From positions 7,874,001 through 7,938,000 of the forward strand of contig CM120647.1 in the NCBI GenBank assembly GCA_051362555.1: a stretch of 64,000 bases of DNA, read 5' to 3'. How positions within the stretch are numbered: the stretch's first letter is position 1; the number at the start of each line of letters is the position of its first letter. Below are positions 1 to 64,000 of this stretch, one piece after another. This DNA comes from Lingula anatina (Eukaryota; Animalia; Brachiopoda). Made by a program: the position numbers and the translations under genes. The notes under the pieces were generated by a model. The model was given only the letters and a program-made list of their open reading frames with translations. It searched no databases and had not been told where the DNA came from.

Positions 1-534
1 ACCCGTACGACGAATGTTTTCAGGGGGGGAATGGGAAAAGTATGCACAGACTCACAAACTCACACTGCACGAAAATCAAAACTAGTATCTAACAGTTATT
101 CCGTTTAAGTCTCGTTCTATAATAATAATAATAAGTTTATTGAGCACTGATTGATATGAATACATTTGCAGGATCACCAGACTACATTATTTTCAAAATA
201 TATAAGGATATACATTCATATATGTTTACAAATGTAGTATGCTAAATTACACTTGTTAATGCATGTTATGCTATAAAATTAATTAATTAATTAATTAATT
301 AATTAAGCTATTTACAGCACCATCAACAATTAGTGGCTGTGATGTACTAAATTGCAGGTGAACTATGAATTTTAACAGCAGTCTTTAAAAATTCTGCTAT
401 TACTTTGAGACTTTTTCACAGGATGGATTAAGGAAAATTGACAATACCTGATTTACGACTTTCTTCACGGTTGAGAGTTAAGATAATACACGTATAATTA
501 AAATTTATTCATTTGGTTTTATTTTTCAGAATAA
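1..534 (+). CDS. 3' end of a small secreted EGF-like cysteine-rich peptide gene (partial; paralogue of the gene at 2827-5222)
   Basis: Reads (D)PYDECFQGGNGK from base 3, with the same DPYDEC motif and near-identical DNA to 2840-2860 on the - strand. Likely donor at 40 (A|gtatgc) and acceptor at 529 (tttttcag|AATAAAAG) give ...GNGKK*. Exon 530-590 is homologous to 2524-2465 on the - strand. Confidence 0.6.
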
Positions 535-1515
535 AAGAAGGATGCGAAGCCGTTTAATGTGACACTGCCAAAACCACAAATACTATAACCTCACTGGGAC
601 AGACTGCAGATTACGAAAATATCGTGGTGCTCTGTTATTAGTATTAAGTTACTGAAAAATCACTAAAACCATTGTAATTTGCCAAATATTAATTCACATC
701 CTTTACAAACAATAATACATTTGTCAAATATGCGAATTTTGTCTTAAAGGGGAACTGCAAAGTATATAATAGGTAATAAATTGTGCAATGAAAACGGATA
801 TGGGTGTTTGCTTTATTTATTCTATTCAATATTATTCTACAAAAAGATTCTATTTTGTTGTTTATACGCTTATATCAAAAGAGATGTTACTGTAGCACAG
901 GCACTTTTGAAAATGAATGATTACATGAGAAAAAAGGTGAAAATGCATAAATGAATAGAAAATAAATGAAAGAAGAAATAAATAGATAAATAAATAAACA
1001 TAAACAAATAAATATGAGGTATAAAACTTGCTTTTTGAAACGGCTACTGCCACTTATGGAACTTCATGTTCATGTTCAGTTTTCATTTAAAGGATTGTTG
1101 GATAATATAGATACATGTACAACACATTTATGGACCAATCTTTAATAATAATTGTAATAATAATGATAATAATTATCATTTTTCAATAAAATATGTATGT
1201 ACTGCCTAATACTTTTAGTATTACTTAAAAGTAAGTTTATTTCTCAGAAATGATATAGGGGACGTTGAAATAATAATATCAATGATAATAATTTTATTGA
1301 TCACAAAATTTTTTATCATGAACACACTCTTACAAATTTTAAGAAATATAGGCAATGAGATATCTGCCACTAATTGATTTTCACTAGATAGTCATAGATG
1401 TGTCTCTGGCTTGTTTTGTACAATTTTCTCTACTGTGTCCAATTTGTTTGTATGGGGCCGATTTTATCAATCAGGCGGCATCTAGTTCCGATGCTGTAAA
1501 TGAATAATAATAGTA

Positions 1516-1548
<33 letters not shown>

Positions 1549-1585
1549 TATTCCTATATGACGTATAAATGTATATGTACACGCA

Positions 1586-2225
1586 CAGGATGTTCCATTA
1601 AAAACGACCTATTTGACTTTCCATCTCAATTTTGATATACATGCATTTTGATATTTCAAACTTTCTTTCACTAAATTGTTCCATAGAGTGGCCATTTTAT
1701 CCTTGTAAATTCTGCAGAAATTTGAAACCTTAAATGTAGTCAAATTTCAATGATTGATAATGTGCTCTATCCACGCTCCTTGCTGCTGAATAACGGGGCC
1801 ACACGAACATTAAAATCTTGCAATGATGTCAGTAGGACTGTTTAGTAGACTGTATTCCCACAGATTTAGATCGATCCATCTGGATCGACCTAACTCCCTG
1901 GGGGTTCAAGCTAAATTGCAGTCAGCCGAGGTTAATTACCCCCTTACAGCTTTTAGTAGGCGGGACAGACATTTCAGCCGGCTAAGCTGACAGTAATCTA
2001 GTGAAACTCCCCACAGGGGATAGATCGATCTTAAATCTGTGGGAATACAGTCTTACTTCTCATTGTATGTTGGTCTTTGGAAGTTTCTAGAATTTGTTGT
2101 TTGTTAGCGTAGATTCTTTTCTCAAGGGCCCCCATAGGAAAAAAACTGGGGGGATTGAGATCTGGCGAATAAGATGGCCAAGAAAAGTCCGTGCGGCGTG
2201 TGATGATGATGTTTGAAACCATTTT
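1586..2225 (-). mobile_element. Degenerate Tc1/mariner transposon remnant, interrupted by a MITE
   Basis: ORF 2031-2222 contains WPSYSPDLNP (Tc1/mariner SPDLNP catalytic motif). Beyond the MITE the - strand reads QQQGAWIEHIINH*, like a transposase C-terminus. TIR-like CAGGATGTTCC at 1586. Confidence 0.75.
1847..2053. mobile_element. MITE family A, copy 1 (~210 bp)
   Basis: ~30-bp TIRs AGACTGTATTCCCACAGATTTAGATCGATC ... GATCGATCTTAAATCTGTGGGAATACAGTCT; internal sequence shared with 14213-14430 and 32263-32480. Confidence 0.85.
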
Positions 2226-2826
2226 ATAAATAATACGACCTTAAATGTATAAAAACAAACACAAATATCCGTTTTCAGCGAATATTTTATTACTCATTAC
2301 ACATCTTTTAGTCCCCCGTAAAAACGAACGAATTATTATATAGGATGTGAAGTGATTTTTGGTACAACACAGTTTCTTAGTGGTTACTGCAGTGGGGTTT
2401 TACAGAAGTTTAATAGTAATAATAGATCACCATGTATATATTTTTATCGTCTGTCCCATTAAAGCTATAGTATTTGTGGTTTGGGCCGTGGCACATTAAA
2501 ACGACTTTTCGTCCTTCTTTTATTCTGAAATATAAAAAAAGGAAATAAATAAATTTTAATTATAATATTTCAACTGTGAAGAAAGTCATGGAATAATAAC
2601 TATTTTTGTCATAATGTGTGACATAATATGGGAAAAACGCCAATTTATATTTTAATATTTTAGATATTTTTGTGTATGTTTTTAGGAGAGAGAGGGGGGC
2701 GAGAGAGAGAGAGAGATAGCAATATGAGGATATTTCAGTTGTGCAGATTAAGGCAGGACGCGTGTCAGATACTAGTTTAGATTTTCATGCGGTGTGAGTT
2801 GACATTCTACATACACTGTACTTGTC

Positions 2827-5222
2827 TCACGGAGTCTCCGTATAACATTCGTCGTACGGGTCACCACTGTAGTCTGGCGGGCACATACATTGCCACTTTG
2901 GTGCTTTACAGGCGCCGTTGTATCGAACCTTGAAGTTCGGTTCAAACCTCACGCATACTGCGTTTTTGCCACAGAAAGGTGGTTTTGCGTTGCCTGCTGA
3001 AAATGAAAAAGACACACTGGTAAATATTCACTATATTATTTAAAAGACTACCTAGATGTAAATCTAAGACAGCATCCACAACCAGTTGATCCATGGACTA
3101 AATGATGCGTGGGTCAAATATCGCCCGATCCACTTGAAAGTGTGACGAAATTTAAGTGTTCTGCCCGTGCTGGGACACCGCGCGTTGGAGTCAGGAATCC
3201 ATTGTAAAGTGTGCCCCATTTTTGATCTGCTGCCTAGTAAGTCCGCACATCAACTAGTTCTGAATGCGCCCTATGCTTAATCATACTTATATACAGGACA
3301 TGTATCTGAATTGAAAACTAAATATAAAATATAGAAGGGTATACGACAAATCAGTGTGTGTGTATGTGTGTGTGTGTGTGTGTGTTTTTGCACGCACGTG
3401 TGTGTGCCTGTAAACAAATGTATTTATGATGTTTGGAAATAAATCAAGAATAGGTAGGGGAGACCGGGGCTAGTTGGACCCCGGGGTAAGTCGGCCCCCC
3501 TGTAAATTTATGAAAAAGTAACTACGAGGTAAAAAAATTGGCCACATACTCTTGTAAAGTGACCGTAGCCTACAATGCTAAGGCAGTGTCGGACGTTAAA
3601 AAGTTTTACTTAAGCGGTGAGTCGAAATAAACTTTTTTTGCACCTAAAAGTAGTTTTGTTTAAGAGATTTAAAAATCTATTTTCATATGCTTTTGATCGA
3701 ATATAAGATATGTATAGGGCATCAAACTGAAGCTCATTGTTTCAAGTTTCACGGAGATGTATCATCGTTGCTCATTCTAGCACCATAATTGGCTAACATC
3801 CTTTAAAATAAATAATGTGCACCCGGGGCTAGTTGGCCCCCATGACTCGGGGCAAGTTGGACCCTCACATTACCCACAATCCTTTGCGCGCAACGCTGTT
3901 TGAAATAAACAAGTTGGTGAAATTGACAAAGCTTGCCGGTGTTTACCGTCTGATTGATTTTATTTAATTTGCTCTCCGGTGCTTTTTTGAAAATTTATAT
4001 TAGAAATGTTCTGTTGATTGTATGTATTAAAAAGTAAATCCATTGGACTTTCCTTAGAAAAACATTTATTTTGCCTTAATTCATTGTAAGGGGATTCCCT
4101 TTGCATTTAAAGTGTTATATGTGGCCCCAAGGGGATTTTCCACCCCTCCCTAGAGAGAGACCATTGTTGAAACAAACTCAGTGGTTTAAAACTGAATTTG
4201 TTACTTTCTTTTAATACGAAATTTATTATTCGTTTTCAATTATTAAAAACCTGCAGCTTTATACCATTATTAATTTATTCTTAATTAAAACAAAACAAAT
4301 TTTATTGATAGATATTTTGGTTCTTGCAACACATACCCCCCCCCCCCCCCTACAACGTGACGTACGGAAACCTAAAAAAAATCTGCCTCATTTGAACTAT
4401 TTATTCATCAAAGACTCAAAAATCAATTTAATAAATTAAAAATGTATAAAAATGTATTTCAAGGCGTGTACATGGGATATATTCTTCATTTTCGTATAGG
4501 GGGGCCAACTTGCCCCCCTGACGTCAACTGCGTTTTTTGTCAAATCGTGAGCCATCTGGGATTATGTTTGAAAAATAATGGCGTTGCATACGTAGCTTAG
4601 TTCATTGGGCTTACTTTGAAACCAGTTTTGTTACTCTAACCCATTCCTAGTTGGCTCTACAAGGCCAAAAGTGTCTAACGGGGCCAACTAGCCCCGGTCT
4701 CCCCTAATCTCCTGGCACTGACAACACACTCTCTTGTCAGATATGGGATTTTCTAGGCTAAATGACTAAAAGATTCAACTTATAGTAAATTATAATGAAT
4801 AATGTATAATTCCGTCAGCTCTTCATTATGAACTTACACTTTTCCTAACAAATCTGAATTGCAAAAGCACGTGTTAGGGCACCAGAGATATAAATGCACA
4901 GTCTGGAATTTTTAGAGATTATTACAAAAACCAAAATTAAAAAACCTTGAATGTAGGAACGGATTAATTTTATTGGTAAGCATGGGAAAATCGTCGTTTA
5001 ACCTAGGCAGATCCGCTTTATGCCACGTTTCCTGACAAAATGAACAGTTGTTACGTGTATCCTTTTAATGTCAATGCCATACTGGTAACTGAAAGAAAAT
5101 CGGGTTTTAAAAAGCAAAATCAAAATTGTGATATCAAGCAATTTGTCGTTATACTTGCATATGTAAAACTTACCCACAAACAACAAGCTAAGACACAAGG
5201 CAACAATCAAAAACGTCTTCAT
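2827..5222 (-). CDS. Small secreted EGF-like cysteine-rich peptide precursor, 72 aa
   Basis: Exon 5222-5174 (MKTFLIVALCLSLLFV, signal peptide, G|gtaag) joins exon 2996-2827 (ttttcag|; AGNAKPPFCGKNAVCVRFEPNFKVRYNGACKAPKWQCMCPPDYSGDPYDECYTETP*); phases match. 6 Cys, with CGxNAxC and CxCPxxYxGDPYxxC EGF motifs. A further 3'UTR exon starts at 2524. Confidence 0.8.
3457..4704. mobile_element. Non-autonomous DNA transposon (~1.25 kb) with TA target-site duplication, in intron 1 of the peptide gene
   Basis: TA|GGGGAGACCGGGGCTAGTTGG ... CCAACTAGCCCCGGTCTCCCC|TA, perfect 21-bp TIR. Internal TIR-like subrepeats near 3483, 3824, 3849 and 4499. No ORF. Confidence 0.9.
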
Positions 5223-5957
5223 CTTTTTCCTGCAGTTTTTCGAACCGTTATTTCTTCCCCTGGCAGTGCAAACTTAAACCCGATTTGGCTTATTTGAGGA
5301 AACTTTAGAGGGAACTTGTATTTATACCAACAAATACGGTATAATTATGCAGGGGACAATGATATGAGCAAGGCGAAATGAAAGCTGATTGGACTAACTT
5401 CATGTCCATTATGAAGGTGAGCTAGCACACAGTTAAAAAGACATTAACCTATGGTGTTTTAAATTCAGTTTACTCTTTAAAGTTGTGTCAAGGTATAATG
5501 GCCAGTGGAAAAAGGACATTTGACTTTTTTGACGTCAATTCATGGCATTTATCTGGACAAATAATGATATAAACGCTGTCTGGTATTCAGATAAGGTCAA
5601 AAATCGTGTTAAAAATGCTGTTGTGTCTCATATAAAGTTCATGTTATCTTATTTTTTAATAAATATTATTAGGGGTGACTTTTCTGGCTTGCGATTCTTT
5701 TAAGGATTGACAGTTTAATAGCAAAGAAGTGAGATTTACAATTTAATATAAACAAAGGTAACTTTTATCTCTCGTAACTTTTGGGAGCTTTACAATTTGA
5801 CACCAAAAGAAGTGAGATTGACATTCTACCACAAAAAGAAGTATTTTATGTACTTAATGTGCTTTAAAATTACCTTGTCACTTAAAGTACATGTAATTTT
5901 AATACAAGTATTTTTTCACTAAATATCTCAATTTTTTATGCCATTTGGCATCAAAAG

Positions 5958-6009
<52 letters not shown>

Positions 6010-6299
6010 TAATGAATATTTGTGTTGGTTTCCAGTGCAACCCAGTCTGTCTTAAAGATTGTGGAAGTGGAATTTTACAGAAATGCTCATAGTACATGTA
6101 TATCAACGTGGTCTTTTTATCGTTCACAGTTTGTCCCAATAATGCCATTTGTGGTTTTGGTCTTGTCACAAAAAATGCGCTTTTCGCCCTATTATCATTT
6201 AATGAAAACTAATGAATATTTTAATGTTTCACCTTAGAAGATATTTCAGTTGTAAAGAAAGTACCCCAGTTGTGGAACAAATTCCCAGCAACCACAGAA

Positions 6300-7350
6300 A
6301 GTTTTGTAACAAAACCATAAAGCTATCTTAACGCTATTGGTTATATTAACCTTAGCCGGCCCGAAAACGCGGCACGCTTTCGTCAAACAGCCGTAGAAAG
6401 ATTTTGTATGGTTGCACGAATGGAAAATTAATCGCCACAGATTTGGGAACATCTTCGAATTGATGAGAATTAATAAATATATAAATCATAATTACTCTTA
6501 GTCAAAAAGGTTGTTTCACTCCAATGCCACGCTGATGCTAGTTGTGTGTGTGTAAATTTGGAGATTTTTTTTTTTTGACTTTATGGACATTATTAACCTG
6601 TGTGGAAATCAATGTGGAACATCAGATTTCAGAGATTTGAGGGGGTGCATGCTGTAAATTCGAATAAAAGGCATAAAAATTAAGGATATGTATATCTTTA
6701 AAAATGTTTATCTTCACGGTATTTTGCGTTTTCTGTACCATGTGTTATGTTAGCCATGGTATGTGGAATAAAAGCGCTGTTCAAATTTGCTAACAGATAC
6801 GAGATTATCGTTTGTGAAAAAAAAAATAAATAAATAAATGAATGAATAAATAAAAAACTTATACCTGTATCTAACCGTGTAACCTTGTTGTTTGACTGTC
6901 GATCCGTGTTCAACCGTTCTTTGGCCCAAAAACGCAACGCGTTTTCATCAAACAGGCATAGCAAGATACTGTATGGTTGGACGGATGGTATGTTTAATCG
7001 TCACAGATAACGAATTAATGCGAATTAATAAGTATGTACTCTTAGTCAAAAAGGTTGCCCCACCCAAATGCCTTGCTGATGCTAGTTGTGGTGTGTAGAT
7101 TTTTTTTTTCTTATGATGGACATTTCTAACTTTTGGGGAAAACACTGTGTAACATCAGATTTCAGAGATTTGAGGGGTTGCATGCTCAAATTCGAAAAAA
7201 AAATGGTAAAAAAAAATAAAGATATGTATATCTTCACCGGTATTTTGTGTTTTCTTTACCATGAGTCTATTAGACATGGTATCTGGAATAAAAGCGCTGC
7301 TCAAAATTGTTTGCAGATATGAGTTGATCGTTTGTAGGAAAAAAATATTT
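6300..7350. repeat. Diverged tandem duplication, ~550-bp period
   Basis: Blocks such as TACTCTTAGTCAAAAAGGTTG, GCTGATGCTAGTTGTG and AACATCAGATTTCAGAGATTTGAGGGG occur at both ~6492-6650 and ~7037-7180. Confidence 0.8.
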
Positions 7351-8377
7351 GCAGAATTCAAAGCATTTTAACTGCCAATATCCTAACAGCGTATAAAATG
7401 GCAGATACTACTTAACGACGCTCTCCCGGCGAGGTTTCTCTTAAATATTACTTCTTTGACCTAAATTACCATAAAGGTGTGGATTCCGTATCCAAATGAT
7501 TGTCTAATTAAATTTTGCTTAGATAACGAAATTTAACTTTCGTGAAAGTTTTTGGTAAACCGTTGACATATAACTGATTGTTATACATTATACTCAAATA
7601 TCTCCGACGGTTTTGTTATGATGCTCGAGTTCTTGGCAGTCATAGGGTATTTGGATACGGTGAAGACCAACCTTTACCTTGTTGACGAGCTCCGGTCTGT
7701 TGATAATGTAGCAATTAAAATCCAAACTGTTTCTTTATTTGTTGGTTAAACTTCTACTAACCACTTGGGCGGAATGTGCAGTCTATTTTACTGCACATTG
7801 ATTTGGCCTGTCATAATAAATTATCCTAAACTAGAGTTATATTGCAGTAATTAGATGAAGTCGGACCTGCCTAGCGACGTCATATTGTCCGCCTCACTGG
7901 ACGGGAATGGTGGTCCGCTAGGAACCGTAGTCCGTTCCCCGTCTCATATACAGCATGTAATCCCAATATTACGACTAATCCCAACCTGTCCTAATCATAT
8001 GGGAGCCCGGGCTTTCATTTCATTCCTTTCAACGTTTGAAAATGTCCCAAAATCATACCCTAAGTCTGTCTATCCTGCAAAGCTACTTCTCTTTCTAAAT
8101 TCAGTCCTTCAAATAAACAATTTGAGGTTGATATTTCCTTGTGAACTTTACCTTCATTTCTCTCTGTTAGGTTCTCCGTTTATCATACCATTATTTATTA
8201 TCCCCCTCCTCTCCCCCTCCCAAACACACACACGCACGCTCACTTTAGCTTAAAACTGTTTTTTTTTTTTTTTTAATAATATTAACTACCCAAAACCACA
8301 TGGGCTCTGCACAAGGTTTCTCCTCATCTACTCTTTCACAAAAAAAAAAAAATAATAATAATAATAATAAATAAATA

Positions 8378-8413
<36 letters not shown>

Positions 8414-9257
8414 AGTAAATAAATAAAAACTGCTCTTGGCAATCTGTCCGTACGCAAGAAATGGCACTCGAGATAAGCAGACCCCCGTTCAAATATTTAG
8501 TAACGTTTAATTTTTAATCTGCTCCCAATGTTACATGCATAATTTAACCAAATAATTTCTCGATGCCAACTGATTCTTTTTTCCGAAATCATAAACGCAA
8601 CTACACTAGTAAGTTAATGTACAAAGTATGTCATTGATGAGGTCTTCACAGTTTTTAATAGATTCTATAAAATAGAAAGGCCTTCTGGCGGGCAAGTTCA
8701 CAGTTTTGACTGTATCGGTGTTTCTTGGAACTTCATTTCATTATCTAGACGGTGATCGATGCTCTGAATGTGCTATCTTGGCATTTCCTTGTATTATTTT
8801 TCTTCGACCGCATTTATTTTGAATATATTCTAATTTAATCTAGTTTAAACTAAATGCTAAAATAATTTATTTCATATTCATGATAGTTGACCCGGTAAAA
8901 GATGCGAGATTCATACTTGTTATCAAACATTTTTTTCTGTAGGGTAAACTGCGGAGAAATATCCCTTAGTGAAATAAAACTCTGTGATCCCTGTAGAGGG
9001 TTGTCAAATACAGTAATTAAACTGTTGTATGCAGACTCTTTCCCCAACATGAAATATTACCACAGGTATTTTCTTTTTACCAGTTGCCCATTCCGTTACC
9101 TTTTCACATGGTGCCGTGGGGTTTTTAATGAAAAAAAAACAAGAAAACACAAGATATTACACAGTTCAATCTTTTATTACATCATGAACCAAATATGAAC
9201 AGAATTCTCAATTTGTGATGGTCGTCTGTGTATAAAGATGGCGCCACTAGTCTCGGT

Positions 9258-12343
<3,086 letters not shown>

Positions 12344-12493
12344 TTTCAGACTTTTATGGGACTAGTTTAATCTGAAATACAAAATAGGCGAGTTAAATAC
12401 TATGCATTCGTTTGTTATATCCAGTATGTTTTATTGTGAGCGATATATTTTCACAGAAATTTGCAATAAATTGGAGCTCTTTCCACTCCCTAC

Positions 12494-12658
12494 CTAGTGC
12501 CTTTGTCACGTGGTCAAGAAAGGCCGATTTCCCACAATTCACAGCAAAGCTCGCGAGACATTCCGAGATACGATGGCCGGCTTCGAAAAAAGTTGAGGCT
12601 GATTGATAGAAATTTGCTGTATTAAAATACTTATTCGTGCAATTTCCAGTCAACGAAG
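12494..12658. promoter_or_regulatory. Compact bidirectional promoter RPL30/WDR35 with TCT (5'TOP) initiator
   Basis: - strand CCTTTCTT (TCT motif, +1 about 12522) is followed by 5'UTR exon 1 and donor G|gtaggg at 12493. CTCGCGAGA at 12550-12558 is a near match to the TCTCGCGAGA motif. CACGTG at 12507-12512. CpG-rich. WDR35 ATG at 12659. Confidence 0.75.
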
Positions 12659-13265
12659 ATGTTTATTTACTTGAGCAAGAAGGTAAGGCTACTTTGCAAA
12701 AAGAAAGGGGGATTCTGATGCTGCTTTTTTGTAGAGATAATTGGTGAAGTTTGGTTGCCAATGAAGCTCTACAGTACTTATCTCAAGTAAAGCCTTACAG
12801 CCAGTAAGTTGGCAGTCAGATACACTCTGTAAATATCGACAGGATTAGGATCGTTTGCTTCACTTAACGGTTGAAGGTCCATTGTGCCAAAAGATTGGTT
12901 TACAAATGACAATATTTTTTTAAATTAAAATAAAGGAGAGAAATGTAGCGATTTGGGTGGTGCATTTGATGATTTGCTTAAAATTTTAACTGCAATACAA
13001 TGTTGACAAGTGTTTACACCAGTCATCACAGTACTAGTACTCCTTTTGAATATTACTGTCATTAGAGTTACACATGGTATCATAGAGTTTTATTTTACAG
13101 CAATTTTGCTATGTGACTTTCAGATTGCCATCCCAAACAACACCACTCTGAGGTGTGTAGCCTGGAACAGAGAGCAGGGGTACATAGCCTGTGGTGGGGA
13201 GAATGGACTGCTTAAAGTACTGAAACTTGAGACTGCCACAGGTAACAAACTATACATATCTTTAA

Positions 13266-13296
<31 letters not shown>

Positions 13297-16200
13297 ACAC
13301 ACACACGTACACACAACAGAAACATAATCTGTGGAGGAAAATGGACTACTTAAAGTACTAGAGCTTTAGACAGCCATGGGTAACAAACAATTCCTTCTTC
13401 TCTACCCCTCCACATTTTATGATCTGAATTGGGAAAAAAACGTTTAGACTAGGAAAATGACTTAAAAGTATATAATATTGATATGACTATTTAATTATCA
13501 ATTTTTTCAAGGTAAAGATGCCAAGGTAAAGGGTTTGGCTGCTCCCAGTAATCTCTCCATGAATCAATCACTGGAAGGGCACAGTGGTAAGGAAATTATA
13601 TGAAAATTATAAGAAAATAATTAGAAAATTATTGAAAATTGTTATTAGATATCTGTTTATCGGAAGAGTTTCATCCGCTGTGTTTTGCACCATGATAAGA
13701 TTAAAGCAGCAATAAGATAAGATCAATAACAACACAGTATATTACCATTAATGCTTATTATATGAGGCAATGCAATTACCATTTTAATGTTTTTATTTAT
13801 TACACTTACAACACTGTCACAAATAATTGTATTGGTGGTCTTTAGATTCAGTTTTTGTAAAAATCTATTTAGAATGATAAGTACATATAACATGAGTGAA
13901 TGCTGTGTTTAACTTTCTCTTTGTCAGCAGATTCATTTTTTAAATTCATGCTCTCACAAAGTTTTTGTTGTGTAATTTGTCATTGTTTTATTTAATAATT
14001 TAATTTGATTAAGATTATTTAGATATGTAAAAAAGAGAAAATTTATCCCAAGGTAATCCTTGTGTCATTTGTTTTAAACATGATATCCTTATTTGCAGTT
14101 CCAGGTTCCACAGAATGTAGTAAACTTTCAATTCTTTATGATCGATAAAATGAATAACTCTGGTACTTGAACTTACACTAAGCAACGGACCGACGCTGGG
14201 GCCTCAACCTATGACCCCATTCCCAGAGATTAGATAGATCTACTTTAGGTCGACCTAACTCCCTGGGGGTTCACGCTAAATAGCTGTCAGCCGAGCGGAC
14301 ATGAAAGTTAATTACCCCCTTACAGCTTGTAGTAGGCAGGACGGATATTTAAGCTGGATTATCTGACAGTAATCTAGTGAGACTCCCCGCGGGGATAGAT
14401 CGATCTAAAAGCTCTGGGAATACAGCCTAAGACCTTTCTTTGATACTCTGCAAACTGTTATCTTCCCCAGCTACAGTTAAAATATATTTAAAATGATATA
14501 CATGTACATATGACATTCATTTTGTTAGCAAAATTCATTTTCTTTTCAACTCATGCTCTCACAAAGTTTTTATTGCCTTATTTGCCACTGTTCTATTCAA
14601 TAACTTAATTAAGATTATTCAGATATATCTATGAGAGAGAAAATTTATCCCATACTGACCCCAGTGTCATTGAGATTTTTTTTTCAGTTCCAGGATTCAC
14701 GGAATGCAATAAATAAACATTCAATTCTTTATACAAATACTTTATGAACTATTATCTTCTCCAGCCGCTGTCCAGGTGATCACGTGGAATGAGCACTACC
14801 AGAAACTGACCAGTAGTGACCAGTTTGGCCTCATCATTGTCTGGATGCTTTACAAGGGTAAACAGCCTAGATAGACCCCTAACATCAAAACAGTCTTCTC
14901 TCTGATAGTTCTCATAGCTGTTGAATGCCTGTGTTTGTCTTTATCTTCTGTTTAGATAGCCAATGTATTGTAGATGCTCTACTAGGGAAAGCAGCATTAA
15001 CTACTCATAATACTAAATTATTATAAAGATACAATGGCAGATCCAGATTTCCTTACCCCCCCCCCCCCCCCCCAAAAAAAAAAAAAAAAATCTATTTATG
15101 CACTTCACATATTATAAATTAAGGTAAAATTGCCCTCTCCCACTATTGCATATTTTTTGCTTTGTTTGTAAAAATAAATTATTCTTTGTACCCTTATCTT
15201 CCTCCTCTCCCTCCTTTATCAAAATCCTGGATCTGCCAGTGTAGGAAGTTTGCTCTAACACTGTCATTCCCTCCTGTATAGATATACCCAATGTCCAGGA
15301 ATGCCTCAGTTGCAGTGGCTCTGCTTTTTTTCTTACATCTCTGAGCTTCAGACTGATGCTTGATCCAGCCTCTTCAATTTAAAACCTGTGTGTGTCTTTA
15401 AAGTACTGTGACATTCAGCATCAAGTTTGATTGAAATTGACTATGCTTTATTATAAACCTTGAACTAGTGTTGCTTTGTTGACCTTATATCTGCTTGTAG
15501 ATGCATTGCAGTGGCTAGCTGGGGATTTTCTAATTATAATTCTTTATTTTATGCAGGTAAACTAGAGAGTGAAGTATAATTTTTTTTCCTTGCCATCCCC
15601 TCATTATACTGACTAAAACCTACGTTTCAGAGTGGATGCTGGACAGTTTCTTTGTTTTGAAAGAAACCGTGCATGTCTCCTTGTTGTGAACTTAATGGAC
15701 TAAATGCCTCAAAATAATCCTGTAATTGTGTTCCTTTTTCTATTCCCTACCCTTTTCTTATTTTTGTAACTTTTTTAACCTGACATGGCAGAGGAGACTG
15801 TCAATACTGTGGTGTGGAATCCATCCTCACTGCGTTTTTGCTCTGTGGACGATGCCAACCTCATAATCGTATGGGTTGAGGAGGAGACAGGTGCATGGTG
15901 TGAAATATTTTTCATGCACTTCACACATGAGAGGATCACCGTATAGCTTTTGGCATATTTACAATTTATTTTATTTCCATTTTTTGTGCTTTGGTCTTAG
16001 TTATCATACAATTTATTTTTGTCATTTTTTTGCTAATTTATTTTATGATTTTTTTTAATATTTATTGATTTTTTTTTTTTTTTGGGGGGGGGGGGGGGGG
16101 TATTAGAGGGGATTGCCAAAGAAAGCTTCACCTTAGTGATCTTCCTTTTGTGCAGTAATTTATTTCGTTTCATTTTATTTATTTTTTTCTTTTAAAAAAT

Positions 16201-19151
16201 ATTTTTCTTAATCATGCATGCATGCATTGAGTGGACTGATGTTTCCTATTGGTTCTCTGCTTTCATCAGCCAGGTCCCCCGTGTATCTGGTATTGTGGCA
16301 CCCCAAGCGGACACGTCTCACCTCCGTTGATTATTCCTCTCTCATCATAGTGTGGCGCAAGCACCAAGGTTGCTCTTCTTCTCACACAGGAAATCTTCCT
16401 TTTTGTCACTAAAAGACTAAATCCTCAGTTTTAATTTTTTATAAGCTTAGAACCTGTTCCTTTTTGTTACGTGTTTTTTTTTTCTTTTCTGTTGATTTTA
16501 TTTTTCGGTAATATTTGTTTTCATTCACTTTCAGCAGATACATTCTAAGGAGGCCTTGCTAAAAAAAACTTTCATTTTTTTTTAAATTATACTAGGACAC
16601 ATATGCCTTTAGACTTATTTTTTGACCTACTTTCCTTGACCTAATTTTTTTAACCTACTTTTTTCCAACTAAATTGCCCAGCACCCTGTGATATTCACAG
16701 CAATAATTTTATTTTCATTTCCTATTTGTTGAGTTGAATGCCATTCAGACTGGTTGTTTTATGAGACTGACCAGTCAAAATGACTACGTAGTAGACGAAA
16801 AGATTTACAGCACAGATCCTTGTGTTGCTTCACTTCTGCTATCATCTCTTTCACCTCAGCACAGTACCCTGTGATCTGCTTATGCTGGCACCCTGTCCCA
16901 CAGAGGGCGCCACAAGCCATTCTCGTGTCCGCTGGCGCCAACAACGCCATCCAGGCATGGGCGAGGTTGGATCGCAAGGTGGCGAACCGGCGCCTGATGG
17001 CAGAACAGGAGAGATTGATTCTTGAACAACCAAATTGTGCAGATGTTTATAAAGTTTTGACGAGTAAACTACATACTTCTGATTGGGTTTCTGAAAGTGA
17101 GCAGCCTCAGTTTTTAAAAAAAGTTCTCTTTTGTATTAATTTTGAAGAACTGTATAGCCTCTGGGTAGAACTAAAACTAGAAAAAAGATATTTAAATCCA
17201 GAAAATATTCAGAAGAAAAATATTCAGCTGCTATTGCTTGTTTGTTTCAAAAATTTGTACAGCCTAAATTATAGATAACAAAAATATACTTTAAGATGCT
17301 GTCACATGATGGTCATGTGATAGTCATGTGACTGTGCCATCATCACAGGGTGCTATGCAGTTTTTCCCACTAACTCTAATTTTCAGTCTCTGTATTTTAA
17401 ACTCTTTCCTAACTTTTCTTATTTGTTACTTCTTTTTATGCCTTTTAAACACAGGCTGATAAATTCCTTTTAATGTTCATGGCCACCGCATGTCTATTTT
17501 CTTACTTTCTGAGCCTTTGCTAGCCATTTTGCATTGTACACACAACCAATTCAAAGATGAAACATTCTGAACATTTAATGTCAGTTACCTTAAAGAGTAA
17601 CAGGTTTCTTTTTTCTGTTATTTAATTGAACAAGTGTTTCATGAAATCAAATAATCTTTACTGTTTCATTGTAAACCTATTGTAATTTAAGGGTCAATCA
17701 ATAATATTTCCTTCTCCCCTTTTTCATCTGTTTTTATCCTTCTCGTAATGAGAAAAAAGTATAATCATTTGGATCCTGCCTCCACTCTCTCAAAATGTAT
17801 TTTAGGAATAAATATAGTAAGGCGTTTTATTGAAGGAAATGATGCAGAGGGGAAAATACTGTTGATTGGTCCATTATTTAATATTAAATAATTTTTAAGC
17901 CCATACTGTAAAATCTACTTTAGTCATCAGAAATGTTTGTCTTGATACATATTTCAAAATGTGTACAATTGAAAAGTGCAGTTCTTCACTGAACTATTCA
18001 AAGTAATAAAAAAATGTTTACAATTTATTTTTTGAGTAAATAATGTGGTAATAGTTCCCTTTAATAACAGTTTGCTATAAAATAATAAAAATAACTTGTT
18101 GATAGAATATTGTCCTGTAAATGGCAGTTTTAACCAAGACAGGGTGGTATTTCAGGTTTGTGGTATGAGGAGATGATCAACAACAGAAACAAGTCTGTGG
18201 TGAGGTGTATGAAGTGGAATGCTGATGGACAGAAGATTTGTATTGTGTATGAAGATGGTAAGTCTGCCACACCTAACACAATATCTGCCACACCTTAAAA
18301 ATATCTGTCACATCTAACACAATGTTTGTCACATCTGACACAATGTTTGGCACACCCAACACAATGTCTGTTACACCTAATTAAATGTCTGCTGCACCTA
18401 ACGCAATGTTTGTTGCACCCATCACAATATTTGGAACACCCAATGCAATGTCAGTCAAACCTAACACACTATCTGGCACACCAAACACAATGTATATCAC
18501 AAACAGCAAAATCTTCACCACGCCTGACATTTTGCCATATTGTCATATTTGATTGTATGTTTTTTCTTGTGTAAAGTATGTTTGAATCACACCTCTTTGT
18601 TTTCATTTTAATCAGAACTGTGTACTTTTTTACTATTTATAATCGAATAGTTCTTAATAGCTGGTGCTACACAAACTCTTAATTATTTTGAAAATGTTTT
18701 ACTTATTTATGTATATTCCTGAAAATTTAACATACTTTGTTTGCAATAGATGTATTTAACAATTTATAAATTCTTATTCCCCCAGGAGCTGTTATAGTGG
18801 GCTCTGTTGATGGTAACAGAATTTGGGGCAAGGAGCTGAAATTACAGCTGGCTTATGTTGAGGTAAGAGATGTTCTTTACTATTCTTCTTCTTATTATTA
18901 TTTTTATTTATAATTGATTTATTTATATTTTTTGACACAGGCTACTGCAGATGTGGTTGCTAAACAAGGGGTTATCATTGTTAAAGTGCTAGGGTTTTAT
19001 TATTTTGCTTTTGTTTTTGAAAACAATGCACATGCCATTTTACTTTTCATTGAGTTTTGCTCAAGTTATATGAGTCACATTACAGTTAGTAGTCTCAAAA
19101 TGTAGAGATAAATGCTCTGTTTGTAGTGGTCATTTTGCAGCTTGAATGAGA

Positions 19152-19200
<49 letters not shown>

Positions 19201-19481
19201 CAGTGGTCTCCAGATGGCAAGATCCTGTTGTTTGGGATGACAAATGGAGAAATACAAGTGTTTGACAACACAGGAAACTTCATTGTAAGTGGCATATATT
19301 AAATTTCCACATAGAAAATATATGTAGAGTTTAAGCCTCATACAGTTGATTGTTTACTTTGTAGCCTATTGTACAATTACACTGCTAGTGTTTTTATTTT
19401 CTTTATTGCTCTCTTAAGCACTTTAAACACTATCATGGTTGCTTTCTAAACATAATTATTACAGTTTATTAAATTGTTTTA

Positions 19482-19541
<60 letters not shown>

Positions 19542-19584
19542 CTTCCCACCAGTCCAAACCTAATTATTACAGTTTATTGAATTG

Positions 19585-19635
<51 letters not shown>

Positions 19636-22600
19636 CTTCCCACCAGTCCAAGCTGACCGTGTTCTGTCTATCCAACGTGACAGGCGCTGTCCACATAGCT
19701 GGTATAGAGTGGTATAATGGAGAGTATGGGTTTGTGGAGCCAAACTGTCCCTGCCTGGCCATTGTCTACGATAACGGACGGTGCCAGATTATGAGGAATG
19801 AGTCTGATGAAAGTAAGCAACTACTATGTATTTGCCATGTCAAATATAGAACATGCCAAATTAAATTAGGGAGAGGTATTGCAAGGTTTTTCCTTGTTTA
19901 TGTTGAGAAAGGTAATATTACAACTACACACCACTAAGTAATCAGAGTGAGTCTAAAAAAGTTGCAGCAGAAACCTTCTAGCATTTGATTAATTATAACC
20001 ACAGTGGGTTATCTATGGAATATATAAAATGTAACAAAATATGTTCCTTTATTTAAGCATCCTAAAAGCAACTTTGATTCACTCCAATGTGTCGATAGAA
20101 CCATGGCACTCCACGGTGCTAAAAGGTACATTTTTTTTCATTATTTTCAGACCCAATCCTTATAGATACAGGGATGCAGGTTGCTAAGTCACAGTGGAAC
20201 CACACTGGGTCTGTCCTGGCAGTGGCGGGGTCACAGAGAGCAGCTTCAGCAGACAAGGATGTCAATGTTGTGCAGTTTTATACTCCCTTTGGAGAGGTAC
20301 GTAGACCAGAATTTGCTGTTGATGTTGTTGTTATTATTGTATTATTTTAATAATTATTAATTCTCAAGTGAAGATATCTGGAGATTTGATGTAAATTCCA
20401 GTCATGAAAGTGAGAAGGTTGAAGGTATTACATCTATATTTTTTTAAGAAAAAAAAAGCAATTTATTCATGCAAAAAAATTATTGCCCGACCCATCCCTG
20501 CTCTTAGATGTGCCATTTTGATAGTTATTTTGTACCTTGGAAAAGTATGTCATAGTGTGCACTGTCTATATAAACTGATATTGTAAACACCCATAATTGT
20601 ACCACCAGCGTAAGCGCTGGCGGTACACATGGTTTTAGTCCCGTCCGGATCGTTCCGCCGGCTCCTGCGGCTCCGCCGGACGGCTACCGTTACCGCTTCT
20701 CCTCCTAGACGGTAAGGGCCCCCGTACCCATCTCTTGGATTTAGGTCACCTATAATCTCAACTCGTTCCACGTAAAATTTGGGCTTTGTCGGTATTGGGG
20801 TCTAGGTGTGGCACTCATTGCAATGCACCCTTGTCTAAAAATGGCAAAATTAAATGCTAATTATCTACCCTACGGAAGGAATTATGGGAAAAATTTATAC
20901 AGACGGCTTTCCAAAAGTCATATGTGTAGATTTCAAATATGCCATTGGATTTGACCTTTGACCTTTATTTCAAGGTCAAACGGGCCAAAATTTTCAAAAA
21001 AATGAATTTTTTTACGAAAAAAAAAATTATTTAACCTGTTATTCAGACACCACACAGATTTAACCAATAATATTATTGGAAAGTGTTACCCTTCAGGTCA
21101 TCTTTCATCTTCGTGAATTTGGGGTCAATCGGTGCATTTTCACGGGAGTAGCGGCCATAAGATACTGAAACTGAAAACTGTCTCTAATTCGGGAACCGTT
21201 AATGCTAGAGACCCATTCTTTTTTTGCATTTTGTAGAGCATGTAAAGCCCAACACTGAAAGTGGTCTCCGTTTTTTTTGTATTCCATACGGTTTTCGAGT
21301 TACGCTGTATCAAAAAGTACATATTGGTGGTGAAAGCAAAATGTGCAGTACAGTAATGGATAATAAATTTTGAACTCTGGAAAAATAAAACATAAGGCTT
21401 GGCAAAGCAGACAACTTGTGGTCAAAAATGACATTATCTCATCAAATTTGAACTTCTGGAACTACAGAGCACCTCCCATTTCAAGAATTTTGACCAAAAT
21501 GACCTTTTCTTTATTTTAATTAATTTTTTTCTGTAGGCAATTTATGGCACATTATGGTAACACCTAAATTATAACATTTAGTCCCTTATATCTCCAAAAC
21601 TGGCAGAGATAGGTCCATAGTTACTATTGAACTTGAATAGGAAGTCATATACTGGCAATCTAAATGTGACCTTAAAATTGACCTTTGACCTACTTTTCAC
21701 CATGAACTGAACTTTGCAAATTTTGGTTCCCTTTTTTCTCCAAAACTGGCAGAGATAGGTCCATAGTTTCTATTGAACTTGAATAGGAAGTCATATACTG
21801 GCAAGCTAAATGTGACCTTGAAATTGACCTTTGACCTACTTTTTATCATGAATTGAACTTTGCAAATTTTGCTTCTCTTTTATCTCCAAAACTGGCAGAG
21901 ATAGGTCCATAGTTACTATTGAAGTTGAATAGGAAGTCATATATTGGCAAGCTAAATGTGACCTTGAAATTGACCTTTGACCTACTTTTCACCATGAGTT
22001 GAACTTTGCAAATTTTGGTTCCCTTTTTTCTCCAAAACTGGCAGAGATAGGTCCATAGTTTCTATTGAACTTGAATAGGAATGCATATACTGGCAAGCTA
22101 AATGTGACCTTGAAATTGACTTTTGACCTACTTTTTATCATGAATTGAACTTTGCAAATTTTGCTTCTCTTTTATCTCCAAAACTGGCAGAGATAGGTCC
22201 ATAGTTACTATTGAAGTTGAATAGGAAGTCATATATTGGCAAGCTAAATGTGACCTTGAAATTGACCTTTGACCTACTTTTTATCATGAATTGAACTTTG
22301 AAAATTTTGGTTCCCTTTTATCTCCAAAACTAGCGAGATAGGTCCATAGTTACTATTGAAGTTGAATAGGAAGTCATATATTGGCAAGCTAAATGTGACC
22401 TTGAAATTGACCTTTGACCTACTTTTTATCATGAATTGAACTTTGAAAATTTTGGTTCCCTTTTATCTCCAAAACTAGCGAGATAGGTCCATAGTTACTA
22501 TTGAACTTAAATAGGGAGTCATATACTGGCAATCTAAGTGTGACCTTGAAATTGACCTTTGACCTACCTTACGATGAACTTAAATTTGATTGTACCATTT

Positions 22601-25600
22601 TTAGTTATATATATTTTTTGCATATTTTTAAAATTCTTGTTGATTGCATTTTTACAGCTTGTCAAGCACAAGACTGGTTGCTGTGTCCCTTATTTTGTGT
22701 ATGTGGGGGTCTATACGAATGCGCTTGCTCCAGCTGGTGGTACAATATTTGGAGGCGGTATCGCCTCTCTGATCCTCTAGTTTTTCTTTGATCTCGTCTT
22801 TTTCTCTCTCCTAGCACCTGCGGACATTGAAGGTTCCAGGAAAACAGATGTTTTCGTGTTCGTGGGAGGGAGGAAGTCTGAGGATTGCCCTGGCCATTGA
22901 CTCTTTTATTTACTTCGCCAATATTAGACCGGATTACAAGGTAGGCATTGGTTTTAGAACAGTTGCATGTACACAGTCTCAGGATCCACTGCCTTAGGAG
23001 AGAAATGTTGCCCAGTAACTGAACAAATTTGCAAAATTTAACTGGACCAGTTTCAAATTTATCAATAATTGATGTAAGCTTATTATATTATAATCCATAT
23101 GTTATATATTCCAGTGGGGTTACTGCTCTAACACAGTAGTGTATACTTTCACTAAGCCAGAGAGGGCAGAGCACTGTGTTATCTTCTGGGACACAAAAAA
23201 TAATGAAGTAAGTCAGATTTTATAGTTTTCATTATTTTAAAAGATAATTGTTGTCAGTTGTCTGGCCATAATGTCTTTATCAAATACACTCTAAGATTTA
23301 AATGTGTAATTATTTGTGAATGGTTCACATTTTGCTCCACTTTCTGTTGCTGGGATGTGTGAAGTGAATGATTCACATTTTGTTCTACTTTTTGTTGACA
23401 GGGATATGTGAAGTGGATGCTTCACATTTTTCTCTACTTCTTGTCTTAGCCTAAGGATACGTAAAGTGAATGAACCACATTTTGCTCTACTTTCTCCTTC
23501 CAGAGATATGTGAAATATGTGAAGAATCTCTTGTCGATCTCTGCTTGTGGTGACTACTGTTGCCTGGCAACAAGGGCGGATGATGTCAGTGGTCAGGTTA
23601 GTGGAAAAATAATCACATACTCACATATATTTAGATAAATTATGCAACAGTTTTAAGAATGAGGAGCAATTTCTTTACCTTTTGGAACATTCAAGCTATA
23701 AATATGGGTTTTAACATTTCTGAGTTCGGAATTGTGAAAAGCAACATAATTTTGTCCCTGGCTATGCGTTATATAATGTGAAATTATCATAAGTTACGAT
23801 CTAAAAAAAATTAACGCCTGTTGAGGAATTCTAACCAAAGAAAAAACATCATTGTGGCTCAGTTCCAGAAATATGTATGAAAATCAAAATCCTTTCATAT
23901 TTTATTTCAGTATGTCCTCGTACTGTGCAACTCCATTGGCACGCCCCTGGACTCCAAGTACATAGAACTAGAGCCTGGCTACGTGACCATGACCAAGACC
24001 CACATCGTGGCGGCGTCCAAGGAGGCGTTTTACACCTGGCAGTACAAGACCACCCAGAAACTGACCACCATGGACCTGTCTGGGAAAAGACGGGGAGGAA
24101 CTGAGAAGTAAGGAAATTTTTGTTTTGTATCTAAGATGTAATCTGTGTCAAAAAATATAGTGAAAAACTGACCTGTCTGGGAAGAGACGGGGTGGCACTG
24201 AGAAGTGAGAAAATGTTTCATTTGTATCAGCTAATTAATTCACATTAGAAATTTGATGCAACATACTTCAGTCCTGTTTACTAAATGTTTTTTTTTTTTT
24301 TTTTAGCTTAAAAAAAAATACCAATAAATCCAGAAAAACCATGCCCATTAATATACCCAGCAATTTTGTCTGGCCTTATTGTATTTTTATTTCCAAGTTA
24401 TACCATTTGGATGACATAATTATACTATGATGTTCAGGTTATACCACATATTGTACCTATAATTGTTATATTATTCCAGGCTATATCATGTGGATGATGT
24501 ACCTTCAGGAGCAGGAGGTGATAACATTGACTTCAGCAAAGCTTTCCAGGTAAGCAAAAGCATCTAATGGCAGGATTTTATTATGTTATTTTATCTTAAA
24601 TTTAAGTCAGAGTTATGATATACTACCAAGGAAATTCCGCATGAGAAGAGCAAATAAAATAGTGAATAAATAGGGTACTAGATGAATAAAATAAATAAAT
24701 AAATAATAAATAAGATTATTAATTTTGATTGGAAGGGGAGTAATTAATATTTTATAATATCCCATTCCAGCCCACACAAGACCCCATCTGCTGCATCAGT
24801 GCCTCGGACAAAATGCTGGTCATTGTAAGTAGATATTGTCCTGTTGTTGTTATTACACTCAGTAGTGACAAGTAAATTGAGGAAGGTCAAATAACTTTAT
24901 TTTTTATGGTGCAGTCATTGTTAAAATATCTTTAGCTAAGAGACACATATTGCAAGTCACCTTTGTGTATTCAGCTATCTAATTTTTGACAGTCTTAGAT
25001 TAGCCCAGGAAATTGCCAATGGCAATTTTTGGGAAGTAGGACCCAGTGGTATGTAGTGTTTGGTATTTACAGATATTTATATCCTCTTCCTAGGGTCGCG
25101 AGTCTGGTACTTTGAACAGGTACACAATGCCACTGGTGGCGCTGTCAAACAAACATGTCCTAAACTGTCGTCCTCACCAGATGGCGCTGAACTGCAACTC
25201 TACGTAAGTAGACAATGGGACAAGGTGTCTCAGACTAAAAAGAAAAGAAAAAAAGCTTTGTTAAACATTGGTCTTAATTAGAGGGTTAAAAAGATGATTT
25301 ACTTTGGGATAGAAGAAGCGATCCATTTGAATTAATACTCTTCCCCCCTCCAGTTGCAGAAACATTTTTATACTTGTGTTATATTTTCTCTCAAAAATAC
25401 ATCTGTCAATTTGCTTACTGATTTTAAATGAAACTAAAGAAAGAATTACCATTTTTCAAGACAATTTTGATAATTTCAGTCTTCGTAACTTTGCTTGTCA
25501 GTATTTGCAACTGAGCACAGATACTATATTTGTGATGAAAATGTGTATTCAATAGTTTAAGTTGCTCACATAAGAATTTCTTGTTTTCCGTCCAGTCGCC

Positions 25601-28600
25601 TGGCCATCATTGATATTTCTGGTGTGATGACCTTTTTTGACCTTGATGCCAAGGTCACAGATGCCAACGGACAGGAAGTTGTGGGAGAGCACCTGAAGTT
25701 TGAGAGGAAAGACGTCTGGGATATGAAATGGGCAGAGGTATGGACTTTATATAGATCTTTTAGGAGACTTTCTTGTTTAAACACTTCTAAGAACATTAAC
25801 TTTAAAATTGATTCATTTATTCTGTTTTTTTTTTAATGTTTTTTAATGGAAAAGTTTTATCATTTTGAGAAGTTGCTAAACCGACTTCTCTTAGGTCATA
25901 TCTTATATATAAATGAAAGTAATTATTCAGCTGCACGTTTTTTCCTTTTTTTAAGACTTGGAAGATGAAATGGCAAAAAGGTTATTTACTTTTTTTCTTT
26001 ATTTATCAGGACAACAGTGAGCTGATAGCTATGATGGAGAAAACCAGGATGTACATCTTCAGAAATCTGGACCCAGAGGTGGGTAGATTGTTATTATCAT
26101 TTTATTTTTTAAAACTTTTTTTACACTTTATAATGCTTTCATGCTTCATTTAGAACTGTGTTATTTAATCAGAAAAGGTACAATTCATCATACCCAAGTG
26201 CAAAGACTAGTTGAGCAATAATTTATGAGTAGAAAAATATTATTTCTTTTTTGGCAGAAAATAGATTCTACAGGAAATTCCCATATTGTTTACCTGAAGA
26301 TATCTCTGACTTATTCATGCCCCTGTTTGTTTATTAAAGGAGCCTGTATTAAGCAGTGGCTACATCGCCAAGTTTAACGACCTTGAAATCACCTCTGTGT
26401 TGTTGGACGAGATTATGAAGGATCCAGAAAATCCGACTGCGGATAATATACTACACCTTGAAATCAAGGTAAGCAAGTCATGTAGTAGCAGCTGTAGAAA
26501 GTTTTGTATGTAAATGCATTTTCTATTCTTTTTGGGGGGTTATTTACTCATTATATTTTAAAATGCCCTGATGACCAATAGTTGTATCAATGATTCAAAA
26601 GATATTATTAAGCAGATGTAATTTATTTTTTTGTGTATTTTGAATAATCATCTCTACCTACTTTGGCTTTTAAATTTGTCGTTGAATAAATAAAGCTCAT
26701 GATGAATAGTGAATTGCAATTTATTTGCTGCTGATAGAACAATTTAAGTTTTATTGCTCAATCTCCCTTAAGGCTAGGAAGTAAATCATTATGTGAGGCT
26801 CTATTTTTTCCTGTTTTTCTCCCTTCAGTCATTAAGAGACAGCAGAGATCTGTTGGAGAAAGTTGGTATTGAAGATGCCCAGCAGTTCATAGAGGACAAC
26901 CCACATCCCAGACTGTGGTGAGTAACTTATGTGATATGTCTGCACATACTTTCACACACGCATGCGTGCACACATGTTTAGACACTAACTCATATATTAC
27001 TTTCATGTTTCAGGGAAATTATTATATTGTTGTTCACATATGTAATCAAACACTCACACATACCTGGGCATGCACACGCACACAGAAGCACACAATCACA
27101 CACACACAGTTAATAAGTGTAAAGCTATTGTAAATGACATGATAACCAATCTGACTGTACAAGTAACATATAAGACTTTTTTTGTTTCATTAAATAATGG
27201 TACGTAAGCTAGTCTTAAAATTGATAAAAACAGTTGTCTTCCCCAAAACTCATCACTTTATAATACATTTTGATTTTTTTCCCCTTCTAGGCGACTTTTG
27301 GGAGAGACAGCCTTAGAGCAGCTGAACCTAAAAGTAGCAGACAGTGCATTTGTGAGGTGTAAAGATTTTCATGGGATAGAATTCATCAAGAGACTGGGGA
27401 ATTTACAGGTGGGGCTTTAAAAATGAGTTAATAAAATAATAAGTAAACAGGAAAATATTTTTTCCCTACATGTTAGGATATTTTAATGAACAATTTTAAA
27501 GATGTTTTAAGACAAAAAGCTGAACAAATTTACAAAATTATAATATACTCACTAATCTTGATTCAGAATAACTTGACAATGTCTTCATTTTACTTGTTAC
27601 TTGATTAATATTACATTATAATTTCTGTTTTTACCAATGAGTACCTAAAAAAAAATCATCAGCTAATTTCATTTTACATATTTTAATTTAAGCACAGTTT
27701 TTCAGCATGTCTATGAACACACTGTCATGACTTTTATATATCTTTTAGACCTTTTTTGTGTATAAGAGAAATTTTTAGTACTGTAAATCTCAACTTAAAG
27801 TTCCAAAATGATGATGATGATGATGATTGTTATTATTATTTCAATACACAGAATGAGACAATGAAGCAGGCAGAAGTAGCGGCATACTTCAGAAGGTTTG
27901 ACGAGGCAGAGAGGCTTTACATGGAGATGGACAGAAGGTACGGAATATCTGAGTTTCAGAACCAGCATTGGCTAGCAAGCTTCATTTTCAAGCCTTCATA
28001 TATCCAAAATCTGACATTAAAGCTTCATTTCTGACATTCCCAGATATAACAGCCTAGCTTGCGATTCAGGTTGATTCAAGCCAGTTTCTCAACTTTAAAA
28101 TTTTCCCTTCATGCCCATTTTCTGTCTCTGATCTTCAGCAACTTTTGATTTCAGTGTTCTGGGACAAATTTGCAAAAATATTTTCTAATTTCATTAAGAT
28201 CTTATCTGTTAATATAAATTTGCCTACAGGCATCACCAGGGAAAAAAATAAGCAGTTTATAAGATGTTTAATATCATTTTTCATTGGACAGGGACCTGGC
28301 CATAGCCCTGAGAAAGAAGCTTGGTGATTGGTTCAGGGTGGTCCAGTTACTGAAAACTGGGTCAGGGGGAGATGATGTGCAACTAGAGGAGGCATGGAAT
28401 GCTATAGGGGACTACTATGCTGACAGGCAAAAATGGTAGGCATTGAGATAGAAAGGGGGGGGAAGGAGAGGAAGAAAAAGAGACAAAGACAGGTTTTCCT
28501 AACACAAGGGAGAGAATCTGAAGCATCCAATGAATGAATGACTTTGTCATCAGGCAGTTTTGACACCTTTGATGTATAATGGCCATGTCATACACCTCAT

Positions 28601-31600
28601 ATAAAAACACCTGTATAAAAATAGTAATATCAATTATGATAATATTATAATATGAATATGGTGATCACTTCCCAGGCAGCAGGCGGTGACCTACTACGTC
28701 CAGGGCAGGAACCAGGAGCGTCTGGCAGAGTGTTACTATATGCTGGAAGACTACCAGGGTCTGGAGAAGATGGTACAGTTCTTACCTGAGAACCATAAAC
28801 TACTGCCTGTAAGTAGACATTAATGTTTATATAATATTATTGATAACTAGAAAAAGATATAGTGGTAAAATTAATAATTATATTGGTAGGGAGGAAGATA
28901 CATATGATAGTGATCATTGTTAAAGTAATAAGAATTAATAAAATTATATGCAGTTATAAAAGTTATGACACGTCATTGAATCAGAACTTAAAAACTTGGA
29001 AGTGATTACCTTGTTAAGTGATTTACTGAAACATTTTGCAGCAAACTTGGGTTTGGTTCTTGCAGGGGTGATAAACATCCTTGAGAATTTACTTTTGAAT
29101 CAGTATGATTATTATTTTTGTATATGTATATTTGTATATGTATATTGTCTATTTTTGTATATATTATATATGATTATAGCTGCATATTTTGTCCACAAAA
29201 AGTCCCACACTTCAAAACATACAATTATTATTATTATTATTATTATTATTCCTGTGTTTTAGGAGATAGCAGGCATGTTTGTCACAGTGGGGATGTGTGA
29301 ACAGGGAGTGGAGGCATATATAAAGGTAAGAATACTGATCATTGGTTTTAATAGCATCTGTACTTATAATACTACTATTAATAATAATATTAATAATAAT
29401 AATATCATTATTATGATTAGAGTATCTGTGAAAATGATATATTAATAATGGTAAAAATCATGTTTGCCTCTGGAGTGGCAGTTTTTTGGTTGGCTCCTGG
29501 GTCAAACGAGGCCTTCAGAGATAATAATGATACTTTTTTAATGATATTGCTGAAATGATAATAATTATTATTGTTAAGAAATTACATTGATAATGGTATT
29601 ACATGATAACAATAAATTGGTATTGATAAAATGGATAACAATAATGTTAATAATAATCATTAGTAAGTACATGTAGTATTGACATCCATGCATAGTGCAA
29701 CTTTACAGCTTATAAGACATGTATATATATAATTTAAATTATTTCATCCTCTTAACTTCATTTATTCACAGTGTAACCGTGTAAAGCAGGCCATAGACGC
29801 CTGTGTCCACCTCAACCAGTGGAATCAAGCCATTGACCTGGCCAAACAGCACAACATCAAAGAGATCGACTCTCTGCTGGCAAAGTATGCCCAGCACCTG
29901 CTGGAGAAGAAGAAGGAACTGAGTGCCATTGAGCTGTACAGAAAGGCCAGCCATTACCTAGAGGGCGCCAAGTTGTTGTTTAAGGTAAGCTGGGGTTGTG
30001 CCATTAAAATTTAAATTAAAATGAACAAATTATTTAATCAATTAACAAATTAATTTATAACAAATTAATCAGTTAAAATGAGAATTGAAGTTTCTTGGCA
30101 GAGGTCAGCACTCTCTGATTGCTTGATTTATATCTGCTGAAATTAACTTCGGTTTTCTTTTTTCTTTTCTTTTTTTTTATTTATGCCACACTTTGTTCTT
30201 ATTCATGAAACATTGATATATTACACACAGCACTTGTACAGCATGTACAACAGACATGTAAAGCACACTATCTTTAAAAAAGCTCTTCATAGTTGTAATT
30301 ATAAAGAATAATTTTCATTACTGAATTTTATTTCTGTCATTACCCAGGTTGCAGATGAAGAAGCTCAGAAAGGCAGCAAACCACTGCGGATCAAGAAGCT
30401 GTATGTCCTGGCCGCTCTTCTTATCGAGCAGTACCACGAACACGTGAAGTCCACCTCTAAGTCCAAGGCTAAAGGAAAGTCCAGAGAGGTATGAGACACT
30501 GAAAACAATTTGGGATATTGGTGAAATAAGTTTTTCTGTGTCTCTTGTGTAAGGATGGTAAAAAGTCCACTGTTTTGAAAGAGACTTAATGTATTATCCC
30601 ATTATTCTGAGTGTTTCTACCCTTCATTGAAATGCCATGACTCATAGGCAGATGTTTAATTTTCATATGTACTAATTATTTAGCACATATTAAGCTTTGG
30701 CCATCTTGGCTGCAGGCTTTCTTAAGACTGATCTGAGGAGACATTAAAATTATATTAGGATCGTATGTGTGATTTCTCTAGAAATGACGTTACATGTCTA
30801 AACCACTATTACAGAACTCTGACAGTGACTGTTATTTGAACTATTTCAGGCAACCTCAGCCCTAGCAGGACTTCTTGAGGAAGACTCAGCCTCTATATCA
30901 GACACAAAGCTTATAGACAATGCATGGAGGGGGGCAGAGGCATACCACTTCTATCTCCTGGCACAGAGACAGCTCTATGAAGGTAGGGAACCTTGCTCTG
31001 GAGGCCCTTTGGGGTTATTTTATTTATTTATTTTTTTATTTCAACTTTTTTATTGAACTATTTTATTGAATTAAATTTATACAATTATTTTAAATTACTT
31101 TTAATTTTTGACTAATAGCTGGAAATTTGATAATCAAAATTTTGAACCAAAATATTGTTTTTTATTTAATCTAAATATATTTCAATTAAAATAATAATTT
31201 TGACAATGTCACATTTTCATAAGCCAGCAAAAGTGAGGTATTTTCTGAAGTTAAAGAATTTACACGTTTTACTATAACTATTTTAACTTTATATTTTAGG
31301 TTATGTGGACGCTGCCATGAACACAGCTCTGCAGCTCAGAGACTATGAGGACATCATCGACCCCATCAAAGCTTACTCACTGATAGGTACTGTTCATTAT
31401 TTTATAATTGGAAAAAGTAAATCAGTTTTTACTCGAAACATTTTAGCTTGCTGGTCCTTTGAGTCACCAGGGCCTTGGATTCTGAAAGCCTACTGGTGCA
31501 GAACAGAAACTGTCACAGTGGCTATTAACAGAAAAAAAATCACTTTTAACAATTATAATGGCATTATCCAGTGCAGCAAACAGTATTTGATGCATGTTCC

Positions 31601-31918
31601 AAAGCATTTATTATGCTTATGAAAGGTACATCTTTAATTTTAATCCAGACAAAAAAAAAAAAAAAACAGTTACTAACAGTTTTTACTCATTTCATGTAAT
31701 ATAATATAAATTCTTTTCAATCTCACCTTAGCTTTGTCAAGTGCAGCAAACAGAGCGTTTGGTACATGTTCCAAGGCCTTCATTAAACTGGAGTCTATAG
31801 AAAGTGCCAGTCCTGAGGGGAAATCACAGTATGAACAGCTGGCTCTGGATATCTTTACCAAGTAAGAATCTTGTCAGTATTTTATCAGTACATGTAGCAA
31901 AGTATTTGAGTCATTAAT

Positions 31919-31961
<43 letters not shown>

Positions 31962-32533
31962 ATTAAAGTTCTTCTCATTTTTTAGCAGTTTATTTATGAA
32001 TTAAATTACTGGTAGCTATTTTCATTGTTTTCATTCAGTGAGATGCATTGGTTGAGTGCTTATATAATTTAAAAAAAAATAATGCATCATTGTCTATTTC
32101 TTTACATAAACATATACCAAGAAACCAGCTTTTCATTTATTTATTTATTTATTTATTTATTTGTCTCTCTAGGCACAGTCCTAAAGACAGCAAGAACACG
32201 AGGTCAGATGCTGCCAACTATGCTAACCTCGTGGCTGAAGGGTAGGTTGCATATAAAACTTTAAGACCCCATTTCCAGAGATTAGATCGATATACTTTAG
32301 ATCGACCTAACTCCCTGGGGGTTCACGCCAAATAGCTGTCAGCCGAGCGGCACGAAAGTAAATTACCCCCTTGCAGCTTGTAGTAGGCGGGACGGACATT
32401 TAAGCCGGATTATCTGACAGTAATCTAGTGAGACTCCCCACGGGGATAGATCGATCTAAAAGCTCTGGGAATACAGCCTAAGACACATTTTCATACAGTG
32501 TGTACATTATGTATGATTTGATATTGTACTATA

Positions 32534-32584
<51 letters not shown>

Positions 32585-32910
32585 GTGTGCACTCATACAG
32601 GCTTTGTAAATGACACAATTTCAGAAATTACACTCAATTAATAAATTTGTGACTGATGATATGTTATAGCATGTAGACTGTCAGTTAATGCAACTTCAGA
32701 ATTTTTAATCAGATATGTTTTGGAAAAACTCAGATTACATTTATGACTATGTTATTTTTACCCAGGGACCCCAAGTTACCAGTGTGCATTGCGACAGGTC
32801 GTACGTTAGTGGATTACCAGTTCTGGGTGTGCAACACGTGCAAGCACTGCGCGTACGAGCAGGAGGTGCAGAGTCGCAACTTCTGTCCCCTCTGTCACAG
32901 TCCAATGTGA
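12659..32910 (+). CDS. WDR35: WD repeat-containing protein 35 (IFT121, IFT-A subunit)
   Basis: 32 phase-consistent GT-AG exons: 12659-12682, 13124-13241, 13512-13586, 14765-14857, 18156-18257, 18786-18862, 19204-19284, 19647-19812, 20151-20296, 22815-22940, 23115-23207, 23504-23596, 23911-24107, 24480-24549, 24771-24824, 25094-25203, 25596-25737, 26010-26078, 26340-26468, 26829-26917, 27291-27408, 27852-27937, 28292-28435, 28676-28808, 29263-29325, 29772-29984, 30348-30488, 30850-30982, 31300-31386, 31732-31861, 32173-32241, 32766-32910. Diagnostic peptides: [73 protein letters not shown]. Confidence 0.97.
14213..14430. mobile_element. MITE family A, copy 2
   Basis: Near-identical to 32263-32480 and related to 1847-2053; TTCCCAGAG...CTCTGGGAA inverted ends. 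Confidence 0.85.
15032..15241. mobile_element. MITE, TA-flanked
   Basis: TIRs CAATGGCAGATCCAG ... CTGGATCTGCCAGTG with TA on both sides. Confidence 0.65.
15792..15890 (+). CDS. WDR35: WDR35 alternative exon 4b (paralogue of exon 4a)
   Basis: cag|...ACAG|gtgcat, 99 nt, phase 1-1; [34 protein letters not shown] aligns with exon 4a [32 protein letters not shown]. Confidence 0.8.
16270..16368 (+). CDS. WDR35: WDR35 alternative exon 4c (paralogue of exon 4a)
   Basis: ttctctgctttcatcag|...CAAG|gttgct, 99 nt, phase 1-1; [34 protein letters not shown]. Confidence 0.8.
16860..17063 (+). CDS. WDR35: WDR35 alternative exon 4d (divergent; 3' boundary uncertain)
   Basis: Strong acceptor ctctttcacctcag|, phase 1; [40 protein letters not shown] is a WD40-like V..WHP...L.S......I..W pattern. 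The best-looking phase-1 donor is A|gtaaac at 17064; otherwise the frame runs to a stop at 17278. Confidence 0.55.
17342..17363 (+). promoter_or_regulatory. Candidate docking site for the WDR35 exon-4 cluster
   Basis: ATCACAGGGTGCTatGCAGTTT is complementary to 16671-16692 (13 bp perfect + 7 bp) and to 16863-16875 (13 bp with one G-U). Confidence 0.55.
18262..18500. repeat. 21-bp degenerate minisatellite, ~11 copies
   Basis: Unit approximates CTGCCACACCTAACACAATAT; starts right after the exon 5 donor. Confidence 0.85.
20594..22780 (+). mobile_element. Helentron-associated (HINE/DINE-like) non-autonomous element with central 146-bp satellite
   Basis: 5' palindrome TGTACCACCAGCG-TAAG-CGCTGGCGGTACA; 3' subterminal inverted copy GCTGGTGGTACAAT, short hairpin GAGGCG-GTAT-CGCCTC, then CTAG-T-tract end; internal tandem array. 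Confidence 0.75.
21585..22590. repeat. 146-bp tandem repeat, ~7 copies
   Basis: TCTCCAAAAC recurs at 21591, 21737, 21883, 22029, 22175, 22321 and 22466. Confidence 0.95.
32263..32480. mobile_element. MITE family A, copy 3
   Basis: Near-identical to 14213-14430; inserted ~20 nt downstream of the WDR35 exon 31 donor. Confidence 0.85.
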
Positions 32911-33646
32911 AAACAATGACGACTGCGAATAGAATTTCTGAAGTCATTACAAATGTGATACATACAACATACTTAAAGGAGAAAAATTGTTTTAACTGTG
33001 ACTTAAATGTATTCTAAAATAGAATGAACAATTGCTTTCAGCATTACCAAAATTTTGGACTGTAAAAGATGAGCTTTTGAAAAGACAGATATTGGATATT
33101 TTTTTACTACAAAAGTGATGCTAATGTTTTTTCTCAAAATTTCTTCAATTGTGTACATGTGTATTTGATACATGAGGTATTCGATTGCTAAGATTCATAT
33201 TCATATGCATTTTTTTCTTAAATCGTAAAAAAAATTATCATATTTTAAGATTGAATTACTGTGCAGGATTATCGTTTCCGTCCTTTAAGCCTTTTTCCCC
33301 CCTTTCCATAGTCGAATGACGTCAAAAGATTTCACACATTAGATTAACAGAAATTTATTTAAAGTGTATTTTAAACAGAAATTTACTATGTGTGTTTCAT
33401 ATTAAAAAGAAAATCTTGAAATGATGTGCAGCAAATTAATTCCAGTGTGCAGAGAACTGTTTATTGGAACAAAGGGAAGCATTCTTCATTATCCTAAATT
33501 ATACTGCATCTTTAAAAAAGGCATTCCGTTCAAGATTCTTAAGTAATTTGATTACTCAGAAAATATTATGAAATAGTTTTAACTAATCAAAATAGCAATT
33601 TTGATCGTCTTCAAACCACTTATTCTTTTGAAATGTATATTTTAAC

Positions 33647-33695
<49 letters not shown>

Positions 33696-36401
33696 AGTTT
33701 ATTTATTTTCATTATTATCAAAAAATAAACTGGCACAATCTGTATTTACGTGTAGGCCTACATTGAAATTTTAATTTTCAGAGAAGAATACAACTTTGTA
33801 ACTATGGAGACTTTGATGACATGTAAGATGGCATATAAGATTGTATAGGATTAAAATTATGTGTGGTTTTTTTTTCAATGTAAAATAAAATTTCAAAAGC
33901 ATCTTGTCTCAGTTCTCATAATTGTTATTCTGAAAAAAATGCTTTTTTGCAGTATGTTTCTTAAACTATGGACGAATCTTAAGCATGTAAGAGTTTGAAG
34001 ATAAAAAAAAATGAACTAAGACGGTAAAACTTGTACTTGTCGAAGGTTTCAGGTAGGGATGTACCCAAATAGAGCTAAAATTCAACATTTTTGGGTTTTT
34101 TTATGTCTAATTATTTGTTAAATATCTATCTAACTTTTAACGGAGAAACATTTTTACACGACGAAGTTTGAGCTGTTTTTCAAGCATAATTAGATGTTTT
34201 GAAGATACAGTAAATTAATGTAACAGGAATAATAAAAAAAAAGCGAAGACCTTTATTTTAATATAAAATATCCAACCTACATCCCTACCTTAATGCAACT
34301 TCTAATAACACAAGACTTTTCTCAACCGCTCATCTGATGCATCACAGCTAGAGCATCTCACGGCGGCTAAAGACTGCAATAAAGACGGATTAGTCAGAAC
34401 TAAATTTAGATGATATATGCTAAGAAATAAAATATGAGATTAGAAAATAAGTAATAGCTAAGGATCGTTAAACAACAAAGCCTATTTGCATAGAATGTTT
34501 TATAAAAGGCATCACGTCGGATATTACAGGAAAACGCTCAAAACGCTACTTAACCCTTACCTCGCCTTCTAAATTAGTTTTTTTCAAGTATATTCGTGAG
34601 TTTTTATTATTTTTATTATTTTATTAAGTAAACGAGGGTCGTTCAGCACCGTTTGAATAAAAGGCAGGTCTTTTTTCCAGAATTCTTTTTATCTTTACTT
34701 TCATTCATTTTCATCTCAACCTAATTTCGTATTATTTTTAGCATATTTAATGTACAGCCATTTTTAAGAATAATTGTAGAGAATTGGAAAATTTTAACCA
34801 GCCGAATACATTTCGTGCCCCCCCCCACCTACCCCTGAAAAACTTCGTAAGTTTTCGATCACAGGGAAGTTCCCCGTCACAGAATTTATTTCATAAAGTA
34901 GAAAAGTGTCGTTTTCATTTTAATATAGTTTTTCCTTCTTATCTGTGGGATGTTTTGCCAAACGACTCTGTGATATTACCTTACATGTAGGCTACTGTTT
35001 GCCTCTGAAGGAAATGCTTCTAAAAATGGAATGCCCCATCAATTATTTTATCTGTAAGGCGATTCTTTTTAAAACTCCTTTCTTGTAATATTCTAGATGA
35101 ATGAAAGAAAGACTCATCAAATCTTACAAGTTTTATTAATAACGCCACAGTAAACCCTCCCTTTTAATTCTAAGAAGGCAACGCTACTTATCTGTCCTCA
35201 TTAGAACAAAAGATTTAGGTACATTTGGATAAACTACATACAAAACGTTTTCTCCCAGCGTTCGCGAAATAGCACATATTAAGTCGATGCTTTGGTTACC
35301 TCCGTCGCCACATAAAAGATTTATCTTATCATCAATGACTGATCTAAACGTTACTAAGGAATGGGGTTAGAAAGGATTAAAGTTAGGTTTAATACGTTGT
35401 GCAACGCACGCGCCAGCGTTTCCATTACAGATAAGTCCGATAACGGGGAACTATTTTAAGTGAACCAACGTGACAGTTGATATTATTAGCCCTGAAACAG
35501 GTGCGACGGGCAGAAATATTCTTATTTACTGATTCGTGTACGGGATAATTATTTTTACATTGTATCGTTTTCGGTAATTTGTGATTTATTTTTCTCTAAC
35601 ATAACGTGGACTTCTAAGTTCGCAGAGTTTGCCTGAAAAAAAATCTTATCTTTATAGGTTTTAGATGTTGTGGCTACTGGGAGAAATTTTCTGATAACCG
35701 CTATCAATTTTTGATGGACGACGGCCGTTATAAATGTCTGGAAGTTGTAACGATGAAATATTTCATGGACTGACAACGCATTCGACAGTGAAGGAAGACG
35801 CCAAAAAATTAGAAGTGTCGCATTTTGACTGCGTTTTAGAGACAACATTTTCCGCGGTGTGACTCGCATCCAAACAGCTGCGCAAGCTTCGCATTCTTCA
35901 ATATTAAACATAATTCAGCACCGAGGAAGAAAAATCGATACCACAATGTATACACGCCAAATGAGTTGGACAGCCATTCTCGTACGTCACTGGAACTGCT
36001 GATACTATTGGAGAAAAGGCAATTAATTATTTAAAGCCAGTTGCATACATTTTCGATCGAATGACGACACGACTTGTGCAGAAACCAGCCATCATCGCTG
36101 CGACGGTGGGTGAGAACTGGTCGGCGAAATGGACCGTTTTCCCGGCCGACGTTCCTGAGTTTTTGACCAAGAAAATCGGGCAGCTACCTCGCCATGGATA
36201 GAGTAGACAGGGTTGACTAACTGCAGATGAAATTAGCAGGTGGAATTCGGCCATATTGAAGAGGACTTCGATTTTGTTTGGAGAGAGAGCGAGGCCTGTA
36301 TTTGTGACTGGAATCGATAGGCCTACGAAGTAGGCAAGACGGATAGATAGATAGGCATTTGGAAAGAGAGAGAGAGCGAGAAAGACAGAGGACTCGAGAG
36401 A

Positions 36402-37667
36402 ATGAGTCGGCGACCGTCTCTCCCTCCTATGCCGGATCTCAGCCATCTCTCAGAAGAAGAGAGACAGATTATTGAGTCCGTGCTCAACCGACAGAGAGAG
36501 GAAGAAGAGAAGGAACAGGAGCTCATCAGGTAATGAATCGCCCAGTTGATTTTTCCGAAACAGCCCGCCATGTTGTAAAGGAGTCCCGTGTCGATTTCAG
36601 GGAGTGTTGGGGGAGTAGGGAGGGGAAAATAAACTGCAAGCGTCTTAATTCTGTCTGCGATTCATCTCCTGAAGGTTTGCACGTATATATGTGGTAAATT
36701 GTGTTAAACATTTAAGCTTCATAATGTTGAAACTGGCCTGATATTTCCTTCTGTCAGGGTCAGACACTGCATCGCTCTTATCTTATAACAGGTGGCATTA
36801 ACGGAGAAAATGTCATGACTTCCGCAAAGGAAAGATATTTTTGAGGTCCGTGTTTTCAATTTGACAGGCGTGAATTTTGCACATTTAGAATTTATGCGGC
36901 AAAAAATAGAACCTCACAATTTCCCTCTGTTTTTGTAAAGAATGCTCACCTTATTTGACAATAAAGGCAGGCTTCTGTAGGAGGCATACGTAATTAACTT
37001 GGGGGGGGGGGGGGGGGGTTACAGGTAACTCGGGAACTGAATCTAGAGTAGCTAGGAAAATAATTATGATAACAGGCAAAATGGCAGTGATGTAAAATTC
37101 CCTCATTCCACATAGAATAACATTGATATAACACAGTGCTAATGTAGAAGCAAACATGGTACACCACCATTGCACATCCTATGTGTCATTTTTTCTGTGT
37201 ACATTTAATACTCGCTGACAGGTGAGTATAAACAGGTGAGTTTACAGGTAGACTGCCATTGTTTTGGTGGTGACAAAGCACATATTTATTCTAGCTACCA
37301 GCTGTCAAATATTTACTATATTATGAATATTCATGAACAGAATGCGGTCTCATTCATAAATTAGAGGGTGGAAGTACAGCAATTGACATGTTTTAGAGGT
37401 CAAGATAAATGTCACGTTTTTGATAGAGGGTTCAATGTCTGGTGATGTTCTGTGCACATTTATTTATGTAGGGTTTCTTTTATAATATTTTTTTTCATGA
37501 TTTATGTCACTTTAGGCTCTGTTTCTTTCGTCAGTGCACCAACCCTCTTTCATCTTCCTGAGGCTCTTTCTCAAGAGCGCATGCACATACACACACATGC
37601 ACACACACACATACTTCTCTCAAATCCACAAATACACATATATCGGTATATACACAGGAGTGCACGT

Positions 37668-37706
<39 letters not shown>

Positions 37707-40700
37707 TTTCTCTATCTCAGGTACATACATAGAGGGGGTTAACACATGTGTGAATATACGTATGAACATGTGTTCACCCCCTCCCACTATTCACACATAG
37801 CGATGATCACTTCTGTAAATATGAAAAAATGGCCTACTTTTATCCAGACTAATCAAATGCAACAGCATCATCCTGCGTGACTTGCATTACTCGATCTCCT
37901 CTTACAATTTTAAAATGTCTGTATTTTATCATTTCTTTTTCCCTTTTTTTTTGATCCTTTTTTTTTTTCGAAAGAGGCCACTCCAATTCCCCATGCCTTA
38001 ATATGAAATATGACTATGCCCACTTCAAAGGGAGAAAATATCAACCCATTTCCTATGTAGCATGTTACATTTATTGATCAGCCCACACAGAATAATGTTC
38101 CATCCTCTGCAACTGATCTATTATTAGGATTTTTTTATTCCCTGTGAAAAATGGCGATGAATTGAAATCCCACTTGCCCCGAACAGGTAATAAATGTACT
38201 AGGGAACAGGTGGCTGATGGAATCAAGGCTTTCAATATGGAGGAATTAATACCGTTTTGAATACCTTGGAAATATAGTCATTCTTGTGGAGTAATTGCAT
38301 TTTCTGGTTAATGTGAAGTAATATGTTCGTATCAAGAATGATTTAGGGAGAAAATGGACTGATTGAAGTCACCAGACAATTACCGGATCGCGTAATGCGT
38401 GATAGATGTGTTTACATCAGGACCAAGTTAGACAGGAAATAGACCTAAAATTGTGTGCTTTCAACACATTAAATGGGGGGGGGGGGGGGGGGGGGGGGAT
38501 GAAATAAACTGTTGAAAATTGAAAAAAAATTCAAATAACAGAAGATCCCTTTGCTTGTTTCACTCGTACTTATACATAGTAAATCATACTCAAATGCTAG
38601 ACATATTCTAATTTTACACAAGAAAATTTTTTATTGTGGGGGCATGTTTATTGTACATGTAAAGCTCAGTATGTTGATTTTAGCAAGAATTATCAACAAA
38701 AGTTTGCTATGTTTACATTTTATACCTATAGAAAGGGCATAGATAACATCCCACCTCCATCTCTCCCCCCCCCCCCCCCCAACTCCCACTACACATCCTC
38801 TTGTTTTACCTTTATGCATTCTCTATAATATTAAATTTTAAAATCATATTTCATACTGAATCTTAATTGGCTTAGATTGTCCCCAGGCCAAAATTCAGTT
38901 TGGTGAACCCCAGTCAGTAAATTGGTTGCCTTTGAAGCAACCTCCCATAGTAACCCTCTCCCTTTCGAAATTGTTTTTGCTTCTGATTTAACCCCCAAAT
39001 ATTCTCTAGATTCCTTTAGTGATCTCCAGACTGAAATTCAGTTAACCGTCAAAGACAAGACTCCTAAAGTCAGCCTCAGTGTTTTGAAACCAGATCCCTT
39101 CAGTGATCCCAAGACTGAAACTCGGCTAATTTAAAGATGAGACCCCAAAGTGACCCTTAGTTTTTTTTTTTTTAACAAGACCCCTTTAGTGATCCCTAGA
39201 CTAAAATTAACACAATTAGCTTAGACAAGATCTTCAAAGTTAGCCTTATGACTACTCAGTATTTTGAAACCAGACCCCGTCAGTGGTCCCAAGACTGAAA
39301 TTCATACAATTAGCTTTGACAAGACCCCCAAAGTGAGCCTCAGTATTTTGAAACCAGACCCTGTCAGTGGTCCCAAGACCAAAATTCACACAATTATAGC
39401 TTACTAGGAGATGAGACCCCCAAAGTGAGCCTCAGTATTTTGAAACCAGACCCCTTCAGGAGCCCAAGACTGAAATTCACACAATTATAGCTTAGCTGAG
39501 ACTCCCAGAGTGAGCCTCGGTAATTTGAAATCAGACCCTTTTAGTAATCCCAGGAATGAATTTCTCACAATTAGCTTTGACGAGACCCCCAAAGTGAGCC
39601 TCAGTATTTAGAAACCAGACCCCTTTAGTGGTCCCTTTACTGAAATTCACACAATTAGCTTTGACGAGACCCCTCAACAGTAAGCCTCAGTATTTTGAAA
39701 CCATACCCCTTCATCACACAATTAGCTTTGATGAGACCCCCAAAGTGAGCCTCAGTATTTAGAAACCAGACCCCATACCCCAGATATGATGGCACAACAC
39801 ATGCTTGTAAGTAACTTCATAAGCATTGATCTGTATAATGGGTTTCTAGAACTGTTCCCTGGAATGTTGGAATTATTCTCGATAACATTGGCGAGGTGTC
39901 AGCACCGTGAACTCGCCTCCTCCCCCAACATTTCACTGGAATGCTTGAAGTACAGATGAACTTTAAGTAACACATTGTGCATTATTATTTTTATGTCTGT
40001 ATTTATGGCTGGAATTAGATTTTTTGATAAGATTTTGCCCAGGTATATCCAAAAGCATTACATATAAAGAAGGTAAAATGTAATAACCCTTAGGTATTTT
40101 TCCTTTCTCTATTTTTCTTTTGTTTGTTCTTACTTTCATTCTTCAGAACTCAGTATGCCTTGACCAAAAGATCATTGTGATTATTAGGAGAAGACTGGCT
40201 TGAAAAGAAAATGACAAGAAAAACTAAAATTATTTGCATTTGTATACAACTCATAATCTTAAATACAGCCAATCGCTTTTGCGCACTTTCATTGATTTTG
40301 AAAAAAAAAAGAAAAATAGGTTAAAAGACAAAACAAATAAGTTTTTTTATTTGTGTATCACAGAAAGTGCATGGTGAGGTTGATGACAGACGCAGGTGAC
40401 AGTTTTATGTACAGACACATCTGTGTTTCCACACGAAAAAGGTATTGGCTATAGTACAGCTAAACTGATGACTAGGTCATTTATAATGTTAGAAAAAAGA
40501 CTCCTTGAAAAGAAAAAGACAAGAGCAAATATTCCCTGATGCTGAACATAATTTTCTCTTGGTAAAATAAAGAGAGAAACATTTGATTAACTTGGCTCAT
40601 TTTTATTGATTGCATGGAAACATTTTTTTTTTTTTTTTGGTAAAAAAAAAAGAAAATGCTGGAGTGCTTCCATTGTCTCGAGTGTTTATCTGAATGTAGT

Positions 40701-43700
40701 TTTCTTGGAAATGTGACTGGGAATCGCATAATTCTCAACCTTGTTGGTACCGTTACATTGTTATACTTGATCTATCTCTCCCGCTTAGCTGACATTTGAA
40801 TAATAAATGATGATCTTTATTGCTTTGAACCACATTTTCCAGGCATGTACTGTTCTCGCAACCTTGAGTGAAGTCAAGTAGACAAACAGCCATTTAAGTT
40901 TACTGGAATCATTGTGTACCCAACAAAAAAGAGAAAATGCTAATAGATTGGTTATTCCATCTCAGGAAAGGATGAATTATGTTTACAAGACAAAGGGAGC
41001 ATTCAGATAAACCATTCGTACTGGCTGGATTGCTGTAACTCTTTTGGAGATTCTCCCAAAGTGCAATCATTGTAATTAGCTTAAATCTCTGACACACCTC
41101 TTCAAGTTGCTGCAGGGGTCTTGCAATTAAACCTCAGAGTTGGGATTTAATTCGTTTAATGACATGTGTGGCACGTGTGGCAGTGGGGTGACCATGATCA
41201 GCAGATAAGGTGGCTGTGCTTTCATGTGGGGTCTGCCATATTTGATCCACAGATCAGTAGATCCAAGGACAAACTGTTGTGAATACCCTCTGACATATTG
41301 CCATTTAAAAGTTTTAATCAAATTTTGGTCTGAAAAACTTGTCTCCAGGGACATTGTCTTGATCTGTCCAAGGATCTTACTGACCAGTAATTGACCATTA
41401 GTCAGTTGGATTGGCTGGGCATCTGCTTGCAGTGACCACTGGGGAACAAATGGTTTTTGTACAGTCAGCGATACATACTTTCTTGTTATTTAATCATCTA
41501 AAAATACTTTTAACTTTTGTGTGTGTTATATGTTTTGTGTTGGGTTTGTCAGACATAGACTTTTTTCTGCAGAATCATAGAATTTCAAGATTAATTCAAG
41601 TTTATTGGATCAAAGATAGTGTTCGGACTCTGTAGCCAGTTTAATATTTGGTCCTACAATAAGTGTTCATGGATTAAAAGAAAAATGTAGGCAGATCTCA
41701 GTCAAGTCTGATCCTTAGCTCCAACTTTGTTTCTTTGGATAAAGAGCTGAGAAAACCCAAATATTATATACACCTTGTCACCTTTTGGTAAAAACAGGTG
41801 GTTACTTAAGTTTTTGATAACTCAGCCATCACCGATCATGATTCTCTAAAATTTTGCAATCATCATGCAAAAAATTTTATGATGTTGATTCTGGTACATA
41901 AAAGTTGTCAAATTCTTCTGTGCCTCAGCCTTCTTGAGGTATTGATAAAAAATATGTTTTGGCCACACCACAGAAAAATGCCAGCACCACAGATTTTGAT
42001 ATCCATCATGTATCCAGAACCATTATAAAGGTATCATCTGTAGCCAGCAATTTCAAAAACAAGGGGGGGGGGGGGGGCTCTCCATTCCACACACACCCTT
42101 AAGTGACCCATTAAAATGCCATAGAACCTATATCAAATATTGATTTTAAGAACTTTGTGACCAAAGGACGGGTACTTCACCCCCCCCCCCCCCCCCCCCC
42201 CCCCCCCCACCGCCACTGTTGTTGTTTACCCCATACCAAATGCCATTTTGTGAATTTGTAAATTTTGTAAATTTGTTCAGTTATTGGCCTTTTTATATAT
42301 TCGGTGTGGAAAGTCACCTCAATGATTTTTTCTCTTTCTGGTGTTAACGAAAGCTATAATTAACAACTGGACATCTGGTGGTCAGTGGTCAGTGTTTGTC
42401 CAGGACCCAAGGTGGTGGACACGAGATGCTGCTGTAATTGAATTATTTATGGAGAAAATCTATAAAACTTTCTTATTCTGGCTGGAGAAGTCGCCAGCGT
42501 GGAGATGGAGTTCAATTAGTCTGGGCATAGTTGTTTGGAGACTATTTGTGGTTCCGTCAATGCAGGGAGCATGTACTTTGGTTCATTGGCTGTGGATTTT
42601 TTAAATTTTTTCTTTCTTTCTTATTATTGTCATTTATTTATTTATTTATTTTTCAAAATTTTTTTTGCTTTTTATTTTTCTTTTTTCATTCAGAGGCATA
42701 ACCTCCGAAAACATCCCCTGTGGCAAGCACTGGCTTTTTGTATTCTTCATTTTCATTATTTAACAGGCAGCAGCCCTAGTCAGTGATGTAACTTCAGAAA
42801 ATTGCGCCTATGGCAAGCACTAAAATTGCATTTTTTTTTGCAGGATATTTCTTTATTGGATCAATAAGAGCTTAAGGTTAATAAACACCGCATTTGTGAA
42901 AAAACTATATAACAAGATTTATTTATTTATTTATTTAATAAAAATATTGTAGATATTAATTTCTTCCTAAGTTACAAATTCGAAAAAAATTCTGTCATGT
43001 CTGATGACATATTGCAGCATAGTCTGACTCACCCTTTGTGTCTGTTTATTTATGAAACTTGTCTGCATGTTAGGAGACATTGTTGTCTAAGAGAAATTGA
43101 TACCGAGAAAAGGATGCATGTACCAACAGCTGAAATGTCACAGTGACAAAAGGGAATGTTTCAAAAAAAAATAAATAAATAAATAAAAAAATAATAATAA
43201 TTAATAAAAATCATAAAAAATTAAAACACAAAAAAATAAGTCTGATTTATCTTTAAAATAAAATTATAGTCTATGTTTACCTTAGGTAAATAAAATTCAA
43301 TCAAATGAAATATTTTGCTGTCTTATAACAGAAAAGATAGTTCGTATTACTGAGACCAATATTTTATTTGAGATGACTTCTGTGGAATTAATCATGGTTT
43401 CATCTAAAGCTGAATAAACCAAAATTTTCATTCCAAATGATTAGACCAACTTTTTGGACTAGAGTTATCTAGTGAAACAGGCTCCCAGTCTGCACCATAA
43501 ATGAAGCTTTCCCCAGAGATCAAGCCATCCAGCCATCATTTGGACTGACACATTCCTCAAAAGACTGCTTATATTTCCAAAGACGGGCTAGATGGCTTAC
43601 ACAATTTTTGGGAAATGACGGTTGGTTAGGCTTGCTTGGGTTGGACTCCCTGTAGATCGATGACCAAAATACAGATTCACATTTTGGACTTCCTGTACCC

Positions 43701-46700
43701 CAAATCCTGGGGAAACCCCTGGCCATAAAATTTTCAGCTTTCTGGCCATGCGAACCATCAGTTTTCTTTAATCTACTGGTCAAAATCAGGATTCACTGGT
43801 CCAAATAATGATTTCAATAAGACTAGATATTTTCCCTTATTGCATTAATTAATATAAATAACAACAAGACCTTGATTTTGTCAAACATTTAAAAAAATCA
43901 TCTTGTAACAACTACATTTTAGAAAAAAAATCAACATTGAAGTTATTATGAAAACCTTAAGTTAAAAAATCTCTACTGGCCATGTTGGACAACCAAATGC
44001 AAACCTTTTGAAAAATCTACTGCTCTAATAACATTTTGCTGGCATAATTGTAGCAGACTCAGCCCCTGGTTGCTGCCGGGAGAAATATATATCGAGGAGA
44101 TAATAGACTCAAATGTCAGTGTGACATTTCTGCTGCAGCCTCTCTTAGGGACCACTCCTAGACCCTATTGTAGTAACTGTGGATTGATCTATCTACGAGA
44201 GGATTCTCACGAAATTGCAATCAACTTAAATGGCTTAAATGTCTGTCACACCTACTGAAGCTGCTAGGGGGTAAATAATTATCGTTTAGCAGCTTCAGTA
44301 GGTGTTCTAGACATCTAAGCCACTTAAGCTAAAAGCAATTTAGTGAGAAACCCCTTGAAGATTGAGTAACCAGTCTTAATCCCCTCCACCCCATCTCCAC
44401 CCGGAAACTGCCCTGGCCAAACAAATTACTGCTGCAGGAAGGAGCATGTCATCTGGATTTGTGATCTATTATTTATCTGGAAAACACAATTATTCCCACT
44501 CTTAAAGAGTCTTGGTTGATTGCCAAAAGTGGGAAGTGGGAATAAAGATATGCAATGTGAATATATATCCAGGCTTGATACTTACTAGAATGTATCATGG
44601 TCTTGTATGATAATAGTAATAATTTTTATCAAGATATTAACATCTGACATCCTTCTAATTTAATTTGGTAAAAAATAGAAGGGGTAAAAAAATAAAGCAG
44701 TTTTTCTTTAATCAACAGTTAGATATTGAAAAGATTGTTTATTGCAGTGTCTACTTAGAGTATCCAACCTTTGACATTTCAATGTCTACTCTAGTATAAT
44801 AGACTATCTAGAACATCTTCCTGAGGGAATGAGACTATCCAGTTGAATAGCCTCTATCCAAGAGTATTTGCAGGCTCGTAGCCAGCAATTGCAAAAGGGA
44901 GGTTCTTTTTCTGAAAATGTGGTACTTTTGTCATGAAATCTGAGATCAAATTTACTCAGAGTGGACCTTTTGCCAGCAAAAAGGGGGGTTCTTCTGAACC
45001 CCCCAAATCCCCCTGGCTACGGGCCTGATTTGAGAAAGTAGAAGGTTCCATGTTAATGAGGGAGGGGGAACGCTATGGAGAAATAATAAAGTTAGGAAGG
45101 GGAATATAGCATAAGGTTAAACAAAAAATATTACAACTATGAGTGAAAAATACTATGGAAGAGAATTAAAGATAGAACCACAATGGAGATATTGTGGAAC
45201 AGCCCCTTTATCTTGAGAATTGTTTACATAAACCTGACTCCTCATAGCCTCCAGGTAAAAAACATTCCATGCAGCCAAATAAACCTAGGGAGTTTAATTT
45301 CTAGGAATCTGTGTGAACCTATAGCTCGGGGAATATGAATTGACGTCAGATGGACATGCTGCACAAAATGTTTTGCCCCCAGGCCACCTTTCGTACTCAT
45401 ATAAATATTATATGTAGTAGTTTTTGTCGCCTTCTGGGGACTTCCACCCTGTGTTTCAGGGATCACTATAGAATTTAAGAAACTCTCCTTAGTTGTCAGA
45501 GGGTGTATGTTGCCTCATGTGATCTTTGGTACTCAGGGTTTGGCCTGGGCTGGGTCAATATTTCTGCCCTTGAATGGCATTGGGTGGATGAGGGGGGGGG
45601 GGGGGGAGGGGAGGAGGGGGGGGAGGAGGGGTGTACTGGCAATTTCAGTTTGCTTGGCAAATGGATATAGTTAGGTACATAAATGGATATATGTGAAGGA
45701 ATAAATATAGGAATGAAAGTATTGATGAAATAATGAATGAAGAAGAAAAAATGAATGAAAGAGCGAGTAGACAGATAGATTAAAGAATAAATAGATATGT
45801 ATAGAAATGAATGAATAAAAGAAAAAAGGAATAAAACTAGGTTTATTATTTTAATAATTAAAATACTTATCATAATAAGTTATAATTCTGATATATTGAG
45901 ACAGCAGCCATAGTATTTTTCGTTGTGTAGAAATATAACTTCTTATATTAGTTTCAAGGAAAAACGAGTTAGGCAATCAGCACTGAACATCCTTCATGAA
46001 ACAGACTTAGTTGGCTAAGATTTTTAGTCAGCTTATCTAAGACTATCTATAGACTCTTTTTTTTTTGTTTTGTTAAACATGACATCTGAATAATGATTTA
46101 CAGTAGACTCCATATAATTTTAACACATTGGGATCAGAATTTCATTTTATCAGAGTTTTATTTTCTGTTCCACAGATTTGTTTCATTTTTGTGAATATTT
46201 CTGTTAGGAATTGCTCATGTATCAATTCCAGACAATACTTAAGAAAAAAATCTGTTTCACAAGATTTTTTCTTTTGGGACCATGATGATTCAAGTTAGTA
46301 CGGTGAAATGTTGTGCCAAGTCTTTCTGCCATCCTGTCCTAGAGGCAACTTGTCTTTGGGGCAAATGATGACCAAGACAGTACCTGAGTATAAATTCTTG
46401 TTCCAATTAAATCATTTGGAGGGAACTAAAGGAGCCAAATCTAAAAAAAAAAAAAGAAAAATAAATAAATAAATAAATAAATAAAATAATAATAATAAAT
46501 AATAATAAACAAAACAAAACAAAAAAACCCACACATTTGTTTACAAAAAATTCTGCCATCAGGTCATGTCCCTGTTTTAAGCCAAGGACCCCAGCTATCC
46601 AGAATACTGTGACATGTGCACAAAAGAGAAAATATTGGAAAACTATGTACTAATTAGGCTGAATTCACTACAATGGACTTACTAGTATGCAAATCAAATA

Positions 46701-46944
46701 TGGCCGACCCACTTGAATGCAAATCTATTTTTTAGTCTATAAGGGGATTAGGCAGCAAGCTTTTAAGTAGGTTGCCATATTTGATCCACAGACGAGTAAG
46801 TCTGGTGTTCTGAATGCAGCCATAAAGTTGTGTTCATAGATAATGACCAATATGGATCAGACTTCCATGGTCAGTGAAAATAATGGATTTGATTTGTTTT
46901 TATGTTTAATGTGCTCTCCTTTAAAAAAAAATGAGCAAGGCAGT

Positions 46945-46987
<43 letters not shown>

Positions 46988-49900
46988 TATACTAGTATTA
47001 TTCATTCTTGTTTTTAACCAGTTGCTTTGAGGCATATAGCCATCATGAAAGAAAAATGTGTTTACTTGGGTGCAACACATGGTGCATTAGATAAATTGCC
47101 ATCAACTTGCTCATTTCATTTCCAAGGACCAGTCTTCAGAGAATCTCTCTTCATAATCACTTGTAATGAGTTTATGAATTAGGAACAGGTGTTCTGTCAT
47201 TTGTCAACTGATCCTTAACTGTGTTCATCCGTGATGATCGAGTACTTGGAATTGTTGATTCCTGTTGTTTCAGATTATGAGCTAGGCACAGGTATTTGTC
47301 AACTGATCCTTAACTGTTTCATCTGAGAAAACTGAGTACCTGGAAAATGCTGATTCCTATTGTTTCAGATTATGACTTAGGCACAGATGTTTGGTACAAT
47401 TGGTATTTGTCAACCGAACCTTAACAAGGTGCTTCCGAGGAAACCAAGTACCTGGAATTGTTGATACATGCACCTGTTGTTTAAGCTTATGAACTATGAG
47501 CAGATGTTTGTTCATTTGTTTACTGATCCTTAAAGGTGTTCATCTGAGGAAACAGAGTACCTGGAACTGTTGATGCTTACCTGTTGTTTCTTGGAATTGT
47601 TTCTTGGAAATTGTTTCGTGGAACCATTTGGCTGGCAGTCATGTCATTTTGTCATGGAACACTGCAATGTGAAGTCAACAAGTGCTCATTAAAATTGCTC
47701 TCTGTTTCAGAGTATTCCTGTATTCAGAAACACTTTTCATCAGCCTGCATTTCTGACTGCAGCAGCGATCCTTTACCCAATTTGCTGGCCATCACCCTTA
47801 GTTTCACAGCACTGACAGTGCCTCTCCTCTGTCATCCTGAGTGTGAGAGTACTATCAAAAACTTTCCTCTACTGTACTTGCTCACTGTCAGCCTGAATTT
47901 CAGAGCCTTCACAGCCTTCCTCTTCCCCCCCCCCAAAAAAAAAACTAAATTAAACAAATAATTAGGAAAATAGTTGCATGTTAATTAAGACAAATTTAAC
48001 TTACAAGCAATCATCTTATTTTTAGAAATCTCCAAGATGACCTGGATAGTTATCAAAAATCGGTCGTCAAACTTAACGAGGAGCTAAGCAAGCAGCCAGC
48101 AAATAACAGCGGAGGCGGAGGGAACCAGGGTGCTGTCTGCCAGATCTGCCACAAGACCAAATTCGCTGATGGCCTGGGACACCGGTGCAACTACTGCAAT
48201 CTTCGCTCGTGTGCTCGCTGCGGTGGTAAACTGCAGCTTAAACAGAACAAGGCAAGAAGTCCTGTGGTAATGTATATTGGTGGCTTTCTACCTGCTTTTT
48301 ATGTGTAATAGACAGTTCCGATAAATAAAATGGGTGAGAATATACTGCACTTGATCTTCTCCTTAAGAAGGTAGGAAATGCCTGCCACAAGTATCGATCC
48401 AGGCAAATAATACATGGGTGAGAAACTGTTGCTTTAAGACTCTAGCCATGATTTAAGAATCCTTCTGAAGTAAAAAGTTTGAAATGACTTTCCAATTAAA
48501 CGTAAAAATGGCTTACTCCCTGCTTTTTCTGTGTGCTATTCTAATGAAAAAAATGATGTGGTTTTGGGGTGAAAATTTGTTGCTGTATGATTTTGCCTAT
48601 TTGCCTAAAACTAAAAAAAATCAGTATTGTTAATGCATGCCATACCTGTCAGGTAGCAGTTTTAGTAAGAGTCGCAAATAAACTGGAGTTGGTACATGTA
48701 GATTTCATCCCTTTTCACATCTTGTAGTACCCTTTTTATGTACAGACACAGATGTGTCTGTACATATAGCCATCATCTGCGTCTGTCGTCGCCGTCGCCG
48801 TCGCCGTCGTCGCCGTCGCCGTGCACTTTTACCGATAACACGATAAGTGGAAAACTGTTTTTTCTTTTGGCTTGAAACTTACAAAACTGATGAATATTCA
48901 TAATAAGCAGGTCAAGTTCGAAAATCAGCATGATCGGGTCACTTATAGGGAATTTATGCTGTTTTTTCACTTTTTTCAGCATATATGCAGCACCGATAAC
49001 ACGATAAGTGGAAAACCATTTTACCTTTTGGCTTGAAACTTACAGAACTGATGAATATTCATAATACGCAGGTCAAGTTCGAAAATCAGCATGATCGGGT
49101 CACTTATAGGGAATTTATGCTTTATTTCACTTTTTTCAGCATGTATGCAGCACCGATAACACGATAAATGGAAAACCATTTTACCTTTTGGCTTGAAACT
49201 TACAGAACTGATGAATATTCATAATACGCAGGTCAAGTTTGAAAATCAGCATGATCGGGTCACTTATAGGGAATTTATGCTGTTTTTTCACTTTTTTCAG
49301 CATATATACAGCACCGATAACACGATAAGTGGAAAACCATTTTACTTTTTGGCTTGAAACTTACAGATCTGATGAATATTTATAATACGCAGGTCAAGTT
49401 CGAAAATCAGCGTGATTGGGTCATTTTTAGGGAAGTTAGGCTATTTTTTCTCTTTTTTCAGCATATATGCAGCACCGATAACACCATAAATGGAAAACCA
49501 TTTTACCTTTTGGCTTGAAACTTACAGAACTGATGAATATTCATAATACGCAGGTAAAGTTCGAAAATCAGCATGATCGGGCCATTTTTAGGGAAGTTAT
49601 GCTGTTTTTTCACTTCTTTCAACATATATGCAATGCTAATAACACAATATAAGAAAAACAGATAGGCCAATTGTCATTATACTCACAGGAGTAGTCAAAC
49701 TAACTAAAACGCAGGTTGAGTTCCAAAATAAGCATAATCGGGCCATTCTTACAGAAGTTATGCTGTTTTTTCTTATTTCCTCAGATTCAATTGTTAGGCA
49801 TGTTAACAGTCTCATTTTTGAACTAATAAGATACGTAAAAGTGTTTGTTTGACATTTCCTGCATCTTGATACTATTGTTAGTTGATTATGTAAAAATGAT

Positions 49901-52211
49901 GGTAAACTTGTTATTGTGTATTATGTTATAAAGTGTCAAAAATGGAAATAAACAAATATCATTGCAGTTTGTCAGATTCAGTCATCTACTATATTCATTA
50001 TCTCAGAATGGAGGAAATTGGACATTTAACACTGTTCTATTGATATTTTTCCCATCTCATCAATTTTCTTAGTTGATCATATACAAATGGTAGAAAACTG
50101 TTTATTTTGTTTTATGTTAAAAAAGTGTTTTAAAAATGGAAGTAAACCCATTGCAGAACAGTGCTGTCTTGTTTCAGCATATATGCAGCACCGATAACAC
50201 GATAAGTGGAAAACCATTTTACCTTTTCCCTTGAAACTTACAAAACTGATGAATATTTATAATACGCAGGTCAAGTTCGAAAATCAGCATGATCGGGTCA
50301 TTTTTAGGGAAGTTATGCTGTTTTTCACTTTTTTCACCATATATGCAACACTGATAACATGATAAGTGAAAAATCATTTTACCTTTTGGCTTGAAACTTG
50401 CAGAACTAATGAATATTCATATTACGCAGGTCAAGTTCAAAAATCAGCATGATCGGGTCATTTTTAGGGTAGTTATGCTGTTTTTTCACTTTTTTCAGCA
50501 TATATGCAGCACCGATAACACGATAAGTGGAAAACCATTTTACCTTTTGGTTTCAAACTTACAGAACTGATGAATATTCATAATACGCAGGTCAAGTTTG
50601 AAAATCAGTATGATTGGGTCATTTTTAGGGAAGTTATGCTGTTTTTCACTTTTTTCAGCATATATGCAACACTGATAACATGATAAGTGGAAAACCATTT
50701 TACCTTTTGGTTTGAAACTTGCAGAACTAATGAATATTCATAATACGCAGGTCAAGTTTGAAAATCGGCATGATCGGGTCATTTTTAGGGAAGTAATGCT
50801 GTTTTTTCACTTTTTTCAGCATGTATGCAACACCTTTGTGCTATATGACGGTACTGTATGGATAGCAGTCTTTAAAATTGTCCCTTGGGTGATCACTAAT
50901 TAAATTAAGGTCTATAAAGTCACTTGCCTACTCATTAATTTTCAATTGGCCATTAAATGAGATTACATAAAACACTCCTTGAGATTTCCCTGTAAAGTCC
51001 CATAGGTTTAGCTCTCTTAACTGTGTCACAAAATTAGGATTTGGTGATAATTGTGCAGATAAATGGTGTTTAACATTGCAAATAATTTACAACAAAAAGA
51101 ATGTGTTATGCCAACATGCTATAGATGCATAACAGTGCTTTATTTTTCTCAAACTTGGTGGGGTTATTAATGTCAAGTTAATATAGCTAGATTAAAAGTT
51201 TGAATAGCAGCTTTATTGGAATTTTTTACATTTTATTTAAAATTTTTTTAAAATTATTTTTCAAACACTAGCATCTTCAAGATGTGATTTTATACTCCCA
51301 TCCACCAGAAGTGCTGAGCATTTTCTGTATTTTTGTATATAATTGTTATTTCTTCAGATTTAATTCTTAGGCATGTTAACAGTCTCATTATGGAACTAAT
51401 AAGATATGTAAAAGTGTTGTTTTGACATTTTCTGCTTCTTAACAATATTGTTTGTTGATTATATAAAAATGACGGTAAACCTGTTATAATATTGTGCATT
51501 GTGTAATAAAGTATCATAAATGGAAAGGAACTCATCATTGCAGTTTGTCAGATTTAATCATTCACTATGTTCAGCATCTGCAAATGGAGCAAATTGGACA
51601 TTGAAAATTGTTCTATTGATATTTTTCCTATGTCAACAATTTTCCTAGTTGAACATTTAAAAATGACAGTTTATTGATCATTTTGTTTTAAAAAAGGTGT
51701 TGAAAATGGAAAGAAAATCATTTCAGTACAGTTATCTCTTGTTTACATTTTGGCATTTTGAAAGTGTGACTCTGAACTTCCATGGCCTTGAAGACCTTCC
51801 CAAATCACATTTTCTGAATATTCATGATACTTTTATTTTTTTATAAAAAATTTGATGGTCATTATGCTGTTAAGTATTATGTTTTATTGCATGAAAGTTG
51901 AAGAAAAACCTATTTTGGACACTGCTGCCAGGATAGCGATTAAGGGAAAACCATGTTACTTACCGTACGATACTGAAACTTAGTGAAAAGTTTCATAAGA
52001 CAGAAATGCGCAGCTTGTGTTTGATAGCCAGTGTGATTGTTTTCTGTTTTGGAGGCAATGCAGGTTTATAGAGTGCTATACTGCCATTTTCAAGTTGTGA
52101 CTTATCACTCCCATCTGACAGGAGCCCTGTACTCTTACTTTGTAACATTTTCTGTATTTTGTTAAGTTACAAGAATGATTCTTAGGATTGACATATAGCC
52201 AAAAAAAAAAA

Positions 52212-52284
<73 letters not shown>

Positions 52285-55200
52285 GAGTTAAAGCAATTTT
52301 TTTTTTGTGTGTAATTTTCACTGTACCTCATTCTGGCATTTCCAAAGTTTAACTCTTATCAGCCTGACACCTTAGGGACTATTTCCAGACCCTATCACGC
52401 TAACTGTGGATCAATCTATCTCCATGGGAATTCTCGCAAAATTGCAATCAATGTAAGTGGCTTAGTTGTCTGTCACGCCTACTGAAACTGGCATGCCAGA
52501 ATCCTAAGACTCTCAAACTGAAAGCAATTTAGTGAGAAACCCCTTGGAGTTGGATTGATCCTGTTAGATTGATCTAGGTATGGGAACTTAGTCTAATGCT
52601 TGATACACATTTTACTTTCATCCTAATCCAATGCTATGCAGAATAAGAATTTGATGTTGGCTATGCAGTTACAGTAAGCATAATACATTAGTTAATCAGA
52701 ATTGACAGTATCCTATTTCCTGCGTTTTTATTTTCTGGTTTTTGTCTGTACATTTGACAGCTTTGCTGCCTTGTTTGGTTTTGCACCTTTTTGAGAGTTA
52801 GGCACTATTTTTAGCCTGGCTTTTACACGTGAGAGAGACATTCAGAACGGACTAAGAGAGCTGGGGGTTAAATTAATATGGCCAGCCCACTTGCATGCTG
52901 GGACCGGACAATTTAGAAAGATGTGAATCAGAAAATAGTACCTTGTGATGTGAAAAAGGCCATTTTATTTGATTATGTATAATAATATTACTGTTAATGA
53001 TAATTATAATAATAATAATAATGAAAAACCTATTTCATCATACAATAAAAAATAGTTATAGTAATAATATATTCGAGAGCACTCCAAAAGTGAAGACCTC
53101 CACCAAGAATAAAAGCAGTGGAAAATTATTAAAAGAAAAAATGTTCAAATGGAGCTGGATATGTTGGAATTGAATCCATTTTCTCTCCTCAGCAAGACAT
53201 GTAACTGTATCAGTCCTGAATATTTCAACAAAATATCCTTTCCACTCACAGATACACATCCAACACTGGTGAAAACATGACATGCTGGTTGTTATGAATA
53301 AATAGATAAAAGTATGTGAGCCTGGTTATAAGCTACCCTCAGAAATGTCATCAGCGACCTTGATTTTCATGTACTAGTACTGCCGTCATCAAGATGGCTG
53401 CCATGTTGTCATTGGTTTGTCCTAACAGAGACCCACATTTAAGACATCATTTGCTTAGTGAACTCCAACGTATTATGGCAGGAAAAAAGGATATTTTTTA
53501 TGATGGTAGAGTAAAAACTTTCTGTATGAACACTATGAGATGAAATGAAATTAGTCATTTGGCTGTGGACAGTTTTATCGAAAGCGATATATATCGATGA
53601 GTCAGTCATGTGAAAAGAGTAGGGAAAACCTATTGCGTTCTGTTTCATTGGCCTTATTTATCGAGCGTGATGCGTTATTTCAGCCCAATATTCTGCATGA
53701 AACGTGATTCAGGAATTCTTGGTGACTGGTGATTGGCCTGTATATATCTTGGTGATTGGTGATTGAGCTGTTTTAATCTTCGTAATTGGTGATTAAGGAG
53801 GGGTATTCCCTACCCACTTGTGGTCATATCTTCAATGAACGGTTGAAGGTGTTTCTTACATTACAGTCTGTGAATGACATTTATATTCCGCGCACAGTTA
53901 AAGTACTCGTAATCTCAATATGCGCTGACATCAACCAGACTGGCTGAAAAGACGGGGAAGGACATTGACCTTTAAGCTAAATCCTGCCCTATGTCGTCCA
54001 TGCTCTTAGTGCATGCGATATTGAACTGATACACTGCCACCTCTTGCCTGCAACATCTTCAATATTTTCCCATCCCTAGCCCCAATACATGTATCATCCA
54101 TTAGGAACATTGGATATGCGTAATCCACAGTCCAGCCCCTGTGGGGCTTGAAAGGGGCACCTGTACATGGATCTTTACAATATTAGAGAGAAACACTTGA
54201 TCAATAACAGTGAAGTATTGATTATACACCCAAATGGCACAGGTGTAGTCTTCTGGGCCTTATGAAAGGTATATATGTATTTGTATAAGGTCATGTGCTT
54301 CCTAATGGGGATATTCTTTGTTATATATTTTAAGGAAATGATATGAATGCGCTTGTATTATCACAATGTTGCACTAATGTAAAATTTAGTTCTACAATGG
54401 TTTATTTTTGGTAGGGACATAATTCTTGGTACAATAAACCATTGAAATGGACATGTTTTTGGTACAAGAATCTAGCAAAAGGCTTTTTTTGGTACTTCAG
54501 TGTAAGGGATCAACATAGTACTTCAATTAAAATTGAAAGGGACACACTTGCTCTTTGATATCTCATTCCACATCACCGTCTAGTGACGCAATAGGCTCCA
54601 CATGAGAGATGCGCATACTAATAACTTTAGTTTAATATCAGTATGAAAGGATCATGAGTTTCAGTGCAAAACCTAAATAGTAAATGTATGGGGCATATAT
54701 TTTTGGTACACCTAGTGAAAGGCTCACTTTTTAGGCAAAGTTATATCTGAAAAAGACATGTGTTTGGTTAATTCAGGGTCGCTTTTTGGCACTATAACTC
54801 AGTGAATGGGGCATATTTATTTTTGGTACACTTTTAAGTGAAAGGCTCACTTTTTGGCACTGTATCTTGGTGAATGGGGCATATTTTGGTACACTAAGTG
54901 AAAGGCTCATTTTTGGCACTGTATATCTTGGTGAATGGGCCATGGTTTTCCTACACTAGTTGAAAGGTACACAGCTTTTTTACTCAATGCAGTGGACATA
55001 TTTTTAGCGCGGTCAATGAAAAGTTCACATTTAGGCACAGTTACGCTCAATAAATGTGGCAAAATTTTGGTAAAGTGACATATATCGCTACGCTTGATTG
55101 CCTCTTATATGCTTTAAGGCTAATGTTGATGAAATTTGTCCATAGTTGGGGATAACCATTAAAAGATAGGAGTGGAGGCTTATACTAGTAAGTATACAGG

Positions 55201-58200
55201 CCTGGGGCCACGTCAACAATCAATTAGATCCCATGTTGTGGATAAATAACACAGGAAAGGTTAGATCAATGTTAAATCAATACCAAGAGCTGCTTATACA
55301 GTATTTGGACCCTTTTTCTGGTCATAGGGAGCCCCCAGCATGGATAGCTATGAAGGTGAGAGAGGAGGTCAATATGAAATCAATATAGAAAGTTGTCCCA
55401 TTGAGAGCTCTGTGAATATATGTGTATTAATTGAAGTGGCTGTGAGTTCCATTGATCTGTTATAGTGAGAGAGAAAACCGGTGCAGCTGATAAAAGGCAA
55501 TATATAAATATATATATGGATTCATTCACAAATTCTGAGTACCCGAAGTTGAATGGCAGCTTCTTCATTGGCAAATTTCCATATTTCTTCTTTTATGGAA
55601 TATGATGTTAGCGTCTTACTGATGTGGAGATTTGAAAATGAAAAAGCTAGATCTGAGAATCAGAGAATCAGATCGGCAATTGAGCAAGACCAAACCAACA
55701 CAGTTTTTATCTATCCATATCCCCTTCTCTTCTGTATGATTAATTTACCTGAAATAAACTTTGTCTGCTTTATTTTTCAAATTGCCTTTATAAATTAAAC
55801 AATGAAGGAAATACAGTTTTGATCTTGTGCACCCCTACCCCCACATGGCATAAGTATGCATTATAATACATCTTTATTATAAGCATGACTCAGGTTTTCC
55901 TAGACCCTATAGACCCGACTGATCGGGGACTCTCACTAAGTGAAATCAGCTTAACTGAATGACACGACTGCTCTCTTTTCCAATGTACTCGTATAATCAC
56001 CATGCAGTGTCAAGAAGAGGCATGTAAATCTCTTAATCAGACTGCATTCAGCAAGAGCACCCATGGAGTTGGATCATTCTAAGTAGACTGATAGATTCAA
56101 TGGGAATGAGTCCTACAGGAAATCAACTTGCTGCTTAAACACTCTGGTTTTCACAGTTTATTTGAAACACCAGGGCCCCGTTACTCGAAGACATCACACA
56201 TTGTGAATAGCGACAGTAGATTATATGGGTCAAGTATGGACGAGTTATGGATTCGAGACGCTTGAGCTTGGTCGCAATACACGATACTTTAGAGTTGGAG
56301 ATGCTCTGATAATTAAGAGAGTTTCCAGTTATACCTAGAACTCAAGGTATTTTGCACTCCAAATGTGGGCCCAATTATTTATTTATTTATGTAATTGTCA
56401 TGTGGTTTTGCCTTATTGATAACTTGTTATCCAACTTTTGGTTTGTAATTTTTCTCGATTATGAAATTTTCTCAGATGAAAAGATTTTCTCAGGTAATCA
56501 GATGAATTATGGTTAATTTTTCTGCCCTTTTGTGTTGCGTCAGGAGAGAGATCTGATTTCTCACACCACATAGAGAAGTATAAAGCTAACATTAAAAGAC
56601 CTAAACTAGGAGGATGGGTTTATTATCTTTCATCCTTCTTAAGTATATTATCTGACGTCTGCTCAAAAGACAAACAAGAAACCAATGGATGCTATCTTTT
56701 TTTCTGATCAAAACATCCTGAAATCCTTCACTCAATTCTGAGAAAATGAGGAAATGTAAATTGAATATTTTGTTGGTGTTATTTTATCTTTAAGTTCATA
56801 GGGTCTTGTTTTTCACACAAAGTGCTCCCCTTAAATGAATTTTGATCAAGTTTTTGATACATTTTTTCCTCCCTTTCACAAACCCTAATGCACCAATCAA
56901 AATCCACTTTACTGGCAGTAGCTTTGATGCGAAGTGCGATTAGGTGACTCTCTTACGTAATCAATCTCTCAAACTAGAGCAGTACAGAAGACCACCAACT
57001 GTTGTTTGTGAAAAGGCCTTAATTATATGCAACCCTGGCAACTACCCAAGATGATCTACAATGTACCTCGATATCTTCATCAAACTTGTATAATTCTCTT
57101 CTTTCCACCCCTGGGGACTCTTTTCTAAATGTTTCCACCCTGACTGCGGAAAATCAATTTGATACGTGTATTGCAGCAGGTGTCTTTGTAATTCCCAGTC
57201 ATCGTTATATCGTCATGGTATGGATCTCTGAATTCCTTGCTGCTATTGTTGTACTATGGATCACATGAATTAGGGGTAGTCAGCCAGGTGAAATTGTCAT
57301 TCTCTCTCTCTCTCTCTTTCTCTTTTCTATCCATCTAATAATTTGGTAAAATTATTCTACTATTTGGTCACTCTCGCTCTCTCTCTCCCATCTATCCATC
57401 TGATAATTTGAAAAAATATTCTACTATTTGCCCAGACTAGCTATTTAGTGCAAAAATATAGACCAATTACATTATTTTGAATTCACAACTTATGTCAGTA
57501 GGTGGAAAATGCTATTGCACCTAGCTTTTTTCTTTCATTGATACACAAATTGTTCTGAAAAAACTCTCAGTACCACCTCCTTTCAAGTGGCTCCCCCTTT
57601 TTGGTGGCAACCAGGGCACAGCGCCCTACTGGCCGCACCCTAGATATACCACGGCAAAGGACAGCCTTCCTCAGCTTGGCTCTGTTCTGAATTATGAAGG
57701 CCAACCCAATAGAGTTGACATATTGCATGCAATAGCTACTCCCGTTATGTATCGAGTGGAAATACGTAATCACAAAATATCATTATCAGCGGCTCTGTCT
57801 GTACAGATGGTGAATGGTAATATGATTGCGCAGGTTTTATGGCTTTCTCACAGGCTACAAGAGAACATGGTAGACATAATGTGAACATATATCTGGGGAA
57901 TGTGAAAAGAATGGCTGTTCTGTAACTAGCAGTTGTTTCCATGTTTAGGCCAAGACAATTACTGGTATGGTAATTGCTCACAAGTTTAGAACTCCTTCAG
58001 TCTACTTACAGTTGTCAGGCCTGTAGCCAGGAGGGGTTTTAGGAGTTCGAAATGCCCCCCCCCCCTTTTTTTTTGCTAGGAAAAGGTCCCCTGTAGGTAA
58101 AATTTTATCTAGGTGTTCAAATAAATTTTCGTCAAAAAAAAAAAAACAAAAAACAAAACAAAAAACAAAACAAAAAAAAAAAAAAAAAAAAAAAAGGCCT

Positions 58201-58431
58201 TTGATATCATGCCAGAGCCCACAATATGTAGAATTTAACTGTCCCTAAAGATAATATTTATAGTGGTTTCTTCTCAAATTTATCTCACTCTGTTTCATAA
58301 ACTTTGCCAGGAGGGTTTTGTCTTCATATTTTTGGGGGCAGATTGCTTATTGTCCCAAAATCCCCTTTGCTTAAAAAAGTGACTCTCAAATGAATCGCAT
58401 AATGCATTTTCATATTGGTTCATTGAAACTC

Positions 58432-58474
<43 letters not shown>

Positions 58475-61400
58475 GTCACAGATATTTGGATTTCTTGATA
58501 TGTGATAATACATTTGAGTTCATATTTATTTTCACATAAAAGCATGCTTTACCTTGATATTCTTTTTGCATGTGGAAATTTAACACGTTTAGAAACTGCC
58601 TACTTTTGTCCCCCATGCCAGTAATAATGTCTAAAGAGACCATTTGATGTGAAACTTTTTCATCTCATCCTCAGGTTGTGTGGGCGTGCCAGCTGTGTAA
58701 AAAGAAGCAGGAAATACTCGCCAAGACAGGCCAGTGGTATCATGGCGGTCAAGCACGCCCAGTGGCCCTGGACATCGAGGTCGGCTCAGGAAGCGAAACG
58801 GCTTCCACAAAGACTGATATTAGTCCTACATCGGACAGGAGAGCACGAGTCTCAGGAGGACCTAGGGGTCAGGGTCAAGGTCAGTCAGATAGCAGTGGAC
58901 AGGGATCTGAAAAGGAGAACATTGTTCGTAGACCAGATGATCCCAGAATGCAAATGTCTAGATCTGGGAGTCTCCGTGGTAGTAGAGAACTCAAACGCCA
59001 GTATTCAATGTCAGAGGTAGGAAAAATCCAAGATGGCGGTAAAGAACAAGGACATTATGATAGGTCACCCGGTGGTCATGACGATAGGATGAGTGAGAGA
59101 GGGCGGGCCAGAGGGCGGCCTTTAGAGCAGCTGCCACCTGATCAGGCCCGTACTCGTAGCCTGCCACCTGACGACAGGCACCTTGAAGGCATGCATATAC
59201 ACGGCAGACGGCGGGGAGCCAACGGGCAGGACCCAATGCATGACGGACACGGCACACTGCATCCACCAGGGTCAAGGTCACGAGACCCTTCTGTTGAGAG
59301 GCGTTCTTCAGACGGAAGACGGCCATCTCCAGCTGAGCTGGATCGTATGCGACCTGATCATGATTCCCACCTCAGACCTGACCAAGACCCCAGGATGGAT
59401 AGGGGGCGCATGCATCCTGACGGAGACCCACGCCAAAAAGATCTCCCCCCACCGGGACGGTCTCGGTCGCCACGTGGTCGAAGAGGGGAGCTATCCCCGC
59501 GAGATGTGATTCCTCCTAGTGATCAAGAATTGCGCCGTCGATCTCCTTCTCCAGCGAGAGTTCGTGAACAGGAAATGAGAGAGGCCCATATGCAACAGCA
59601 GCAGCAACAGCAGCGTGATCTGAATGCAGATCATTTTCATGGTGATAGGCGACGCGAGTCTCCTCCTGATCGCTATGCAGATAAAGAAATGGTGCAGAAG
59701 AGGCATCGGTAAGAATTTTAAAATACTTTTTCTCTGCAAGCCCAAATTGTAAACAAATTTCATATCGTTTTCCATTCAAACTTTAATTCCGCCCCTTTTA
59801 GCGCACTTGTTGTTGCAGCCTTTATAACATACGGTAACTAGATAAGCACTCTGAGAGTGCAGACCTCTGCCAAGGCAGCCATTTTTGATTATTACTGATT
59901 ATTGATTGTTTATTGATCCAGATCACCACCAAAAACTAATCATCTCTTCCTTTGCCCACTTCTAAAAGTCCCTGAAAATTTCATCGAAATCGGTCGATAA
60001 CTATTTGAGTTATGTTGATGACAAACAAACAGACAAACAGGGGTGAAAACATAACCTCCTTGTCATAGGTAATTAAAGGAAATGGAATTTTTCTTGATAC
60101 ATTTAAGCCACTTATATTTTAATCTGTTTTTATCTTCACCTATTTCCTTGTATTACTTAAACCTTCTAGTTTGTATGATTTTGAAAAATCATTTTCTTAG
60201 TTATATAATTTATAAGTATTATTAATATTGTGAAAAAAATTCTGAAGCATCATGTATTTTATTTTTCCTCTCATTCACTGTAAGAAAATGCATATTCTTT
60301 GCTGGAATAGGCCCTTTTAATGTCAGAAAGATTTTGAAATAAATAATTGATAATAATACAAAAACTCACAAAAACAAGTCATTCACAACAAATTGATTTT
60401 ATCCTGAAACTAGACTCTGGATAGGGGCAAGCATATTACCGACCTCACACTGTTATTTGTGCTGTAGGCTGCTTGTAGATGATTAAAAAGTTTGAAAGTA
60501 TCTAAGCGATAGGGGTTGATGTTTGTCATCAGATCTGTTTCATAGTGAGGGGGCATATTGAAACATGTAGATGTTTGTTTATATCTACTATTCATGCTGA
60601 TTGCAAAACAATTTTTTCTGCTATTTGGAAAACATGCATAGATTCTTTATCTTCAACCTTATTGACATGATAAACCTCTGTTTTCCTGGGGTTAAACAGA
60701 CAGCACAACCTTTTCTAGGTGAAAGTTTCATGTTTGAGATGACTAATGAGTTGGAAGCTAGGCGGGTGTGTGGGTGTTTTTGTCTTTAATATCAGATGAC
60801 ATGAAAGATATGAGTGACTATTGAAATAGCAACCAAGAGGATATGAATTTATTTGTTTTTGGACATTTTCAGTAATTCAAAATTATAATTTGTAATATAT
60901 GATATTATAATTTACTAATAATTCATATTTTTTCCTGCAGGAGAGAAGGTGTGGTCCATCCACCAGATGGCACTAAAGACATGAGAGACTACCAAGATGG
61001 CGGCCGTGAGACTATAGCTATGGACAGAAAAAGGGACATGGGAGAAGATCGCCGTAGAGACGGAACCATGGACAGGCACAGAGAAATACATGAACCTCAC
61101 GATCACGAGCAACTCATACGACAAGACTCTTCTACGAGTCGCAGATCAGATCACTCATCACGAAGTGTGCGAGAACGTGGAATGCCTGGCGATCAAATGC
61201 AGAAGCCTTTGGGGAGTGAGCGCGAGCGGGAATTAGCTCGAACAGCTCAGCAACCTTTGCAGCCTGATGTTCACATAACTGCCAAGCCACCACAATCGCC
61301 CCGTCACGAGCGCATGGTGGTGGGAACTTCTCCTGTATCACCAAGAGAGGAAGTAATGGACTCCATGAGGGACAGACGTGGTGGTGCAAGTGGGCGGGAA

Positions 61401-61728
61401 GAAATCTCAGATTTAGATGCCAGATCAGGAGATTCCCGTCGCATGTCGCAAACTCACTTAGATCCTAGCTCCGCAGCAAATAGAAATTCCAAAAATAACA
61501 GGCGGAAAATGGAGACTATGTTACGAAACGATTCTCTGAGTTCAGATCCCTCAGACTGTGTGCGCCCACCACCGCCGAGACCACATAAACATAAAAAAGG
61601 GAAATCAAAGCAGCCTGTTCAGCAGCCTTCGTTCAGTAGTTCTGACGATGAGATTCGCTCCACACCGGAATATACCAGCTGTGATGATCAAGACTTGGAG
61701 AGCGAGAGCATCAGTGAGAAGGGAGTAG
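36402..61728 (+). CDS. RIMS2: Regulating synaptic membrane exocytosis protein (RIM/unc-10), 5' part; gene continues beyond the window
   Basis: Exons 36402-36529 ([38 protein letters not shown], Rab3-binding helix), 48026-48251 or -48266 ([31 protein letters not shown], zinc finger), 58675-59708 ([24 protein letters not shown]), 60941-61728 ([27 protein letters not shown]; [16 protein letters not shown]; ESESISEKG). Phases consistent. Probably a single invertebrate RIMS1/2 co-orthologue. Confidence 0.93.
38990..39775. repeat. ~84-92-bp degenerate tandem repeat
   Basis: GAGACCCCCAAAGTGAGCCTCAGTATTTTGAAACCAGACCCC core repeated about 8-9 times. Confidence 0.9.
44147..44375. mobile_element. Fold-back MITE related to family A
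   Basis: Long internal inverted repeat (CACCTACTGAAGCTGCTA ... TAGCAGCTTCAGTAGGTG, extending to TCTCAC/GTGAGA). Related diverged copies at ~52372-52595 and ~55893-56113. Confidence 0.65.
44871..45027. mobile_element. 157-bp MITE with 5-bp TSD (ATTTG)
   Basis: ATTTG|CAGGCTCGTAGCCAG ... CTGGCTACGGGCCTG|ATTTG. Single related ends at ~42037 and ~58017. Confidence 0.8.
46657..46822. mobile_element. MITE-like element with long imperfect TIRs
   Basis: GGCTGAATTCA..GACTTACT..ATCAAATATGGC versus GCCATATTTGAT..AGTAAGTC..TGAATGCAGCC. Related fragments near 3080-3270, 41230 and 52840. Confidence 0.55.
47185..47590. repeat. ~95-110-bp degenerate tandem repeat, 4 copies
   Basis: ATTTGTCAACTGATCCTTAA...GAGTACCTGGAA core recurs. 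Confidence 0.8.
48735..52775 (+). mobile_element. HINE-like element (~4 kb) with two arrays of a ~161-bp repeat
   Basis: 5' palindrome ATGTACAGACAC-AGAT-GTGTCTGTACAT, then (GTCGCC)n microsatellite; arrays at ~48830-49780 and ~50170-50830; 3' subterminal TGTCTGTACAT at 52743 followed by hairpin CAGC-TTT-GCTG and a T-rich end. Confidence 0.7.
54690..55040. repeat. ~60-bp degenerate tandem repeat
   Basis: GTGAATGGGGCATATTTTGGTACAC..AGTGAAAGGCTCACTTTTTGGCAC recurs. Confidence 0.75.
59836..60073 (-). mobile_element. Short HINE/DINE-like element
   Basis: - strand starts ATTACCT...AAGGAGGTTATGTTTTC, has a GTTT/GTCT microsatellite, subterminal CCTTGGCAGAGGT, hairpin GCACTC-TCA-GAGTGC and ends CTAGTT. 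Confidence 0.65.
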
Positions 61729-61739
61729 GTAAGTTAAAT

Positions 61740-62000
61740 GTGATTGTGTTGGTTGAAATTAAAGGATATGATCGAGTAAGGTTAGATGAAATAAGTTATA
61801 ATGTTAGATTGTGATTATTTAAGGTATGGTTGTGTTAGGTGCGATAATATAGGGTTTTTTTTTGTGTAAGGTATGATAATTTAAGGTGTGGTTGTGTTTG
61901 GTATGATAATGTAAGGGGTGGTTGTGTGAGGTATGATAAAGTTGCGATTGTGGTACATATGTGTGGAAGTATAAGTTGTGTCAGTTGAGATTATATTAAT
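61740..62000. repeat. Degenerate ~30-bp GT-rich minisatellite
   Basis: AAGGTGTGGTTGTGT..GGTATGATAAT recurs after the RIM exon 4 donor. Confidence 0.65.
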
Positions 62001-64000
62001 GCGATTGTGTTTGCTGTGTTTGTGGTACATGTGATTGGTTAAAGTATTGTATGTTTGGCAGAAGTGACAAAATTTATTTCAAAATATAGGTGCAATTAAG
62101 TACAAAGCAACAGGTAGCATCAGATAATGATGCTATGCTCTTTAAGCACTTGGAGCCTGTTTGTCAAAAAACTTCAGCTCCCAAAATGTCTGGACATAAT
62201 TATATTCCTATATTCTACCACTTAATTTCCATCAAAATAGTCTAAAATACTAGTCAAAAATTTAAAACACTCTTTGATCTTTTCAGTGGGGAAAATTGTG
62301 AATTTTACAGATTCTGTTTTTTTTTCTTTTTGTCACAACTTCTCAAAATTAGAATATTCCTATTGAGTGACAGCAACAAAGTTAATAATAATAATAATAA
62401 TAATAAAAAATAATAATATGTATTTAATAATAATATGTATTTATTTGCAACTTAAAAAGTTGGATTTTACAGGCTTTTCTTTAGTTCTATTCTATGCAGT
62501 CAAAGCACCACAACAGAATTTTTTTTTATTTTGGTTATAAAATTATGTAATACTATCTGCAAGTTTAAAGCAATAATAACTCTTCGTTTCGGCCAAAAAA
62601 TGAATTTTCCTGGAGTAAACAACAATTTTCCCATACTTACCAATGGTTAATGAATCCATTTTTACATTCAAAGTTAGTCCCTGGTTTTTTTCTAAAAAGT
62701 TTGGTTTTTTGTTAAAATCTCTTAAGAGATTTTAACAGAGTATAGACATCAATGGAGGTCACGTGGTCTAAAGACAAGTTCAAATATCAGAATAAAAGCT
62801 ATAACTGCTGTTTTTGTGGTAAAACAGAATATATTATATTTCTATGAGTTATTCACAATGTTTTTATTGTGAAATATAGATCTCATACGAAGAGTTATTA
62901 TCCCTTTAATGATTTTTGCCCATTGAAAAGGTCGAGTAATCAACACACATATATTAGTCCAATAAAAATGAACTGCTATAATAATTTCAGTCTCTAAGTC
63001 TATGGCCAGCAAACAGGAAAAAAATGAAAGATATAGTGCAAAGCATTTTTTTAATTTGCCCAATTCAAACCAATGCTTTTAAATTACTTTATTTAAACAG
63101 ACCACTATAAATTTATCTTTAACTTGAGTTAAGCTTTAGTGACCAAAAGTTTAATCCAAAATAGGCTAAATTGCCTTAATTTAAGTGGACTTCTATAAAC
63201 TTTATCATCTTTAAACTAAGTACACCAAAATTTTGGTCTCAAAGTTTCAGGTAAAAGAGCCATTGTGAAATTGTCTGTTAGACATCATACGAGGTGAACT
63301 GACTAACTAATGGCTTTTATACAGTAATAACAGTAGCGTGGGCGCAAAGCAGCTGTGACAACAACGAAGTCATCAAGGGTGGTGGTTGTTTATATGTTGC
63401 CATGAACTTGGATTAGGTAATGTCAGCCATAATAATATAGACAGCTGTGAATGACTCCATTATGATAGAGGCTTAAAGTACTAGATATTTTTTGTGTCAA
63501 AGTGAAGATTTGTCAAGTTAATGGCTTATGTCAAGTAAAAATGAGGGGAAAATTAGGCATGATGAGCTATTCAGAATTCATTCACTCAGTTTTGGGTATT
63601 AAGATCATAGGTTATTATTTTATCAAATTCTTGACAGATATTTTTTACATCCAGAAAACAAAAAAAAAAAAAAAAAAAAAGGAAAAAAAATGAAATAAAA
63701 GATATCATGCAAAGCAACTTTTTTCCAAGGAAGGTCCAAATATTCAGCTAGGGACTTGGAAAGTTCTGTAAATTATTTAATAAGAAATCGTATAAAAGCT
63801 CAAATCCTAGTTCAGGGATGGATTGTAGAATAATTCTTGAGTAAGAGGATTTTTTTTATTAAGGAAAAGTAGATTTAGCTTAAAAATCCCAGAATGTTAA
63901 ACCACCTTACTCTTGCATGGGCACCTTCTGAAAGTTACTTATTTGCCTCCATTAGATGTTGGGATGGAGATAAATTTTTCACTTGGAGCTGGACCTAATT

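Follow-up and report, generated by a model that had tools for sequence, protein, structure and literature searches.

A tandem array of diverged exon 4 copies in the WDR35/IFT121 gene of the brachiopod Lingula anatina: a probable, rarely used mutually exclusive cassette

The closest described systems are clusters of mutually exclusive or tandem-duplicated exons, such as those of insect Dscam1 and exon 4 of serpent (excerpted text of PMC4691838), in which adjacent homologous exons share a phase and are similar in length. In the Dscam clusters of exons 4 and 9 and in serpent, one downstream intronic element (the docking site) is complementary to several competing selector sites (same excerpt). 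Human and fly sets of such exons are enriched in ion channels and in nerve and muscle genes, and human tandem-duplicated exon substitutions are mostly tissue-specific (excerpted text of PMC9741552); in the main text of the human exon catalogues PMC8373072 and PMC9741552, WDR35 is absent. An array of exon 4 copies in the WDR35 (IFT121) gene of Lingula anatina resembles these clusters in the adjacency, phase and length of its exons, in its position between two constitutive exons, in keeping the core while the surface changes, and in an old divergence with saturated silent sites. It differs in that its variants are known from genomic sequence, in the irregular length of one copy (4d), and in its host, a core IFT-A scaffold subunit. 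Judged by its sequence, the array appears to belong to a known kind of splicing; the original prediction knew of no such cluster in WDR35, and our literature searches likewise found no report of an exon 4 cassette in this gene, which appears to be unreported as a host.

The window analysed is the whole 64,000-nt stretch (contig CM120647.1, 7,874,001–7,938,000, forward strand), and coordinates below refer to it; all features lie on its + strand. The WDR35/IFT121 gene occupies 12,659–32,910, with 30 exons annotated to codon 1100 and an approximate 3′ end, the last exons having been placed by tblastn and ORF only. Its product is 80% identical to Haliotis (abalone) WDR35 over 1100 aa and ~73% identical to vertebrate WDR35, and tblastn matches span residues 8–1180 of the abalone protein (two propellers and the TPR region). 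The tblastn result, a quick version of a tree and a match to PF24797 agree on orthology, and by these sequence comparisons the isoform with the canonical exon 4 (4a) is an ordinary WDR35 orthologue. Constitutive exon 3 (13,512–13,586), which is covered by RNA reads, encodes the strand before the GH of the WD repeat and ends in phase 1; it had been described as ending in EGHS-G, but this ‘G’ is a single nucleotide and the join to 4a reads EGHS-A-AVQ. Exon 4a (14,765–14,857), the default, encodes three strands of blade 2, and constitutive exon 5 (18,156–18,257) opens with the fourth.

Three further copies of exon 4, each free of stops and entered at an AG in phase 1, lie in WDR35 intron 4, confirming that the proposed array is real. 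Exons 4b (15,792–15,890; acidic, net charge −5) and 4c (16,270–16,368; basic, +5) are intact diverged paralogues of 99 nt each which, like the 93-nt 4a, are bounded by AG and GT, have phase 1-1 and contain no stops. Exon 4d (16,860–17,096) combines a WD40-like core (16,860 to ~16,975) with a coding-like extension, its 3′ end being uncertain. On recalculation, the coordinates first given for the end of exon 3, for 4a–4c and for the start of exon 5, the opposite charges of 4b and 4c and the spacers of 934, 379 and 491 nt were all reproduced. The view that these spacers are too long for steric exclusion also held: exclusion via a distant branch point was considered and rejected, with AG-free zones of only 36–126 nt vs spacers of 379–934 nt. 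Acceptor scores are 1.3 bits for 4b (the weakest of the four), 5.7 for 4c and 8.6 for 4d, and donor scores 3.3, 2.8 and 7.6 (the last at 17,096), the used 4a donor scoring just 1.1; scores of the copies lie inside the range of the gene’s 29–30 real sites, mostly at the low end. Local tandem duplication, a frequent event in this gene, presumably gave rise to the copies. WDR35 has six other duplicates of exon ends, all partial and 78–100% alike at the DNA level; 4b–4d, unlike these, are full length and show no blastn similarity to 4a.

The proposed paralogy to exon 4 was upheld by shared Pfam positions (4b and 4c) and by the top ranks in a WD40 HMM scan. Both 4b and 4c have PF24797 (WDR35/TULP4 N-term) as their top Pfam match, 4b at profile positions 73–100 (E 6.5e-4) and 4c at 73–101 (E 2.1e-4), with 4a (E 2.4e-12) at 73–102. 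In a scan of the window with an HMM of 48 orthologous exon 4 peptides, 4c (19.7 bits) and 4b (17.9 bits) were followed by a next match of 7.5, and 4d was not picked up; a Pfam scan of 4d gave no WD match. A generic WD40 HMM (400 repeats) ranked 4c, 4b, 4d and 4a first to fourth among 285 AG-opened phase-1 stretches in the WDR35 gene (21.5–28.2, next 16.1), with matches starting exactly at the claimed acceptors, a ranking that is partly circular because a 4b/4c/4d profile had been used to find the proteins that supplied the repeats. Tandem homology between the shared constitutive exons is clear for 4b and 4c, and for 4d it comes from the generic HMM, with a weak Atlas lead. A BLOSUM comparison with 4a alone gives borderline scores (56 and 53, vs 50 for a chance antisense match; 4351 candidates), which, like the missing Pfam match of 4d, might suggest chance look-alikes in intron DNA. 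However, the copies share Pfam register, intron, strand and phase, come top in two HMM scans and form GC-rich islands with high GC3 (0.56, 0.69 and 0.74 for 4b, 4c and 4d; intron GC 0.32), making chance resemblance a highly improbable explanation, one that the Pfam and HMM results already largely refute in the case of 4b and 4c.

Exon 4d is less regular than first implied: its acceptor at 16,860 and open frame stand, but the donor suggested at 17,063 scores low (1.3 bits, a value reached by 20% of 716 intronic GTs), and the homologous position lacks an in-frame GT. At 17,096 lies the best in-frame donor, which gives a 79-codon exon, and 4d has to be taken as an exon of 204 or 237 nt to combine shared phase and an open frame, as 4a–4c do with similar lengths. 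Close to the homologous position are two frame-shifting donors, at 16,965 (6.7 bits) and 16,978 (5.5 bits), the frame is open for 138 codons, to a stop at 17,276–17,278 (chance p about 0.004–0.01 for the last 60–71 open codons), and AATAAA occurs downstream at 17,807. Such features would fit a cassette used mainly for non-standard products, with 4d as a poison or terminal exon, or 4c and 4d stacked, lowering WDR35 or giving a short protein; the lengths of 4a–4c, all multiples of 3, permit stacking as far as frame is concerned. This is quite unlikely, however: a poison role would not keep WD40 residues in 4b, 4c and 4d, the distal tail of 4d is intron-like (GC 0.29, codon score −0.35), and 4a–4b stacking is absent from the RNA reads considered below. 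Stacked copies would also be without the fourth strand of each blade, and for this reason a one-of-N choice would be needed. A Pfam match to PSRP-3 in the 4d tail (E 0.016) was taken as chance.

Between 4b and 4c, pS is 0.83 and pN 0.33, identity is 22/27 at codon position 2 and 10/27 at position 3 (Fisher p 0.002), and different codons are used at nine of the 11 shared degenerate residues. The pS and pN values and the coding-like GC3 in an AT-rich intron bear out the earlier description of ‘old, selected exons’ and, judged between paralogues, point to purifying selection on 4b and 4c; the signal falls short of significance in 4a–4b (p 0.41) and 4a–4c (p 0.056), and pairs that include 4d give a weak one. 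In-frame codon scores of 4b, 4c and 4d are 0.52, 0.16 and 0.58, respectively (real exon stretches, 0.35–0.69), and CpGs are kept in the copies.

A pN below pS between paralogues reflects past selection, not present use, and the copies might be vestigial: alternative exons that selection formerly maintained but that were silenced recently and have dropped out of splicing. The weak splice sites of 4b and 4c, the irregular end of 4d, the zero 4b reads and the searches of protein and metagenome data (below), in which no homologue was found, would all agree with this. Against it, the switch-off must be recent: in neutral-decay simulations using assumed indel rates, at 0.1 substitutions per site 4b and 4c both remained intact with p 0.05–0.10 and all three copies with p < 0.01 (for 4d assuming a donor of our choosing), while at 0.2 the value for 4b and 4c fell to p 0.003–0.011. 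Neutral change appears plentiful in the lineage, with 11/11 listed exon 3/4a differences in reads with the same species label being synonymous, GC3 and CpGs are kept, and the RNA test is shallow (18 joints). On balance, a vestigial array is unlikely.

RNA reads from four of nine runs listed under the species label (about 6–26% of each; tissues unknown) were placed on 13,472–16,051, a region covering exon 3, 4a and 4b and lying upstream of 4c, 4d and exon 5. All 18 listed exon 3 joints lead to 4a, in all four shallow runs, and 4b read depth is zero in each (95% upper bound for 4b about 15%), with no reads on or upstream of 4b and no 4a–4b stacking. The junction count suggested with the original prediction has in this way been made for its exon 3/4a/4b part, where 4a took every joint; as to one-of-N choice or tandem co-inclusion, the latter is absent for 4a–4b in these runs. 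An equal one-of-four choice is ruled out for the four RNA runs sampled. The same reads bear on whether 4b begins a separate transcript, from an intronic promoter, encoding an N-terminally shortened WDR35: an in-frame ATG at 15,785 (ATG-GCA-GAG) lies right before 4b, whose acceptor is the weakest of the four. With zero reads on or upstream of 4b, and good acceptors in 4c and 4d that share the phase of 4a and fit entry from exon 3, such a start is very unlikely. Our preferred reading, to which we assign a probability of about 0.6, is that 4b–4d form a mutually exclusive cassette, seldom used and probably limited to certain tissues, in which 4a is the default and the copies would be turned on in a particular cell type or stage.

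No 4b–4d-like segment was found in 136 WDR35 proteins with an exon 5 anchor, and the Lingula gene differs from known WDR35/IFT121 in that none of these has a second version of exon 4; the isoform lists of 10 clusters, with 28 members in all, gave no exon 4 variant in 16 new exon 5-anchored members. Searches of 5.8 billion proteins identified no homologue of 4c within longer proteins (0/4 candidates) or of the 4d ORF (0/25). A 4b/4c/4d profile gave 383 matches at E ≤ 0.001 in 1.84 billion proteins, of which the best 150, all with at least two matched stretches, include no 4b–4d homologue; the six matches checked are all WD40 proteins. Best local scores over 288 proteins are 74, 75 and 65, vs self scores of 170, 173 and 215. 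Among metagenome contigs, none of 596 stretches matched 4c, no 4b–4d-like segment is present at 35 WDR35 loci, and a full second exon 4 copy is missing from all seven loci that clearly span the intron after exon 4 (L004, L006, L008, L011, L021, L031 and L032). Absence from the metagenome loci is weak evidence, since none is a demonstrated close relative.

In an AF2 model of a WDR35 orthologue, exon 4 corresponds to blade 2 strands at 74–80, 85–90 and 95–101, with the next strand in exon 5, matching the earlier assignment to three strands of the second WD repeat. Each copy is predicted to replace these strands in the N-terminal propeller of IFT121. This propeller adjoins the ciliary membrane, touches the propeller of IFT140 in the adjacent complex and binds the N-terminus of IFT43 (excerpted text of bioRxiv 10.1101/2022.08.09.503213, PMC10023715); IFT-A structures with WDR35/IFT121, searched with the orthologue, are PDB 8FGW, 8BBE, 8BDA, 8HMC and 8F5O. 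Residues K85, S89 and G93, invariant among WDR35 orthologues, are missing in the variants, as is N80 in 4c and 4d. With the fold core kept, the variants would change or abolish, not fine-tune, a conserved contact made by the propeller that faces the membrane. The different cargo surfaces and cilia types first suggested for the isoforms would be a further, conjectural step.

A candidate docking site downstream of 4d (17,342–17,368) is predicted to form duplexes with candidate selectors after 4c (16,671–16,692; −31.8 kcal/mol) and after 4d (17,141–17,165; −31.3 kcal/mol), and also pairs over the 4d acceptor (16,859–16,875; predicted −27.5 kcal/mol), a pattern that is not significant vs nulls (matched in 13/231 shuffles and 7/26 real control stretches). 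As in docking site/selector systems, one downstream intronic element is complementary to several competing sites, and two of these, the selector after 4c and the start of 4d, have a 10-nt core in common, as expected from the stem-arm duplication model (excerpted text of PMC6071210). In contrast to those systems, partners are confined to three places (following 4c, at the 4d acceptor and following 4d), not one for every variant, and the nulls are not beaten; a comparable selector after 4a or 4b is absent (best −21.9 and −15.6 kcal/mol, with one spacer intron partly scanned). An Rfam search over 1–16,100 of the window gave no match. The candidate dock may choose between 4c and 4d. In a more far-reaching and tentative version, which we regard as possible but doubtful, one-of-four splicing of blade 2, steered by the downstream RNA dock, would give up to four versions of IFT-A and cell-type-specific IFT trains, e.g. 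for sperm flagella, motile bands and sensory cilia, with the blades of 4b (acidic), 4c (basic) and 4d (with an extended loop) taking the place of a surface that has not changed between algae and humans.

The IFT-A subunits, each single-copy, are strongly conserved, and it is an open question how different cilia are served by one IFT machine. Were the copies dead, the locus would still clearly document an exon cluster that selection once maintained, a finding of modest interest. If the cassette is spliced as proposed, the blade swap would offer naturally occurring variants with which to test what the membrane-facing surface of IFT121 binds, and a cassette of the Dscam type within a core IFT subunit would mean that specialisation for cilia type is encoded in the core IFT machinery.

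A tblastn search with abalone WDR35 found the WDR35/IFT121 gene in full on the + strand (12659–~32910), matching abalone residues 8–1180; its 30 exons, when joined, give 1100 codons without a stop. The encoded protein has 80% identity to abalone WDR35 and is sister to 13 gastropod and bivalve-type sequences (support 98; quick tree of 25 proteins), so that its lineage is probably lophotrochozoan but separate from the groups sampled. Exons of the ribosomal protein L7Ae/L30e family (Pfam E 5e-12; ~9550–11310, - strand), probably RPL30, lie head to head with WDR35, and a RIM-like gene (~36380–61800, + strand; RIM2a zinc finger at 48000–48305, E 8.9e-21) is found 3′ of it. Rfam gave no match over positions 1–16100.

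Between constitutive exons 3 (13512–13586) and 5 (18156–18257), canonical exon 4 (4a; 14765–14857, 93 nt) is followed by copies 4b (15792–15890, 99 nt) and 4c (16270–16368, 99 nt), all on the + strand, flanked by AG and GT, phase 1-1 and stop-free, and by a WD40-like stretch, 4d, starting at 16860. A degenerate ~21-nt minisatellite (18262–18500) begins directly past the exon 5 donor. The array of exon-4 copies is real: the coordinates, phase and open frames of 4a–4c are as originally predicted, and the top Pfam family for 4b (E 6.5e-4) and 4c (E 2.1e-4) is the WDR35/TULP4 N-terminal propeller, matched at the same profile positions as by 4a. An HMM of orthologue exon 4 (48 peptides) scored 4c at 19.7 and 4b at 17.9 bits, the next match across 64 kb reaching 7.5. 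A generic WD40 HMM (400 repeats), applied to the exon 3 end plus each AG-opened stretch of the gene (n = 285), placed 4c (28.2), 4b (27.4), 4d (23.2) and 4a (21.5) as the top four, at the claimed acceptors, although this test is partly circular because its repeats come from proteins found with the 4b/4c/4d profile. BLOSUM similarities to 4a (56 and 53) exceed that of a chance antisense match (50; 4351 candidates) by a small margin.

The original prediction of 4d as a fourth copy holds for its WD40 HMM rank and its acceptor (8.6 bits, the strongest of 4b, 4c and 4d and equalled by 1.7% of 693 intronic AGs), but not for Pfam, where it has no WD match, or for the homologous donor position, which lacks an in-frame GT. 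Its first match in Atlas is WD40-type (0.94, low recognition), a lead only. In-frame donors score -1.4 (17036), 1.3 (17063) and 7.6 bits (17096), and frame-shifting donors 6.7 (16965) and 5.5 bits (16978), all on the + strand; the region is coding-like up to ~17062 and intron-like past that, with the open frame extending to 17278. That the cassette gives non-standard products, chiefly via 4d, appears quite unlikely.

The array bears apparent marks of prolonged selection. Between 4b and 4c, identity is 22/27 at codon position 2 and 10/27 at position 3 (Fisher p 0.002; pS 0.83, pN 0.33), and nine of 11 common degenerate residues use different codons; the codon-position test gave p 0.056 for 4a–4c and 0.41 for 4a–4b, with little signal in pairs involving 4d. 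GC3 of 4b, 4c and 4d is 18/32, 22/32 and 28/38 in an intron of GC 0.32; among 96-nt intronic windows (n = 1255), GC of at least 0.49 is reached by just 1.5%. No blastn match was found between 4b–4d and 4a. Six other exon-end duplicates in WDR35, all partial and with 78–100% DNA identity, show the mutational source and what recently dead copies look like. Short local duplications in this identity range are frequent in the gene; those noted (13322–13391, 19513–19557, two copies at 23316–23412, 24170–24228, 31561–31613, and 13920–14139 versus 14521–14732) comprise exon ends and intron DNA, several with a duplicated splice site. In neutral-decay simulations with assumed indel rates, both 4b and 4c stay intact with p 0.05–0.10 at 0.1 substitutions/site and 0.003–0.011 at 0.2, so that death of the copies, if dead, would have been recent; such recent inactivation is considered unlikely.

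Neither the best 120 of 777 WDR35 matches nor, among 18 further cluster members, the 16 with an exon-5 anchor showed an alternative exon 4. Direct searches with 4c and 4d found nothing, and the 4b/4c/4d profile matched multi-repeat WD40-type proteins, with no near copies. Seven of 35 metagenome WDR35 loci clearly span the intron past exon 4, none with a full second copy. In a sample without near relatives, the cassette looks lineage-restricted. In the post-exon-4 intron of another animal's WDR35 (locus L031, ~420–480) a partial exon-4-like stretch (12.7 bits), absent from near-identical locus L008, is either chance or a dead copy. Three fish WDR35 models (P0018, P0058, P0060) join exon 3 straight to exon 5, which may reflect annotation artefacts or skipping.

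Nine raw-read RNA runs were chosen by species label, none shown to contain this stretch, and four (tissues unknown; ~6–26% of each read) were mapped to 13472–16051. The predicted exon 3→4a junction was recovered in 18 listed joints (3, 4, 2 and 9 per run; seven with a variant base at the 4a start), with 4a depth of 3.5–8.1 per run, while exon 3→4b was not, 4b having zero depth in all four runs and a share of exon-3 joints below ~15% (0/18 among joints listed; seven joints and 322 loose ends fall outside these). At 13579, near the exon 3 end, 23 reads were found versus 18 counted joints, with ~4 expected, by our estimate, to end too near the junction for counting; the five surplus reads are compatible with use of 4c or 4d and equally with its absence. 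At 11 listed sites of exons 3 and 4a (~55 codons) the reads differ from this stretch, each time synonymously, which suggests that polymorphism is very high or that the reads derive from a cryptic sister lineage; as the reads come from divergent individuals, 4b, if more divergent, could miss the 90% threshold. In intron 3, a ~215-nt repeat (14214–14428; internal hairpin of 14244–14290 with 14363–14409, -50.5 kcal/mol), with similar pieces at ~1814–1990 and 32458, draws divergent reads in each run, in numbers from the hundreds to the thousands; we take it to resemble a high-copy MITE.

Steric exclusion is unlikely, as originally argued from the long spacers, since AG-free zones are only 36–126 nt, and frame-based decay was rejected as a filter because 3n exons cannot be screened by frame. 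An unbiased scan identified nine non-low-complexity stems, three sharing the arm 17342–17368, a candidate docking site. Among 1705 + strand windows its best three predicted partners are candidate selectors 3′ of 4c (16671–16692; -31.8 kcal/mol) and 4d (17141–17165; -31.3 kcal/mol) and the acceptor at the 4d start (-27.5 kcal/mol), all on the + strand. The 16671–16692/17342–17368 stem encloses 4d in minimum-energy and centroid folds (z -3.35; 20 shuffles, region picked post hoc); three stems on one arm also occur in 13/231 shuffles and 7/26 real control stretches. Immediately 5′ of the candidate docking site, at 17300–17333, three E-box-like CACATG/CATGTG motifs form a small hairpin. The stem layout is like that of downstream docking sites as outlined in PMC4691838 and PMC6071210, but no comparable selector was found 3′ of 4a or 4b in scans that skipped part of one spacer intron. 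Docking-site pairing around 4d is a possible lead.

In an AF2 model of a WDR35 orthologue (mean pLDDT 77.9; ~90 across residues 71–100), exon 4 encodes strands 74–80, 85–90 and 95–101, with exon 3 supplying the strand before them and exon 5 the strand after. Stacked copies would miss this fourth strand, a point in favour of one-of-N use. Twelve exon-4 columns are invariant across 28 WDR35 proteins. 4b and 4c retain V74, W79, D90 and L94–W98, with K85→R, S89→V and G93→N or S; N80→H is found in 4c and 4d, and 4d retains V74, W79, I95 and W98 (its columns 94–98 being fixed by our filter). The variants carry one or two extra residues ahead of the first strand.

Full-text searches, including mollusc and annelid terms and judged by listings, with most subscription papers outside their scope, returned no report of a mutually exclusive exon cluster in WDR35/IFT121/Oseg4, in line with the original prediction, which knew of none. 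Two human catalogues with gene lists in supplements (PMC8373072, PMC9741552) do not mention WDR35 in their main text. The cassette is a candidate cluster of this kind. The IFT121 N-terminal propeller is described as adjoining the ciliary membrane and the neighbouring complex's IFT140 (bioRxiv 10.1101/2022.08.09.503213) and as binding the IFT43 N-terminus (PMC10023715). Most likely, with a probability of about 0.6, the array serves as a mutually exclusive cassette that is seldom used, in which 4a would be the default exon and 4b–4d rare alternatives.

Follow-up and report, generated by a model that had tools for sequence, protein, structure and literature searches.

Competing RNA pairings predicted around a minor alternative exon in the WDR35/IFT121 gene of the brachiopod Lingula

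When several versions of one exon lie side by side in a gene, what determines which of them reaches the mature transcript? The question is raised here by a tandem of exon-4 versions (4a to 4d) located downstream of exon 3 in a cilia-transport gene of Lingula (a brachiopod), within a window of 64,000 nucleotides (64 kb), the window being the whole stretch of DNA analysed. The host gene, on the + strand, is WDR35/IFT121: Pfam family PF24797 is matched by exons 2, 4a and 5, and the exon-4 alignment matches residues ~74–102 of human WDR35, within the N-terminal propeller. A sequence-only reading of the locus had proposed that an element beyond the last variant pairs with alternative upstream partners, each pairing bringing a chosen variant to exon 5, in the manner of insect docking sites and selectors. 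The best reading of the evidence presented below is a two-state switch looping exon 4d out or leaving it in, rather than a four-way selector system. The features concerned are listed in Table 1.

Table 1. Exons of the cluster and predicted pairing elements (positions in the window)
Feature	Position	Strand	Description
Exon 3, WDR35/IFT121	13512..13586	+	Constitutive; phase 1 end; AG/GT ends
Exon 4a	14765..14857	+	93 nt; canonical WDR35 sequence; major form
Exon 4b candidate	15792..15890	+	99 nt; phase 1-1; open frame; AG/GT
Exon 4c candidate	16270..16368	+	99 nt; phase 1-1; open frame; AG/GT
S1	16671..16692	+	Intronic, after 4c; predicted dock partner
S3	16859..16875	+	Start of exon 4d; predicted minor dock partner
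Exon 4d	16860..17096	+	237 nt, 79 codons; in-frame splice to exon 5
S2	17144..17166	+	Intronic, 48 nt past 4d donor; predicted dock partner
Predicted hairpin	17301..17332	+	Directly 5' of dock, within S2 loop; CATGTG-type boxes
Dock	17342..17366	+	Common element for S1, S2 or S3, with overlapping bases
Exon 5	18156..18257	+	Constitutive; PF24797 positions 103-136; read joints and depth

The four versions form a tandem of homologous exons in a single phase (1-1), with lengths that are multiples of three, GT-AG borders and a spacing of 379–934 nt. Given these lengths, borders and distances of hundreds of bases, the NMD, U2/U12 and steric routes to exclusivity named in PMC6071210 are not applicable. 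The match to PF24797 extends over positions 73–102 in 4a (E 1.5e-12), 72–100 in the 4b candidate (E 4.1e-4) and 73–101 in the 4c candidate (E 2.2e-4). Exon 4d has no Pfam match of this kind (PF24797 positions 72–102); it was aligned with the other variants on V, W, S, I and W, and the score of its DNA alignment with 4c was reached in none of 300 shuffles. The DNA of 4b and of 4c aligns weakly with that of 4a (scores reached in 33 and 11 of 300 shuffles, respectively), and both candidates have an intact frame and intact splice sites despite this near-absence of DNA alignment. Searches for relatives of the variants gave weak negatives: no orthologue candidate for 4c alone among proteins of 25–83 aa, no orthologue among the 99 candidates from an alignment search with 4d, 4c and 4b, and a single match for 4d among 1.84 billion representatives, a 4622-aa repeat protein without a WDR35 family match. 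Past its WD40-like part, 4d carries ~40 additional residues (16979–17096).

Splicing of the cluster was followed in reads mapped onto 16662–18270 only, from four of 21 listed runs; 4b and 4c lie outside that stretch. Run X8 is labelled 'DNA?', yet it displays exon-only coverage with one intron skipped. In this run, exon 3 is joined to 16860 (the loose end preceding 4d is the 3' end of exon 3) and 17096 is joined to 18156 with GT..AG borders, and these joints establish the length and frame of 4d and the distance between its donor and S2 given in Table 1. Alternative 4d donors at 16978 and 17063 were ruled out by the reads placing the donor at 17096, and the GT at 16979–16980 is absent from X10, the run from a diverged lingulid described below. 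Loose ends preceding 16859 are present in both X8 and X12. Depth in X8 is 5.4–6.2 at the 4d joints, versus 22.3 for the 4a–5 joint. In run X12, of which ~6% was sampled, 31 reads were mapped; seven pass from 4a to exon 5 (agreement 0.99) and three enter 4d, with the end of 4a as the consensus before it (agreement 0.72), a pattern that fits two reads from 4a and one from elsewhere, most simply exon 3. Run X15 contributed two reads only, and no junction of 4b or 4c was found among the seven reads entering exon 5 (target 16662–18270). Exon 4d is, thus, a genuine minor exon, and the spliced forms 4a–5, 3–4d–5 and 4a–4d are all present. The strict mutual exclusivity initially assumed is not supported, as about two of the three X12 reads entering 4d join it to 4a; these reads could be mates, and the leak of exclusivity through 4a–4d double inclusion therefore amounts to one or two molecules. 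The suggestion that 4a is the default version fits these reads (X8 depth for 4a–5, and the seven reads of X12).

The element proposed to govern the choice of variant is the dock, in the intron beyond 4d. All four strings named in the sequence-only reading were found at their positions; 17342–17354 is the exact reverse complement of 16680–16692, and the 20-bp S1:dock duplex, with a 2x2 loop and one G-U pair, was reproduced at a computed -31.8 kcal/mol. The two arms are 649 nt apart, and the loop between them would take in all of 4d. When the dock was scanned against 13587–18155, a further partner was obtained that had previously been overlooked: S2 (17144–17166), in a local region with a fold z-score of -3.54, is predicted to pair with the dock at -30.5 kcal/mol with four G-U pairs, a pairing that would leave 4d outside the loop. 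The notion of competing partners for a single downstream element was thereby retained with S1 and S2 as the competitors, the computed pairings linking one element past the last variant to at least two upstream partners via the same bases. The other two partners initially proposed fared less well. The sequence at 16863–16875 does pair with the dock in computation (S3:dock alone, -27.5 kcal/mol), but it lies inside 4d at the acceptor, where pairing would act by masking 4d, not by selecting it. The sequence at 16129–16140, put forward as a selector for 4b, was dropped: its energy with the dock (-15.1 kcal/mol) is background, as 848 of 1500 shuffled versions of the intron pair equally well.

Exon 4b has other pairing sequences around it. 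A perfect 32-bp inverted pair, a C+A run at 15057–15088 and a T+G run at 16069–16100, flanks this exon; its predicted energy is -56.6 kcal/mol and it would loop out 4b. C and G runs of at least 12 occur six and five times in the 64 kb, making chance a plausible origin for this pair. Another duplex (-29.3 kcal/mol) is predicted between 15657–15685, in the intron before 4b, and the sequence from ~15877 onward, in the region of the 4b donor.

Could such pairings arise by chance? In shuffled controls of duplex energy, both S1 and S2 stood above background. The S1:dock energy was reached in none of 1500 shuffles of the S1 intron, a comparison that is post hoc, the pair having defined the dock. S2 was not used in choosing the dock and constitutes an independent, out-of-sample test: its energy was reached in none of 3000 shuffles of the S2 intron and, with the 2.46-kb cluster shuffled as a whole, in two of 1166. 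With either the target or the dock shuffled, none of 200 runs matched any of the four best energies. The 13-mer of the dock has five matches at up to two mismatches in the 64 kb, versus 1.13 expected (0/100 shuffles); three of the five are the sites already named, and there is no further copy at zero or one mismatch in the window. As a look-elsewhere control, 1189 29-mers across 15178–32998 were each scanned against the 2.5 kb preceding them; in a ranking by second-best partner, only a poly-G tract came ahead of the dock. Two of 318 GC-matched 29-mers of the gene equalled the best partner of the dock, and none equalled its second or third; the two intronic partners of the dock 29-mer have z-scores of -3.2 and -4.5 among GC-matched windows. 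Comparison of the strands was less informative: the antisense S1:dock duplex is equally stable (-30.9 kcal/mol), as expected for a DNA inverted repeat, and S2, with a strand bias of 13 kcal/mol, exceeds selected controls by ~1 sd, so that this asymmetry test fails to separate S2 from them. Rfam gave no match at gathering score in the window; a mir-1000 match at 16684–16754 was rejected as chance level (E 0.82).

S1 and S2 would occupy the same dock bases, with an ensemble difference of 1.4–1.6 kcal/mol. Within 16600–17450, the predicted cost of forcing S1 or S2 was +0.1 or +1.5 kcal/mol, respectively, at 37 °C, and +1.6 or 0.0 kcal/mol at 25 °C, with S3 more expensive in context (+5.2 to +6.9 kcal/mol). 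The S1/S2 balance at 37 °C flips with the folding window (0.91/0.09, 0.42/0.58 and 0/1.0), and a fair statement is that S1:dock and S2:dock are, by computation, near-equal, mutually exclusive helices, with no ratio claimed.

On balance, the dock probably pairs with S1 or with S2 and thereby acts on exon 4d as a splicing switch with two states; from the computed duplexes and their near-equal energies, we infer that the helices form in vivo and control exon choice. In the first state, the 649-nt loop closed by S1:dock would contain the acceptor and the donor of 4d, and this exon would be skipped, leaving an upstream variant to join exon 5, mostly 4a and possibly 4c where this exon is activated. 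In the second, S2:dock would use up the dock with 4d outside the loop, and 4d would join exon 5. S3, at the start of 4d, might provide a minor second silencing route by masking the acceptor region. The dock would govern the downstream intron only, with the splicing of exon 3 or 4a onto 4d set by splice-site strength and proteins, which would explain the 4a–4d leak. What survives of the original proposal is a downstream element with competing partners at a real tandem-exon cluster, a part strengthened by S2; the scheme with a selector for each variant is not supported. A 1.5-kb cassette containing two near-equal helices would be easy to test.

A full four-way docking/selector system, with a selector for every variant and only one variant ever included, seems unlikely. 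The positions of S1 after 4c and S2 after 4d do correspond to the textbook layout for a downstream dock, the intact frames and splice sites of 4b and 4c are in keeping with functional exons of such a system, and the best site after 4b (16215–16242, -20.7 kcal/mol) is marginal, being reached in 53 of 1500 shuffles. After 4a, however, the best site is at background (82 of 500 shuffles as good), in agreement with the earlier remark that no convincing selector follows this exon, and selectors were found only after 4c and 4d. In intron 3, nothing stood out as an upstream dock with several partners; the best second partners there have energies of -23 to -25 kcal/mol, in mostly GC-rich windows. The double inclusion of 4a and 4d and the lack of 4b or 4c junctions among the seven reads into exon 5 also argue against this system.

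Run X10, which bears the same species label, provides a comparison with one relative. Divergence in this intron is ~9%, and the stretch 16946–17672 has 62 substitutions together with 13 gap letters. The differences listed are 40 of 117, inferred to be complete for 16979–17495 and including all 13 gap letters. Exon 4d has five differing codons in X10, three of them silent, and no gap, so its frame is kept; the first gap, at 17111, lies past the 4d donor. The dock is unchanged over 17341–17376 (36 nt; 0/25 changes in the dock itself, P=0.10), and S2 is unchanged over 17139–17163, with two changes at 17164–17165, one of which keeps a pair (G-U to A-U) while the other breaks one. The X10 version of S2:dock is still predicted to fold (-28.2 kcal/mol, probability 0.90–0.95). 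For S1, two records have three and two differences in the 75 and 70 nt around the element. Conservation of the elements in this one relative is not significant (2/48 positions changed, versus 31/351 elsewhere; p=0.21), the longest change-free run (46 nt, 17202–17247) lies outside them, and no compensatory change was found in S2:dock in this single comparison. In X10, three of 28 changed places, versus 87 of 273 unchanged ones, fall in high-probability pairs at 37 °C (p=0.013); the same test at 25 °C is not significant (p=0.12). The predicted hairpin is not kept in the folded X10 version (probability 0.04–0.12). It contains three CACATG/CATGTG boxes directly before the dock, which may represent RNA structure or E-box-like DNA sites.

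hAT-like DNA transposons have terminal inverted repeats and generate an 8-nt target duplication. The S1/dock pair has comparable features, a 22-nt imperfect inverted repeat flanked by an 8-nt direct repeat with one mismatch (7/8; 16663–16670 and 17364–17371), and might be DNA debris that plays no part in splicing, either old transposon ends or a stretch copied from the start of 4d by template switching; S2 would then be due to chance. The flanking repeat is equalled by 149 of 20000 random position pairs, a value (0.7%) that is optimistic, as the two flanks are rich in pyrimidines and the inspection could have settled on any of several repeat lengths. S1 also resembles the start of 4d (12/13; local alignment reached in 3 of 300 shuffles, post hoc), and S1:dock is strand-symmetric. 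This origin is nevertheless improbable: it leaves S2 unexplained (two of 1166 whole-cluster shuffles), the enclosed DNA contains a spliced, in-frame paralogue of the gene's own exon, X10 depth is flat (~39) over 16986–17633, and the 64-kb window contains neither dispersed copies of the S1/dock element nor an extra copy at zero or one mismatch.

Exon choice might alternatively be dictated by splice-site strength and RNA-binding proteins, with duplexes that can form but do not decide the outcome, and with the slow change in the neighbourhood of the dock due to a DNA element (the CATGTG boxes at 17301–17332) or to chance. The non-significant conservation is compatible with such an explanation, as are the 6–8 kcal/mol required to open each element locally and the limited fit of the variant donors to U1 (5–6 of 9 positions only). 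It has a low probability in our view, since it fails to explain the presence of two intronic partners (z -3.2 and -4.5) on either side of the regulated exon.

The two-state switch preferred here resembles several known systems, competing RNA pairings for exon choice having been described in arthropods and mammals (PMC6071210, PMC4691838, PMC7797038). Downstream docking is reported for the insect clusters of 14-3-3zeta, Mhc, MRP1 and Dscam1 exon 4 and exon 9 (PMC6071210, PMC4691838). Like these clusters as described in those papers, the Lingula cluster has tandem duplicated exons, one dock in the intron past the last variant and selectors in internal introns that would compete for the same dock bases. 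The dock accounts for only one of two introns in the description given in PMC6071210, and the likeness extends to Lingula, where this limitation fits the 4a–4d leak. According to an earlier model for insects, a dock left unpaired leads to inclusion of the exon closest to it (PMC4691838); in Lingula, unlike in insects, the last variant has its own putative selector, S2. The Lingula cluster also differs from the insect ones in that 4a and 4b lack a clear selector, one partner is located inside 4d and double inclusion is observed, and in being a prediction, for a ciliary transport gene of a brachiopod.

In exons 7a/7b of mammalian ATE1, R1 and R4 compete for R3, and the exon ratio depends on how far the two helices differ in stability. 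Both R1 and R4 overlap splice sites, double inclusion has been measured as one of the outcomes, and proof came from compensatory mutants and antisense oligonucleotides (PMC7797038). Two elements would likewise compete for one in Lingula, and S3 overlaps a splice-site region as R1 and R4 do, but ATE1, as described there, has two exons and conserved elements, whereas the Lingula cluster has four variants and is a prediction only. As a selector was not found for every variant, the cluster is not filed as an insect-type or ATE1-type member. According to the duplication model of Ivanov and Pervouchine (2018; PMC6071210), duplication of an exon together with one stem arm yields two selectors for one dock; by that account, the local stem would correspond to S2:dock and the copied arm to S1. 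Unlike in this model, the intron following 4c has no detectable homology with the one following 4d (score reached in 134 of 300 shuffles), and such a copying history is hypothetical.

No case of competing pairings in a brachiopod or other lophotrochozoan was found among the titles and abstracts of the matches listed, which cover few subscription papers. Nor was a tandem-exon cluster in WDR35/IFT121 found among matching titles and abstracts, although supplementary genome-wide tandem-exon tables could list the gene. It may tentatively be suggested that an insect-type switch of competing RNA pairings arose independently in this brachiopod, swapping part of one WD40 blade of IFT121 and giving tissue-specific versions of the core IFT-A complex. 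If true, this would be a docking/selector system in a spiralian and a regulated exon swap in an IFT-A subunit, at the IFT121 propeller that faces the membrane; finding such a switch in a third lineage would favour the view that these systems originated repeatedly and independently once exons had been duplicated. The N-terminal propeller of WDR35 adjoins the ciliary membrane and also touches IFT140 in the adjacent complex (bioRxiv 2022.08.09.503213), and alternative blades could change IFT-A cargo or train assembly.

The surroundings of the cluster are rich in repeats. Intron 3 contains a partial tandem duplication (13912–14139 and 14513–14732, also 14443–14471), in which the acceptor region of 4a occurs once more without an exon behind it. 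A dispersed repeat of ~237 nt has one copy (14210–14446) separating the two halves of this duplication and another (32262–32496) close to the 3' end of the gene. An array of a 21-nt tandem unit begins just past the exon 5 donor (18278–18550), and satellite-like repeats occupy ~21600–22580 in a WDR35 intron; by eye, a short motif of the satellite unit resembles the 14-nt repeats at 16618–16659, just before S1. On the - strand, a ribosomal protein gene of the L7Ae/L30e family (~9270–12345) is arranged head-to-head with WDR35, ~310 nt away, and Rfam gave no match in its region (9200–12400). On the + strand, 36351–61814 is occupied by a RIM (regulating synaptic membrane exocytosis) gene, one of whose exons has 99% identity to a protein of Lingula anatina.
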